64,000 nucleotides of DNA, taken from contig NC_091473.1 in assembly GCF_036971445.1 (NCBI RefSeq), positions 207,080,001 through 207,144,000 on the forward strand. Direction: 5' to 3'. Positions 1-64,000 of this stretch are shown here, in pieces. The number at the start of each line of letters is the position of its first letter. The first letter of the stretch is position 1. Origin of the DNA: Narcine bancroftii. Its lineage: Eukaryota. The notes under the pieces are model-generated. The model saw nothing but the letters and a program-made list of their open reading frames with translations. It did no database searches and was not told the origin of the DNA. The position numbers and the translations under genes are program-made.

Positions 1-337
1 TGTTTTCCATGAAATTATTTAAGAATTGCAAATAGTGGGTTTTATTGAAAGGCAGCAAATGGGCAGAGATATGCGGTGGACATTGGAATACCGCCTGGTT
101 GGGTAAATCAATATATTGGATAACTGGGTGAGTGTTAACTGCAAACCCTCTGTGGCTGGAATAAAAGTGTTAAGAAGGATCAGTAATGGATATGGAAGAG
201 ATACAAATTAATTGAGGGATCATGAAACTTTCTGAATCCAAATGTCTGGGAATTGTGCACCTTAACTTGCAGAGAAAAAGATCAAAACTGCATAAGTGTT
301 GATTGTATGGGTTTATGTGGTGCTGAAAGACAGTGTG

Positions 338-400
338 TGAACTCAGGAGTTGCACAGGAACTGATATTTGGAGATGGGACACGATTAACCATCAAACCGA
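338..400 (+). CDS. TRAJ: TCR alpha J segment (NSGVAQELIFGDGTRLTIKP)
   Basis: RSS ggtttatgt-12-cagtgtg (310-337); FGDG; donor gtaagt. Confidence 0.95.
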
Positions 401-629
401 GTAAGTTGTACAGCAGGTTGGTGAATATTCAGAAGTACCCATCAACGAACATAAAATATGCATACTACAGAACTGAAATGTATTTTTTTCTAAATGATAC
501 CAACCCTCAGAATTTCAAACCTCATCTGTGGAAAGGAAAAGGGGACGATTTAGACATTTGAATTTCCATTTCTCTTTCCGTAATTCTTACATATCCAAGC
601 GAATGTTACAAGGAGAGATAATTAGATGT

Positions 630-1205
630 CTGGTGGCATTCTGCAATGTTGGTTTAATTAAATATTATTGCGTTCGGTTCTGGACGCCTCGTTATAGGAA
701 GGACGTTGATGTTTTGAAGAGGAGGCAGATGAGAATTACCAGGATACTACGTGGATTGGAGAGCATGTATTATGAAGTGAGGTTGTCAGAATTATTGCTT
801 TTCTCTTTGGATCGAGGAAGAATGAGAGGTGGCCTATAGAGGTATATATATAATGAGGGGCTTTTGTAGGGTGGACATCCAGCGCCATTTTCTTGGGCGA
901 CAATATCAAATGCCAAACACCATCTGTTCAGAGTGAATGGAGGAAAGTTTAGGGAAGATGCTAGAGTTAAGATTTATATTTACTCAAGGAGTGGTGGGTG
1001 CCTGGAATGCATTACTCGGACTGGCGGTGGACAATAGGGACTTTCAAAAGATTCTTAAATGGACACATGGATGCAAAACAAATAGGGGTTATGTGTGGGA
1101 AGTAGGCAAAATTAGATTGTTGGGGATAAGGTTTGCATAGGTGGGAATACAAGGAGATCTGAACAGCCTGTACTGTGCTGCACTTTGCTAAAGTGTTCTA
1201 TGTTT
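630..1205 (+). mobile_element. CR1 LINE 3' fragment
   Basis: YCVRFWTPRYRKDV..RITRILRGLESM.YEVRL, typical CR1 ORF2 C-terminus and 3' UTR. Confidence 0.8.
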
Positions 1206-1970
1206 CATCTTCACCCCAAAGCTTGTACATCAGCTGAGGCAACTACTATTCAGTATTTGGACTGAATCTCGTGATCTAAAGGAAACTTTATTTCTATATA
1301 TCTATCTCTCCGACTTCTTAACATTTTCTCATCCTGTATCGTCAGGGCACTGAAATATCGAGAATAATCACAAGGAACATTAACTAACGTCCCATTTATC
1401 ATCACATCATATAGAAAATATGCTCACAATTACTAAAGTATTCATGCATGAAACGACAAGAAGAACAAATGTTTGACTGCACATTCTAATAATACCGCTT
1501 GAACCACGCATCATTATTTAATATATCATAGCAAACAATGTTCAAATAATAGGCTTAAATAATACATCTTTCAGTGATATATCACAAATGACATTAATCT
1601 ATAGATAGAATGTCCTATTACTACATCATAAAAGACATATAATAGCCTTCAGAAATAATTCTCGTTCAGAGTCTTTCGCTCTTACTGAATTTCAACAAAT
1701 CCTCATCTTCAAATTGAGTTAAGAAAAATGTGCCAAAATTAAAACCTGGCAGTGAGATCAGTTCCACTAATGGCGCCATTAATGCAAGCCAGCGCATTAA
1801 TATAGTCAGCATTATTTTCAAAAGATGGCGATTAATTTAGCACCACCCAGAATGTGATATTAACAGCAATTTGGCTGGAAAGCCGCTCATTTTCACAAGA
1901 GGGAGTTTTTGTTCATTGCATTCTCACTGCATATAACAAAATAAGGGATTAATGTAGGATGAACACAAAT

Positions 1971-2025
1971 GGATCTGGCTATCGGATAATATTCGCATTT
2001 GGGACCAAGCTCACTGTAATTCCAA
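1971..2025 (+). pseudogene. TRAJ: J-alpha pseudogene (GSGYRIIFAFGTKLTVIP)
   Basis: FAFG instead of FGXG; donor gtgagt; the nearest RSS-like sequence agtttttgt-12-cactgca (1904-1931) is mutated and about 40 bp away. Confidence 0.75.
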
Positions 2026-2843
2026 GTGAGTGTAGCTCTGTTCATGTACAAATTGAGTTTATGTTCCATTGACATTTTAAAATACATCTATGAATATAAA
2101 AAACTTCGTCAGAAGAGACTAATAACTGTTGGTATTTGCAAAATAACTCATGAATCTTTTCAGCTATTATTTCAATTAAGTGCGATGGTTGTTTTCTCTG
2201 GAATGCCGGACACTGAGGGGGAGTGTATTAAATTATGGGAGTCAAAGATAGGGAGATAGTAATAATATTTTACAAAGAATAGAAGTCACATATGTGAGGA
2301 CATGCGATTCAAATGAAGCGGGAAAGGTAAATAAGATGTGCAGGGCTGTTTTTTAAAAAACATAATTAGAGTAACGGTGCCAGTGAAGCAAGTACGATGG
2401 GTGGGAGAGCTTAATAGGCTTCTGAAGTGACACATGGTATGTGCACGTGCAGAGGCTTAGAGTACTTTGGATATTAGGTTTAGAGTAGACACCGTGGGCA
2501 TAATGGTTTGTTCCTTTGCTCTACTGTTCCATGTTGTATGTTCTCAGTAAAAAACTAGAAAATAGCCCTTCGCTATAATATTCAAAAGACCGGTGGAATT
2601 GAACACAGGGAATTGAAAAATCTCTCCTTAATTCAATGGTAGAATCGTGCACGGATATGTTAAGATAGAAAAGATTTCATTTACGGTCTAGGGCGGTGTT
2701 TTTCTTGTAACGTGGAATTAGTTGAAACTTAATTGGAAAATATCGGATTAAAATGCTCCCACGTATCTTTAGTGGAATGTGCTACAAACATATTTCTCAG
2801 ACTGCAACCCTCCGGGGTTTATGGTACAGTATGTGTTACCGTG

Positions 2844-2906
2844 TGGGGTATAGCAGTGACACCAGATTGATGTTTGGAAAGGGGACGAAACTCGTCGTTG
2901 CATCAA
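2844..2906 (+). CDS. TRAJ: TCR alpha J segment (GYSSDTRLMFGKGTKLVVAS)
   Basis: RSS ggtttatgg-12-taccgtg; FGKG; gtaagt. Confidence 0.9.
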
Positions 2907-3079
2907 GTAAGTGGGGAAAATAAGTAATTGAGTGACACTCAAAATGGTCACGGCTCAATGGGACACAATTCCATCTGTCGAGTCTAGCTCTTTACAGGCG
3001 CATCAGATCAACTATACATGTCGACCAAGTTCTCTCCTGGAACTGGTCTCTTTTGTTTGCATTTGGCCCATTTCCCTCT

Positions 3080-3480
3080 GACTGTTTATAATCCGTCAAT
3101 CCAAGCGTTTTATAAACTTTATAGTTGTACCTGCACCTCCCGTGTTGTCTGGTATTTCTTTCTGTACAGAACCCAACCTCTGAGTAAGAAGAATCCTTCC
3201 CAGTGCTGTTCCCTGCTGTACATTTTAGATGGGACTAGATGTAACAACCTCAATTTGTCTGATCCCTTTAAAATGTTCGCCTCTCACTGTAAGCTCTTAT
3301 CTGACTATTTACCTATTCATGTCCCTTATGATTTTAAACACTACAGAAACTCAACTCTAAACCTTCTCGGTTCATTCAGAAGGGCTCCTGATTTTCCAGC
3401 CTCTCATCATCACTTAAGCTGTCCATTCCCAATACCAATCACATGAATATTTTCTGCATCCTTTCAACATTATGACATAT
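3080..3480 (-). mobile_element. Degenerate CR1 LINE 3' fragment
   Basis: Reverse complement resembles the CR1 ORF2 C-terminus and UTR. Confidence 0.55.
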
Positions 3481-3573
3481 TTTGTTTCGGATTCAATTTG
3501 TAAACCCTTCCTCATCTCTGTATTGTACACAAAGGAGAGGGATAATTGAAAGCATATCTGCCACATATATGTG

Positions 3574-3606
3574 GCAGATACCAATTGTATTTGGGTTCGG
3601 GACGAA
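3574..3606 (+). pseudogene. TRAJ: Truncated J-alpha relic (PIVFGFGTK*)
   Basis: FGFGTK runs directly into donor gtgagt at 3607; no RSS, a palindrome lies upstream instead. Confidence 0.6.
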
Positions 3607-4193
3607 GTGAGTAGGGAATCGTTCCTATTGGACTTGTTTCATGCTGGAGATATACGTACATTGCAGTTTGAAAACTAAAATATAGGACGTAACGTGATGT
3701 ATAGGAAAATATCATTTAAGTATTGTTAATCTAATTACATATGTGTTTAAACCTACAAACGGTTCCATTCAAAAACAAATATATCGATGTCAAAACGATC
3801 AAAGTTGAAGAATATTCCTTTCGACCATGGTGGAGTAAAAAAAAATTAGAGAGGATAAGAAACAGATGCAAGAGTAGGGCATTCACATCCTCGAGCTTAT
3901 TCCTCAATTGAATTAGACTACTGGTGATATTTCAGCTCAAAATATCTCCTCAGCTTATTCCATATTCCCTCAATGTACATTGACCTCCATTGTGGGTCCA
4001 ACTGGCTCTCCAGTGTACATAATTCCAAATAGCCATCATTCTGAGTGAAATAATGTCTCCTTAATTCACCTAAATGGCCAAGAGCTCATTTTGAGAATAT
4101 CCACCCCTTTATTTTAAGGTTACCAGCCACCCACTTTGTCGTTTGGTCTCTTACTCGTGGGCAAGTGTTTTTGTCAGTCTATCGCACACTGTG

Positions 4194-4255
4194 GGTGAAT
4201 TCTGGTGGATACGACCTCATATTTGGATTGGGTACCAAACTTACAGTTCAACCAA
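4194..4255 (+). CDS. TRAJ: TCR alpha J segment (VNSGGYDLIFGLGTKLTVQP)
   Basis: RSS tgtttttgt-12-cactgtg; FGLG; gtaggt. Confidence 0.95.
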
Positions 4256-4739
4256 GTAGGTTCAAGACTGTTTGTCTGAACTCTTCCAAGAGTTTTTTTC
4301 AATGATAGTCATGTACATTGTCATAGATTAGCTGAAAGCCCGTGATCCAAACAAATGAGCAATAGATCCATATATGCTTAATCGTGCTTTGTTTTGTCTA
4401 CATTCTCGATTGTTGTATCTGAGTCCTGTAATGAACATAGTGCGTACGTAAGATAAAATGGAGTGAATGGTGTCCAGGGATAGGACACTGTATGACCTAT
4501 ACCAGCACTGTCGTCGTGGCCTTTAGAAGTGGACACATTTAACTGTGCAACCGAATAAGTCATTTCTCATATTTATAATGGCATATAAAAAGTCTGGTGA
4601 CAAGGCATGGTAAGGAAAATGTGACAGACTATTGTGAGATTATCGTAAATCACGTTCATAAATTAAGACAATCTGTGGAAACGGCTAACTGTTCAGAGTC
4701 AGCTTTTAACCAACATTGGTGCTTTAGAAGAAATTAAAA

Positions 4740-5320
4740 GAGGCAGTGTGATCTACAGAATGCATTATAGGGGTGCAGGGTCACTGAGACCTTAGATATA
4801 CCGATGGTAACAGAATAGGTTGAGACATTTGTGAATAAAAGCAAAGGGAATCCTGGAGAAGATCGTGCAAATATTTCATGTGACGCTGGTTTGGCCAGAG
4901 CGGGAGTATTTGATCTATTTCAGACCTTCAAGTAAGGATGTAGAAAGCACGTCTTATTCTGGTCAAAGCAGATGAGGAAAAAGAGGAAAGCGACCAAGAT
5001 GGCCTGAAGCATGAATTTTCAGACAGAAAAAAGTGAACTGCTCTCATTGGGGGCAGGAGAAAGTGAACTGCTCTCATTGGCGGAAGGAGGTGAGATCATT
5101 TTTCATAAAAATAACGCAGCGAGTAGTGATGATTTAGGATTCATTGCAAAGAATTTGGAAGCATATTCAACCACAGCTTCCAAGAGGGGTATATCATAGT
5201 AAAGATGCAGGTGTGGAAAGTTTGCAGATCTATAAAGAAGAGACCATGGAAGAAGTTTTGAATTAACAGAAAGCATAGAGATTCAAGGAACCGAATAGCC
5301 TATTCTGTGTTCTTTAAGGC
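4740..5320 (+). mobile_element. Degenerate CR1 LINE 3' fragment
   Basis: Similar to other CR1 3' ends in the window. Confidence 0.55.
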
Positions 5321-5949
5321 TGCTTTGCAATCAAGGAAATTGCTTAAAGGGGGAATTCCTGCGTCCTATCATTTACCTAACGCTGAGGGAATAATAAACC
5401 TGTGCCACCTAACGTGTAATTAGTGGCAATGCTTAACGTGGTAACTAATTCCAATACTTTTCAGCAATTCCACATTCAGGAAGTTTGATTGGGAACTAAA
5501 TCAGGGCAATGCATTTAGAAGCGACCTGCTAAATTTTGTCACAAGATACTGAAGACATTGTAACCTGGAGCTTAAAACGCAAGCTGCTGGAGAAATTCAG
5601 CTGGTTGAGTTCTATCTGCAGAGGAAAACAATTAAGAGACTAGAGATGCTAGACTGTCAACCAGGCTACAGATGCTGGAATACGGACCAAAGAATGTCGA
5701 TCCTAGATTCTATGAAGATGCAGGGTCTCGACCCAGAACGTCAACAGTCCCTTTCCCCCACAGATAGTCCTCGACCCGCTGAGTTCCTTCAACATTTATT
5801 TTTTGCTTGAGTTCAGTTTCGATGCCTAATTGAGATAAAAGAGATATGAGGCTATTTTAATACACTCGTGAATTTTAGCCGTTTACAGAAATAGCTGGTG
5901 ATATAACTTTTGGCCCGCAAATGTTTTGGTACTTTGGTTTCACGCTGTG

Positions 5950-6006
5950 TGAACGTTGCTGGCAAGGTGATCTTTGGACCTGGGACCAAGGTTCACATCA
6001 GAGCTA
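5950..6006 (+). CDS. TRAJ: TCR alpha J segment (NVAGKVIFGPGTKVHIRA)
   Basis: RSS tgttttggt-12-cgctgtg; FGPG; gtaagt. Confidence 0.93.
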
Positions 6007-7922
6007 GTAAGTAAAAGCATTCAAGATATTAGATTTATGTCTTGAGAGTTAGAGGCTTCTCATAGGTTTAACAGAAACGTAAGAAAATAGAATTTCACTG
6101 ATTTCACGGAATAATCCCCCTCCTGCCCTCCATCAGTATGTGAACTGGGAAGAGGCCACTTTAAAGTGTCCATAACTTGAATACGGAGCATGTGGCATAA
6201 ACTAAAATAATTCTCCAATGAGGAATTTATTTTGTGGATTCGGTGAGTGCGTATTGATTTGTCAAATGTAATCGTGGGTCCTATTTTCATAGACCAACGC
6301 AATCAGTTATTTTATGTTTCCACTTTTGTTTGGTTTGGTTTTATTCTCTCCTTCAATAGGCAAAGATCAAATTTAAATTCTGCATTAAGTTTCCAATCTA
6401 TAGTTAATTGCTTTCAAGGGAGAACGGGGGCGTGATGCTAATATTACCAGAATGAGTGGGACAAGTTTTGTATTCGTTCAGGCTCTGTTTGTTAGGTTCC
6501 TTCTCCAATTAACAGAAACGCTATGAATAGATAAGCAGATGAACAGGAAGGCATTGGTTGAGTTCATATTTGCTGCATTGTTTTGCAAAATGTACTGCAA
6601 TTAAATGCAACAGATTAGCATCGCATTAGATTAATAAGAACAATCATTAGTTACTTTTACACCAGTTAATGAAAACATATTGTTTGCCTTTGATAAGAAT
6701 AAATATGTAGTTATAAATACATAGGAGAGTTGTGTTTTGGAAATAGTGCAAAACTAGTTTTTTAACCTTTCTTTTCACCTCTCCATTCTCTAATTTGATG
6801 GCTATCCTTCATTAAATCTAATTATTATCCCGAATCAACTTTAAAGCATAGAAACAATTGTAATGTTTAATGGAAGACATTAATTACAATCTTGGACTTA
6901 TGTCTAGACAATAGATCCATAACGTCACAGATGTAGCACCAAAACAGGCCTTTAGGCGAATCACGAGTGTCTATTCAAATTTAATTTACCAGTTCTTGGT
7001 CCATAGTCTTCTCTGCGATGCTGATTTAAGTACTCATCTTGAAACGAGTTGAATGTTATGAGAGTACATGACCTCTCCGATCACGCAGGCAGTGCATCCC
7101 TGATTCCAAACACTTTTTACTCTCTGGAGTAAATCAACTGATCTGATCTGATCTGATCTGATCCGATAATTTACAGCTTTGCAAACTTTAAAAATATATA
7201 TGTGTCAACAAATTCTAAATTACTGAATTAAAAAATGCAGATATTCATGTCCCATCCTTCAGTGCCCCTGAAGTGCCAAACAAATTGATAGCTCTGAAGC
7301 CACATTTACAGCGGACAAAGCTTGAAACAGATAGGGGAATGAAGGAGGCCATATGTTCACTCAAGCCTTCTGCACTATAGAACATGATTTTGGCTGCAAA
7401 AACCTTAGTATTCATCCTTTCTCCACCAGATCTCCATAGCCCTTGTTACACGATCTTCAGAAAGGTTTGCTATTTAACGACTCCCAGGGATCTATTACCC
7501 AAAACTCTCTGGAGTAAAGAACTCCAAAAAGTCACCAGTTGGATTTTGTAACAAGACACCTACTATATTGTCTTCATCATTATTGAGACAGTTTGGCCCT
7601 GACTAAAAAACAGATACATTCAGTTTCTAGAAGATCAATATCTTCACAATTCAAGGTTATGTCCTTGGATTATTGATCGAGAAATTTGGTTGCTATTTTG
7701 GAAACTTAACAAGGACGTAGCTGTGCCCCATCTTACATAAATAAGTTATGTTTGAGACATGAATAGGTTACCTTTATTCATAATTAAAACATATTTTGGA
7801 TAAGAGTGCACTGCAGATATTTCGATTCAATTATATCAAGTATTCAGAAGTAAAGCCTGTGAGAGTGGTAATGTGCTAAACTCAACCTGGGTGAAGTTTT
7901 TGATATGGGGAGTAGTACTGTG

Positions 7923-7985
7923 TGGATGTGGGAGCTAACATCAAACTCATCTTTGGAACGGGGACTAGGTTAACTGTGATAATAA
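7923..7985 (+). CDS. TRAJ: TCR alpha J segment (DVGANIKLIFGTGTRLTVII)
   Basis: RSS agtttttga-12-tactgtg; FGTG; gtaagt. Confidence 0.95.
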
Positions 7986-8738
7986 GTAAGTATCAATTAA
8001 AATTGATAGGACTCTATTTATCTCCAAATGTATATACGTTGTCTTGCATTTGCACTGTATCAATTAGTCTGTCGATACATTGGATACTGAATGCTCTGAC
8101 TGCAGTGTGATTGTGAATATTCATACCGTGAAAGAATGATCAGAATTATGGAATGGATTTTGTTGGGATGAACAGCCTTTTCGGTTGACCTAAGAAAATT
8201 TGACAATTCCGACAATATCCTGAATCCATTTCCCTTTGGTAGATGTGCCAGATAACGTGAGATATTAAATAAGCTAATGCACAATTAGATTACACATTTT
8301 AGGAGTCATTTAGGTAATTAATTCAGAGTCAAGGATTTGAACCAGGGTGACCCTGGCCTATGTATTTTCACAATCAACTCTCTATATAACAACTAACTTT
8401 TTTCCTACTTGCTCGTTTCTAGTGAATGGTTTCCAACCTTATTCATTAACTCTAGTTTACTATCTGATCTTTTGGGAGATTCGGAATCCAGAAACAAATA
8501 TTCAATGCACTGAGTTGGATGCTAGGGACTCTATAACTCTTAATAGTTGCAGAAAAGCAGAGGTACTAAAAATATTCAGCTGATGTTCACAGAAAGGGAA
8601 AAAGAATATTATAATTTTAGGTCACTAATTTTATTGCATATTCTCCCATTCCAAACCAACTCCGAAGGTTTATTCATTGGTGTGAAATGAGCATCAAAGT
8701 TAGCCGAATGGGTTTTTGTTATGGGTTACATTGCTGTG

Positions 8739-8795
8739 TGGGCTCTGGACAGAAGCTTGTGTTTGGTTCAGGAACCAAGATGACAGTATTAACAA
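8739..8795 (+). CDS. TRAJ: TCR alpha J segment (GSGQKLVFGSGTKMTVLT)
   Basis: RSS ggtttttgt (consensus)-12-tgctgtg; FGSG; gtaagt. Confidence 0.95.
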
Positions 8796-9310
8796 GTAAG
8801 TTCAAACGTATCCACTAAAACAAAAACAGACAAGTGATTGAGGGTGTCAGTTCAAATACCCGAATGCTCGCTGTCAACTTTAAACCTTCTGATTTTATCC
8901 GTAAACCCTTTCCTTTGGTCATTTTTTTAATATCAGAAACGTTTGATTGAAATGTTGATAAATATAATGTGCGTTGACGTACAATACAACCTCACAGCAA
9001 TGATGCAATTTCTTAATGTGCATTAAACGTCCATTTGGCCAAGCATTCCTTTCTATTATCCAAACCAATGTGTGAATAAAGCCATGAACTATTATGACAA
9101 AAAGTCATTGGTTGGGCTGATATCGGGACAATTAATATTCAGATATGTCTGAATAAATATGAAACTTTGTTCACCTGAGATTATCACCAAATGGCTATTT
9201 TTTAAAACTTTTTGATTACTTAAACGCCTCAATTCCCTAACACAGGATACATGTTTTACCAGACAGTGCAGTCGCTCTGATCAGTTCTTGTCAATGAGTA
9301 AATTATTGTG

Positions 9311-9373
9311 TGTATTCTGGAGGAGTTGGGAAAATACTCTTTGGTATCGGTACCAAGCTCCTTATTTATCCCG
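9311..9373 (+). CDS. TRAJ: TCR alpha J segment (YSGGVGKILFGIGTKLLIYP)
   Basis: RSS agttcttgt-12-tattgtg; FGIG; gtaaga. Confidence 0.93.
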
Positions 9374-10163
9374 GTAAGATATCAGAAGAATTATTCAAAC
9401 TAAATTGTCATTTCCTTTGCAGGGCAATTCAGAAGTCATGTTCTGTGAAATTGAGATAGTCAGTGAACAGCAATAACCATATTCCTACCAACAAAATTTG
9501 CTACGCCATAAGCAGATACCACTAATGTGAATTGAATTGAATTATTTTTGTCCAAGATTCAGCAAACAGCTTTATTTTTCGTGCTGTCCATAGGTACGTG
9601 CAGCAGTTATTGCAAGAATAAAATACAAGTGGGGACATAGTCACAAATGGAAGTATGACTGAGTCGTAAATAAAATATAATTACATAGTGCGAGTGGTTA
9701 AATAAAGATGGGCCAATGGTTAATATTTTAACATGAACAGTTCTTGACTATAGGAACACAAGGATCAGGTGGGTACAAGAGTTCAAAGGTAAACAGGAGA
9801 TGGACAAAGGCAGGCAAGCAAATAAACGGACAGATAGGTTTATAAACAGGTTGTGTATCGGTTATTTCCATGGATGCTGCCTGACATACATGTCCCTCCA
9901 GCTTTTCACAGTCTACCAGTATCTACCGTTATTGTGTTTCTCTGTACAGATTGACAGCCATACATGTGGATAAACAGATTTAGGATGACTCCGTTATGAT
10001 TGAATAATTACACTCTTCTTTACAAGAGATTATTTTATTGACTGGAATGAGAGAAATTCCCATTGGGAAGGATTCCAAAGTCAACAAATATAAAGTCAAT
10101 TTTATGGTTAGTCTTAGTGCTTCGCTTCAGATAAAGGTTCTTGACATGGGATGTCATGTTGTG

Positions 10164-10220
10164 TGGATGATCGCACAAAGTTAATATTTGGATCTGGGAC
10201 CAAGCTAATGGTGCAGCCAA
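10164..10220 (+). CDS. TRAJ: TCR alpha J segment (DDRTKLIFGSGTKLMVQP)
   Basis: RSS ggttcttga-12-tgttgtg; FGSG; gtaagc. Confidence 0.92.
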
Positions 10221-10429
10221 GTAAGCAACGCTTAATGTTCTATTCTCGGGATAATAATTGAAATATTTTTTCTTTTAAAATAATCTCCACGGTTTAATAG
10301 ATGTGGAGAATAATTGATGAGACATTCTGGACATCAATCATTTCTGCAGAAGAGATATGGCTAAAATTATTTCACCATATACCTCATTGCTATAGATGTT
10401 ATCCTTCTACCCTCAAAGGTCCACGCTAG

Positions 10430-11250
10430 AGCAAAGGGGGTTCGATGTGGGGAAATGTGCGGTCGCACACATTGGTAAGAGGTGGATTATTTTCTAAATT
10501 GAAAGAGAACGTTAATGAGTCCATTAATTACAGACCGGCTGGTCCAACAAGACATTAAGAAGTCAAAAAGACATGCTTATCTTTATTGTTAACGGAAAGG
10601 CTTTAAAATAGGGAGTATTTGTTGCAGTTATACAGAGTGCAGTTGAGGCCACATTTGAACGACCGAGCACAGCAAGAAGAAAATGCTAAAGTAACTTTAG
10701 AGACAACCCGAAGGAAATTGACCAGGACCATTTCTTGAATGAGAGAGATGCCCTGTCAAGAGGGGCTCTGTAGTTTGAGTTCGTATTCCTTGGAGTTTAG
10801 AAGAATACGAGTCACCTTATTCAAACATTTAAGATCTTAAAGGAAGGTTGACAATTATACTTTCGCTAGTGAGAGGGTCATGAACAATTAGATATGAGTC
10901 AAATTAAGAGGCTGCTCATTTCAACTGGCATCATCATATAATTCTTTAAAATTAAATTATACATACAGCTCTGCAACTGGTCAATTTGCCCCTAATAGAC
11001 CATGCCGTTGATTTGACACCCCATTAACATACAACCCGAGCACGAATCTCGGATGCGTTTTGTCCTGAGAGTAGTGGAGGCGAGATCATTCTATATATTT
11101 AACATGGGTAGATATTTCAAAGATCGAGAAATTGATCGTTATGAGGAACTGACACGGAAGAGGTGAGGCATCGTAGTTCAGCCATGATCATATTTAATTA
11201 GCAGGTTTAAGGGGTCTAGTGGTCACTTCCTGCTCTAATTTTCGTGATTC
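10430..11250 (+). mobile_element. CR1 LINE 3' fragment
   Basis: ggagtttagaagaat...cagccatgatc...ctcctgctc-type 3' end. Confidence 0.65.
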
Positions 11251-11474
11251 CTTTTAATTAGCAAAATAATTTTTTTCGAAGTGTCGTGTCTTCACCAATC
11301 ACATGTTCGTGAAAAAATTATGCTTCCAGCTGAACTAGGGAGGACATCACACCGATCATGCCCCAATAATAACAACCACATTGCATTCACTTCATTTCAC
11401 AGCTCTAAAAATGAAACAAAGTGTCCGATGATTCTGGTGACGTCTGGGTTCTTGTGAATGAAACAGTCACTGTG

Positions 11475-11536
11475 TGGGATTTTCGGGGAATGATAAACAG
11501 TTTATTGAAGCTGTACCAAACTTATCGTTATCCCTG
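11475..11536 (+). pseudogene. TRAJ: J-alpha pseudogene with intact RSS (..Y*SCTKLIVIP)
   Basis: RSS ggttcttgt-12-cactgtg is good, but FGXG has decayed to tat tga agc tgt (stop in the splice frame); donor gtaaga. Confidence 0.85.
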
Positions 11537-11979
11537 GTAAGAATTCAGTCACGGTTTATCGAATTAATCATGTCAGGAAAGCTGATAAATTATGTCCCTA
11601 ACATCAGACAAACAAAGCAACTAAACGCCTTCTTCACCAACTATCTACCCGTGTCCATTATTCCTTCAAAAGATGTTATCTTGAATTGGGATTGTTAGAT
11701 TAGTCGTCTCATATGGATGCTGTCCAATTTTAGTCTCCATATTATCAGAAAGAACATCAGACAAGTAGATGGTGGTTTATAGTTTGTATGAATAGCGTGG
11801 TAGGTAGGTTGACTCGATGCAAGGGAAGAGCAGGAAGCGTTCAGTACACAAAGCCTGCTTCCAGGTGCCTAGGAAGAACGAGAGGAAATGTCACTGTAAG
11901 TTTCCTCAAAAGGGAAGAGAAGATTATATTATCCTTGACTGAGATACGTCGGACCATCTGTAACATAGTCAGAATAAGA

Positions 11980-12555
11980 TGTGGGCCTGTGGAAGATTTT
12001 AACTTAATTCGGTGGGCAGTGAGTCTATGTAATTCTCGACCTGGAAGACTGTGAGCATTCATCTGATATTCAGTAAGAATAGCAGGTGGCTGATTTTTGG
12101 GAAATCAGGGGTATCAGAATAGTGCAAGAAATAGCACCGAGGAGAAAGCCAGCCATAAGCTTGATGAATTGCGCCTCTCCTATTCCTCATGACGGGTTGA
12201 ATTGGCTTTGACTCCTTTTCTCTTGAGCGTAGTTAACTGTCGGGTGTCCATGTGGGGATATATAAAATCTTGAGGAGAATTTATAAGGGTGCATGGAAAC
12301 AGTCTTTTCACCAGGATCTGGGTATCTGAAATGAGAGGGTGGGAGTTTATGGTGATTTAAAATGGGATGTGTTAGAAACTTTTTTGCACAGAAAACTGAA
12401 GAGAAGGGTGCAATTATGACACTTACAAGAGGTAAATGGACACGAAAGCTTTTGGGGGAATAAAAGCCAAATGTTGGCATGTGTCACTATCTGTTTGTAA
12501 TGGACGAGTTAGGCTGATGATCCTGTTTCCCTGCTGTATACCTGTGGGACTCATT
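11980..12555 (+). mobile_element. Two CR1 3' fragments
   Basis: CR1 3' UTR motifs. Confidence 0.55.
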
Positions 12556-12817
12556 GACTCTGTGTTAATGATTCAGGATATCCGTATTAACTCGGGGCTG
12601 GGGGGGTGAGGGGTGGGAATCAAGTGAGAACAAGCATTAAGCTGCAAGAGAAAAAAATCAAGCTGCGTATGTACGATGCCAAATGCTAATTGTCTCCACT
12701 CCCTCAATATCAAGACGAAGGCAATTCCTCCAAACATTTAATGCATATTAGGAGTTGCTCTTTTTTCAACAAAGATGCATTGACTGACCGTTCTTGTGTT
12801 GGCGAAATAGAACCGTG

Positions 12818-12874
12818 TGAATGTGGGCAGGAATAAAACATTTGAGCCTGGGACGAAACTCTGCCTTACACCAA
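12818..12874 (+). CDS. TRAJ: Non-canonical J-alpha ORF (NVGRNKTFEPGTKLCLTP)
   Basis: RSS cgttcttgt-13-aaccgtg; FEPG motif; donor gtaagg; possibly a pseudogene. Confidence 0.75.
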
Positions 12875-13102
12875 GTAAGGATGATAATTCTATACGTTTG
12901 CATTGTAAACCAAAGGAAAACGTAATTACGTTTGTGTTTAAAAGTTACCGAATTAGCCTTCCCAATTCTCAAGCAATCTACTAAGATTCAATCATTTAAA
13001 GCACCCAAGATGTACAAACAATGGAAGGTTTTTCCTTAGTTTAAATTGAGAATGAGTTAAGAGTGTAGTCAATGAGTTATTGTTGGAGGGTGTCACGGTG
13101 TG

Positions 13103-13162
13103 TGAATGATAACAGGGGAAAGCTCATGTTTGGATCTGGAACAAGGCTTAAAGTTCAACCTA
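13103..13162 (+). CDS. TRAJ: TCR alpha J segment (NDNRGKLMFGSGTRLKVQP)
   Basis: RSS agttattgt-12-cggtgtg; FGSG; gtgagt. Confidence 0.93.
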
Positions 13163-13460
13163 GTGAGTTGTTTCAAATCTCTCTGTTTTATTTTCTTTCT
13201 TTAAGAAACGTGATTAACTAGATGATAGCCATTTTTCAAGAATTGAAGGTTAATAATCATGCAGAAGCAAAACTACAAGGGCTGGGAGAAATGTAAAATA
13301 TTAATTCATCTGGAAGCCAGATAATACTGTTCCTGTTCTGCTATACTGAAGAGTGAGAACATTAGGAACCTTATAGAAAATCATTGGATCTATTTTCGAA
13401 TGTGAAACTTGAAATCAGAATTAGGGCATAAGGTTCCTTGTTCTGACCTGTCGCACAGTG

Positions 13461-13514
13461 TAGAGTATAACAAACTTATATATGGGTCAGGAACAAAGCT
13501 AACCACAACAGCAA
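13461..13514 (+). CDS. TRAJ: Non-canonical J-alpha ORF (EYNKLIYGSGTKLTTTA)
   Basis: RSS gttccttgt-12-cacagtg; YGSG; weak donor gttaag. Confidence 0.75.
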
Positions 13515-14199
13515 GTTAAGTGCGATCTCTCAGAACGTATGGGAGATACATAATAGTCAATGCATCAATGGTTAAGAATGTTAATAATAAAATATAAATT
13601 CTAGCCACCTCCTTTTCCCATTATGAGTATTTAACCAGTTCACGCAATATAAGTCCCAGAGTATGCCGTCAAAATATCGAAGGAAACTCGTTTTTCCTTT
13701 TGCCAGGCTTGACATTTCTGCCTGTCATCCTGTTGGGTCCGTTTCCTTATTCCATTATTGTTTTCGAGCCTTTTAGTTCGGGCCTACAGCATTCCAATTT
13801 GCAACACATTGCACGGATAAGGAATATTTTTTATTAACTACCATAGTAAATTATTTTGTGTTACCCTGCCAGAGATCGTTCATTTTCTACCACTCATCCC
13901 ACCCCAATTTATCCTGAAAAAATAACTTGAGTTCTGATGAAGGCTCAAGAAACGACATGTAAACTATTTTTCCTTGCAGAGTTTCAACTGGGCCACTCAG
14001 TGCTTCTGGCATTTTTCTATCCTTATTTCAAGCAGATTCAGCATTGATTTTCTGGGTTTTTTTCTGGACTACTTTCTTCCCTTTTCTACATTTGATCCTC
14101 TCCACTCAGGAGAAAGCAGACAGAAACATTTAATGAAAAAAAGGGTAAAGACTGCGAATAAATTAAACCATTTCTCCATTGTTAAAATCAAGCATTACA

Positions 14200-14810
14200 T
14201 ATTTGATACAGGGTACATTCGTTTCCTGAAAAGGTTCTTGAAATGTCTAATGCGGAAGCTTGTCAAAGATTTTGGTGACCGTGACAATAGAAAACATGTT
14301 ATCAAGCCCTAACAAGTGCAGAGAAGATTTACGTGAACGTTGCAAAGACTTGGGGAACTGATCTTTATGGAGAGGTTGACCAGGCAAGGGCTGTATTTTT
14401 TGGTGTGCAGGAGAATGTGAGGTGAACCCCCCCCCACCCCCGGCCATATGGATGTATAAAAACTTAGAAGAGTAGATTAAGTGAACATACAGAGTATTTT
14501 GTCCACAGCAGGGGAAATCAGTAACCAAAGGGTATAGATTTAAGGTGAGGGTGGAGATTTAACAGAAAACTGCGGGTTAACTTTTACAAAGAGGTTATGG
14601 GTGTATGAAATGTCTGTCAGAGGAGGCGGTTGATCCAGGAACTATTGCAATGTTTAGGGAGCAAATGGAAATATTCATGGATAGGGTGGGTTCAAAGGAC
14701 GTGGGAGAAATACAAGCAGGTAGGATTAAAATAGGTGGGATATTTTAATCTATGTGGGCATATTCGGCCGAAGGGCCTGTTTCCAAGCTGTATGAGTCGA
14801 TGACTCTACA
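14200..14810 (+). mobile_element. CR1 LINE 3' fragment
   Basis: gtgcagagaagattt...gggcctgtttcc...tgactcta tail. Confidence 0.7.
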
Positions 14811-14963
14811 AATTAAACGTACAAGATTTACAAATTAATGTTCGAATACACAATATTTACACAAGGAATATTTGGCCACAAAATGCACTTCTTTGGAGAA
14901 AATTAAATAAACCAATATTTTTGCCTAATAATATTCGTTTTTGTAGAGGGCCCAGGCACTGTG

Positions 14964-15020
14964 TGAATGCTGCAAACGAATTAGTATTTGGAAGTGGAAC
15001 GAGAATAATCATTGTACCTC
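14964..15020 (+). CDS. TRAJ: TCR alpha J segment (NAANELVFGSGTRIIIVP)
   Basis: RSS cgtttttgt-12-cactgtg; FGSG; gtaagc. Confidence 0.95.
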
Positions 15021-15573
15021 GTAAGCCTTCAAATTTACTGTATGATGTATCTACAAATGGTTTAAACGATTGATACCTAATTAATTGTAGGTTTTAACAA
15101 GATTGAATATGGGCAGTCGACGAAGCACGGTTTCCACCTGAAAGGCCGACTGCCTGTTTCTTTCCACAGATGCTGTCTGATCCATCGAGTTCCTACAGAA
15201 GTTTTCTTTTGTTCGAGCTACCACCATCTGTAGCTTCCTGGATTTCCATAAATGCAAAGGGAAATCTGTGATGGAATGAAATTAAATGGAAAAACAATAG
15301 ATTGATTTGCTTTGGATAGACAAAGGATTTGGATACGTATTAGTACTGAATATTATTTTGTTAAAAGATGTGACAACGTTTATTATGATGCATAAATCTG
15401 TCTAAAGCTTTGGAGGGCAATTCTGAAATAAAATACCATCCTTAGTTATGAAATAGAAATGACGATCATTAGCATTATGAGTCAATGTGAACGATGGAAT
15501 TGTATTTTTCCCAAAGATTAATCAGACATTTGATTGGCCGGAGAGCATTTATGTAGGACGGTCGGGCACTGTG

Positions 15574-15636
15574 TGAATATTGGAGGCAATAGTCCATTAA
15601 TATTTGGAAGAGGAACTTTAGTAATTGTAGAACCCA
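15574..15636 (+). CDS. TRAJ: TCR alpha J segment (NIGGNSPLIFGRGTLVIVEP)
   Basis: RSS catttatgt-12-cactgtg; FGRG; gtaagt. Confidence 0.95.
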
Positions 15637-16085
15637 GTAAGTGTGTTTTAAACGTTACCATTTTGTAAAAAGTGATGTTTTCTATTGTTGATTACCAGTT
15701 TTAATCTTTATCCTTTAAAATGACAAGGACAAATTGGCTATCTTCCTAATAGAAATTCGTGGAAAAGCCACTTCATAAGCAGTTATGCAATGGAGATGGT
15801 TTTACATGGTTGTCAATAACAGCCAGCAGAAAAAGTTCAATTGATATGCAGACGAACCAGCAGATATGTAAACTGCTAAGTGTACAGAAAGATAGATGCA
15901 TCGATAGAAAAGGGGAAAAGAGACAGAAAAGCAATAAAACAGCCAGGTGACGTAGATAGATTCACAGAGAAATGGAGAGAGATAAGAAGAGTGGGAAGAT
16001 GATTATTCCACATAAAATAAGTCACTCTTAGTAATTTTACATGCTGAGGTATACCACTAGACTAAGAAATCCTTAATAAGATCAG

Positions 16086-16311
16086 NNNNNNNNNNNNNNN
16101 NNNNNNNNNNNNNNNNNNNNNNNNNNNNNNNNNNNNNNNNNNNNNNNNNNNNNNNNNNNNNNNNNNNNNNNNNNNNNNNNNNNNNNNNNNNNNNNNNNNN
16201 NNNNNNNNNNNNNNNNNNNNNNNNNNNNNNNNNNNNNNNNNNNNNNNNNNNNNNNNNNNNNNNNNNNNNNNNNNNNNNNNNNNNNNNNNNNNNNNNNNNN
16301 NNNNNNNNNNN
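16086..16311. other. Assembly gap (further gaps at 40840-41059, 42714-42846, 45226-45412)
   Basis: N runs; the 40.8 kb and 42.7 kb gaps are flanked by GATA/TATC repeats. Additional J segments could be hidden in them. Confidence 1.
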
Positions 16312-16638
16312 CAATGGAAGAAACAGGCTAATATCAAGATATTGAACCAAATTCACGGTACAGCTCAGTGAGTCATGATATTCTCTCTCAGCTTCCACAA
16401 TTTTCAATGGTTGATGCAGTAGTGTGAAGCATTTGAAACCCGTGCTTATATTTTGAAGTATATAATTGATTGATATAGCCAGTAATAATTTTAATAAATT
16501 GTAGCTCAAATCTAAACATTCGTGCAAACTCTCAAAATTGGTGAAGGTTATTTTATCTTTTGAAATAAAATATGCAATAACAGTAGTGCAGCGAGAGGTC
16601 AACTAAACTGAGTTCTTGTGAGGCATTCACATGCTGTG

Positions 16639-16701
16639 TGAATTCTGGAGGGATCAACAAGATAGTATTTGGAAGCGGCACCAGGCTAATTGTTAATCCT
16701 G
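16639..16701 (+). CDS. TRAJ: TCR alpha J segment (NSGGINKIVFGSGTRLIVNP)
   Basis: RSS agttcttgt-12-tgctgtg; FGSG; gtaaga. Confidence 0.95.
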
Positions 16702-17485
16702 GTAAGACATCAATATTCGTATATCGTTTCACGCAGATTCCATAATACGATTAACATAGCATGCAGTGGGTATTGGACGTCAAGGAATTTCAGCAATATA
16801 TTTGTCATATGATACATAGTTAGCACGAATACGTAAAAGTAATTTAATCTACATTGATCTGATTCATGAGCGAAAACTTGAATAATTAATATGTATAACT
16901 AAGGGGCATAGATTCAGAGTAACTGGTAAAGATTGAGAAAGGATGTGAAAAGGACGGTGCACGAAGATGGTGGTTTGTCTCTGGATATCATTATCTGTTG
17001 AGATGGTGGAGATAAAGACTTCCAGAGCATTAAGTACACGAATTATCAAGACTAAAAGGATCTATGGCTCCTCGAAATAAACAGGAAAATCTGTAGATCC
17101 CAGGGTATAGTGCACAATGGAGTGATTGAGTTTAGAATTTGGACCTTATGTCACCAAAGCTCTGCTGACCATAAATTCCCAGTTTTACGCATCCTGCACA
17201 GATCACAATTATTGCCGAAACGTTGGTTACCCGTTACTTCCTATGGATGCTGTGTGACCTGCTGAATTTCTTCACCATTCAGTATATTACATTTGACCCC
17301 AGCATCTGCAAGTTTTCTCGTTTATCGGTTAATGAGAGTAGGATACGTATACATTTGTACCTGATGATCAGCATGAACGGGGTGGCCTGAAAGGTCAATT
17401 TCGGTGTTCAATGAATCTACAAATCTATAACTTAGTTGATGTGGAACCAGATAAGAATTTCTTTGAACAGAAAGGTAATTTTGTG

Positions 17486-17542
17486 TGAAGAAACTCAATG
17501 TGACAATGTTTGGATCTGGAATCAAATTAAAGTTTGAACCGA
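17486..17542 (+). pseudogene. TRAJ: J-alpha pseudogene (KKLNVTMFGSGIKLKFEP)
   Basis: Degenerate RSS tttctttga-12-ttttgtg; donor mutated to gcaagc. Confidence 0.8.
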
Positions 17543-18091
17543 GCAAGCCAAATGTAATATGTAATATGTATATGTTGTAGGAAGTCGACGTCTTGTATTT
17601 TATAAATAGCAGGTCACTGTAATTAAAAACAAAATTTTCAGAGACTGGAACTGGTTGGGTGGTGCCCTGGTAGGAGACTTCTATCCAACTTTGTGATAGG
17701 TCGGGAAAACTGCCAAATTTTAAGAGGTGTTCAACGTTTGTCCAATGTGTTAAATTGAGAATTAACAGAGTATTCAGAGGAATCTTCCTAACACAGACAA
17801 TAATTGATGGGAGGTAAATGCAGCCATATTTAATTTAATTCTTCGACATTCTGAAAGTGGGGATAATCAGGTTATTGGAGTGGAGTGGAGAAGTCCCCGG
17901 GGATGTCTTTGACAGCGTGAAATGAGACATCTTGTCAGGAAATGCTGTGAACACTCAGAAAACTGGTGGATTACATATTCCTCCCTTTAGCCTTAACATA
18001 ATTTCCCCATCTTCTACATAAGATATAGCTTCACTGAGATCGCCAATATTGGATTGGCAAGGAGTATATTGTAAGAGGTTTGAACACTGTG

Positions 18092-18151
18092 TGAATTATG
18101 AAGGCAACAGGCTAATATTCGGAAGTGGGACCAAACTGAGAGCAAGACCTC
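18092..18151 (+). CDS. TRAJ: TCR alpha J segment (NYEGNRLIFGSGTKLRARP)
   Basis: RSS gtatattgt-12-cactgtg; FGSG; gtaagt. Confidence 0.95.
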
Positions 18152-18448
18152 GTAAGTGCTGACACAATGTGTTCATAATCGATGGTTTCCATTAGTTAGT
18201 CAAAGAGAGTATAAATTATTAGAAATAGGTGCTCATATTCTCACGAGGTATTTCATTATTATGGGTCTCAACAGATGTCCCACTTTGCACCAATAATGCC
18301 CCAGATCTCAAACTAACATTCTTCTAAGTTATCAAGCAAAGCTACCAAATAATGAAACCGTTATTTTATTCCTTAAAATAAGATATTTAACAAAGGTGTA
18401 GAGAGGGATCCAGTAAATTAAGTTCTTATGAGGGGATTGCCTGCTGTG

Positions 18449-18511
18449 TGAATACTGGAAGTCTCAACATTTTAGTGTTTGGAAGAGGCACCAGACTTAA
18501 TGTTAATCTCG
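18449..18511 (+). CDS. TRAJ: TCR alpha J segment (NTGSLNILVFGRGTRLNVNL)
   Basis: RSS agttcttat-12-tgctgtg; FGRG; donor gttagt. Confidence 0.88.
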
Positions 18512-19194
18512 GTTAGTATTTAATATTCAATATTAGTTTAGTGGCAATTTTTATATTCTGGTCAACATAACATGTGTGGGTTATGGACACGAAAGGTTTC
18601 ATCTGTATTTTATACTCCAGAAGTAAGACAAATGCATAAAAGCAGCTCAGTCAACAGTGATCAAATGCATCTCATAAAATTGAAGATGGATATTAAAATT
18701 ATATATTTGATTATACGTTAGCACAGCTAACTGGCCAACATTTAGGCTAAGTGGACAGAAGTTTAGATGGGATCTAAGGAGGATTTAGCATTCAGGTGGC
18801 AGTTACACGTTGGTGATTCAAGTCCTCAGTAACAAAAGGATCTCTGCCTGATGATATGATCGGGACAAAAACACTCGTGGTATTAAGGTCCAAAGAGTTA
18901 TAGATCTCGGAAATAAACCAATCAGACCCCGAGTCGTGTTGACCAACAAGCACCCAATTTCACGCATCCTACACAGGTTTTATATATTCTACAACACACT
19001 TATCCCCAGGTTCTAACGGTTAGCAGCACATTCGGGGCAACTTAGGGACGCCACTTTGTTCGGCCAGGATGTTGGGGTTCGGTATACCTCAAAACATGGT
19101 GGAAGAAAATGACATGTAAATCAACATCTCGCTGAGTACATGAACAGCGAAGAGGGATATGTTATGGTCAAATTGCTACTTAATCTGATTGGAA

Positions 19195-19830
19195 TAGAGT
19201 CATAGTGTCATTCAGCGTGGAAACAGGTGCTTCGGCCAAATCTGTCCTCGTCAATTAAAAGTATTCCCACCCGCCCTAGTCCTACCTGCCTGCGTTTGAC
19301 ACATATTCCTATAAACATGTACCTGGTTAAATGTTTCTTCAAAATTGCAATAGTACCTGCCTCACCCACCTCTTCGGCAAGCTTGTTCCATGCTTTTTTT
19401 TTTTGTTAAAAGAAATGAACTCGGATCCCATTAAATCATTCTCTTTCAACTTAAACCTGTGACTTCTGTTTCTCGACTTTCCTACTCTGGGCGAAAGACT
19501 CCTGCATTCATATGATTTAATCCACTCATGATCTTTTACCCCTGCATGAGGTCATACGTCATCCTCCTGTGCTCTAGAGACTAAAGCCCTCGCCTGATCA
19601 ACCTCTCCCAATGGCTCAGAACCCCGAGCCAGGCAACATCCTCGTTGATCTTCTATTCACCTTCTCAATTTTGACATATTTCCTGCATCTTTCCGGCTAC
19701 CATCACTGAACACCATCGTGCAAATAGGGCCTCACCAAAGCCTTACACAATTGTAACATGACCCAAGTTCAATCTCAATACACTGACTGATAAAGGCCAA
19801 TGTACCAGAAATAGTTAATCACCTGATGGG
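19195..19830 (-). mobile_element. CR1 LINE 3' fragment
   Basis: Reverse-oriented CR1 3' end starting atagagtcatag. Confidence 0.7.
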
Positions 19831-19943
19831 CAGCTTGCATATGATGAAACAAATAGTCCATTGCTTTGCTGTGTGAATCTGTGGTAGTTTCACGTATGTT
19901 GTGTTGAGGATCAGGCAAGGGGATTCTGATATGCAGTACTGTG

Positions 19944-20000
19944 CAAATAAAGTCAATGCAATATTATTTGGACATTAAACAAAGCTAAAGGCAGAGACGA
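19944..20000 (+). pseudogene. TRAJ: J-alpha pseudogene (NKVNAILFGH*TKLKAET)
   Basis: Heptamer tactgtg with damaged spacer and nonamer; in-frame taa; poor donor gtcatt. Confidence 0.75.
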
Positions 20001-20528
20001 GTCATTCAGATTTATTTTGTTATGTTTCTACATTATAGGCAATCAAATGCTGTTCTGTAGATCAGTCATGGGCCGTTGTAATTGAAAACAAGTTGCATGG
20101 TTTTGGACTGTTTGAGGAAGTGGTGTGTGTGCTGATCGGTGACGTTATGCAATGTGGGTAGTTTGGGGAAAAATATCTAAACATGGAAACATATTTCAGG
20201 ATCGTTGCTATTAAAATAAAGTGGTAAAGAGTCGATTAAAAACAGCTCGGTAATTTAATTGAGAATTTAGAGAACGCATCCTCAACTGGACAATGATTTA
20301 TCAGACGTAAAAGCTGTCATATTCAATAGGATTCTTGGACATGTGTGGGATTAAGCTCGATGACATTTCTGGAGGAAAGAGTTTACGAGACAAATTAGAT
20401 TCAAATAGCAGTGAAAAGGTGGAGGAGTCCGTGGGAATATATCTCACAAGGTAGGGTCGGAGACATAACCAGAAAATGCTGGAAACATTGAGAGGTCAAC
20501 TGGAAAATAAGAAATTCCACCCCCCCCC

Positions 20529-20530
<2 letters not shown>

Positions 20531-20579
<49 letters not shown>

Positions 20580-20600
20580 ACACACACACACACACACACA
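20531..20600. repeat. (CA)n microsatellite
   Basis: Seen directly. Confidence 0.95.
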
Positions 20601-20668
20601 GGGAGAGAGAGAGAGAACTCCAATGATGTATTGGCAGGTCGTATATTGTACGAGGGTTGAGCACTGTG

Positions 20669-20728
20669 TGAATGATGTAGGCAACCGCATAATATTTGGA
20701 AGTGGGACCAGACTGATGATAAAACCCA
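20669..20728 (+). CDS. TRAJ: TCR alpha J segment (NDVGNRIIFGSGTRLMIKP)
   Basis: RSS gtatattgt-12-cactgtg; FGSG; gtaagt. Confidence 0.95.
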
Positions 20729-20924
20729 GTAAGTTCTGATATTCTTCGATTATTCCCATAGTCAGTAAGACAGTCTATGAATGGCTATAACTCTTTCTGA
20801 TGTTTGAGCGGTATTTGATTAATTTTGGGCTGCAAATAGCCTTGTGCTTTTCATGAATAGAATCTCCAACTAATCGATTCTCTTAACTTCCCAAGCAGAT
20901 AGAGTTGGGGTGTCAGCCACGGTG

Positions 20925-20987
20925 GGAATTCTGGAAGCAACAGACTCTTAATATTTGGGACAAGGACTTGAGAATTTGTCGAAACAA
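20925..20987 (+). pseudogene. TRAJ: J-alpha pseudogene (NSGSNRLLIFGTRT*EFVET)
   Basis: Heptamer cacggtg, no nonamer; in-frame tga; donor lost (acaagt). Confidence 0.8.
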
Positions 20988-21139
20988 ACAAGTGCTGACA
21001 AGGCCATTATATTTAAATATTCTAAATTACAAATAAAAGCTTACCATTAATTCTAAATACAGGCTTAACGTAAATGCGGATATCGTAAGATAAGTCATCC
21101 CCTTCTCATGAATTAGAGGACGTTGCATGTTACTTAGCA

Positions 21140-21390
21140 ATAGCGTGACATGGTTAGTGTAGAAGTTAGTGCAATGCTGCTACAGATCCAATGATCAGGA
21201 CCAGGTTTTGAATCCCACATTTTCTATAAGGAGTTTGTACATTCTCTCCGTGTCTGCATGGGTTTCTTTTGAGGGCTCCAGTTTCCTCCCGCCATTCAAA
21301 ACGTACCATGAGTTGTAGGTTAATTTGGTGTAATTGAGTATCATGGTGTCACGGCCGAAAGGGACTGTTAATATGCTGTATGTCTAAATG
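21140..21390 (+). mobile_element. tRNA-derived V-SINE (HE1-like)
   Basis: A/B-box-like head then V-domain ggagtttgtacattctctccgtgtctgcatgggtttc...gtttcctccc. Confidence 0.75.
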
Positions 21391-22019
21391 TAATTTTTTT
21401 AATTAAAGTTTTAAATAAATCTTGCATTAAATGCAGACCAATCGATTATATTTTCTTTTTTGGAATTGTTTCCGTATATTAGCTTGTTATAAATTGCCTA
21501 TCATTCAGGTGAGGTAAGATTTCAGAAAGATTTACAGGCAGATCTACACCTGACAGTCATAGAAATGAATTAGTAGATAAACAGATAATCAAAAACAAAC
21601 AGACAAGTACTTGATGAATTACATAAGAGAGACAGGTGGACAGATAGAGAGAGAGGGGGGGAGGACGAACAAAACTGAAGATATTGAAATATTAAATCAA
21701 AACTAAAAATCTTGAAAACACTCAATGTCTTGAGAAGATTTGTGTTCAATTTGGATGGTTTCCGTAGTTGATTAACGTGTGCGAATGTTCAAATACCGTA
21801 TTTATACTTTGAAGAAGTAATTATTGATTGTGCGTGCAAGTAAGCATTCGACTTTGAATGAATAATGCTCCATTTCAGAAAAATAATTGTGTTCTCCTTA
21901 TTTATGAAATAAATTTCAAAGATCAGCGGATTTATTGGTTCTTTCAAATAAGACATGCAATGGAAATAGTGCGCAGTGAAAGTTATTTTACTGAATTTTG
22001 GGAGGGGATCATTTACTGG

Positions 22020-22075
22020 TGGATTTCTGGGAGGTTTTGTCATTTCTGTTTTGGAAGCGGCACCAATCCTATTGT
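22020..22075 (+). pseudogene. TRAJ: Truncated J-alpha pseudogene (..FCFGSGTNPIV)
   Basis: Spacer gaggggatcatt shared with other J; broken heptamer; 3' end and donor replaced by a copy of 25973-26212. Confidence 0.75.
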
Positions 22076-22830
22076 CATAGGAGACCACATGACATTGGGA
22101 GGAATATGCGAGTACGTGACTCCCAACAGAAAATGTATTGGTGACATTTTCACCCATGCTTTTCACTGGGAATCAAAGTTACAGGGAGAACTCTTAGACG
22201 AATCACAATAACATAGAAAGGTGTTCACCGATAGCCTTTGAAGTGCATAAATAAATAATGTTTCTATCATTTCTTTTTTTTTTAAGAAATTTGTCAATTC
22301 AGTGCCAGAATAGGTCAGGAAACAGGCACGAAGATCTTAAAGTATCAGGGAGAATGGGAAAGGCAGGAAGTTGAAAATGGGAATATCTCAGATAAGGCAA
22401 GCTCCGAGACAAGGTCAGAACATGCTGGATATGCACAGAGGTCAGCCGTGTGACATGGTCTACCCTTTAGCCTGAGCATCCCTTCGACCTCTTTCCCAGT
22501 CTGATGAATGTTTATCAACATTGTTTTAACTGGTATTTTGAGGCGGAATAAAATCAAACAAAATCTTAGCAGTGATTTCCTTTGGGGAAAGCGGATGAAT
22601 ATGCTTTTATTATGTTATATTCGTTTGTGAAATGGGCAGGAAAACAATCCCTTATGGGGAACATTTTAAGATGGAGTTAAAGGGATTAGGTGACAGTCAA
22701 AATTATTAAAGAACATTCATAAAATGAGGCTGGATTTTAAAAAATAAATCTTAGATTTATGGGGCTACAGGTAATTGAAAGAACATTATTGAGAACATCA
22801 AATGTATTTGTAAAGGGGTTGACCACTGTG

Positions 22831-22893
22831 TGAATTCTGCAGGTAGCTGGGAGTTGATATTTGGAATTGGGACTCGACTAGTTGTCGAACCAG
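22831..22893 (+). CDS. TRAJ: TCR alpha J segment (NSAGSWELIFGIGTRLVVEP)
   Basis: RSS tgtatttgt-12-cactgtg; FGIG; gtaagt. Confidence 0.95.
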
Positions 22894-23363
22894 GTAAGTG
22901 TTTAGAAGGTCATTTTATTTTGCGAATCTTAATTTACAATGATCGCTTTTGGAAAATATAAATAAATTCTGAGATGTTATCCCCATCTACAATATGAGAG
23001 AAAATTGTATCTTCCTTTTGACTCATTCTGTATACAGCCAAATATGTTGCATTCCTATTTTTACAATGGTTGTGCCATCTTTAGTGGTGAAGAAATATCT
23101 ATCTCAAACGTTAAACAAAGGAACTGCCAGGCATAAATACTGATCGATTGACAGAGGGGGAAGGGGTCAGATGAACAAATATGTTCAGATAGAGATAGAT
23201 AGAGAAAGGAAGAAAGAGAGAGAAAAAACATAACTATTCCAATAATTTACAAAGCAAAATTGCCAACGAGATGACGATGTCATTTAACTCATTGAAAAAA
23301 TATGACCGTCATTCCAAGGGAGCGGACCTAAACGGGGTTTTCGTGAGGGGATAATTTGCTGTG

Positions 23364-23425
23364 TGAATCTGGAGGTATCGACAAATTGATGTTTGGGAGC
23401 GGCACCAACCTTATTATTAATCCTG
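23364..23425 (+). CDS. TRAJ: TCR alpha J segment (ESGGIDKLMFGSGTNLIINP)
   Basis: RSS ggttttcgt-12-tgctgtg; FGSG; gtaggt. Confidence 0.93.
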
Positions 23426-24122
23426 GTAGGTTATCAGCATTTAAAAATAGTTTTCAAACAAATTCCAAATTCTGGTCAGCATAGCATGTTGTTTTAATGG
23501 ATGCCAAAAGGTTTCCATTATAATATCGACAGATAAAATTGTGAAGTGAGGGCAACACAATCTCTATTCATGCAATTCATGAGATAACATGTATGTTGAA
23601 CATGTAATTTTTGAAAAATTCATAGCTTATTGTGCAGCGTTAGAGGTTCAGAGGAGAACTGAGAAGTAATATTCATCCAGTTAGTGGTTAGAGTCTAGAA
23701 TGCACAACTTGGTGGCTGGTGGAGATTGAGATTCTCAGTATGAAGGCCGTAAATCATTATAATTCAGCAGGTCATAGAGCAAGGAACCAGAACATGCAGC
23801 AATCAAATATCCAATTTCACTAATCCTGTGAAAATCCAATTGCTCTCCAAACATTCTTCTGTCCATACTCTGCCATTCAGATACACACTGAAGAAAATTT
23901 ACAGCTGCCAATCCTTTTACTCCAGAAAAGAGGGAGGGGGGGTTTAGTCTTCAGAAGTGGGTGGAGGCAGGCAATCTCACAACATCTGTTGTGTCTGGGG
24001 GAGCAGTTGAATCTTCAAGTCTATGGGCCATCTGCTAGTAAATAGGACTAGAATAGGCATGGAACTGATGGACAGCATGGATGTGGTAGGGTGAAGGGTC
24101 TGTTTCTGTATGATTATCTAAA

Positions 24123-24978
24123 GCAGTGGTTCTCAACCTTTTTATTTTCACTCACATGGTATGTGATTAGGTGTTCTGTGATGAGAAAGGGATTGATTAA
24201 GGTGGTATGTGGATAGAAAGAAAAAGTTTGAAAACCACTGTATTAATCGTAACTAATTGACTTATTATGTGTATGGTTCCATTACTCCCTTGCCATTGAG
24301 GGAGTGCAAATAAGATTGACTAGTTTGATACCAGGGATGGCAGGACTTACATATGAAGAAAGGCTAGATTGACTAAGCTTATACTCGCTGGAATTTAGAA
24401 GATTGAGAGGGGATTTTATAGAAACGTATAGAATTCTAAGGGAATGCACAGGTTAGATGCAGAAGGTTGTTCCAAATGTTGGGGGAAACCAAAACCAGGG
24501 GTCACAGTTTAAGGATAAGAGTGAAGTCTTTTAGGACTGAGATAAGAATGAAAATTCTCTCAGAGCGTGGTGAATCTGTGCAATTCTCTGCCACATGAAG
24601 TAGTTGAAGCCAGGTCTTCATCTATATTTAGGAGGAAGATAGATTTGGCCCCAGTGGCTAAGGGGATCAGGAGATGTGGGGAGAAAGCAGGTATTGGGTA
24701 CTGAGTAGAAGATCAGCCATGATAAAAATGAGTGGTGGTGTAAATTAGAAGGGCCAAATGGTCTACTCCTGCACCAATCATCGATTTTTCTAAATTGTCA
24801 AAGGAAATGGGCCAATTACAATTTTTCTCAATCAAAATATTTCACTAACAATTACGTCTAGAGCCGTCCTTTACCCCTCACATACCATCTTAAGTAATCC
24901 CTATAATCATAGAGTAATTATGGCGTAGGTTTACTTAAAGTGGTATGTGAATGGAAAGAAAACGTTTGGGAACCACTG
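24123..24978. mobile_element. hAT (Charlie-like) MITE interrupted by a CR1 fragment (about 24289-24795)
   Basis: TIRs cagtggttctcaa / ggaaccactg; decayed 8-bp TSD atctaaag / gtctaatg. Confidence 0.75.
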
Positions 24979-26369
24979 GTCTAATGTATTCTCATCCTTT
25001 ATTCTACCTGTGTGCGTTCCTCTGTGAATAGCCTCAATGAAGTTATGTTTAGACCTAGAATAAAGCTAAAAATTAGTTGGAAAAGTCGAATTAATGAACA
25101 GTCAAAATGCACTTTTGCAGACGAATAGCAGGTCGTTGTCATGAAAACCAAATTGTAAAGATTAAGGGGATTGTTTGTGACCTCTCTGGAGTCTTCGAGG
25201 TAAGGTTTGATATCAGGGCACATTACCCAAACTTAAAGACGCGTTCAAACCCCCAAGTTACTAAAGTAAGGTGATAAAATAGTAATTACCTCCACGGTTT
25301 GTTTTTTTTTTACCCAGTACAGGACTCAGAGGAAGCCTCCCTGAGGTACAAATGGTTTGTACAATTTATACATTTCGACATTAAATATTTTATTGGACTT
25401 TTACGGAACTGTTCGTGATGATATTATTGCAGTTAATAGGAAAGTGAGAAATCAGGGGAAAGTCGCAGGGAAGCTGTAGTAGGAATGAATGGGCACTGGT
25501 AGTGCAAGATCCAAGACATGATCATAAAATGCTGGAACTTGCTCTGTCATCCGGCGCATGGCACCATCTTCTTTTCTCCTGTGCATCCCTCCCACACCAC
25601 CCCTGAAATTTGCAGGAAACCTATATTTTCTCATTCCTTCTTTGGAATGAATTTCAACCTGACATATTATCCATTTCCTCTGACCAGCTGGACGTCCCAC
25701 AATTCCGTTTTTCCGTGGGATTTATTTATGTTCTGAAAGATATGAGGTTCCAGAGTGGGCACAAAGGGGAAGTATGCCTTATGACATAGAAGGGGTTTTG
25801 TCAGACACCCGACATTCCACCGGCTCCCAGATTAACCAACTGATATAATCTGTAACTCATTCTTCGCTTATCACCAGCAACTCCATCTCCCGCCTTCACT
25901 GGCAACAGTTTCAATCAACAACTAACCTTGCGACCCGCACATCCTTGGGATGAGGGAGGAGATGAGAACACCCATAGGAGACCACATGACATTGGGAGGA
26001 ATATGCGAGTACGTGACTCCCAACAGAAAATGTATTGGTGACATTTTCACCCATGCTTTTCACTGGGAATCAAAGTTACAGGAAGAACTCTTAGACGAAT
26101 CACAATCACATAGAAAGGTGTTCAACGATAGCCTTTGAAGTGCATAAATAAATAATGTTTCTATCATTTCTTTTCTTTTAAGAAATTTGTCAATTCAGTG
26201 CCAGAATAGATCAGAATTTGAACTGGGGTCAAGGGAATTGGATATCAGTGAAAATGATTGAACATTATAGATTGATAGATTGAAGGATTTAATTGGGATT
26301 GCGGTTCAGAACCAAATGTAGCTATTGTAAAATCCGAAAGGTGTATTTGTAAGGGTGTCGGGCACTGTG

Positions 26370-26432
26370 TGAATTCTGGGGCCAGTAGAGGATTAATATT
26401 TGGAACGGGGACTCGACTCATTATCCAACCAA
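26370..26432 (+). CDS. TRAJ: TCR alpha J segment, cassette 1 type A (NSGASRGLIFGTGTRLIIQP)
   Basis: RSS tgtatttgt-12-cactgtg; FGTG; gtaagt. Confidence 0.95.
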
Positions 26433-26840
26433 GTAAGTGTTGAATAAGACTTTCAATTTTGCACCTCTTAATTCTAAATGCTAGATTTTAGCGAATGGCA
26501 TGAGATGTTACACCCGTCGACTAAATTGGAGAACAGAGCTTCTTACTTAAAACGCAATCTCCGTAAAATTAAGATAATATGAATTGTCCCCACTTTCAGA
26601 ATTGGTCTCAATATAGTTTTTTCTAGTCCTCAACCGTCTGTTGCGCACGTTAAACACAACTATTGACAAATATTAATACAGATGAAAGAAAGAATGATGT
26701 ATTTTACAGAGGATGAAATACACATGGGATTGAGAGATACAGGACATAAATATAAAAAATCAGTGTTTGTCTGTATGATTACCTTACAAAGCCAACATTA
26801 GATTGCCAAGGAATAGATTGCAAGAGGGTTAAGCACTGAC

Positions 26841-26901
26841 TAAATTATAGAAGCAGAATGTTTAATATTTTGAAATGGAACCAGACTGACTGTAAAACCC
26901 A
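26841..26901 (+). pseudogene. TRAJ: J-alpha pseudogene, cassette 1 type B (..LIF*NGTRLTVKP)
   Basis: Heptamer cactgac; in-frame tga; donor ctaaga. Confidence 0.85.
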
Positions 26902-27182
26902 CTAAGAGCAAACATTCCCAAGTTCATTGGTTTTCATCAGATATTGCATGAGTGGAACTCCGTGCTTATATTCCGAGGAAGTACATGATTGTGGGAAGCA
27001 ATCAATGTTGACATTTAAATAAATAATGTGTACAAGGTGAATATAAACTATGCTCACAATATATCAAACAAAATCACTCAATAGATGGTAGCATTGTTTT
27101 ATTTTTTTAATATATATGTAATTACAATGATGCAGAGGGTGCGGCCACTAGGCGAGTTCTTGTGAGGGGATCATTTGCAGTG

Positions 27183-27245
27183 TGAACGCTGCCGGGACCA
27201 ACAAATTAGTGCTTGGAAGCGGCACCAGATTTATTGTTAATCCTG
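27183..27245 (+). CDS. TRAJ: Non-canonical J-alpha ORF, cassette 1 type C (NAAGTNKLVLGSGTRFIVNP)
   Basis: RSS agttcttgt-12-tgcagtg; LGSG; gtaagt. Confidence 0.85.
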
Positions 27246-27943
27246 GTAAGTTATTGAAAGTTCAAACGAATTTTTTAAGAAATGTCTAAATTCTTATCAA
27301 CGTGCAATGCTGTGGGTAATGGACGTTACAGGTTTTCTGCTACATTTTCAATAGCATTCGTCCTACTGAGAAGTAAAAATAGCTGAAATCTCCCGGAAAT
27401 TATTCAACAATCAATTCCATGGTGAAGCTTTTAATTAATTAATTAATTCTTCCCAATGAACGTTTGTGAATGGTGGCAGATTTGAAAGAGGTCTGAGGGG
27501 CATATTTTTTACGCAAATGATGTTTGAACACTGAAATCTACTACCTGTGGGTTGACCGCAGCATAGAGTCCATCCGCATTCACAACATAAATTGGCAAAG
27601 CCCAACAATTCATAATTTTACTCATTTATTTTCCAAACATCCTATGTTTGGACGGTGGAGGTAATTTACAGACTCCAATCTTTTACCGGGGGTAGGGGAG
27701 TAATCTACCTGGTAAGGCAGTAGGAGCTGCTTTCCCAGAACATTATAGCCTGTGCTAGCAATTTAATCGTCAAAACAGAGAAGGCTGTGGACTAAGTCGT
27801 GGAAATTGTATTACGTAGATAGGTATCCTATGGGAAGCAGGACGGTGGTGGGCCTCAGGGGCCACACGAGTCCGTGATGAAATAACACATGTTGAACTTG
27901 GTGCCAGGTAAGAGTGTTTCTGGACTACTAATGCAATACCATG

Positions 27944-27999
27944 TGAATAACATCGATCCACTAGTATTTGGAACGGAACCAAATTACAGGTGGAACCTC
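27944..27999 (+). pseudogene. TRAJ: J-alpha pseudogene, cassette 1 type D (NNIDPLVFG, frameshift, GTKLQVEP)
   Basis: Heptamer taccatg, 13-bp spacer; 1-nt deletion inside FGTG. Confidence 0.85.
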
Positions 28000-28575
28000 G
28001 TAAGTCTGATTTATTATGTATTTTTGTATAGTACATCTCCAAATGCGGTTCTATCTTTCTCTTTCGGGTTGCTATCATTAAGACCTAATTTTAGACATTC
28101 AGACGAATTGGGTGCAAGAAGGAAATCCCGTAAAGTTTGTTCAGATGGAAAGTGAGGGAGGTGGCAAAACAAGGTATCGGAAGGTGCTTGTATTCAAACC
28201 AGTACATAAATGTGTTGAAGAAACTCAGTATCCATAAAACGCAACAAGGTTTCTTTTGAAGAAAGAATTTTGAGGACGGGTTCAGGCCTGAAAAGTCGAC
28301 TTCATTTTGCTCTCTATGGATACTGCACGACCAAATAACTTTGTCCAGCACTCATGTGTACCGCAAGGGAGGAATGGTCAGTTTGAGCATATCTGACAGC
28401 TTGAGATCCGAGGGGTAATCAAATAAATGAGAGACTGCAGACATCAGGCGATTAGCATTATTAGCATCATTCACTTGAGGATTTTTCTCACATTGCCACT
28501 GAAATTCGCCAAAGACCTGCCCGCATCTCCTACCCAATTCTGAGAAATCTTCCTAGACCTGAAACGTTAACTCGT

Positions 28576-28950
28576 TGGTTTTCAAACTGCCTCCCCCCAA
28601 ACTCAAATTCCTCCTTCAGCTATCCCTGTCCCATGAGTGCTCTGTTATTGATAAGGTATGGCTTAAGGTGGTATGTGGGTGGAAAGAAAGGGGTTTGAAA
28701 ACCACTGTTTTAATCATACCTAATTGACTTGTAATGTGCACGGTTTCACAACACCAAAGGAAATGAGCCAGTAACAATTTTTCTCAAGCAAAACTATTTC
28801 ATTAATAATTGGGTCTAGAGCAGTGGTTCTCAGCCTTTATTTCACACTCACATCCCGCCTTAAGTAATCTCTTACCAATCACTGAGCACTTACTTCATAG
28901 GGATTGATTAAGATGGAATATGAGTTTAGGGGGCAGATTGAAAACCACTG
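28576..28950. mobile_element. hAT MITE inside the cassette (paralogues about 33115-33452 and 37668-38040)
   Basis: Same two fold-back-unit structure ending ttgaaaaccactg. Confidence 0.7.
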
Positions 28951-29282
28951 CGTTTCTGATTCTATCTCCACACATGTTGTCCGGACTGAGTGTTTCTAGA
29001 ATACTGTTTTTCAGTAGAAATGTTTGCATGTTGAGAAGGATGTGAAGTTTGAGGGAGAGCGGAAGGGAGATATGTCTCCCCACAAGATGGGATGGGCCAC
29101 TTCTTCACCACGGATTTTTCACTGTAATCTATTCGCCCAATATCCCCAACAATTCCCAATCCTTCCTTGAGTGGGGAACGTTTACAGTGGAAGACTGACC
29201 TAGAAACCCACACATTCTTGAGATGTGATAGATGCTGGGAGCACCCGGAGAACTTATGTGACAGAGGAGGTAAATAATAGAG

Positions 29283-29627
29283 CAGTGTTTCCCAACCTTT
29301 TTCTTTCCACTCACATACCGCTTTAAGTATTCCCTATGCTATAAGTACTTTGTGATTAGTAAGTGATTACTTAGGATGGTTATATGGGTGGAAAGGAACA
29401 GTTTGAAAACCACTGCTTTAATCGTACATTTGACTCGTTATGTGCACGGTTTCATAACTCCAAAGGAAATGGACCAATGACTATTTTTATCAATCAAAAT
29501 ATTTCAATTACAAGTGAATCTAGATCAATGATTCTCAAACTTCCCTCACTTAAAAAATCCCTTACTAATCACAAAGCACTTATGGCATAGGGTTTACTCG
29601 AAGTGGCATGTAAGTGGATGGAAAAGG
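29283..29627. mobile_element. Hybrid hAT MITE at the cassette 1/2 junction
   Basis: Left flank taatagag, right flank gtctaagg (non-matching TSDs). Confidence 0.75.
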
Positions 29628-30929
29628 GTCTAAGGTATGCTCATCAGTTGTACCCCTGTGCGTTGCTCTGTAAAAAGCCTCAATTAGATCATATTTATAC
29701 CTCGATCCAGGCTAAAGATGAGTCTGGAAAAATTGGATTTATGGACATCAAAATGCACTTTTTGCGGATGCATAGCAGGTCGTTGTCAATAATGCCAAAT
29801 TGTAAAGATTAATAGCAAATAAGGGGATGGTTTGTGACCTCTCTGGAGACTTCGACGCAAGGTGTAACATGATGGTAAAATTGCTCAAACTTAAAGAAGC
29901 GATCAAAACCCCTAGTTATTAAAATAAGGTGGCAAATAGTAATTATCTCCGAAGTTTATTTACCAAGTACAGGACTCAGAGGAAGTCTCCCTGTCCAGAG
30001 ATTGGTTTGTAGAATTAACACATTTCGACATTAAATACTTTTGTTAGACGTTTACAGAATCGTTGATGATGATGTTATTGCAGGAAAGAGAAAGATAGAA
30101 ATCAGGTGAAAGTCGCAGGGAAGCTGGAGTAGGAATGAATGGGGGACACTGGTAGTGTGAGGTCCAAGACATAATTAAACTGCTGGAAACGCTCTGACAT
30201 CCGGCGCATGGCACCATCTTCATTTCTCCTGTGCATCCCTCCCAAACCACCCCTGAAACTTGCATTTTATCTTTCCGTCTTTGGAATAAATTTCAATTTG
30301 AGATGTTAACCGATTTTCTCTGACCAGCTGGGTGTTTCCAGAATTCTGTTTTTTTCCTTGTGATTTGTTTATGTTAGGAAAGATGTGAGATTCCAGAGAG
30401 GAAACAAAGGGGATTTGTTCCCTTATGATATAGAAGGAGCAGCCAGATTCACCACCTGATATAATCTGTAACTCATAGCACCAGCAACTCCATCTCCCAC
30501 CTTCACTGGCAACAGTTTACAGTCAACAACTAACCTCGCAACCCGCACATCATTCGGATGTGGACTCACATATGATCCCACATGACTTTGAGTGGACTAT
30601 GCGAGTACGTGACTCCCAACATAAAAAGTAGTGGGATTTTTTTTCACCCTTGCTTTTCACTGGGAATCAAAGTTACAGGAATAACTCTTAGACAAATCAC
30701 AATGAAATAGAAACGTGGTCAATGATTACATTCGAAGCGCATACATAAATAATATTCCTATTGTTTGGGTTAGTCTTTGAGCTGGGGTCAAGGGAAAATT
30801 ATTGAATCTAGATAGTAAAATGAGAAAAGATTGAAGAAATATTTAGATTCAATTGGCATTGTGGTTCAGAACCAAATGTGGCCATTGTTAAATCCAAGAA
30901 GTGTATTTGTAAGGGAGTCGATCACTGTG

Positions 30930-30992
30930 TGAATTCTGGAGCCAATTGGAGATTAATATTTGGAACCGGGACTCGACTGATTATCCAACCAA
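30930..30992 (+). CDS. TRAJ: TCR alpha J segment, cassette 2 type A (NSGANWRLIFGTGTRLIIQP)
   Basis: RSS tgtatttgt-12-cactgtg; FGTG; gtaagt. Confidence 0.95.
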
Positions 30993-31385
30993 GTAAGTGT
31001 TAGGAAAGTCTTTAAATTTTGCTGCTCTTAATTCTAAATGCTAGATTTTGGCGAATGCCATGGGATGTTATTCCAATCGACTAAATTGGAGAACAGAGCT
31101 TCTTACTTAACACGCAATTTCCATGTAATTCAGATAATAGGACTTCTCCCCACTTTCACAATTGGTCTCAAGTTTTTCTATTCCTAAACCACCTGTTCCA
31201 TGGGTTAAACAAACCTATAGACAAACATAAATACAGATGAAAGAAATATTAATGTGTTATACAGAAAATGAAATGCACGTGAGATTGAGAGATGCATGAC
31301 ATAAATATGATAATGGGTATGATTACCTCCCAAACCCAACCTTAGATTGCCAGGGAATAGCTTGAAAGGGGGGTTGAGCACTGAA

Positions 31386-31448
31386 TAAATTTTATAAAAG
31401 CAGAATATTTAATATTTGGAAATGTAACCAAACTGTCTGCAGAACACA
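31386..31448 (+). pseudogene. TRAJ: J-alpha pseudogene, cassette 2 type B (..LIFGNVTKLSAEH)
   Basis: Heptamer cactgaa (GTG lost); FGNV. Confidence 0.8.
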
Positions 31449-31742
31449 GTAAATGCAGATGTTCCCAAATTCATTGGTTTTCATTGGATATTGCAAGAGT
31501 GTGTGAAAGAGTGGAACTCCGTGCTTTTATTCCTAGGAAGTACATGATTGTGGGAAGCAGTCAACATTGAAATTTGAATAAATAATGTGTACAAGCTGAA
31601 CATAAACTAGTCTCTCAATTTATCAAACAAAATCACTCAATGAATGGTAGCATTGATTCATTTTTAAAAAATCATATGTAATTACAAAAATGCAGAGGGT
31701 GCAAACACTAGACGAGTTCTTGTGAGGGGATCATTTGCTGTG

Positions 31743-31805
31743 TGAATGCTGGTGGGACTGGCAAATTAGTATTTGGAAGTGGAAGCAGACTTCTTGTTAA
31801 TCCAG
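31743..31805 (+). CDS. TRAJ: TCR alpha J segment, cassette 2 type C (NAGGTGKLVFGSGSRLLVNP)
   Basis: RSS agttcttgt-12-tgctgtg; FGSG; gtaagt. Confidence 0.95.
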
Positions 31806-32524
31806 GTAAGTTATTGAAGTTTCAAACAAAGTTTTCAAGCAAATGCTAAATTCTTATCAACGTGACATGCTGTGGGTAATGGACGTTACAGGTTTTCCGC
31901 TGCATTTTCAGTAGCATTGGTCCTACTCAGAAGTGAAAACAACTGAAGTCTCGCGGATCTGATTCACCAATCAATTCTATGGTGAACCTTTAAATGAAAT
32001 AATTTGCTCTTCATAACATATTTATGTGAATCGTGACAGATTTAACAGATATCTGAGGGGAGTCTCTTTTACGCAAATGATGTTTGGCCCCTGAAACATA
32101 CCTCCTGTGGGTTAATCGTGACAGAGATTCTATCCTCATTCACAACATGAATTGGCAAACCCCCACAACTCATATCTTCACTCATCCTACAGAAGTGCCA
32201 TTTATTTTCCAAACATCCTATAGCTACACGCTAGAGGCAATTTACGGACTCTTTTACGTAGGGTGTAGGGGTTGGGGGTAATCTACCTGGTAAAGCGGTA
32301 TAAGCTGCTTTCCCAGAACATATATAACATGCCTTGGCTAGCATTTCAATCGTCAAGGCAGAGAAGGCTATGGACTCAGTGTTGAAAATTGTATTATGTA
32401 GATAGTTATCCTATGAGGAGCAGGACGGTGTTGGGCCTGAGTGACCACATGTGTCTGTGATACAGTAACGCAGGTGCATTTGGGGCCAGTTAAGGGGGTT
32501 TCTGCACTACTATGCAATACTGTG

Positions 32525-32581
32525 TGAATAGCATTGATGCCCTAGTATTTGGAACTGGAACCAAATTACGGTTGGAACCTC
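32525..32581 (+). CDS. TRAJ: TCR alpha J segment, cassette 2 type D (NSIDALVFGTGTKLRLEP)
   Basis: RSS ggtttctgc-12-tactgtg; FGTG; gtaagt. Confidence 0.93.
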
Positions 32582-33776
32582 GTAAGTCCGATTAATTATG
32601 TATTTTTCAATAGCACATCCTTAAATGATGTTCCATCTTTCTCTATCGGGTCGTTATCATTAAAGCCTAATTATAGACATTCGGACGAAATGGTGTCAAG
32701 AAAGAAATCCCGGTACAATTACTGAGATAGAAAGGGAGGGAGGGTGGATAAACAAGATGTCTGAAGGTGCTCGGTATCCAGAGAACGCAAAAGGTTTTCC
32801 TTTTGAAGGAATTCTGAGGACGAGTTCAGGCTTGAAACGCCGATTTCCTTTTGCTTTCTCTGGATGCTGCGCGACCCGATGGGTTTCCCTAGCATGTATG
32901 TGTACGACAAGGGAGGAGAGGTCAGTTTGAGCATATCTGGAAGCATGAGATCCAAGAGGTAATCAAATAAATGATGGAACGCAGACGTCTGGCGAATAGT
33001 ATCATCTTCTCATTCACCTGAGGTTTCCTCTCACATTGCCACTGAAACTCGTCAACACCTGACCCATTCTCCTACCTAATTCTGATAAGTCTTCCTAGAC
33101 CTGAAACGTTAACTCCCTCCAAACTCACATTCCACTTTAAGCAATCCCTGTATCATAAGTGCTATGTGATTAATAAGGGATTGCTTAAGGTGGTATGTGG
33201 GTGGAAAGAAAGGGGTTTGAAAACCACTGTTTTAATCATACCCAATTTACTCCTTGTGTGCACGATTTCATAACTCCAAAGGAAATGAACGAGTAACAAT
33301 TTTTCTCAAGCAAAAATATTTCATTAACAATTGGGCCAAGACAAGTGGTTCTCAACCTTTTGTTCACACTCACACAACACCAAAGGTAATCACTTACTTA
33401 CGTCATAGGGATTGCTTAAAGTGGAATGTGAGTTTAAGGGAGAGTTTGACAACTATCTCCACACATGTTGTCCGGACTGCTGACTGCTTCCAGAATACTG
33501 TTTATAAGTAGAAATGTTTGTAGGTTGAGAAGGATGTGAAGTTTGAGGGAGAGCGGAAGGGAGATATGTCTCCCCACAAGATGAGATGGGCCACTTCTTC
33601 ACCACGGATTTTTCACTGTAATCTATTCGCCCAATATCCCCAACAATTCCCAATCCTTCCTTGAGTGGGGAACGTTTACAGTGGAAGACTGACCTAGAAA
33701 CCCACACATTCTTGAGATGTGATAGATGCTGGGAGCACCCGGAGAACTTATGTGACAGAGGAGGTAAATAATAGAG

Positions 33777-34135
33777 CAGTGTTTCCCAACCTTTTTCTTT
33801 CCACTCACATACCGCTTTAAGTATTCCCTATGCTATAAGTACTTTGTGATTAGTAAGTGATTACTTAGGATAGTTATATGGGTGGAAAGGAACAGTTTGA
33901 AAACCACTGCTTTAATCGTACAATTGACTCGTTATGTGCACGGTTTTATAACTCCAAAGGAAATGGACCAATGACAATTTTTATCAATCAAACTATTTCA
34001 ATTACAATTGGATCAAGAGCAGTGATTCTCAAACTTTCCTTACTTTAGCAATCCATTACTAAACACAAAGCACTTATCGCAGATGGTTTACTTAAAGTGG
34101 CATGAGAATGAATACAAAAAGTTTCAGAACCACTG
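33777..34135. mobile_element. Hybrid hAT MITE at the cassette 2/3 junction
   Basis: Left flank taatagag, right flank gtcgaacg. Confidence 0.75.
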
Positions 34136-35539
34136 GTCGAACGCATGCTCATCAGTTTTGTACCCCTGTGCGTTGCTCTGTAATTAGCCTCAATTAGATC
34201 ATGTTTAGACCTCGATCCAGGCAAAAGATGAGTGTGGAAAAATTGGATTTATGGACATCAAAATACACTTTTGCAAATACATAGCAGGTCATTGACATTA
34301 ATACCAAATTATAAAGATTAACACCGATTAAGGGGATGGTTTGTGACCTCTCTGGAGACTTCGATACAAGATTTGAAATGATGGCAAAATTACCCAAACT
34401 TAAAGACTCGTTCAAAACCCTTAGATATTAAAATAAGGTGGTAAATAGTCATTAACTCCGCGGATAATTTACCCAGTACAAGATTCAGAGGAAGCCTCCC
34501 TACCCAGAGATTGGTTTGTAGAATTTATACTTTTCGACATTAAATACTTTTGTTAGACGTTTACAGAATTGTTGATGATGATGTTATTGCAGGAAAGAGA
34601 AAGGGAGAAATTAGGGGAAAGTCGAAGGGAAGATCGAGTATGAATGACTGGTCACACTGGTAGTGCGAGATCCAAAACATGATCATAAAATTCTGGTACC
34701 TTTCTGACATCCGGCGCATGGCGCCATCTTCTTTCCTCCTGCGCATCTCTCCCACACCACCCCTGAAATTCGCAGGAAACCTGTATTTTTTATTTCCTTC
34801 TTTGGAATAAATTTCAATATGAGGTCTTAACCGATTTTCTCTGGCCAGCTGGGTGTTTCCACAGTTCTGTTTTTCCGTGGGATTTATTTATAAGTTAGGA
34901 AAGATGTGAGGTTCCAGAGTGGGCACTAAAGGGAATTATTGCCTTATGACACAGAAGAGGGTCTGTCAGCTACCGACACTCCACCCGCTTCTGGATTCAC
35001 CCAATGATATGATCTATAACTCATTCTTCGCATATCACCAGCAACACCATCTCCTGCCTTCACTGGCAACAGTTTACAATCACCAATTAACCTCGCGTTC
35101 ACACATCATTCAGATGAGGGAAGCGACGAGAACACCCATAGGAGCCCATATGACATTGGGGGAAATAAACAAATATGTGACGGCCAACAAAAAATGGAGA
35201 TTATTTGTTCACCCATGAATTTACCTGGGAATCAAAGTTACAGGAAGAATTCTTTGACGAACATAATCACATAGAAAAGTGTTCAATGATTACCTCTGCA
35301 GCAATTAAATAAATAATCTTTCTGTTGTTTCTTTTTTTTAAAGAAGGAATGTTGTTTGACAATTAAGTGCCAGAATTGGTCAGAATTTGAGATGGGGTCA
35401 AGGGAAAACGATTGAAATATAGAGAATAAAATGAAAAATGTTAGAAGAAAATTTAGATTTAATTGGCATTGCGGTTCAGAGCCAAATGTGGCCATTGTTA
35501 AATCTGAGAGGTCTATTTGTAAGGGTGTCGGGCACTGTG

Positions 35540-35602
35540 TGAATTCTGGATCCAATTGGGAATTCATATTTGGAACCGGGACTCGACTAATTATCCAATC
35601 AA
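35540..35602 (+). CDS. TRAJ: TCR alpha J segment, cassette 3 type A (NSGSNWEFIFGTGTRLIIQS)
   Basis: RSS tctatttgt-12-cactgtg; FGTG; gtaagt. Confidence 0.93.
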
Positions 35603-36006
35603 GTAAGTGTTGTAAAAGACTTTCAATTTTGCAGCTCATAATTCTAAATGCTAGTATTTAGCGAATGGCATGACATGTTCTGCCTGTTTACTAAATAGGA
35701 GAACAGAACATCTTACTTAACACGCAATCTCCGTAAAATTCATATAATGGGAATTGTCCCCACTTTCACATTGGTCTCAATTTTTTTTCTAGTGCTGAAC
35801 CATCTGTTGCGCAAGTTCAACAAAGTGATAGACCAACATAAATACAGTTGAAAGAAAGATTAATGTATTATACAGAGGATGGAATGCACATGAGATTGAG
35901 AAACATATTACATAAATTTGAAAAATTAGTTTCTGTCTGTATGATAACTTCACAAAGCCAACGTTAAATTGCTGGGGAGTAGATTACAAGAGGTTTGCAC
36001 ACTGAA

Positions 36007-36055
36007 TAAATTATAGAAGCATATGGAAATGGAACCAGACTGACTGCAGAACCCA
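36007..36055 (+). pseudogene. TRAJ: J-alpha pseudogene, cassette 3 type B (..YGNGTRLTAEP)
   Basis: Heptamer cactgaa; internal deletion removes LIF. Confidence 0.8.
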
Positions 36056-36348
36056 GTAAGTGCGGACGTTCCCAAATACGATGGTTTTCATCGGATATTG
36101 CAAGAATATGTGAAGGAGTGTAACTCTGTGCCTATATTTCGAGGACGTACATGATTGTGGGAAGCACTCATCATTGTCATTTGAATGAATAATGTCTACA
36201 AGGTGAACATAAACTATTCTCACAATTTATCAAACAATATCACTCAATGGATGGTAGTATTGCTTTCATTTTAAAATAAATACATAATTACAAAAATGCA
36301 GAGGGTTTGGACATTAAACGAGTTCTTTTGAGGGGACCATTTGCTTTG

Positions 36349-36410
36349 TGAATGATGGAAGTATCAGTAAATTAGTCTTTGGAAACGGCACTAACTTATT
36401 GTTAGTCCTG
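36349..36410 (+). pseudogene. TRAJ: J-alpha pseudogene, cassette 3 type C (NDGSISKLVFGNGTN, frameshift)
   Basis: Heptamer tgctttg; 1-nt deletion after FGNG puts the donor out of phase. Confidence 0.85.
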
Positions 36411-37019
36411 GTAATTTGTTGAAAGTTCAAACGAAGTTTTAAAGCAAATACTAAATTCTTAGCATCGTGGGTAATGGACGTAATTAAGTCTCCCAGAACT
36501 GATTCACCAATCAAATCCATGGTGAACTGTTAAATAAAATAATTCACTCTTCATAACGAACATATGTGAATGGTGACGGATTTAGAAGAGATCTGATAGG
36601 TATCTCTTTTACCCTAATTATGTCCATCCGCATTCAAAACATGAATTGCCAATTCATAATTTCACTCATCCTACAGAAGTCCCATTTATTTTCCAAACAT
36701 TTTATTTTCTACGACTCAGCTAAAAACTAGAGGTATTAACGGACTTGTTTAACCCGGAGGGGAGAGGTTTTAATCCACCTGGTAAGGCGATGGGAGCTGA
36801 TTCATCAAAACATTTACCAAGTGCCTTGGATAACACTTGAATCGCCAAGGCTGAGAAAGCTATGGACTCAGAGCTGGAAATTGTATTACCGTAGATAGGA
36901 ATACCGATGGGAAGCAGGACGGTGTTGGGCTTGAGGGACCATACGACTCCGCGATGCAATAACACATGTTGAATTTGGGGCCAGGTAAGGGGGTTTCTGC
37001 ACTACTATGCAATACTGTG

Positions 37020-37076
37020 TGAATAACCTTGATACGTTAGTATTTGGAACTGGAACCAAATTGCAGGTGAAACCTC
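37020..37076 (+). CDS. TRAJ: TCR alpha J segment, cassette 3 type D (NNLDTLVFGTGTKLQVKP)
   Basis: RSS ggtttctgc-12-tactgtg; FGTG; gtaagt. Confidence 0.93.
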
Positions 37077-38377
37077 GTAAGTCCGATTTATATATATCTT
37101 TCTATAGTACATATCTAAAGTTGTTCTATCTTTCGCTATCGAGTTGCTAGCATTAAAGCCTAAATTTAGAAATTCGGACGAATTGGGAGAAAGAGAGAAA
37201 TCCCGTTAGAGTTGCTGAGAGGTAAAGTGAGGGAGCTAAAGTGGCTAAACAAGATGTCTGAAGGTGCTGGTATCCAGTCCAGTACATAATCGTGTTAAGG
37301 AAACTCAGCAGGTCATTCAATATCCAGAGAACGGAGAAGGCTTTCCTTTTGATGAAGGATTTTGAAGAAGGGCTCAGGTCTGAAACGTCGCCTTCCTTTT
37401 GCTTTCTATGGTTGCCGCGATACCCAATGGGTTTCCCTAGCACTTATGTGTATGACAAGGGAGTAAAGGTCAGTTTGAGCGTATCTGGCAGCATGCGAAC
37501 TGAGAGGTAATCAAATAAATGATGGAACGCAGACGTCTGGCGAATAGCATCATCTTCTCATTCACCTGAGGATTCTTCTCACATTGCCACTGAAACTCGC
37601 CGAATACCTGACCTATTCTCCTATCTAATTCTGAGAGGTCTTCCTAGACCTGAAACGTTAACTCCGAGGTTTTCAAACTGCCTCCCCCAAACTCAAATTC
37701 CACCTGAAGCAATCCCTGTGCTATAAGTGCTCTGTGATTAATAAGGGATTGCTTAAGGTTGTATGAGAGTGGAAGGAAAAGGGTTCGAAAAACACTGTTT
37801 TAATCATACCTAATTGACTTCTTGTGTGCACGGTTTCATAACTCCAAAAGAAATGAGTCAGTAACAATTTTTATCAAGCAAAAATATTTCATTAACAATT
37901 GGGCGAAGACAAGTGGTTCTCAACCTTTTGTTCACACTCACACATCACCTTACGTAATCCCTCACCAATCACAGAGCACTTGTGTCGTAGGGATTGATTA
38001 AGGTGGAATGTGAGTTTAGGGGGCAGTTTGAAAACCATTGAGTTAACTGATTCTATCTTCATACATTTTGTCCGGCCTGCTGATTGTTTCCAGAATACTG
38101 TTTTTCAGTGGAAATATTTGCAGGTTGAGAAGGATGTGAAGATTTGAGGGAGAGCGGGAGGGAGATATCTCTCCCCACAAGATGGAATGGGTCATCTCTT
38201 CACCACGAATTTTCTCAATATAATCCATTTTCCCAATATCCCCAACATTCCAAATCCTGCCTTTAGTGGAGAACGTTTACAGTGGCAAACTGACCCAGTG
38301 GCCCTCACATCCATGAGATGTTATAGATGCTGGGAGCACCCGGTGAACCCATGTGACAGAGGGGGTGAATAATAGAG

Positions 38378-38734
38378 CAGTGGCTTTTATCCTTTTTCTT
38401 CCTACTCACAAACCACTTTAAGTATTCCCTATGCCATAGGGACTTTAAGATTTGTAAAGGATTGGTTAAGGATGGTTGTGTGGGTGGAAAGAAAAAGGTT
38501 GAAAGCCACTATTTTAATCGTACTTAATTGACTCGTTATGTGCATGGTTTCATAACTCCAAAGGAAATAGCCCAATGACAATTTTTATCAAGCAAAATAT
38601 TTCAGTAACAATTGGGTCCAGAGCAGTGATTCTCAACCTTTTGACTCACATATCACCTTAATCACAGAGCACCGATGGCATAGGGATTACTTAAAATGGT
38701 ATGTGAGTGGAAAGAAAAAGGTTGAGATCCACTG
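38378..38734. mobile_element. Complete ~357-bp hAT MITE with perfect 8-bp TSD
   Basis: TAATAGAG at 38370-38377 and 38735-38742; cagtgg...ccactg termini. Confidence 0.85.
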
Positions 38735-39531
38735 TAATAGAGCAAGTGACGGCGAGTCCCAGGCAAATTGAAGACCTTCAATTTTCTTCTGTCAATTAAA
38801 GAGACAAAGAGAAAGCTGTGGGGCAGAATGAAATCACAGAAAAACTCGATAATTATTTTCTTTGAAACGCTCAGATAAATCATGTTTAAGCTCCATTGCT
38901 TATATTCGTTTGTTAACATAAAGTTGGACAGAAATTCGCTGCTTTATGAGGCCAATATTGAGCTGGTATTGTGCGTGTTTAAAAATGGTTAAAATCTCTT
39001 CCCTAAAATTAAGGATCTATTGAAGGAATAAAATATTGCATTTAAGGAGAATCCTTAAGGATTCATTATTTGGAAGAGGACGATGTGGACATTGTTAAGG
39101 CCAGTGGGAATATATGTTTCATTTTCTTTATATTGGGTTTAACATACAAAGTCATCTATTATAACAAACAGATTAAATATAAACATCTATTCATAAATGT
39201 TTAACATTATTTCTTTAAAACATCAAATTCTATCAATTTGGTTATTAACCGTTTATCACTTTCTCATAATGTATTCCAATATAATTCTTGATAGAAAATG
39301 AATAAGGCTAAATTAAACAATCCCTGTTTCTAAACAGAGGGTAAATTCTATCTTAAGTAATGATATGATCCATGACAATCATATTTAAACCCATGTTTAA
39401 CAAGTTAATCTAAACAAAAGATATGGTAAAAGGGAAAAAAAGAAAGAATACCTAAAACTAATCTAACCTTTCCCTATAATCAAAATTAACTTGTAAAGAT
39501 TGGTGTATTTGTAAGGGGGTTGGGCACTGTG

Positions 39532-39597
39532 TGAATTATGGGGGAGGCAGCACGGTTTTGATATTTGGAAGTGGGACTCGAGTAATTATCCAACCAA
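39532..39597 (+). CDS. TRAJ: TCR alpha J segment (NYGGGSTVLIFGSGTRVIIQP)
   Basis: RSS tgtatttgt-12-cactgtg; FGSG; gtaagt. Confidence 0.95.
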
Positions 39598-40141
39598 GTA
39601 AGTTTCTGGAAAATATATTCTAACTTACAAATGTTAATTAATATCAGAAACATAGTATTAATTTTCGTACTCGCTGTAACAAATAAGAAAATGTTATCTC
39701 CATCTCCCAGTTCAAAAAGTGAGGATACTTTAGCGGACATTTTGTTAGCGATTAAAACTAATCATTTATTTATAATACACAAAAGTGCTGGAGGATCTCA
39801 GCAGGTGACGCAGTGTCCTCAGGACGCAGAGATATATAAGCAGCGTTTTGGGCCTGAACCCTTTGTTAGGGCAATCCATTTTCAGAATTGTTACTTCACC
39901 TTGACTGGTAATTGACCATTTACAAGTTAAGGAAAGCGACAGACAAGCATGCATGCTGACAAACAGAAGAACTTATAGATGGAGAGACTATCGAAATAAT
40001 GGGAGATGGGCAGATGAACAGTGAGAGATAGGGGAGATAACCACGTGACAAATACAAAAATTAGCATCTATCTGTATTATTACTTCATGAAAACAACAAT
40101 GGATTGGCAGGGTGAATATTGTAAGAGGGCTTTTCACCGTG

Positions 40142-40201
40142 TGAATTATGGAGGAAGCAATTTAATATTTGGAAGTGGAACCTGGCTGACTGTAGAACCC
40201 A
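40142..40201 (+). CDS. TRAJ: TCR alpha J segment (NYGGSNLIFGSGTWLTVEP)
   Basis: RSS gaatattgt-12-caccgtg; FGSG; gtaagt. Confidence 0.92.
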
Positions 40202-40408
40202 GTAAGTTCCAATATTACCAATCTGCAGAAATTTCTGTAATTTCCGTCGTTAGTGAAAGCATGTGTGCAGAACTGGACATCCTTCCTGATATTTGAGGAG
40301 ATATGTGATAAATTGTGGACCCCCATAAGCCGCTTGGTTTTCATGAATCGAATCTAAAACTAATCGATTATCTTCCCATGCCGAAAGAGCAACCAAGTCA
40401 GCCACTAG

Positions 40409-40460
40409 GAATTCAGGCAGTTAATATTTGGGACAAAAACTCGAGTATTTGTCGAAACAG
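40409..40460 (+). pseudogene. TRAJ: J-alpha pseudogene (..QLIFGTKTRVFVET), paralogue of 20925-20987
   Basis: Broken heptamer, FGTK, no donor; flanks align with about 20850-21560. Confidence 0.7.
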
Positions 40461-41524
40461 AAAAGGGCAGAGAAGGCCATTATACTTTAATACTATTAAT
40501 TACAAATAAAATCTTACCATTAATTCTAAATACAGACTCAAAGCAAATATGAACATTGTAGAAGGCATCATCCCCGTCTCATACATTAGAAGACAGTGAG
40601 TGTTAATTAACATATATTCTGCTTAAAATGCAGACCAGTTGGCTATATTCTCTTTTTCAGAATTGCCTCCATATCTTGAATTGTAAATAATTGCTTATCA
40701 TCAGGTGAAATAATGTTTCAAAAGGATTTACAGGTAAGCAGGCTGACATGCCAACGCCTGACAGACATATAAATAGTTCGATAGATTAACACATAAATCT
40801 ATATACAAACAGTGGTTAGTTACTTTAAATAGATAGATCNNNNNNNNNNNNNNNNNNNNNNNNNNNNNNNNNNNNNNNNNNNNNNNNNNNNNNNNNNNNN
40901 NNNNNNNNNNNNNNNNNNNNNNNNNNNNNNNNNNNNNNNNNNNNNNNNNNNNNNNNNNNNNNNNNNNNNNNNNNNNNNNNNNNNNNNNNNNNNNNNNNNN
41001 NNNNNNNNNNNNNNNNNNNNNNNNNNNNNNNNNNNNNNNNNNNNNNNNNNNNNNNNNNNCTCACATCCCAAAGCTTAGTAAGATAATAAGATGCTATAAA
41101 TTATTCCTAGTGCGCAGATGAATGGTGAAATCTGAAGAGTATTAGTAGGTGGTGAGAATACATTTGGAGGTAACAAGATCAATATGATTTGCTGAACGAG
41201 TGGTCAGTGCAGGCCCTATGTATCTAAGGGCCTCATGTCGTGCTGTATTTTTCTCTGATTCATGCATAAAGATTTTTAAGGTCAACATATATTCAGTGGG
41301 GTGAATGGGCCAGATTATGTTTTCTTTGAGAGAATCAATGCATTCATAAATTGACACATTAGAGATATCCTGTCACATAAAGTATATTGATAATAAAATA
41401 ATATTTATAGAATTTACATTTATGAATGAAAACGACAAAACTTTAAATTTAGTTGCACACCTCAGTATTTCTGATAAACTGCCCCTAATGGTACAGTGTT
41501 ATTGTGAAGCCACCTGGCACTGTG

Positions 41525-41581
41525 TGAATAGTAACAGCAAACTCACCTTTGGATCAGGGACCACATTGACTGTAATTCCAA
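41525..41581 (+). CDS. TRAJ: TCR alpha J segment (NSNSKLTFGSGTTLTVIP)
   Basis: RSS tgttattgt-12-cactgtg; FGSG; gtaagt. Confidence 0.95.
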
Positions 41582-41736
41582 GTAAGTCGACCTCGATCGC
41601 CATAAAATAGATGGTTCAATCTTCTAATTAGTTTGAAGATGTTTGCATTTAGGAGTCCTTGTGATAACAGGATTGTTATTAAGGACAATACGGGGTTAAA
41701 TCGTCGGTATTTACTCTGAGAGAGCCAAACACTGTG

Positions 41737-41799
41737 TGAATTATGAAAAAAATAACAAATTAATCTTTGGAAGTGGAACAAAAATGTTTGTGGAAAGCA
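41737..41799 (+). pseudogene. TRAJ: J-alpha pseudogene (NYEKNNKLIFGSGTKMFVES)
   Basis: Perfect heptamer cactgtg, poor nonamer; donor mutated to ataagt. Confidence 0.85.
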
Positions 41800-42263
41800 A
41801 TAAGTGCAATAAACTGTTAATTCCCGTATGTTTAATTGAATTAAAAAGAGAGAATAAATATTCAAATAAATGTAAATGACCAAAAAGAAAGGACTTTGTG
41901 GGTTTCAGATGCCATTTCAGTCTGTAAAACTCAATGATGTTGTGAATACAGAAAATTCTGTAAATACTCAGCAGATAAGGGAGTATCTGTGAAGAGTAAA
42001 CCACATTTGAAGTGTTAGGTAAAAGGACCATCATCAGTCTCTGTCAACTAACTCCGTCCTTTTATCCACATATGCTGCTTGACCTGATTGATATTTTCAT
42101 AATTTATCTTTTAATCTAGATAAATAATTAAATAAATGAGAATAATGACAGGTGCATCTTACATTCGTTCAGAACTGTTCTGTCGTAAGTGATAACGTGG
42201 TGGAATTTTCAAAAGGGCAATGTGCATTGACTGGCCGTTATTGTAAGAGGGTCAGAAACTGTG

Positions 42264-42326
42264 TGAATTATGGAGGGGACATTAAAATTATGTTTGGAAG
42301 CGGGACAAGAGTGGTTATGGAACCCA
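42264..42326 (+). CDS. TRAJ: TCR alpha J segment (NYGGDIKIMFGSGTRVVMEP)
   Basis: RSS cgttattgt-12-aactgtg; FGSG; gtaagt. Confidence 0.94.
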
Positions 42327-45154
42327 GTAAGTGTTGAAATATTTATGATTCGTTGCAAGCATGAACAAGAGGGGAAACCCAATAACCTGCAACCTTATAT
42401 CCTAATTCAAAAAAAAACAAAAATTTATAACTCAAATTGTCATTAAAAAAAAAACAGATGTTTTGATTTTAATGGAAGTGTAATATTGATAGATGAACCA
42501 ACAGAGAAACAAATGGAAAAAATATGGTAATTTTGTGTTTTATTGCAATTACATTGTCTGCAGACAGTCGTTTTCCAAGCTGTCTGTGTGGGGACTAACT
42601 ATTTATTTTTATGACCATCATAGCCCTTCATCAAATTGTTATAATTTTAGATAGAAAGGCTCGTCAACACATATCTATTTATCTAACTTATTATCTATCC
42701 TTCTATCTATCATNNNNNNNNNNNNNNNNNNNNNNNNNNNNNNNNNNNNNNNNNNNNNNNNNNNNNNNNNNNNNNNNNNNNNNNNNNNNNNNNNNNNNNN
42801 NNNNNNNNNNNNNNNNNNNNNNNNNNNNNNNNNNNNNNNNNNNNNNATCGATGATCTGTCTATCAATATATCTATCAGATAAATGGTCGGAAGGTAGGTA
42901 CACAGACAGCGAGGTTCATGACAGACAGTCTGTTGATAGCGAAATACACATAGATAGAGTTATGGATTTTTCCTGCGTAGAAACATGTCCAACTCATTCA
43001 TGCACACAAAAATGCCAACCTCATCAAGTTACATTTGCCTGCATTGAGTCCCAATTTTTTTTATCCAATCGCCAGTCAAAATATTGTAGTGATCCCTGCC
43101 TTTACCTTTTTTCTCTGGCAACTGGTTCCATGCACTGACAACCCCCAGAACTTTTTTCTCTCTCATCTTAAGCCTTCGCCCTCGAGTTTCAAATTCCGCA
43201 ATCCCACATGAAAAAAAATCTAAGAATTCACCTCATCTGTGCCCTCAAGGTTTTATTTACCTCTGTAATGTCCCTTCTCAACATCTGACACACTAGACTA
43301 TCCAGTCTCTCATTTTAACTCCATTATTTCAGTCTCAGTGACATCCTCGTGAATCTTTGCTGCACCCTTTCCAGTAAAATTTCATTCTTCACATAACAGG
43401 GCGCCCAGAACTTACGAGAGTCAGGTAGACATATAGCAATCAATTATATGCATGGTTAACGTGATATCTCGAATGATGTGCTCTGCTAATTGCATGGAGC
43501 AAACAATTATCCCAATGCAAAAAAAAACACATTGAGGGGTTCAGAAACAAAAACAAAGCAAATGGTGTTGAGAGTGGTTTAGTAATGATGGTATCAAAAT
43601 GTAGAATGGGATCAAAGAGCTAAATGGCCTATTCTATCCCATGCTTTTCAGATGCAATTGCAGTCCTAATGTGCAAGCCTGGACAAGACATTTAAATGCA
43701 TGTCAAATGGTACACCCACAAAAAACGATTACTTTCTGAATGGATGCATGATAGTGAGTGAATGTAACATCAAGGATAAGGAAGCAGATTGGCTGCAATT
43801 TTAAGCACGTCATCCCTTTTCCGGTTAACTCACCTAATCACCTGGTCAATTAATCCCCTTCGTGCAATAATGACCACCAAAAGATTTTGTGATATTCATT
43901 CAATCGAGTTGGGCTTCTCAGGATGAGCCAACATTTGATTGCCCATCCATAAATCTCCTTTGAGACGGTGGTGTTGAGCTGCCTTCTTGAACCACTCTAA
44001 CCCTTAATATGTGAGTGAACCCACAACGTTGTTATCGAGTGAGTTCCAGAATTTTGGCTCAAGGACGCTGAATTAACATTTACAAGTCAGGATGGTGGGT
44101 GGCTTGGAGGGTAACTTCGAAGTTGTGGTGCTCCCATGATTCTACTCCACTGTCCCTTCCAGTTCTTTGAAGTCGTGGGTTGGAAGGTACTGTTTGAAGA
44201 CTAGAGGTGGAAAATGCAGGAGATTGGAGAATCACACGATCTACTGGAGATAGAAGAGCATCAGAGCTGTTCGCTGATGCTGCTCAACCAGGAGTTATGT
44301 TTGCTGTTAAAATACCTTCTTGGTCTTCTGTAGTATATCTTGCAGACGGTACAAACTGATTCGAAATATTTGCGCCATTGGTCTTCTGAAGGTCTGCTGC
44401 ATTTTCCAAAATCAAAGTTGTCTGATTGATAGTGGATTGATCCATGAAGTTTCTCTTTAATGAGGGATTTAGGCAGTAGGTGGACTTTCAGCAGACAATT
44501 AGCTTCCCGTGCAAATCAGTGTTCAGCAGAAACTAGATCTATCAGGTATTAGGTATCAGGTAGGGTTTATTGTCGCTTTAACACCATACTGCAAAGCAGT
44601 GCCACAGAATTAAAACAAGATAACGTTCTCGACACCACAGTGATTATACAAAAGCTGCTTGACCAAACAGTACTACATACAATTAATTGTTCAGAGATAA
44701 GACAAAGGCATAAGTAAGGAGTCTTTAACATATTGATAGAATTTGAGGTTTTAAAAATGCACGTCAGTTCAAGTGGAAAACATTCCCCGATCCTCTGAAA
44801 GGCTCTGGAGGTTGGAATATTTGAGGTGGAAGGTGGAAGCGGTGGATACTTTAGTGAAAGATTAAGGAATATACTGCTGCTGGGAAACGGCAAAGAAGAA
44901 GAGATATAGCCTTGGGAATAATCAGTGCAAATTGAATAGTGGTTCTGGGTTGAGGGGCCCCTGATCATGTATTTTGGGTCCTTTGTATGTTGCCACTATA
45001 ACTGTAGATGCTAGAAATTCGAGATAAAAGAGAACATCCTGGCATGTTTCGGTCCTGGGACTTGTTCCATCACATCCCACCCAACATCAACGCAAAGGTT
45101 TACATTTCTAAGGAACCTCCCATGTATGTTTTTGTGAGGTCGTCCACTGCTGTG

Positions 45155-45211
45155 TAACTAACGGCTATCAGAAAATATTTGGATCTGGCACAAGTCTGAT
45201 CATACGTCCAC
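45155..45211 (+). CDS. TRAJ: Most C-proximal visible J-alpha segment (TNGYQKIFGSGTSLIIRP)
   Basis: RSS tgtttttgt-12-tgctgtg; FGSG; donor gtaaat. Confidence 0.9.
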
Positions 45212-46189
45212 GTAAATCCACTTTGNNNNNNNNNNNNNNNNNNNNNNNNNNNNNNNNNNNNNNNNNNNNNNNNNNNNNNNNNNNNNNNNNNNNNNNNNNN
45301 NNNNNNNNNNNNNNNNNNNNNNNNNNNNNNNNNNNNNNNNNNNNNNNNNNNNNNNNNNNNNNNNNNNNNNNNNNNNNNNNNNNNNNNNNNNNNNNNNNNN
45401 NNNNNNNNNNNNAACATTTACTTAGGTTAGTATTCACAGAAAAGCTTCTATTCATAAACATTTTTCACACAACTTCCTTCTGCCCCAATCACCAAAACAA
45501 ATTTCGACCTAATTAGGCACATAGACTCATGTCCAACGTGCCTTAACTGTATGTACCAGCCACCCGAGCAGACCTTGTCAGATGTCTTATTTTAGTCCAT
45601 GTAGAAAGCATCTATTTCCCGGCCTACATCAATCTTTTTTGTTACCTCCACTAAACAAAAAGCACAATCGACATAATGAGGCAGGATTTCCCCAAACAAA
45701 GCCATCCATCCTTATCTAGTGAACAGGAAATCTGTAGATGCTAGGGTCAAGAGGAGTACACAAATGTTCTAGAGAAACACAGCAGTTCACACAGCATTTG
45801 AGCAAATAAATGTAACCAGTGTATCAGGCCTGAACCCTTCATTAGGAATCCCGAACTAGTCCTTCATTTTCCAAATGCATATAAAATCCAAACCCTTGGA
45901 ATTTTACAGTAATTTCCCAGCTACCGACATTAGGTTGGCCTGGCTGTAGTTAGCTGACTTATCCTTGGTATCCTTCTTCAATGAAGGAACAACATCTGCA
46001 TTTCACCAATCATCTAGTGCCTTGACCTTGTCCTACAAAGGTGAAAAAATTTCCACCTGGACCCTAGAAATCATAGCCCTTCTTAATTGCACATATTCTG
46101 ATATCGCAGTTATCTGGCCTTTGTGTTGATAAGACCAAACAAATATTTGGATTTTGGTGCATTCTCTGTAGACGAATCGATTTTTACCA

Positions 46190-48700
46190 ATTATATGGTA
46201 TGACCATACTCATGGGGTTGTATTATAGACTGCCCAGTAGTCAACGAGATTTGGAGGAGAGAATCTGTAGAGAGATATCAGACAGCTGCAGGTAATATAC
46301 GGTTGTGACAGTAGATTTTAATTTTCCATATATTGATTGGTACTCCCATATTGAAAAAGGGCTGGTGACTTGGAATTTGTCAATTGTGTTCAAGAAAGTT
46401 TTCTAAATCAATATATAGAGGTACCAACTAGAGAGAGTGCAATATTCAATCTCCTATTAGGGAACGAGACTAGACAAGTGACAGAAGTATGTGCATGTGG
46501 AATATTTTGGGTCCAGTGATCATAATGGCATTCATTTCAAGTGAATTATGGAGAAGGATAGCTCTGAGACTCGGGTTGAGATTCTAAATTGGAGAAAGGC
46601 CAATTTTAAGGAAATGGAAAAGAATCTAGAATGTATGGATTGGGATCATTTGTTTTCAGGCAAGGATATGCGAGGTAAGTGAAGACCTTCAAAGAGGACA
46701 TTTTGAGAATACAGGGCTTGTCAGGATTAAAGGAAAGGTTAGCAGGCATAGAGAACCTTGTTTTTTGTGAGATATTGGGGATCTGGTTCAGAAGAAGAGA
46801 GAGGTGTATAACAGGTATAAGCAACATGAACCAAATGGGGTACTTGAGAGAATAGAAATGCAAGAAAAACCTCAAGAAATAAATCATGATGGCTAAAAGA
46901 AGACATGGGGTTGCTTTGCCAGACAATGTGAAGGAAGATCCTAAGGGTTTCTAGAGGTTCAGTAAATAAAGAGCAAACGAATAGTTAGGGACAAAATTGC
47001 CCCCTTGAAAATCAGGGTGGTCAACTTTGAATGGAGCTAAAAGAGATCTTAAATCTTTTTTTTTTTCATCCATATTCACTCAGGAAACGTGCAGAGAATC
47101 GTGGGAATTGAGTGAAACGAGTACTAGGACCATGGAATCTTTTCGGTTTAAAGAAGAGGAAATAATTGTTGTCTTAAAACAAATAAGGCTGGATATAGCC
47201 CAAGGGCCTGAAAGGATATTCCCTCGGACCATGAGGAAGGCAAATGTAGAAATTTCAGGAGTTCTGGCAGAAATGTTTAAGATGTCCTTGGCTGGAGGAT
47301 TGGAGGATAGCTCACACTTTTCCATTGTTAAGGCTCCAGAATTAACCCTGGAAATTATAGTCCGGTGTGCCTGACGTCATCAATAGGTAAGCTATTGGAA
47401 GGTGTTCAAATAGATCGAATATACAATTATTTGGATAGCCAGAGACTGATTAGGGATCGTCCACATGGCTTTGTGCATGGTAGATCGTGTTTAACAAATC
47501 AGAGTTTTTAGCGGAGGTTACCAGTAAAGTTGGCGAAGGAAAGGCTTTGAATGTTGTCAACATGGACGTTAGTAATGCCTATGACAAGGTCCCATATAGG
47601 AGGTTAGTAAGGATCAGACGCTAGGCATTCATGATGAGGTGGTGAACTGAGTTCGATAATGGCTGGTTTGGAGAAGCCATAGAGCAGTGGTAGATTATTG
47701 CTTCTCAGACTTGAGACCTGACTTCAGACATCTCCTACTTGGGTGGTGTGCATCGAGGATTGGTAATAGGGCCATTGCTTTTTATCTATAACAGTGATCT
47801 GGATGATAGCGTGCTAAATTGAATCAGCAAATTTGCAGATAATGCTAAGATTGGAGGTGTTGTGGACAGCGAAGAAGGTTTTCAAAACTAGCAGGTGGAT
47901 ATAGACCATTTGGAAAATGGGATGAAAAATGGCTGATGGAATTTAATGCAGACAATGTGAGGTGTTACATTTTAGAAGGACATACCAAGAAAAGGCATAT
48001 ATGGTAAATGGTTGGGCACTGAGGAGTCTGGTAGAACAGAGGGATCTGGGAATACAGACACAGAATTCCCTGAAAGTGGTTTCACAGGTGGATAGGATTG
48101 TAAGGAGCTTGTGGCATGTGGGCCTTCATAAATCAAAGTATTGAGTATAGGAGTTGGGATGTTATTGTAAGGTTGTATAAAACATTGTAGTATTTGGAGT
48201 ATTTTGTGCAGTTTTGGTCATCTAACTAACTACAGTAAAAATATCAATAAGATAGAAAAAGTGCAGAGAAGATTTACTCCAATGTTGCCCGGACTTCAGG
48301 AACAGAGTTACAGCGAAAACTTAAACAGGTTATGGGGGAGATTTTAAGACATGAGGGGGAGATACAGAGTAAATGAAGATAGACTTTATCCACGGAGTGC
48401 AGGTGAGATATCAACCAGACGATATGGGTAAAGAGTGAAAGGGGAAAAGTTTAGTGGGAACATAAGTGGGAATATTTTCACATAGAGAGTGGTGGGAGTG
48501 TGGAACGAGCTGCCAGCTGAAGTGGTGAATTCACGCTCGATTTTAACACTTAAAACTAATGTGCGCAGGTACATGGATGAGTGAGGTATGGAGGGCTATG
48601 GATTGGGTGCAGATCAATGGGACTGAGCAAAAACATAGTTCGGTACAGACTAGAAGGGCCAAAGGGGGCTTGCTTCTGTGCTGTAATGTTCTATGGTTAT
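46190..48700 (+). mobile_element. Degenerate CR1-clade LINE ORF2 (endonuclease-RT) fragment with 3' end
   Basis: Remnant motifs GLYYR, DFNFPYIDW, NYSPVCLTS, DKVPY, KFADNAKIG with many stops and frameshifts. Confidence 0.85.
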
Positions 48701-49109
48701 ATATCCTTGCTTGCATTATAAAGGCAAGAAATATACAACTTTTCTTCGTACAAAGGTCAGCCATATTGCCGAATAATGTTGAAAATCAAGAAATAACACA
48801 TTAGACTAATACGGAGAATTACTGAATAATGGGGTTCAGCAAGGAATGTTCTCGAGTTGAACGTGTCTCCCAGGTTCCTGTCGTGCTTTAGACCAGAAAC
48901 TTTAGTATCATCCGGAAAGTGTTGATAAGAGAGAAGGAAGATTTTTGAAGATGGGTTTAATACAGAATTTGTGTAAATTGTTGTCACCGAGTCAGAAGTT
49001 TGTGCAGTAATAAAGCTTGACTTTTAGCTAATTCTGTCCATGATCATCAATCCCACGGCCTCCATAATAACATATCCATCAATGCTTGTCTAACTCCTCC
49101 TGAAATGGG

Positions 49110-49775
49110 CTTTAGACCATACTTGGAGCATTGTGTCCTGCTTGGTCGCCTCATTACAAGGTTACCTTGGAGAGGGTGCAGAGAAGATTTACCACCATGT
49201 TGTATGGATTGGAGAGCTGACAGAGCGAGCGTTTTTCTCTTTGGAGTGTCGAAGGCTGAAAGGTGACTTTAATGAGGTGCATGATCATGAGGGGCATAGA
49301 TAAGGTGGACAGCCAGCACCTTTTTATCGGGGCGACAATAGTAAATAACCAGAGAACAGCTGTTTAAGGCAATGGTTTTCAAACTTTTTTACCACTCACA
49401 TGCCACCTTAAGTAATCCCTATGCCATGGGTGCTCGGTTATTGGTAAGGGATTGCTTAGGGTGGTATGTGAATGGAAAGAAAAAGTTTGAAAACCACTAG
49501 TTTAAGTTCAGTGGAGGAAAGCTGAGGGGGGAAGTCAAAGGTAATGTTTTTAACTCAGATAGTGGGAGGTATATGGAACGCTTTTTCGGGGGTGATGGTG
49601 GAGGCAGGTCCATTGAGAACATTCAAAATAATATTAGGTATGAGCAGTGGAGAAAGAAAAATAACTTCTGGCCATGAGATGAGGGACATTATCTTGCTGT
49701 GAAGTAGGATTGCATAGGTCGCCACAACGTATTGGGCTGAAGAGATACTACTGTACTGTCATGTTCTGTTCTGTA
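49110..49775 (+). mobile_element. CR1 LINE 3' fragment
   Basis: Paralogous to 630-1205. Confidence 0.7.
49370..49499. mobile_element. Monomeric 130-bp hAT MITE inserted in a CR1 fragment
   Basis: Fold-back unit with TSD gtttaagg / gtttaagt. Confidence 0.75.
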
Positions 49776-50365
49776 TTTTAAAAGTAGAATTACATCTAAT
49801 TCCATCATCTTATCTGGCAGATTTGCATATATTAACCACTCTCTGTCCAAGAAACATAATCTTTAGGTGTAATTTAAAACTTATTTCTCACACCTCCACC
49901 AGATGCCTTCGACTTTTTGACGGCTCTCCCATGTCGAAACCGCTTTGCATCTTCCCTCTCCACACCTTAAATAGAGTCATAGAGCACGGAATAGGCCCTT
50001 CAGCCCAACTCGTTTAAGTAAAACAAGTCGTAATTCCGGGTCAATCTCATCTTCCTATGTTTTATCTGCAATTTTACCGCCCATTCCTACACATATAATC
50101 TTCTTCGCTTTTATTGGGTCACCCCTCAGGCTTATTCGTGCAGCGAAAACAAGCGAAGGTTCGGGGGTGAGTCGTTTTTTATGGCCTGTGTATGTGGTAT
50201 ATTTCTTCCATTATTATTGTAGGGGGAGGATAAAGTATTTGCCTGTTCAGATGATGGCCAGAGGGTTAAATTATCATCCCTCCTGTCAATCGCTCATGGG
50301 TTCCCTGGAAGCTGCGCAAAGCAGGACAGCAATGAGCTCACCCTCTGCCTTTCTTTCCTCCGTAG

Positions 50366-50662
50366 AAGGGGATGAATCATTGAAGCCGTCCCTCTATGTC
50401 CTCCGGCCATCTCCGTCTAAAAGCAATGACCAGGAGACCGATACCTCGGCGGCCTGCCTCGCCACCGAATACTTCTCCAACAAATACAATCTCAAAGTGA
50501 CCATCGGAGATGCCAGCAAGCAGAAGAGCAAAAAGGAGGCTTTGATCTCCATCAAGCACAAGACTTTCAATCTGTTCAGTTTCCTGTCTGTCCCCCGGTC
50601 TCAGATAATGAAAAGCATCTCATGTCAGCTCGAAACTCCGGGGGAAATAAAGAACGTCGAAG
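50366..50662 (+). CDS. TRAC: TCR alpha constant region exon 1 (Ig C domain)
   Basis: Pyrimidine tract plus cgtag acceptor, phase 1 matching the J donors; 297 nt encoding GDESLKPSLYVLRPS..AACLATEYF..SISCQLETPGEIKNVE with two Cys; donor gtaggt. Confidence 0.93.
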
Positions 50663-50889
50663 GTAGGTCGATTGTTTTATCACTGAAACTCCGTTTAACC
50701 GGCACCCTCGGGTCTCTGATTATGCCGGAATGATTCGTTCTGGACTATCGGGTATTTCGTATTAATGTGTCACTGAATCTTAAAGGTAATATTTCGGCGA
50801 ACTTCGCGAGTTTCAAGGGAGGGATCCCAGCAGAAATAGGTGCCTTTAGAGAGCGCGGAGAAGCCCAGGGCCCCACTGACTGCTTTGTT

Positions 50890-51135
50890 TTTACATTTAG
50901 ATTTGCAGCACGTCAACAGGTCCTTACGGCCCACGAACCCGGGCCGCCCAAATACCCCAATTAATATACGACCCCTTGTAGTTTTTGAAAGGTGACAGGA
51001 AACCGGAGGACCCGGAGGAAACCCACTCAGTCATGTGGAAAACGTACAAACTCCTTACAGACAATCCTGTATTTGAACGTGTCACTGGCGCGGTAGCAAC
51101 GTGGCGCAAACTGCTACGCTAACCGTGCCGCCCTA
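50890..51135 (-). mobile_element. tRNA-derived V-SINE (HE1-like) in C-alpha intron 1
   Basis: Reverse complement of the V-domain: aggaaaccggag..ggaggaaaccca..gtacaaactcc. Confidence 0.75.
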
Positions 51136-51840
51136 ACCCTGATGGGACACAGTGGGGACTGGAGCAGCAGTTCTCGCTAGAATTGGAAGCCCCATGAGTG
51201 AAAATTGTCAACATCACTCGCTGAGCTGGACACGAAACTATGAAGACTTCCGAATGGTCAGAAACCAAATTATCGGTATTCTATTGACAATCACCGCCAA
51301 CCCCGCCACGCCCCCACAGAGAAATTGCCCAAAAAGAATTGGCTGTTTCTGAGCTCACAAGAGACAGCCGTGACAGTCACCTCAATTCTGTTTCGCCCTT
51401 AATCATCACGCTCCCATAAAACACCTTTGCTTCAGTGACTCCCTGCATCTCACTGGAGAAATATCCCTATCTTCTCAGTATTTTATCCTATCAGTTAATG
51501 TGAATGCAGCAGTAGATAATAGAGAGGTAGGTGAGTTACTTCCTGCGGTTGCTGAGACGAGAACGCGGGGGGCATTACCTCAAGGTACATGACAGAAGAT
51601 TTAGGATGGAGAAGGCTCTTCCCAGAGAGTGTTGAATCTATGGAATTTTCTGCCTCAGTGAACATTAGATACATTTTTTCATCAGGAAAATTAATGGATA
51701 TGGAGGAAAAGCGTGTAGCTGGAGGTGAACCTGTCATCAGATAGGCCATGATCTTAATGAATGGCGGAGCACTGTCAACAGGCTGTATGGCCTACTCCAC
51801 CTCATATTACTTATGTTTTTAAGTTTTTCCCCATATCGCC

Positions 51841-52300
51841 AAGCTGTCCCAGACCAACCCGCTCATCCCCGACAGTCTCAGACTGTCCCAGATCAACTTG
51901 CTCATTCCAACCACAATTAGTCTCGGACCAACCTGTTCACTCCAACCACAATCTGTCCCAGACCAATCTGTTCATCTCAACCCCAGTCTATCCTGGACCA
52001 ATGTGCTCACTTTCCCAACCCCAGTTGGTACGGACCATCCTGTTCAACCTCTGCAGCCTTAGTCTGTCCCGGGATAACCTGCTCACCGCTCCAAGCTTGT
52101 CACAGACCGAACTCCTCATCCACTCCCACCCCATCTCAGCGAGCATTGACCCAATATCAGTTTCTCCCAGACCAACTTGCTCATTCTCCGACACCAGTGT
52201 TTTCCCAAAAGAACATGCTCATCCCTCAACCCCAGCCTATCCCGGATCACTCGGTGCATCCTTATCAATCCCGGTGAGTGTTGACCTAACCTGCTTAGCT
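51841..52300 (+). repeat. Degenerate ~33-37 bp tandem repeat (ccccagtctgtcccagaccaacctgctcatc..)
   Basis: About 12 diverged units upstream of C-alpha exon 2. Confidence 0.85.
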
Positions 52301-52387
52301 GGCGACAGCAATAGGCTTCTCTGTATATCAAATTAGAGTGAAGTTTTTGACAGTTATCTACATGGTGTTTGTTTTGACCTTTTTCAG

Positions 52388-52435
52388 AAGATGACCCGGT
52401 GTCTTGCATTCAACTTCCAGAAAGCAATGAAGATG
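52388..52435 (+). CDS. TRAC: TCR alpha constant region exon 2 (connecting peptide with presumed interchain Cys)
   Basis: ttttcag acceptor; EDDPVSCIQLPESNED; gtgagt donor; 48 nt, phase 1-1. Confidence 0.88.
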
Positions 52436-52589
52436 GTGAGTTATTGCCTTGCACACTGGTTGGCAATCTTTACGCTGTCATGAGTTTAGATAATAGTCTC
52501 TACAACCACCTGCATAATGCATGCAGGGTCGAACTATCAAGCGCCAGCTTGACTTATAGCCTGAGAATCTGAAGTAGAAAACTTGGAAG

Positions 52590-53095
52590 AATGAGCTGGT
52601 TAGTCCAAGGCAAACTGGGGTCGTGGGTAGATGATCAGGTTTGTGCAGGACAGGATGGAATTCGGTAGGTGAAGGGTGGGCTGGGATTATGTGATGAGCA
52701 GATTGGTTTGGGACAGGCTGGGATTGTGAGGGGTGATTGGGTTGTAGCGGGTCGGTAAAGGGGGGTGTTGTAGGGTGAGCAGGTTGATCTGAGGCAGGCC
52801 GAAGTTGTGGGGAATGAGCATCTTGGGCCGCAACAAACTGAGAATTGGGGCATGAGGCATTCAGGGCAACATTCATTAGGATAGGGGATGATCTGAATGG
52901 ACTGGAGTTGGAGTGGAGGGATTTGTGGGTTGGTCTTGGACAGTGGGATAGGGTTGAGCAGTTTGGACCGAGGCAGACTGGGTCAGGAAATGAACAGTTG
53001 GGCTAGGAAGGACTGAGGCGTGAGGTGAGCGGGTCGGTCTGGGACAAGCCTACCATGGGGAGAAAGTTGGTCCAGGACAGATTAGGTTTGGGGGA
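52590..53095 (-). repeat. Same ~35 bp tandem repeat in inverted orientation
   Basis: Units read gatgagcaggttggtctgggacagactgggg on +, the reverse complement of 51841-52300. Confidence 0.85.
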
Positions 53096-53406
53096 TTTGG
53101 AGGATTACCAGATTGAGTCACCAGACACTGTAATTAGGAAAGATAATTTTCGTGAAAAGTGGAGGCTGAACGGTATTGTGATAAGACCGGATTTCTCCTT
53201 GCCTGGCGCAGAGATGAACCTCTGTATCTCACACCAGTGGACTCAACATATTGGTGGCCGGGATGGTGGCGGGTGATTAGTCTGCAGGCTGGGGACTGGT
53301 TGGGGCCCAAATTATAATATCGGCCCAGCCTGATTTTACAGCCTTGTTGAACCCGTTGCTTTTTCTCAGGTTCTGAACGTCTGAATATTGTTTCTTTCCC
53401 GAGTAG

Positions 53407-53513
53407 GAGAACATGAGCGAGGTATCTCACTCACAGTTTTTGGACTGAGGATTCTGTTCTTCAAAAGCGTCGTCTTCAACGGTTTGATGACAGTACGAGC
53501 CTGGGTATCATAA
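53407..53513 (+). CDS. TRAC: TCR alpha constant region exon 3 (TM and cytoplasmic tail)
   Basis: GEHERGISLTVFGLRILFFKSVVFNGLMTVRAWVS*; conserved TM Arg, Lys and Asn; donor gtaagg just after the stop, as in TRAC. Confidence 0.95.
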
Positions 53514-53951
53514 GGTAAGGGCCAACACCGTTTGGAGGAGGCCGAACAACCTCCGATGATGGCGCGGAAACCCAAGCCCGCGCCACAGTGAAGAACTGAT
53601 GTGGTACAAAGGACAAAATTAAAGTGAACAACACTGCCCATTTCCGCAGCACGGCTCTCCTCGGCACCACACCTCTCGCAGGAGGGCGCTCTCACAGCGC
53701 TAACTTTCCCGTTGCGCGGTGCCCCCACCATCTGCGCCGACAGCATGCGGTGGCGAGAGAGAAAGCCGCCGTCAGAGCTTTCCAGTAGATACAGTAGCGA
53801 CTTGAATACATTGGGCTAAATGACCAAATTATACACTCTTCTCGATTCCCATAGTCACTGGCCTGACGTTCCCTAGCCGTGATTAGTTTGAGCGGGGAAA
53901 GGCAAGAATCCGTGAGAAATCTGAACTCTTCCTTCTCTACCCAATTACTAG

Positions 53952-54120
53952 ACGGAGACAGGACCAGGAGGCCAGTCGACTACCCGCAAACCCTGGCGCT
54001 GAATCCGGGCCGAACCCTCATCTGGGAAGAAATTGTACAGATATTGAAGAACGTGTACAGCCAATCGGATCAAGGGTTAATTTTTACCCTTTTAATAAAC
54101 ACCGGCCCTCTCGCATTTGG
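53952..54120 (+). other. TRAC: Putative C-alpha exon 4 (3' UTR) with polyA signal AATAAA at 54094-54099
   Basis: Pyrimidine tract and tag acceptor ending at 53951, then AATAAA; matches the untranslated fourth exon of TRAC. Later AATAAA sites near 54949 and 55171 are alternatives. Confidence 0.55.
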
Positions 54121-56084
54121 CGATCTCTATCATTTGTATCCTCTCCTTTGAAATTCTGCTGACATTTTCTGAACCGACGTGTGTATTACAGTTGCATACT
54201 TGTGAGAATGTGAATTTATCATCTTTACGTTGTTATTGTCTCTGTGTGTAAATGGCTCTTGTAATGCAAATGTTCCTTGCCCTGAGACTGCTCCTTGTTC
54301 GCGCGATATCACCACAAGGAGGTCATTCGGCCTTTTGAGTCTGTGCCAGTTCACGAATCTTTTTGCCACCCTTTCCAATCTCCGGCTGGTCCTTTTTTTC
54401 AATAATTCGCTTTCAGTTCACGCCCCTTTCTCCTCCCTGCCAGCGGGACCATCCCTTCCTCATTCGCAACCTGCAGCAACACCGTCTCCATTCAATCTTC
54501 CCTTCCCGCTCTCCGCTTTCTCGGGACATCCTGCGTCCCCAGGGCAGCTCCAAGCAAGTATTTAGGTTGACAAGCCTTTAAATGTATATGCCGGGGAGAA
54601 TAATCTCAAATTCCCAATAGCAAATCCTAAATGGGTCAAACTGCATCATAAATGCAGCGAATAACCTGGAATTTGGATGCTAGAAACACCACAAATAATA
54701 TTAATTAAACGGTTCAATTTGATTTTTTTATTAAAAAACTACATCCAGTTACTAATGCCCCGGCCTATATGTAACTCCATTCCAGCGGTTGACACTTTAA
54801 ACGAGTCCATTTCGCCACTCAGTCGTGGGCGATGACTTGGTGGGGCTTTAAAAGGGGCCCACGGCGTCCAGATTAAAGGGCCTTCCCCTTCCTTAACCCC
54901 CCCCCCACCAACATTTCTCCAAGATGGAGACCCGGCGACAAGATATAAAATAAAAGCGTCCAATGGGCATCGTCAGGGAATTGTGCAAAGCAATCTGCCT
55001 TCTCATTCACTCTCTTGTCCAACCGATGTAAATACTGTATACAAAGGTTAATGCGAAGCAATGCCGCTTCAGAATATCGGATATGGCATTTCATTGTAAC
55101 TATCATCTGGGTTTCAACTGTGATTTTGTTGTATTTTTTTAAACTTTCCATTTGTTTTGCAATATTTTCCAATAAAGTCTCTGATGATATGATTTAGCTC
55201 TCCTGGGACTCATTTCTTTCCGTCTACCGATGCATTGCCTGCGACAGAGACATTATGGGGGGGTGGGATTGGTGGTGATTTCAACGCTTGACATGCCACA
55301 ATCTAGTCACCGTGACCCAGAAACACTCCAATTTGCCTGGTGCTGGAGCTCTCACTGGGTGTGACCTTTTTGGCCGATGCTCTTGGTCACCTCCGTTACT
55401 TATTGTGTGGCAAAAACACAAAACTCGTCAGGTTTGGATTAGAAATGCAGAGTTACTTAGGCCATACAGTGCACTTCAAGCAACAAGAAGGTAGCGGAGA
55501 GTGTAGTAACACATCTTTTTGTTCAAAACGGGATTGTCAGCTCACAGTCCTCGAAATAACAAGGCATGTTACTAGAAAGCTAAGTAAGATAAAATCCTGA
55601 GTCATGAGGCCTTGAAACATGCAGACCAAATTAAAACGTAAGAGAAGGTAACATGATGAGATAAATTTGCTTTTGGGAACAAGTGAAATTGTTTCTGTTA
55701 ACTTTTTAACAGTCTTTCATTAAGACATTTTTACATTTAAGAGTTGTGTAGATTAGGAAAGAAGCGTGGGCTCTTTCATTTATATGTGTGAATAGTGAGC
55801 AAGTTCGCTGTTCTTGAGATCAGTGCCTAGGACCTCTGAGACTCCACGCCAGCCATTGGAAACCGGAATCCACAAGGAGCGAAGAACGTGAAACTTGCTC
55901 TTTTACTGTATCTTGGACATTGTTTTGTTAATATTCTGTGTAGGTTACTAAATGTCTTTTTTTTTTGCACTTTTGAAGTTGATCTGCAACCTCGAATGTC
56001 TGCTTGTTTTTATCTTGTTACGAAGGGGATTCAGAAAGGATCATGGAGATATTATCAAAGAAGATTGCATACTTCCTCGTGTTA

Positions 56085-56720
56085 GCCATTTCAGTCCTGG
56101 GGAAAAGCCTCTGGCCATCCGTAAGATCATCTTGTATATCTCTTTCACCTCACTCCTCATCCTCGGTCGCTCCAAATTCAATAAAGCTATCTTCATGAGG
56201 TATGCTTTCCAATCCAATCAACATCCTTGTAAATCTTCTCTGTACCTTCTCTATACATCCGCGTACTAAGGCGACCAGAACTGAGCACAATATTCCAAGT
56301 GGGGTCCAGCTAAAATCTTATATGGCTGCAACAGCTCTTAAACTCGAGATTATTGAAGGGCCACGCACCATGCACCTCCCTAAGAATGCTATCAAGCTAT
56401 GCAGCAACTTTGACAGTCCTCTGAACATGGGCCTCAAGATATTTCAGTTCATCCACACTGCTCAGAGCCCTCTGATTAATATTGTATTCTGTATTCAAAT
56501 TTGACCGACGGAAATGAAGCAGTTCACACTTTTCTGGGTTAATCTCCAACTGCCACTTCTCAGCCCAGCTCCGCGTCCTATCAATGTCCCTCTGTAACCT
56601 CTGGCAACCTTCGAGACTATCCACAACAGCACTATCAACCTTCGTGTCAACCGCAGACTTACCAATTAGCACTTACACTTCCTCATCCAAGTCACTTACT
56701 AAAAATTACAAGAAAATTCT
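56085..56720 (-). mobile_element. CR1 LINE RT-region fragment
   Basis: Minus-strand ORF ..DTKV..VVDSLEGCQRLQRDID...WAEKWQLEINPEKCELLHF. Confidence 0.8.
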
Positions 56721-57149
56721 GCCTCCGCAAAGCAAGGCCTCCTTGCATTCCCTGCCTTCTTACACGGGGAACCTAACCAAATGCCTTTCCAAAACGTGGT
56801 GCCAAGACAGACCCGCATCTCTGGTGAGGAGGTGCCAAGATCGCCACGCTGCGGCAGGGGCTATTCCGAGGTAGCGCCGCGCGGTGAGGGGCCAGTACCG
56901 GGGAGGGCCAGCGCGCTGCTGGTAAGGCAGGGCCGGTGGAGCGCCTTCACTCCTGGAGCTGCTCGCTTTGGTAACGAGGGAGTACAGCAACAGCAGAGTA
57001 CACTAACTCATGATAATTTAGGGGGATTCTGTCTCTGTTTTACATATAGCACAGAGAGCTCATCCTGCACTTAAAGAAGGTCGCTCTGATTTTGTAGTGG
57101 TCTGCTTTTTTTTTGTTACCGGAACAACACAACACTTTATTCCAAAGCA

Positions 57150-57399
57150 AATGTTAACACCTGTCACTTCAAATACAATGCATTTGTGTACAGAAACTTG
57201 GGTCAGAGAATTATTCTCCATTTGACTGAGACAGTCCAAAGAAATAAATATGTTTTGCTCTTAAGTGACAGGTGATTGATATCTCACTTCCTGTTTTGAT
57301 AGCAGAGTGATTGCTATCTCGCTTCTTGCTGCAGTTGCTGCCGCGTGAAAACCACAGGGGGCCGACAGCAAGATTCCTTTCATTCCCCTCCCGCGCGCT

Positions 57400-57462
<63 letters not shown>

Positions 57463-57660
57463 GAGTGGGGGGCTGTGCAAGGCGAGTTGCACTTGCAGCC
57501 CTTGCCCCTGTCTTTGACCCACTTAGACGCGCGGGCAGGATGCGAGGGGGCTGGGGCTGCGGAAACTCTGAAGTGTGCCAGGAAAGTAGGTCAATCAGCG
57601 GGGAGGCGCAGGTGCTGCTGACGTCGGGCGGGTGGTGGTGTGGGTGGAAAGTCCCTCAGC
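57150..57660. promoter_or_regulatory. Candidate TCR alpha 3' enhancer (E-alpha-like)
   Basis: About 3.7 kb 3' of the TM exon; clustered E-boxes (57158, 57269, 57609), GATA (57277, 57297, 57314), Ets cacttcctgt (57285), Runx aaccaca (57350), RORE aaagtaggtca (57583), CRE-like tgacgtc (57619), NF-kB ggaaagtccc (57646). Confidence 0.55.
57403..57461. repeat. (CT)n microsatellite
   Basis: Seen directly. Confidence 0.9.
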
Positions 57661-58034
57661 GGTGTCTAGTTTCCACTAGTTTGCAAAGGCCGAGTCTGGT
57701 GCTCAGCTGGCGCTCGCGGGGACTGGTCCGTTGGACCGCATGTAGGTGTTTGCAAGTTGCAAAATGAATGCGCCCTTTACCACGCACAAAACTCAGTGCA
57801 CTGCTCTTTGTTTCCCCATGGGGCCTCTTCCAGGTTGGGTGAGGGGCCGCAGGTTTTGCGGGGTTCTCGCCTTCAGTCAGCTCGAGAGGCCTCTTCGATA
57901 CCCGCCGCTTGATATTCCACATCACCCTTCCACCCCTATCATAAATGCCCGCATTATTTTACATGATCAAAGACACTCCTTTTCCTCCACCAACCTCCTT
58001 CCCCAATTGATCCCTAAACTTTCGTGGTTCTCTT

Positions 58035-58077
58035 GACTCTGTGTGTGTGTGTGTGTCTGCAGACATTCATAGTCTCA

Positions 58078-58111
<34 letters not shown>

Positions 58112-58522
58112 TTAGTGACTCATTCTCTCTCTTTCTCTCGATAACTATCTCCCTATTTCTATCTGTGCCTCACTCTCTATCCCTCCATCTCGATGTCTTC
58201 GTGAACTCTGCATGTCTCTCTTTCTCTCTCTCCTTTCTCTGTCTAACTGTCTCTCTCTCACCTTTTCACTCTCTTTCCTGCACTCTCTCTCTCTCTCTCT
58301 GTCTCTCTCCTTTCATCATTACCTCCATGGCCTTCTCGCACCACCTCTCTCTCACACACATTCCCCTCAGATTTTCTCTCTCTTGCCCTCTGACGCTCAC
58401 TGCTTTTAGCACTCTCTCCCTCTTCTCATTCTTTCTTTCTCTCTCGTTCACTCTCACACCCTCTCTTTCTCCGAGCCTATCACTTTTTACTCATCCTCTA
58501 AAATCCTCTGATCCGTCTCTCT
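58035..58522. repeat. CT/CA-rich low-complexity tract
   Basis: Seen directly. Confidence 0.85.
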
Positions 58523-59181
58523 GATGCTTTTCCTTCAATAACGGTGTCAAGCCATTAAGCTGCTTGACTGATGGAGGAGAGCGTTGAAACGGCTGCAGCG
58601 TCAGCCCTCTCCTTTTCGGCATGATGTGTGCCTGGAACCTTGCTTGTGACCTTTTTTAAAAATAGGCAGCCTGAGCATTTGTATTTACTGACATTTTTGG
58701 TTTTTGTAGTCACTATTATTACCACTTTGTGCAGTACACAAGGAAGGAACTGACGGGTAAAATGTGAGGGAAGAAATAATTACATATTTGATTTCTCTCT
58801 GGAATGCACAAGATGCCTTCCCAGGGTTATGTACAAAATGACAGTGCTTTTCTCTTGAACATTTTAACTTATTTTCAGCAGCCCGACAGCTCAGCGTTGG
58901 GGAAAGGGGCAACTTTGCACAAAACTAGAGTCTCTGCTTTCCGTTTTGTGCCCAAAGTAACCAGATACCAGGAGGATGAATTCTGACATCATGAAACTTT
59001 ATAAAATCATGAGAGGACTAGATCTGGTATTTCGCAGGAACCTGAAGGGCACCTCCGTTTTTACACGGAGTTGGTGGCTGTGTGGAACAGGCTGGTGGAG
59101 GAGATGGTTGAGGCGGGTACCATTACAATGTTTAAGAAACAACTGTACATATACATGGATAGGATGGCTTTAGATTTAGAA

Positions 59182-59402
59182 CAATGGTTCTCAACCTTTT
59201 TAGGTCTAAGGCCCTCCTGGCTTCTGCCCTAACACGCCAAGGCCCACAAGTAGAAATGACTGAGCAATATTTTCAAGTTAAAGGCAGCTCTGTAAGAAAC
59301 ACCTTCATCTTATTTAAAGTATTTTATTTTAAATATTTAAAGATCCACATGAAAACATACTGTAGCCCATAATGGATATGAGCCACTGGTTGAGAACCAC
59401 TC
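59182..59402. mobile_element. hAT MITE of a different family inserted in a CR1 fragment
   Basis: TIR tggttctcaacc / ggttgagaacca; TSD atttagaa on both sides. Confidence 0.75.
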
Positions 59403-59803
59403 ATTTAGAAGGATATGGGTGAGATGGGACGGGTGTGGGTGGGTCAAGATGGTCGATGTGGCAAGTTGGGTGGACAGGCCTGATACCACGTTCCATGAAA
59501 AGGACGAATGGAAAAATCCTACAGTGGAGTTACGTTAAGTCTGGATCGCGACTCCTGCCTGGTCCAGCAAGAGATACATTGCAGAATGAGAGGGCTGCCG
59601 GATAACTCGACTTCCCACTGGCATATGGTTGTATCAGACTGATTCATAAGCATTCTACACCCACACGTTTCCGGGTTTTGTCTCCTTCGGATAGTCAGGC
59701 ACAATAAAGTAGACTTTATAGCGTTTAATACATGCCTGATGCCTCCGTTGGTTGTGACTATCCCTTGTTGCTGCATTACATAAGAATCCTTGTGAGATCA
59801 TGA

Positions 59804-60276
59804 ATCTCTCCTTTTCTCTTTCGCCTCCTCTGTCTCTCACTCGTTCACTCTGTCTCACTCTCTTTCCTTCTCTCCTTATCTCCTCCCCTTCTCTCTTTTG
59901 CACTCTCTGTTCTTCCTCCTATCTTCACTCTCCCTTTCCACTCCCCCTCCCTCTCCCCTTTCTGTCTCCTTCGCACCTTTCCCTCCTTTCCCCCGCTCTC
60001 TCTTTCTCTCTTATTCAATCACTGTGTCACTTTCTTTCCCGCTCTTTTGCACTCTCCCCTCTTTCTCCCATCCTCTCTCATTTCTCCCTCCCACTCTCTC
60101 TATACCTACTCCCTCTCTCTCCCTACTCTTTCTCTTCTCCCTCTCTAGTCTATACCCCTCTCCCAAATCTCTCTCTTTCTTTCTCTCTCTCTCTCTTCCT
60201 CTCTATCTATCTATCTATCTATCTCTATATCTCTCTCTCTCTCTCTTCTATACCGCCTTCCTCCCCCTCTCCCTTT
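59804..60276. repeat. Polypyrimidine CT/CTAT low-complexity tract
   Basis: Seen directly. Confidence 0.85.
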
Positions 60277-61159
60277 GTTGAGGAGTAGGACGATGAATAT
60301 TTCGAATTCTGTGACTCAAAACCTTGAGGAGATTCACTCCGGGTCCATTCTAGAATGGAGCGAGAAAGGAAGATCACGCAAGAGTGCTGGAAGAATTCAG
60401 CAGGTAATGCGGCATCCATGAAGAGCAACATGCAGTCGAGTTTCCGGCCTCAGCCCTTAACCGTGGATGCCGAAAATCGGGAAAAGGCCCGAAAAAGACA
60501 TTCGGGAGGCGGAAATAAGGTGACGTAAAAGGGTTAGATGAAACAGGAAGATGCTGCTGAGATAGAATATCAGTTATGGCGGGATAGAGCCGAAGGGCGG
60601 ACACGCGCTCGGTTCTCTGCAATTAATACATGTGCAACCAACCCCTTTTATTCGGATGTGACTGCATCTGTTTGTTTCAACCACTTCATACAGTTTTTGA
60701 AGGGAGGTGTCTGGCCTTTTGTGAAGGCAGGGGTGGGTGTCTGATGCAGTGTGGCCCTTCTGGTGAAGGAGCCCTCCACCTTCCCCATGCCCACCCCCCC
60801 CCCCCCAAGGTTTTCGAACAACTTGTCTTTCAACGGACAGGAGTTGGGGTGAGGGAGGTCCTGTTCATGCCGTCAGGCCTGAAGCTTGCGCCGCCCTTCA
60901 CTCTTTATGCGTGCTGCGTGACCTTCTGAGTTTCTCCAGCAAAATTGTGTTTTGGACTCCAAACCTAACGTTCACAGGTGGGATTGCCTTGAGTTGAATA
61001 CTTGACCGGTGCCAGACAGATGAGGTTTCAGAGAATGATCACTGGAATGAAAGGGTTATCATACGAGAAGCGTTTGGAGGCTCTGGGACTGTACTCGTTG
61101 GAGTTTAGAAGAATGAGAGGGGATCAGATTGAAACCAATCTACTACTGAAAGATCCCCT

Positions 61160-62290
61160 AGAGGCTCTGTAAACACCGAAATACTCCATGGGACCCCCAT
61201 AAACACCGATACACTGCCAGGGACCCCCATATAAATACTGACAGACTCTCCAAGACTCTCTTTCAACACTGAAACGCTGACATACTCCCGAGGACGCCAT
61301 GTAAAGATCGACACACTCCACGTTACCCTCTGTAAACAACAACAAATTGCCGAGGACACTTTGGGGGGGGGGGGGGGAAACAGCATGCTCTCCAGGACCA
61401 CTGTTAACACCTGGACTCCCTGGAAACACTGACATGCACGCCGGGAGCCCCTGTAAACACTGACATACATCACAGCACACCCGCTCTCCCCCCGTAAACA
61501 TCCACACGTTCCCCCGCACCACCAGTAAACACCGACATACTCCCCGGGGCGCCCTGTAAACATCGGAACACTCCACTTTACCCGCTATAAACACCGACAA
61601 ATTCCCCTAGAAGCCCGAGAAACACCTACGCACATCCCTGCACTCCCTGGAAATACCCCGACTCATGCACTCCCCGCGACTCCATTTAAACAGTAACACA
61701 GTCTCGGATTCCATGTAAACACCTACACCGTCCCTGGGATCCTCTGTAAACACTAACATCCTGTCCAGACCCCCTGTAAATACTCATACACTCTCTAGAG
61801 CCACTGTAAATACCAACACGCTCTCTGGAACACCCCCTGCACAGTCCCCGGGGTACCCGGTAAGTATCGACCCACTCCCCTGGAACTACTGTAAGCACCT
61901 ACACGCTCCCCGGGACTCGCTGAAAGGAGCGACACACTCCACAGGACCCCTGTAAATTGACATACCCGGCGGGACCACCTGCAAACGCTCACATGCTCCC
62001 TGAATCTCCTGTAAATTCGGAACACTCCCGAGACCCCTTATAAACACCGACAACTCTCCTGGACCCCCTGTTAACACAAACACACTCCACGGGAACCACT
62101 CTAAATCCCAGGGCCACTGTAAACACCACGTGTTTCTCGGCACCCTCTTTAAACATTGACACACGCCCCGGGACCCCATTTATATCCTGATACTGTCCAT
62201 GGGACACGTTGTAAATAATGGAAAACTCCTCCAACAAACACCTACAGCCAGGGAATACCTGTAATTGTATTCACACACCTCTGGATCCCC
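61160..62290 (+). repeat. ~30-31 bp minisatellite (ctgtaaacaccgacacactccccgggaccc), about 35 degenerate units
   Basis: Periodic gtaaaca/ataaaca followed by cactcc..ggaccc. Confidence 0.9.
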
Positions 62291-62769
62291 GCTTCACACG
62301 TTGAGTCTATTGTGTGGGAGAGGGGTGGAATCGGGCGGGGAGGGGGTGATGATGGACATGTGGCGATAATCGAGTCTCATTGCTGTAAAAGGGCTCACTG
62401 ATTGGGCCGAGGGAACTGTTTTACCACTGAGTCCCTCTACAACAGTGAGTAGATATTTTCCAGGGAAGATCGTCTTGCCGAATGGATTGCTGAGAGAATT
62501 AGCACGGCCTCCTGATCTATTAGAAGCGTATCCAAACACCAAAGCAGTCAGGCAGCTGAGTTGACGTTTCAAATCAATACTCCCCACGAATCCACTTCCC
62601 AACCAAAGGTAGGATTAACCTACCCCCCACCCCCCAACGGAGAAAGACAGAATGGCGATCAACCCTTTGCTTGATGTGGGCTTTTACTGGGCACCTGTTC
62701 GCATAATCGTTTCTTACATTTCTTCTCACCAGAGGGAAGACGTGAAAATGAATCGTGAAAATTAATCAT

Positions 62770-63005
62770 GGGAACCACAGTAGGCATAGCGGTTAGCGCA
62801 ACTCTATAACAGCGCCAATGCCCCGGATCCGAATCGGGCGCTGTCTGTAGGGAGTTTGTACATTCTCCCTGTGTCTGCGTGGGTGTCGTCTGGGCGTTCG
62901 AGTTTCCTCCCACTCTCCAGAAACGTACAGTGATTGGGGCTTCATTGGTAAATTTGCAGGCATGGGCTCGTGGGCCGAAAGGGCCTGTTACCGGTCTGTA
63001 TGTAA
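62770..63005 (+). mobile_element. tRNA-derived V-SINE (HE1-like)
   Basis: ggagtttgtacattctccctgtgtctgcgtggg...gtttcctcccac; CR1-like tail gggcctgtta. Confidence 0.75.
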
Positions 63006-64000
63006 GCCTATATATTATTTCTGGAAAACTGCAAAACAACTGAGAATATCCTTTCTTTCGCTTTCCCCCAAAATTCTACGTACCCTTCTTATCTCCACCC
63101 CCACCCCACCCCTCCCCAGCTCTCCCGCCTCTGGTTCTCAGTGTTTCTCAGTGCTGCTCTGTGGCCAGTGATTCTTGGGGCTTTCTGAGCTGATTCGCCC
63201 TCATATAGGTAGGAAATTGAAACATTCGCGGACAATCGGTGGATCTGCATTGCCCCCTACTGAGTCTGGTGCGCATCAACAACCTAGCCGACTTTCCTGG
63301 CCCTCTCTGTGTATCATCCCCTAGTTCGTCCCTGACCCCCAATGGGGCCGCTGTGCAGTTAGCAGTGCAGCCCACACTTCCGCCCCGATGAGTATGTTGC
63401 ATCTCCTGGTCCATCAGTGTCCCTTCCCATGGGTCTGAGCCAGATCAGCAGGCGAGCCTGCACTCTTCACCCTGTGTGTGTGTTGAACTCCTGGACCATC
63501 ACTGCGCCCTCGTGAGTCTGCAACAGATTAGCAGTCTACTTCTGCCCACTATGGCATCTGCACTGCATTCGCAGTCTCGCGCCCTTTCCCAGCCCTGTCG
63601 GTGTGTTGGATTCGCTGCGCTGTCAGTAACCCCTCATGAGACTACAGACTCGCTCACACTCCTATGTTTGGGATGCCCTGGTCTATCAGTGTTTTTAATG
63701 AATTAGCAGTCTAGAAAACACACAAAATTGCTGGGAAAACTCGGCAGGTCACAGAGTCCCGTAGGAAGTAAAGATATATAACCAATGATTTAGGCTTGAG
63801 CCCTTCATCATGGTGTGAGCAAAAAACAGACAGCAGCTGGGGGAAGGGGGAGAAAGGCAAAGGGAGGAGGACAAGCCACTGGCAAAAAGCCATAATTGGA
63901 CATGGCGAAACAGGAAAGGAAAGATGGGAATTGATAAGGAGATAGGGTGACTATGTGAATTCAGCGCTGGAGGAAAAGGGAACGAAAGGGAGACAGCCAG

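What the first reader, a model, noticed from the sequence alone, without database searches (positions are those of the whole stretch)
24123..38742. J-alpha repertoire expanded by unequal crossover between hAT MITEs, shown by swapped target-site duplications
Seen: the leftmost MITE (24123-24978) has TSD atctaaag/gtctaatg and the rightmost (38378-38734) has a perfect TSD taatagag/taatagag. The two internal junction MITEs (29283, 33777) have the left flank of the rightmost element (taatagag) and the right flank of the leftmost (gtctaagg tatgctcatc; gtcgaacg catgctcatc). Inference: this is the footprint expected if two independent insertions flanked a ~4.3-kb four-J block and non-allelic recombination between them produced three tandem copies, adding 8 J segments. 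It suggests a transposon-driven route for antigen-receptor segment expansion and possible copy-number polymorphism.
Basis: partly seen in the sequence, partly recalled or inferred. Interest (0 to 1): 0.7.

Follow-up and report, generated by a model that had tools for sequence, protein, structure and literature searches.

The report
Transposon-bounded triplication of T-cell J genes
In an electric ray's T-cell receptor alpha locus a 4.5-kb block of J gene segments stands in three old tandem copies that begin and end in small DNA transposons, likely because two such transposons recombined with each other, and this left three to four extra intact-looking J segments.

Summary
The TCR J-alpha array (electric ray) holds three tandem units of about 4.5 kb, 16-18% diverged. 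Homology starts and stops inside four copies of a ~360-bp hAT-type MITE. The junction MITEs carry the left flank of the last element and the right flank of the first. The TSD swap alone is weak evidence: it follows from any such duplication, and this family prefers NTCTAGAN-like targets. Better evidence lies inside the elements. Junction copies share letters with M4 on the left (3) and with M1 on the right (6), none crossed (P about 0.02), and lack M4's 15-bp deletion. Corrections: (1) probably only one MITE-by-MITE exchange occurred and the junction was then copied, since both junctions share a 15-bp deletion. (2) The units are mosaics, with a 480-bp, 1%-diverged tract that looks converted. 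(3) Five of 12 J segments are broken, so the net gain is 3-4 among about 40 intact J-alpha, not 8. Mis-assembly is unlikely. Copy-number polymorphism is untested, apart from a weak twofold depth step. The mechanism is known, but such repeat-bounded breakpoints are reported as rare in TCR loci.

The parts
24116..24123 (+). left target-site copy of M1 (ATCTAAAG)
   Evidence: 6 of 8 match to the right copy
24124..24978 (+). M1, left boundary hAT-type MITE, with ~510-bp LINE-like insert at 24289-24798
   Evidence: the insert is called LINE-like from recall, not from a search
24979..29282 (+). unit 1 (4304 bp between elements)
26370..26432 (+). J-A1, intact (NSGASRGLIFGTGTRLIIQP; heptamer CACTGTG, 12-bp spacer, GT donor)
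26841..26901 (+). J-B1, broken (heptamer ends GAC, stop in place of G, no donor)
27183..27245 (+). J-C1, open frame with L in place of F (LGSG); one contig of run X1 reads T at 27212, which would give FGSG; run X4 does not
27944..27999 (+). J-D1, broken (heptamer ends ATG, 1-bp deletion)
28575..28951 (+). b1, internal MITE of a related subfamily, inserted before the duplications
   Evidence: 13 derived letters shared by b1-b3
29032..29512 (+). recently homogenised tract, 1.1% from 33526-34006
29283..29627 (+). M2, junction MITE: M4-type left, M1-type right; tentative switch at 29489-29494
29628..33776 (+). unit 2
30930..30992 (+). J-A2, intact
31386..31448 (+). J-B2, broken (heptamer ends GAA, FGxG lost)
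31743..31805 (+). J-C2, intact
32525..32581 (+). J-D2, intact
33112..33452 (+). b2, internal MITE, both ends eroded
33526..34006 (+). partner of the recently homogenised tract
33777..34135 (+). M3, junction MITE, same chimeric pattern as M2
34136..38377 (+). unit 3
35540..35602 (+). J-A3, intact
36007..36055 (+). J-B3, broken (heptamer ends GAA, 12-bp deletion)
36349..36410 (+). J-C3, broken (heptamer ends TTG, 1-bp deletion)
37020..37076 (+). J-D3, intact
37664..38039 (+). b3, internal MITE
38378..38734 (+). M4, right boundary MITE, perfect 8-bp TSD (38370-38377, 38735-38742), 75-nt terminal arms 80% complementary, 15-bp internal deletion
50365..50679 (+). stretch holding the TCR alpha constant exon 1 (identifies the array as J-alpha)
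   Evidence: C1-set, E 1.7e-4; 99% to a protein named TCR alpha chain-like

Best explanation
Three diverged tandem copies of a four-J block of the TCR alpha locus begin and end in same-orientation hAT-type MITEs, and they likely arose when two separately inserted MITEs (M1, M4) recombined once, giving two copies and one chimeric junction, which a later unequal exchange likely copied. Shown: the anatomy, homology ending at the elements, the flank swap, the mosaic unit genealogy, the J status. Inferred: step 1, M1 and M4 insert ~4.3 kb apart; step 2, homology-directed exchange between them, tentatively at consensus positions 208-213 and more safely between ~99 and ~284; step 3, the junction gains its own 15-bp deletion and is copied with a unit by unequal exchange, at a point that cannot be fixed; step 4, repeated ectopic conversion (tracts at ~13%, ~6% and ~1% divergence, each touching a MITE) and decay of J-C3 and J-D1. 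J-B was likely dead before step 2. The net gain is 3-4 intact-looking J segments with new CDR3-side residues.
For: Homology ends at the elements. M4 has a perfect TSD; chance 3 of 2652. Letters shared with the junctions: M4 at consensus 65, 68, 208; M1 at 213, 314, 315, 327, 348, 362; none crossed. Simulated contrast P = 0.017. 0 of 3080 ordered pairs of unrelated copies are as clean. M4 has a 15-nt gap at 279-300, a type seen in 17 of 56 other copies, and M1, M2 and M3 lack it. The motif GGATGGTT occurs in M2, M4 and 1 of 56 others. M2 and M3 share a 15-nt gap and five letters absent from M1 to the right of the converted tract; right-half tree 93/91. The unit genealogy is mosaic (max z 5.55, 0 of 60 permutations). 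A second sample (X5, another study) holds letter-perfect pieces of all three units.
Against: Half-element trees do not place M2/M3 with M4 (left) or with M1 (right) at support of 80 or more; on the left M4 groups with L006 at 84/90 (14 of 56 other copies used). Raw distances in the right half are not smaller to M1 (0.24) than to M4 (0.20), because M4's right half is unusually close to the consensus (7 of 143 vs 26 of 208 on the left, Fisher P 0.016). No single half is significant alone (P 0.18-0.40). The 0-of-3080 control uses younger copies and is too lenient. M1's TSD is only 6 of 8, which 7.8% of unrelated pairs reach. The 5-bp crossover rests on two single sites. No listed contig bridges a junction MITE. 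The reciprocal deletion product and a one-copy ancestral state were not seen.
Confidence: 0.78

Rival explanations
1. Both junctions come from two independent M1-by-M4 crossovers; their shared features come from later conversion.
For: Conversion is clearly active here. The three units are nearly equidistant (0.169, 0.178, 0.165). The M2 and M3 right halves are ~20% apart.
Against: M2 and M3 share a 15-nt deletion and five letters absent from M1, outside the recent tract; tree 93/91. Once two 4.5-kb units exist they offer about 12 times more homology than the MITEs (inference).
Confidence: 0.1
2. hAT transposase made the duplication by alternative (reversed-ends or sister-chromatid) transposition, as Ac/Ds does in maize.
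For: The elements are hAT-like and the genome holds many hAT dimerisation-domain matches (150 of 150 scored). Ac/Ds makes tandem direct duplications with 8-bp TSDs (PMC4270019, passages).
Against: That route joins an element end to a new target site. Here the junctions keep M4's old left flank and M1's old right flank, full elements stand at both outer ends, and the switch lies inside the element.
Confidence: 0.05
3. The product is right but the exchange was a template switch or annealing repair (microhomology-mediated BIR, SSA-like) in the germ line rather than a meiotic unequal crossover.
For: M1 and M4 were probably already several percent apart, and PMC9675761 (passages) argues that many human repeat-mediated rearrangements between ~80% similar elements proceed by such routes.
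Against: None specific; the sequence product is the same. This is a variant of the best explanation.
Confidence: 0.05
4. The triplication is an assembly artefact.
For: No listed contig spans a junction. Contig depth over unit 1 is about half that over units 2-3 in run X1.
Against: The units differ by 16-18% with many private indels. Contigs of 650-1860 bp match each unit with 0-2 differences in X1, and X5 holds exact pieces of all three.
Confidence: 0.02

Closest known systems
Transposable-element-mediated rearrangements / NAHR between dispersed repeats (PMC9675761, passages read)
   Same: Direct-orientation repeats at both ends, a chimeric full-length element at the junction, duplications and higher-order amplifications (a repeat-flanked triplication in DNASE1 is described there).
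   Different: There the substrates are mostly Alu (80.5%) and LINE-1 and the events are polymorphic; 'DNA transposon' does not occur in its main text. Here the substrate is a hAT-type MITE, the event is old (~17%) and it lies in an antigen-receptor J array.
Tandem duplication of homology units in TCR loci (bovine TRB, PMC2685407, passages read)
   Same: Blocks with several gene segments duplicated in tandem, birth and death of the copies, gene conversion.
   Different: That paper says crossover between genome-wide repeats was proposed but that repeats are only rarely at unit boundaries in cattle and human TRB, and it assigns the DJC duplication to crossover between C genes. Here both boundaries lie in repeats and only J segments are involved.
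Ac/Ds alternative transposition and NAHR between two Ac elements (PMC4270019, passages read)
   Same: [quoted passage not shown]
   Different: Reversed-ends transposition creates a new target site at the junction, which is not seen here.
Non-autonomous hAT families with NTCTAGAN targets (Anolis hAT-HT1N1, HT3N1; PMC3014272, Table 1 passage read)
   Same: 8-bp TSD, NTCTAGAN bias, TIR beginning CAGTG, length of a few hundred bp.
   Different: The ray element is a composite of two ~135-bp inverted-repeat units and a spacer; no autonomous partner was found.

Membership tests
TCR J-alpha segments | 5' RSS with 12-bp spacer, FGxG motif, GT donor | tested here: met
   6 of 12 canonical, 1 with LGSG, 5 broken
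TCR J-alpha segments | long J array upstream of a C-alpha exon | tested here: met
   40 strictly intact J over ~71 kb (42 rows less one double count and one J 60 kb further upstream); C1-set exon at ~50.4 kb, 99% to a protein named TCR alpha chain-like
TCR J-alpha segments | used in rearranged transcripts | tested here: inconclusive
   see Tried and rejected
hAT non-autonomous element (MITE) | 8-bp target-site duplication | tested here: met
   27 of 52 other copies match at 7-8 of 8
hAT non-autonomous element (MITE) | short TIRs starting CAG, no coding capacity, high copy number | tested here: met
   over 6000 first-look candidates in the genome, 40 scored
hAT non-autonomous element (MITE) | NTCTAGAN target bias as in lizard hATs | tested here: met
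   commonest letters G-T-C-T-A-G-A-N; PMC3014272 Table 1
hAT non-autonomous element (MITE) | autonomous hAT transposase with the same ends | tested here: inconclusive
   no match to the MITE within ~1.5 kb of 20 of 150 PF05699 hits
NAHR between dispersed repeats | breakpoints inside same-orientation repeats | tested here: met
NAHR between dispersed repeats | junction repeat is a full-length chimera of the two parents | tested here: met
   moderate: sites P 0.017 plus two indel characters; trees unresolved
NAHR between dispersed repeats | ancestral one-copy state or reciprocal deletion exists | not testable with these tools
   no relatives held for this genome
Alternative transposition (Ac/Ds type) | element end joined to a new target site at the junction | tested here: not met
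   junction flanks are the old flanks of M4 and M1

The most novel reading that the evidence does not exclude
The MITEs did more than seed one old duplication: they keep this part of the J-alpha array recombining (all three homogenised tracts touch a MITE, and the element ends of M2 and b2 are eroded). Living rays then carry different numbers of units, as the twofold depth step between unit 1 and units 2-3 hints, so a DNA-transposon fossil would drive germline copy-number variation of TCR J segments.
Probability: 0.2. Interest if true: 0.65.

Novelty: new member of a known kind. Interest (0 to 1): 0.4.

Why it matters
Crossover between interspersed repeats has been proposed as the way TCR loci duplicate segment blocks, but repeats are reported to lie only rarely at unit boundaries (PMC2685407). 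This locus gives a concrete case with both breakpoints inside DNA-transposon copies, in a J-alpha array of a cartilaginous fish. It also shows the fate of the copies: about half of the duplicated J segments are dead, and the surviving J-A copies differ at 3-5 of 9 CDR3-side residues but at 0-1 of 11 framework residues. It is a single event adding roughly a tenth of the intact J-alpha set, so it illustrates a known mechanism rather than changing a view.

Tried and rejected
Expression: no RNA holder listed. Two runs guessed to be RNA (X6, X7) showed no listed contig on the unit-1 J exons; this is no evidence either way. Junction-spanning contigs: one search was swamped by genome-wide MITE pieces and none was listed. 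Extra near-identical copy of unit 2 elsewhere in the assembly: none among 40 scored of 123 candidates. Autonomous hAT partner: not found near 20 loci. Half-element trees: unresolved for the chimera. A single crossover point for the second duplication: rejected, the genealogy switches at least three times. An upstream fourth unit: rejected, 22076-22318 is an isolated 243-bp patch and other upstream matches are confined to J paralogues. Other duplications of 1 kb or more in the J-alpha array: none. Earlier scan notes: none. Nine literature searches listed no paper on this locus or on MITE-bounded J duplications. The library lacks most subscription papers, I read only passages of six papers and no supplements, so an annotation in a genome paper's supplement could have been missed.
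Full report
Setting. The window holds the 3' part of a TCR J-alpha array. Plus-strand J segments with 12-bp-spacer signals run across it. A C1-set exon lies at ~50.4 kb, and it is 99% identical to a protein that its source names T cell receptor alpha chain-like of Narcine bancroftii. A strict scan of the window plus 200 kb upstream gave 42 rows. Removing one double count and one J lying 60 kb further upstream leaves 40 intact J over ~71 kb. The filter misses a few, such as J-C1.

Observation. Self-BLAST shows one tandem alignment of 9.7 kb at 77.8%. The order is M1 (24124-24978) - U1 - M2 (29283-29627) - U2 - M3 (33777-34135) - U3 - M4 (38378-38734), with blocks of 4.15-4.30 kb. Aligned columns are 82-84% identical. 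The 200 bp left of M1 and right of M4 do not align to the corresponding flanks of the other elements, whereas the inner flanks do. Homology therefore begins and ends at the MITEs.

The element. It is a ~360-bp repeat with over 6000 first-look candidates in the genome. Of 56 other copies fetched, 52 had both ends recognisable; 27 of these have 7-8 of 8 matching flanks, and the target bias is GTCTAGAN-like. Lizard non-autonomous hATs have this same TSD type and TIRs beginning CAGTG (PMC3014272, table passage). No autonomous partner was found, so 'hAT' rests on TSD and TIR. The target bias matters: unrelated flanks match at 6 or more of 8 in 7.8% of 2652 pairs, so M1's 6-of-8 TSD is only moderate evidence, while M4's 8 of 8 (3 of 2652) is strong. 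The swap itself follows from any duplication whose ends lie in the two elements.

Are the junctions chimeric? Against the consensus of the 56 copies, M2/M3 share non-consensus letters with M4 at 65, 68 and 208 and with M1 at 213, 314, 315, 327, 348 and 362, with none crossed. One M1-M4 letter (166) is common in the family. M4 carries a 15-nt gap of a type seen in 17 of 56 copies, which M1, M2 and M3 lack. The motif GGATGGTT, which I read as two small insertions, occurs in M2, M4 and 1 of 56 others. A simulation weighting sites by their mutability gives P = 0.017 for the contrast, and no half is significant alone. No ordered pair of unrelated copies (0 of 3080) is as clean, but those copies are younger, so this control is lenient. 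Trees of the halves (14 of the 56 others) do not resolve the parents, and raw right-half distances do not favour M1. I judge chimerism moderately well supported. The switch maps tentatively to window 29489-29494, more safely between consensus ~99 and ~284.

One junction, copied. Right of the recently homogenised tract, M2 and M3 share a 15-nt gap and five letters that M1 lacks, and they pair in the right-half tree at 93/91. The simplest reading is one MITE-by-MITE exchange followed by a second unequal exchange that copied the junction. Where the second exchange lay cannot be fixed. The bulk of the units is nearly star-like (0.169, 0.178, 0.165). U2 and U3 are closer at the first 130 bp (0.064) and at 27901-28950 (0.133), while U1 and U2 are slightly closer in between (0.165 vs 0.18, P 0.07). 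The mosaic is significant (0 of 60 permutations). A 480-bp tract (29032-29512 vs 33526-34006) differs by only 1.1% and covers the crossover, so the left halves of M2 and M3 are one observation, not two. A third MITE in each unit (b1-b3) shares 13 derived letters and so predates both duplications.

What was gained. Each unit has four J-like segments. J-A is intact three times. J-B lacks the heptamer's terminal GTG in all three copies and was likely dead beforehand. J-C is intact in U2, open but LGSG in U1, and broken in U3. J-D is broken in U1 and intact in U2 and U3. Six canonical plus one doubtful segment replace three, a net gain of 3-4 among about 40. J-A copies differ at 3-5 of 9 CDR3-side residues and 0-1 of 11 framework residues, as expected if the framework is constrained (inference). 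This is the only duplication of 1 kb or more found inside the J-alpha array.

Reads. Four DNA runs of one sample hold 85-86% of sampled words; this may be the assembled individual and is not independent. Contigs of 650-1860 bp match U1, U2 and U3 with 0-2 differences. Run X5, from another study and label, holds exact pieces of all three units and of M1's insert. Mis-assembly is unlikely, though no listed contig bridges a junction. In X1, listed contigs over 22284-28687 have depth 3.75-6.0 and those over 31081-37015 have 10.1-12. A stretch present twice reads 8.9 against 5 and 4.3 for its two copies. This could mean a hemizygous U1, extra collapsed U2-U3 copies (none is in the assembly) or uneven library coverage. 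The library type is not on record, the tool warns that depth is no copy number, and low-depth X5 shows no such step. It is a hint only.

Comparison. The geometry is NAHR between dispersed repeats, well known for Alu and LINE-1 (PMC9675761, passages) and drawn for two Ac elements in PMC4270019 (passages). Alternative transposition would give a new target site at the junction, which is absent here. For TCR loci, PMC2685407 (passages) notes that repeat-mediated crossover was proposed but that repeats are rarely at unit boundaries. PMC5931798 and PMC12227049 (passages) showed nothing on J-alpha duplication in the passages seen. Nine searches listed no report of this locus.

Verdict. The feature is real and the core mechanism likely right. 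It is a new member of a known kind; interest 0.4.

Noticed in passing
window 22076-22318: A 243-bp copy of 25973-26214 (97.5% identical, 5 differences and one gap) sits at the cut 3' end of a decayed J relic (~22000-22075). It looks like a recent templated insertion from unit 1, 3.9 kb away. Both versions are present in runs X1 and X4. It offers a direct-repeat pair that could delete M1 and two intact J segments.
   Followed up: partly
window 22284-28687 vs 31081-37015: Contig depth in run X1 is about half over the left flank and unit 1 compared with units 2-3; X1 and X4 (one sample) differ at 26696, 27212 and 27624. Unexplained.
   Followed up: partly
window 27212: C in the window gives LGSG in J-C1; one X1 contig reads T (FGSG), X4 reads C. 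Possibly a functional/non-canonical allele pair, possibly an error.
   Followed up: partly
window 38378-38734 and 49370-49505: The MITE is a composite of two ~135-bp inverted-repeat units with a spacer ending in a GTCTAGAG target-like site; a solo unit lies at 49370-49505.
   Followed up: partly
window 24124-38734: Three original insertions of this family (M1, b, M4) lay within ~5 kb, while no other copy was found in the rest of the ~71-kb J-alpha array and four lie in the 200 kb upstream.
   Followed up: no
window 38378-38734: M4's right half is much closer to the family consensus (7 of 143) than its left half (26 of 208); conversion by a younger copy, or a bias from building the consensus on M4 hits.
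   Followed up: partly
window 20626-21602 vs 40099-40812: An older ~70% similarity extending beyond two J segments, a possible trace of an earlier duplication.
   Followed up: no
G000:C11, about 162-156 kb vs 116-110 kb upstream of the window start (L080-L081 vs L085): A ~6-kb pair at 74-83% identity; part of it recurs inverted ~44 kb upstream of the window start, so it may be a long repeat element.
   Followed up: no

What the first reader, a model, noticed from the sequence alone, without database searches (positions are those of the whole stretch)
51841..53095. Inverted satellite arrays form a potential fold-back around the cysteine-bearing C-alpha hinge exon
Seen: about 450 bp of a ~35-bp repeat in intron 1 (e.g. 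51844 ctgtcccagaccaacccgctcatc) and about 500 bp of its reverse complement in intron 2 (e.g. 53024 ggtgagcgggtcggtctgggaca; 52693 gatgagcagattggtttgggacag). Their midpoint (about 52445-52470) sits at the 3' edge of exon 2 (52388-52435). I see this repeat nowhere else in the window. Exon 2 is 48 nt and phase 1-1, so skipping it is in frame and removes the hinge Cys. Established: complementary intronic flanks loop out exons and promote skipping, back-splicing and ADAR editing. Inference: this could be an RNA-structure switch that yields a hinge-less, non-disulfide-linked TCR alpha or a C-alpha circRNA.
Basis: partly seen in the sequence, partly recalled or inferred. Interest (0 to 1): 0.78.

Follow-up and report, generated by a model that had tools for sequence, protein, structure and literature searches.

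The report
Inverted repeats flanking TCR-alpha hinge exon
Two worn-down copies of one 35-base repeat lie in opposite directions on either side of the small hinge exon of a ray's T-cell-receptor alpha gene and could pair in the RNA, but every spliced transcript seen keeps the exon, so this is more likely a leftover than a splicing switch.

Summary
A decayed ~35-bp repeat fills 51844-52270 (C-rich, intron 1). Its reverse complement fills 52580-53095 (G-rich, intron 2). The two arrays bracket the 48-nt, Cys-bearing exon 2 of a cartilaginous-fish TCR alpha constant gene, and the repeat occurs nowhere else in the window.

In silico the arrays form a long imperfect fold-back: 280 pairs, MFE -515.6 kcal/mol, and -259.8 with one array flipped. 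With array 2 shuffled the MFE is still -444, so most of the stability comes from C-rich against G-rich composition. No uninterrupted helix exceeds 13 bp. Units are only about 60% alike, within and between arrays, with no colinear signal, so the arrays are old.

In 3 of 3 RNA-holding runs the only spliced contig is exon 1-2-3-4. No exon 1-to-3 joint and no back-splice appear, and 0 of 4 array differences are A>G. Contigs hide rare forms, so low-level skipping is not excluded. The arrays draw no extra contigs at 80% likeness, so this is not a common satellite.

Verdict: a real structure whose switch function is unsupported, most likely a neutral remnant.

The parts
50366..50662 (+). C-alpha exon 1 (297 nt, Ig C1-set domain)
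   Evidence: Pfam C1-set, E 1.4e-4, 22.6 bits against a cut-off of 21. Translation. RNA contigs start at 50366 and join 50662 to 52388. 41-47% identical to ray and shark TCR-alpha-like proteins.
51844..52270 (+). Array 1: about 12 decayed units of a ~35-bp repeat, C-rich, in intron 1
   Evidence: C 0.39 / G 0.14. An independent-sample contig, X5 51608-52309, has 1 difference.
52388..52435 (+). Exon 2: 48 nt, phase 1-1, hinge / connecting peptide with the interchain Cys
   Evidence: Translation DDPVSCIQLPESNED. Joints 50662>52388 and 52435>53407 in 3 of 3 RNA-holding runs. Splice sites read.
52580..53095 (-). Array 2: about 14 decayed units of the same repeat in reverse complement, G-rich on the transcript, in intron 2
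   Evidence: G 0.42 / C 0.12. X5 contig 52521-53153 has 3 differences and X6 contig 52917-53075 has none.
51845..51865 (+). Best-kept unit core; pairs with 53026-53046 (21 nt, 95% complementary)
   Evidence: pair I10. The local alignment 51821-51966 against 53068-52930 is 107/136 identical, score 71, against a shuffle maximum of 27.
53407..53514 (+). Exon 3: transmembrane segment and stop (53511-53513)
   Evidence: Translation. All 22 PDB sequence hits are TCR alpha or delta chains, the best being the TCR alpha C region, E 6.6e-4. Joint 53514>53952.
53952..55192 (+). Exon 4: 3' untranslated region
   Evidence: RNA contigs run from about 53950 to 55064-55192. AATAAA is read at 55171-55176.

Best explanation
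These are two remnants of one old ~35-bp minisatellite. They lie in opposite orientation in intron 1 and intron 2 of the TCR alpha constant gene of a cartilaginous fish (a probable ray), 117 nt before and 144 nt after the 48-nt hinge exon. Shown: both are transcribed within the pre-mRNA and removed with the introns. Predicted only: the C-rich upstream array can pair with the G-rich downstream array into a long, bulged fold-back that loops out exon 2. Inferred: this pairing has little or no effect on splicing. Exon 2 has a GTGAGT donor and a long pyrimidine tract, lies well away from both arrays, and is included in every spliced contig seen. The arrangement is therefore most likely a neutral by-product of an old inverted duplication, or of two insertions of the same repeat, that has since decayed. 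It is probably not a switch.
For: Arrays and orientation. Old and decayed: mean unit identity is 0.63 within array 1, 0.58 within array 2 and 0.60 between them, with no colinear diagonal, and TRF scores only 127 bp. Constitutive inclusion: X5, X6 and X7 each have one high-depth contig (427, 227, 357) with joints exon 1>2>3>4 and no other joint touching these exons. No editing signature: the 4 differences in the array contigs are G>A, C>A, A>T and G>A. All 4 break a predicted pair and none is compensated; the MFE goes from -515.6 to -504.3. Fold-back is largely composition: native MFE -515.6, 20 dinucleotide shuffles of array 2 give -444.3 +/- 10.3 and still 217 cross pairs, and flipped array 2 gives -259.8 with 0 cross pairs. 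The longest uninterrupted helix is 13 bp. Splice sites: ATG|GTGAGT donor and a T-rich acceptor tract. In the Alu model system, putting 68 nt or more between the repeat and the exon restored constitutive splicing (PMC2533698, section 11 read). Other inverted repeats of 30-106 nt are common in this window: 10 of the 13 pairs lie in the J region.
Against: The residual sequence-specific complementarity is real: z = -6.9 for the whole fold and -372.9 against -287.3 +/- 10.1 for the duplex alone. In the ensemble, 65% of array 1 is paired to array 2 with P > 0.5. The arrays sit almost symmetrically around a short in-frame exon, and reviews give patches of 30-40 nt as enough to promote circularisation (PMC5814467, passage). 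The RNA evidence comes from contigs only, from unknown tissues, and contigs drop rare isoforms. Conservation in other species was not tested.
Confidence: 0.6

Rival explanations
1. One reading: the fold-back is a working RNA-structure switch. When the arrays pair, exon 2 is looped out and skipped in a minority of transcripts or in a particular cell state. This would give a TCR alpha chain without the hinge Cys, or an exon-containing lariat or circle.
For: The predicted fold-back has 280 array-to-array pairs and 341 pairs enclosing exon 2, and is stronger than the shuffles at z -6.9. Skipping is in frame. The repeat is unique to these two sites in the window and draws no other contigs at 80% likeness. 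The arrays lie at near-equal distances from the exon, as is said to be needed (PMC5814467, passage). Inverted Alus can shift an exon from constitutive to alternative (PMC2533698, abstract).
Against: No exon 1-to-3 joint, no back-splice and no A>G differences appear in 3 of 3 RNA-holding runs (contigs only). Helices are at most 13 bp. Two thirds of the energy is compositional. The arrays lie 117 and 144 nt from the exon, whereas the Alu effect vanished once 68 nt were added to a native distance of 24 nt. The 4 polymorphisms all break pairs without compensation. All 5 homologues read keep the Cys. A 48-nt single-exon circle would be far shorter than typical single-exon circRNAs (recalled, not from a call).
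Confidence: 0.12
2. The arrays act through composition rather than pairing. The many G-runs downstream (hnRNP H/F-type intronic enhancers) and the C-rich tract upstream (PCBP/PTB-type binding) help the spliceosome define a very short exon.
For: There are 27 GGG runs in array 2 and 17 CCC runs in array 1. The strong, mirror-image GC skew changes sign at the exon. The exon is only 48 nt yet is fully included. That G-run intronic enhancers exist is recalled, not from a call.
Against: No protein binding was tested. By my reading, the first GGG after the donor lies about 90 nt downstream and the array starts at +144. The exon's own splice sites already look strong. The mirror-image composition follows directly from one repeat lying in two orientations, so it needs no selection.
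Confidence: 0.12
3. The role is at the DNA level: the arrays are the arms of a foldback-type mobile element, or a regulatory, R-loop or recombination-prone structure in the TCR alpha locus.
For: Inverted arms built of tandem sub-repeats are the hallmark of foldback elements (recalled). One canonical G4 motif lies at 52710-52741, and the G-rich non-template strand is in array 2.
Against: The segment between the arms holds an old host exon shared with the ray and shark homologues. No other copies were laid at 80% likeness in a low-coverage DNA run or in three RNA-holding runs, while true mobile-element pieces nearby pile up to depth 33,798. The arms are only about 60-79% alike, too diverged for a cruciform. 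I did not look for target-site duplications in a formal way.
Confidence: 0.05

Closest known systems
Inverted intronic Alu pairs that alter splicing or promote circRNAs in primates (Lev-Maor et al. 2008, PMC2533698; review PMC5814467)
   Same: Reverse-complementary repeats in the introns on both sides of an exon, at similar distances, are predicted to pair in the pre-mRNA and loop the exon out.
   Different: The arms are decayed local minisatellite arrays, not dispersed SINEs. Pairing is poorer: helices are at most 13 bp and the best long stretch is 79% identical. They lie further from the exon (117 and 144 nt). Neither the defining outputs (skipping, back-splice, A-to-I editing) nor any other sign of function was seen.
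Human TRGC2, the TCR gamma constant gene whose exon 2 lacks the interchain Cys (PMC7349638, passage read)
   Same: It shows that a TCR chain without the hinge Cys, and hence a receptor that is not disulfide-linked, exists in nature and is encoded at the level of the small connecting-region exon.
   Different: In TRGC2 the Cys is lost by germline sequence change and exon duplication, not by alternative splicing, and the chain is gamma, not alpha. No Cys-less alpha transcript was seen here.
Foldback-type transposons with arms made of tandem sub-repeats (recalled, not from a call)
   Same: Two inverted arms, each an array of short tandem units.
   Different: A conserved host exon sits between the arms, no other copies were detected, and no ends or target-site duplication were identified.

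Membership tests
TCR alpha constant gene | Ig C1-set domain exon followed by a short Cys-bearing connecting exon and a transmembrane exon with conserved basic residues, spliced in that order | tested here: met
   Pfam C1-set. Cys in exon 2. The transmembrane exon hits only TCR alpha or delta chains in the PDB, 22 of 22. Spliced exon 1-2-3-4 contigs. The nearest proteins are named TCR-alpha-chain-like in Hemitrygon and Chiloscyllium. Alpha rather than delta rests partly on unchecked notes that J-alpha segments and a C-delta cassette lie upstream.
Complementary-flank exon looping / circRNA locus | Reverse-complementary sequence in both flanking introns | tested here: met
   13 inverted pairs join the arrays. 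280 predicted pairs. z -6.9 against shuffles.
Complementary-flank exon looping / circRNA locus | Good complementarity over patches of 30-40 nt or more | tested here: inconclusive
   60 nt at 72%, 37 nt at 81%, 26 nt at 85% and 21 nt at 95%. Longest uninterrupted helix 13 bp.
Complementary-flank exon looping / circRNA locus | Back-splice junction or exon-skipped junction in RNA | tested here: not met
   No such joint in X5, X6 or X7. The only joints at these exons are exon 1>2, 2>3 and 3>4. These are contigs, so rare forms could be missed.
Complementary-flank exon looping / circRNA locus | A-to-I (A>G) editing clustered in the arms | tested here: not met
   0 of 4 differences in the array contigs are A>G. 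Contig consensus only, and no DNA from the same individual.
Tandem satellite / minisatellite | Head-to-tail units of constant period | tested here: met
   TRF gives period 35, 2.8-3.1 copies, at 51885-52011. HMM units are spaced 33-40 nt across both arrays. Heavily decayed, with mean identity about 0.6.
Genome-wide dispersed satellite or mobile-element family | Many copies elsewhere in the genome | tested here: not met
   None elsewhere in the 64-kb window. At 80% likeness the array bins hold only the locus's own contig, or nothing, in four runs, while neighbouring mobile-element pieces reach depths of 4,272-33,798. Copies less than 80% alike would be missed, and no whole-genome search was possible.
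Foldback-type transposon | Defined element ends with target-site duplication, and multiple genomic copies | tested here: inconclusive
   No extra copies. Ends and duplications were not formally searched. A host exon lies between the arms.

The most novel reading that the evidence does not exclude
In particular T-cell stages or tissues, the C-rich and G-rich arrays pair co-transcriptionally and loop out the 48-nt hinge exon. A small, regulated share of TCR alpha mRNA would then encode a chain without the interchain Cys and with a much shortened connecting peptide. That would be an alpha-chain counterpart, made by RNA structure, of the non-disulfide-linked gamma-delta receptor.
Probability: 0.07. 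Interest if true: 0.6.

Novelty: new member of a known kind. Interest (0 to 1): 0.27.

Why it matters
If the fold-back did control exon 2, it would be the first case of an antigen-receptor chain whose interchain disulfide is switched by RNA structure, and it would sit in an early-branching vertebrate lineage. As things stand, the locus is a clean example of two things. First, an inverted pair of one skewed repeat produces a very large predicted fold-back energy mostly through composition. Second, such a structure can sit around a constitutively spliced micro-exon without visible effect. It also gives an RNA-confirmed four-exon model of this ray's C-alpha gene.

Tried and rejected
Recent colinear palindrome: rejected. 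The unit-by-unit identity matrix has no diagonal (offset means 0.58-0.62), and identity between the arrays equals identity within them.

Arrays as the tail of the mobile element that ends just upstream (51462-51835): rejected. Its best match to intron 2 scores 22, against a shuffle mean of 19.8 and maximum of 28. Other copies of that element laid by the reads do not continue into the array (loose end at 51771).

Structured RNA gene in the introns: no Rfam match at E up to 1 in 50300-55300.

Coding repeat: the 191-aa ORF at 51761-52336 runs through the C-rich array, where stop codons are rare. The period of 35 is not a multiple of 3 and the stretch is intronic in all spliced contigs, so I treat it as an artefact.

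Word-indexed protein search with exon 1 found nothing. The index-free search found 9 proteins.

A PDB search with homologue P0002 gave only generic antibody C-domain hits and so did not discriminate.

Earlier-findings look-ups by sequence and by words were blank.

Literature: three searches (TCR alpha exon 2 skipping; shark TCR alpha genomic organisation; cartilaginous-fish TCR splice variants) listed no title on a hinge-less TCR alpha isoform. I saw only listings and abstract starts for these, and supplements were not opened. One further search on the species named by earlier notes (listing only) added nothing.

The joined (spliced) protein or mRNA model was not built or searched. Exons were handled one at a time.

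Full report
What is there.

The region is the constant gene of a T-cell-receptor alpha chain. Exon 1 (50366-50662) encodes an Ig C1-set domain (Pfam; translation). Exon 2 (52388-52435, 48 nt) reads DDPVSCIQLPESNED. Exon 3 (53407-53514) encodes a transmembrane segment ending in a stop. Its only sequence relatives among solved structures are TCR alpha and delta chains: 22 of 22 hits, the best being the TCR alpha C region. An index-free search with exon 1 found 9 proteins. The three best are 41-47% identical, and two of them sit in clusters with RefSeq proteins named TCR-alpha-chain-like from a stingray and from bamboo sharks. All 5 homologues I read keep the hinge Cys. Unchecked earlier notes place J-alpha segments upstream in this window and a C-delta cassette 71.5 kb before it, and call the animal an electric ray. 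I did not verify the species.

The observation.

Of the 15 inverted pairs found in 51000-54000, 13 join 51844-52270 to 52580-53095. A 21-nt core motif hits 8 times in the window, 5 on + in array 1 and 3 on - in array 2, against 0.02 expected by chance. A unit HMM finds 10 + 10 units inside the arrays and only chance-level hits (E of 1.9 or more) outside them; 8 of the 20 array hits were its own seeds. Base composition and GC skew are mirror images and change sign at exon 2. The arrays are not an assembly artefact. Contigs from other samples cover 51608-52309 with 1 difference, 52521-53153 with 3, and 52917-53075 with none.

The arrays are, however, badly decayed. TRF scores only 51885-52011. 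Mean unit identity is 0.63 within array 1, 0.58 within array 2 and 0.60 between them, with no colinear diagonal. That argues for an old event and against a recent palindrome or ongoing homogenisation. The outermost 146 nt are the best-kept stretch, 107 of 136 aligned columns identical.

Can it fold?

Yes, in silico. The minimum-free-energy structure of 51800-53150 is -515.6 kcal/mol, with 468 pairs. Of these, 280 join the arrays and 341 enclose exon 2. In the ensemble about 276 array-to-array pairs are expected.

The controls qualify this. With array 2 flipped the energy falls to -259.8 and there are no cross pairs. With array 2 dinucleotide-shuffled (20 times) it is still -444.3 +/- 10.3, with 217 cross pairs on average. 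About two thirds of the long-range gain is therefore C-rich sequence meeting G-rich sequence. The sequence-specific remainder is significant (z -6.9; duplex alone -372.9 against -287.3 +/- 10.1) but smaller. The longest uninterrupted helix is 13 bp.

Does it do anything?

One call laid four runs on 50300-55250 at 80% likeness. X5, X6 and X7 are labelled only as possible RNA, but each holds a contig with GT..AG introns removed, so they contain RNA. In all three the single high-depth contig (427, 227, 357) runs exon 1>2>3>4. No joint from exon 1 to exon 3 and no backward joint at exon 2 is listed. The only backward joint lies in a mobile element.

Low-depth contigs (about 7, roughly 1.7% of exon depth) cover both arrays in X5, as expected for pre-mRNA. 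Their 4 differences from the window are G>A, C>A, A>T and G>A, so none is A>G. All 4 fall on predicted pairs and break them without compensation. This is a tiny sample, but it gives no hint that pairing is preserved.

The tool warns that contigs drop rare variants. These results show that inclusion is the dominant form; they do not show that skipping never happens.

Is it a common repeat?

At 80% likeness the array bins hold only the locus's own contig, or nothing, in all four runs. These include a low-coverage DNA run, X9, whose unique pieces differ from the window at 0-1 positions despite its different organism label. Mobile-element pieces at 50964-51129 and 51628-51793 pile up to depths of 4,272-33,798 and 139-767. 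The repeat is therefore not a high-copy family at that threshold. More diverged copies would escape, and no genome-wide search was possible.

Context that bears on mechanism.

Exon 2 has an ATG|GTGAGT donor and a long T-rich acceptor tract. The arrays end 117 nt before it and begin 144 nt after it. In the Alu model, adding 68 nt or more between the repeat and the exon (native distance 24 nt) restored constitutive splicing (PMC2533698, abstract and section 11 read). A review states that 30-40 nt patches at equal distances can suffice for circularisation (PMC5814467, passages). Here the patches of that length are only 72-81% complementary. Inverted repeats of 30-106 nt are frequent elsewhere in this window: 10 of the 13 pairs lie in the J region.

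Verdict.

The structure is real and unusual in form: two arrays of one local minisatellite, mirror-placed around a micro-exon. Every functional read-out available here is negative or neutral.

I put 0.6 on a neutral remnant that may fold transiently without consequence. The rest is unassigned.

It belongs to the known class of complementary intronic flanks, as a new and so far silent member. Supplementary files of the papers were not opened and could hold distance or length thresholds that bear on the comparison.

Noticed in passing
window 50964-51129: A very high-copy element piece in intron 1. Summed contig depth reaches 33,798 (X5), 8,419 (X6), 21,723 (X7) and 4,272 (X9), with hundreds of loose ends whose consensus looks tRNA-derived. 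It is probably a SINE that is also abundant in RNA.
   Followed up: partly
window 51462-51835: The 3' end of another dispersed element (depth 90-767) stops a few bases before array 1. Its similarity to array 2 is at chance level, so the adjacency looks coincidental.
   Followed up: yes
window 53952-55192: The C-alpha 3' UTR exon starts at 53952, not further downstream. RNA contigs show a CCC insertion after 54896, a 1-nt deletion at 54007, and substitutions at 54148 and 54761 relative to the window. These are probably alleles.
   Followed up: no
window 24871-38734: Ten of the window's 13 inverted-repeat pairs of 30 nt or more (74-90% complementary, 27-916 nt apart) lie in the J-segment region.
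   Followed up: no
window 52710-52741: The only canonical four-run G-quadruplex motif in array 2. Array 2 holds 27 GGG runs in all.
   Followed up: no
run X9 laid on window 52451-54445: The run is labelled as a different organism (B), yet its five unique-sequence pieces differ from the window at 0-1 positions. It is the same species or a very close one, so it is no cross-species comparator.
   Followed up: partly
window 50368-50661: The C-alpha Ig domain is at most 47% identical to any of 1.84 billion representative proteins, and the word-indexed search found nothing. The domain evolves fast in cartilaginous fish.
   Followed up: partly
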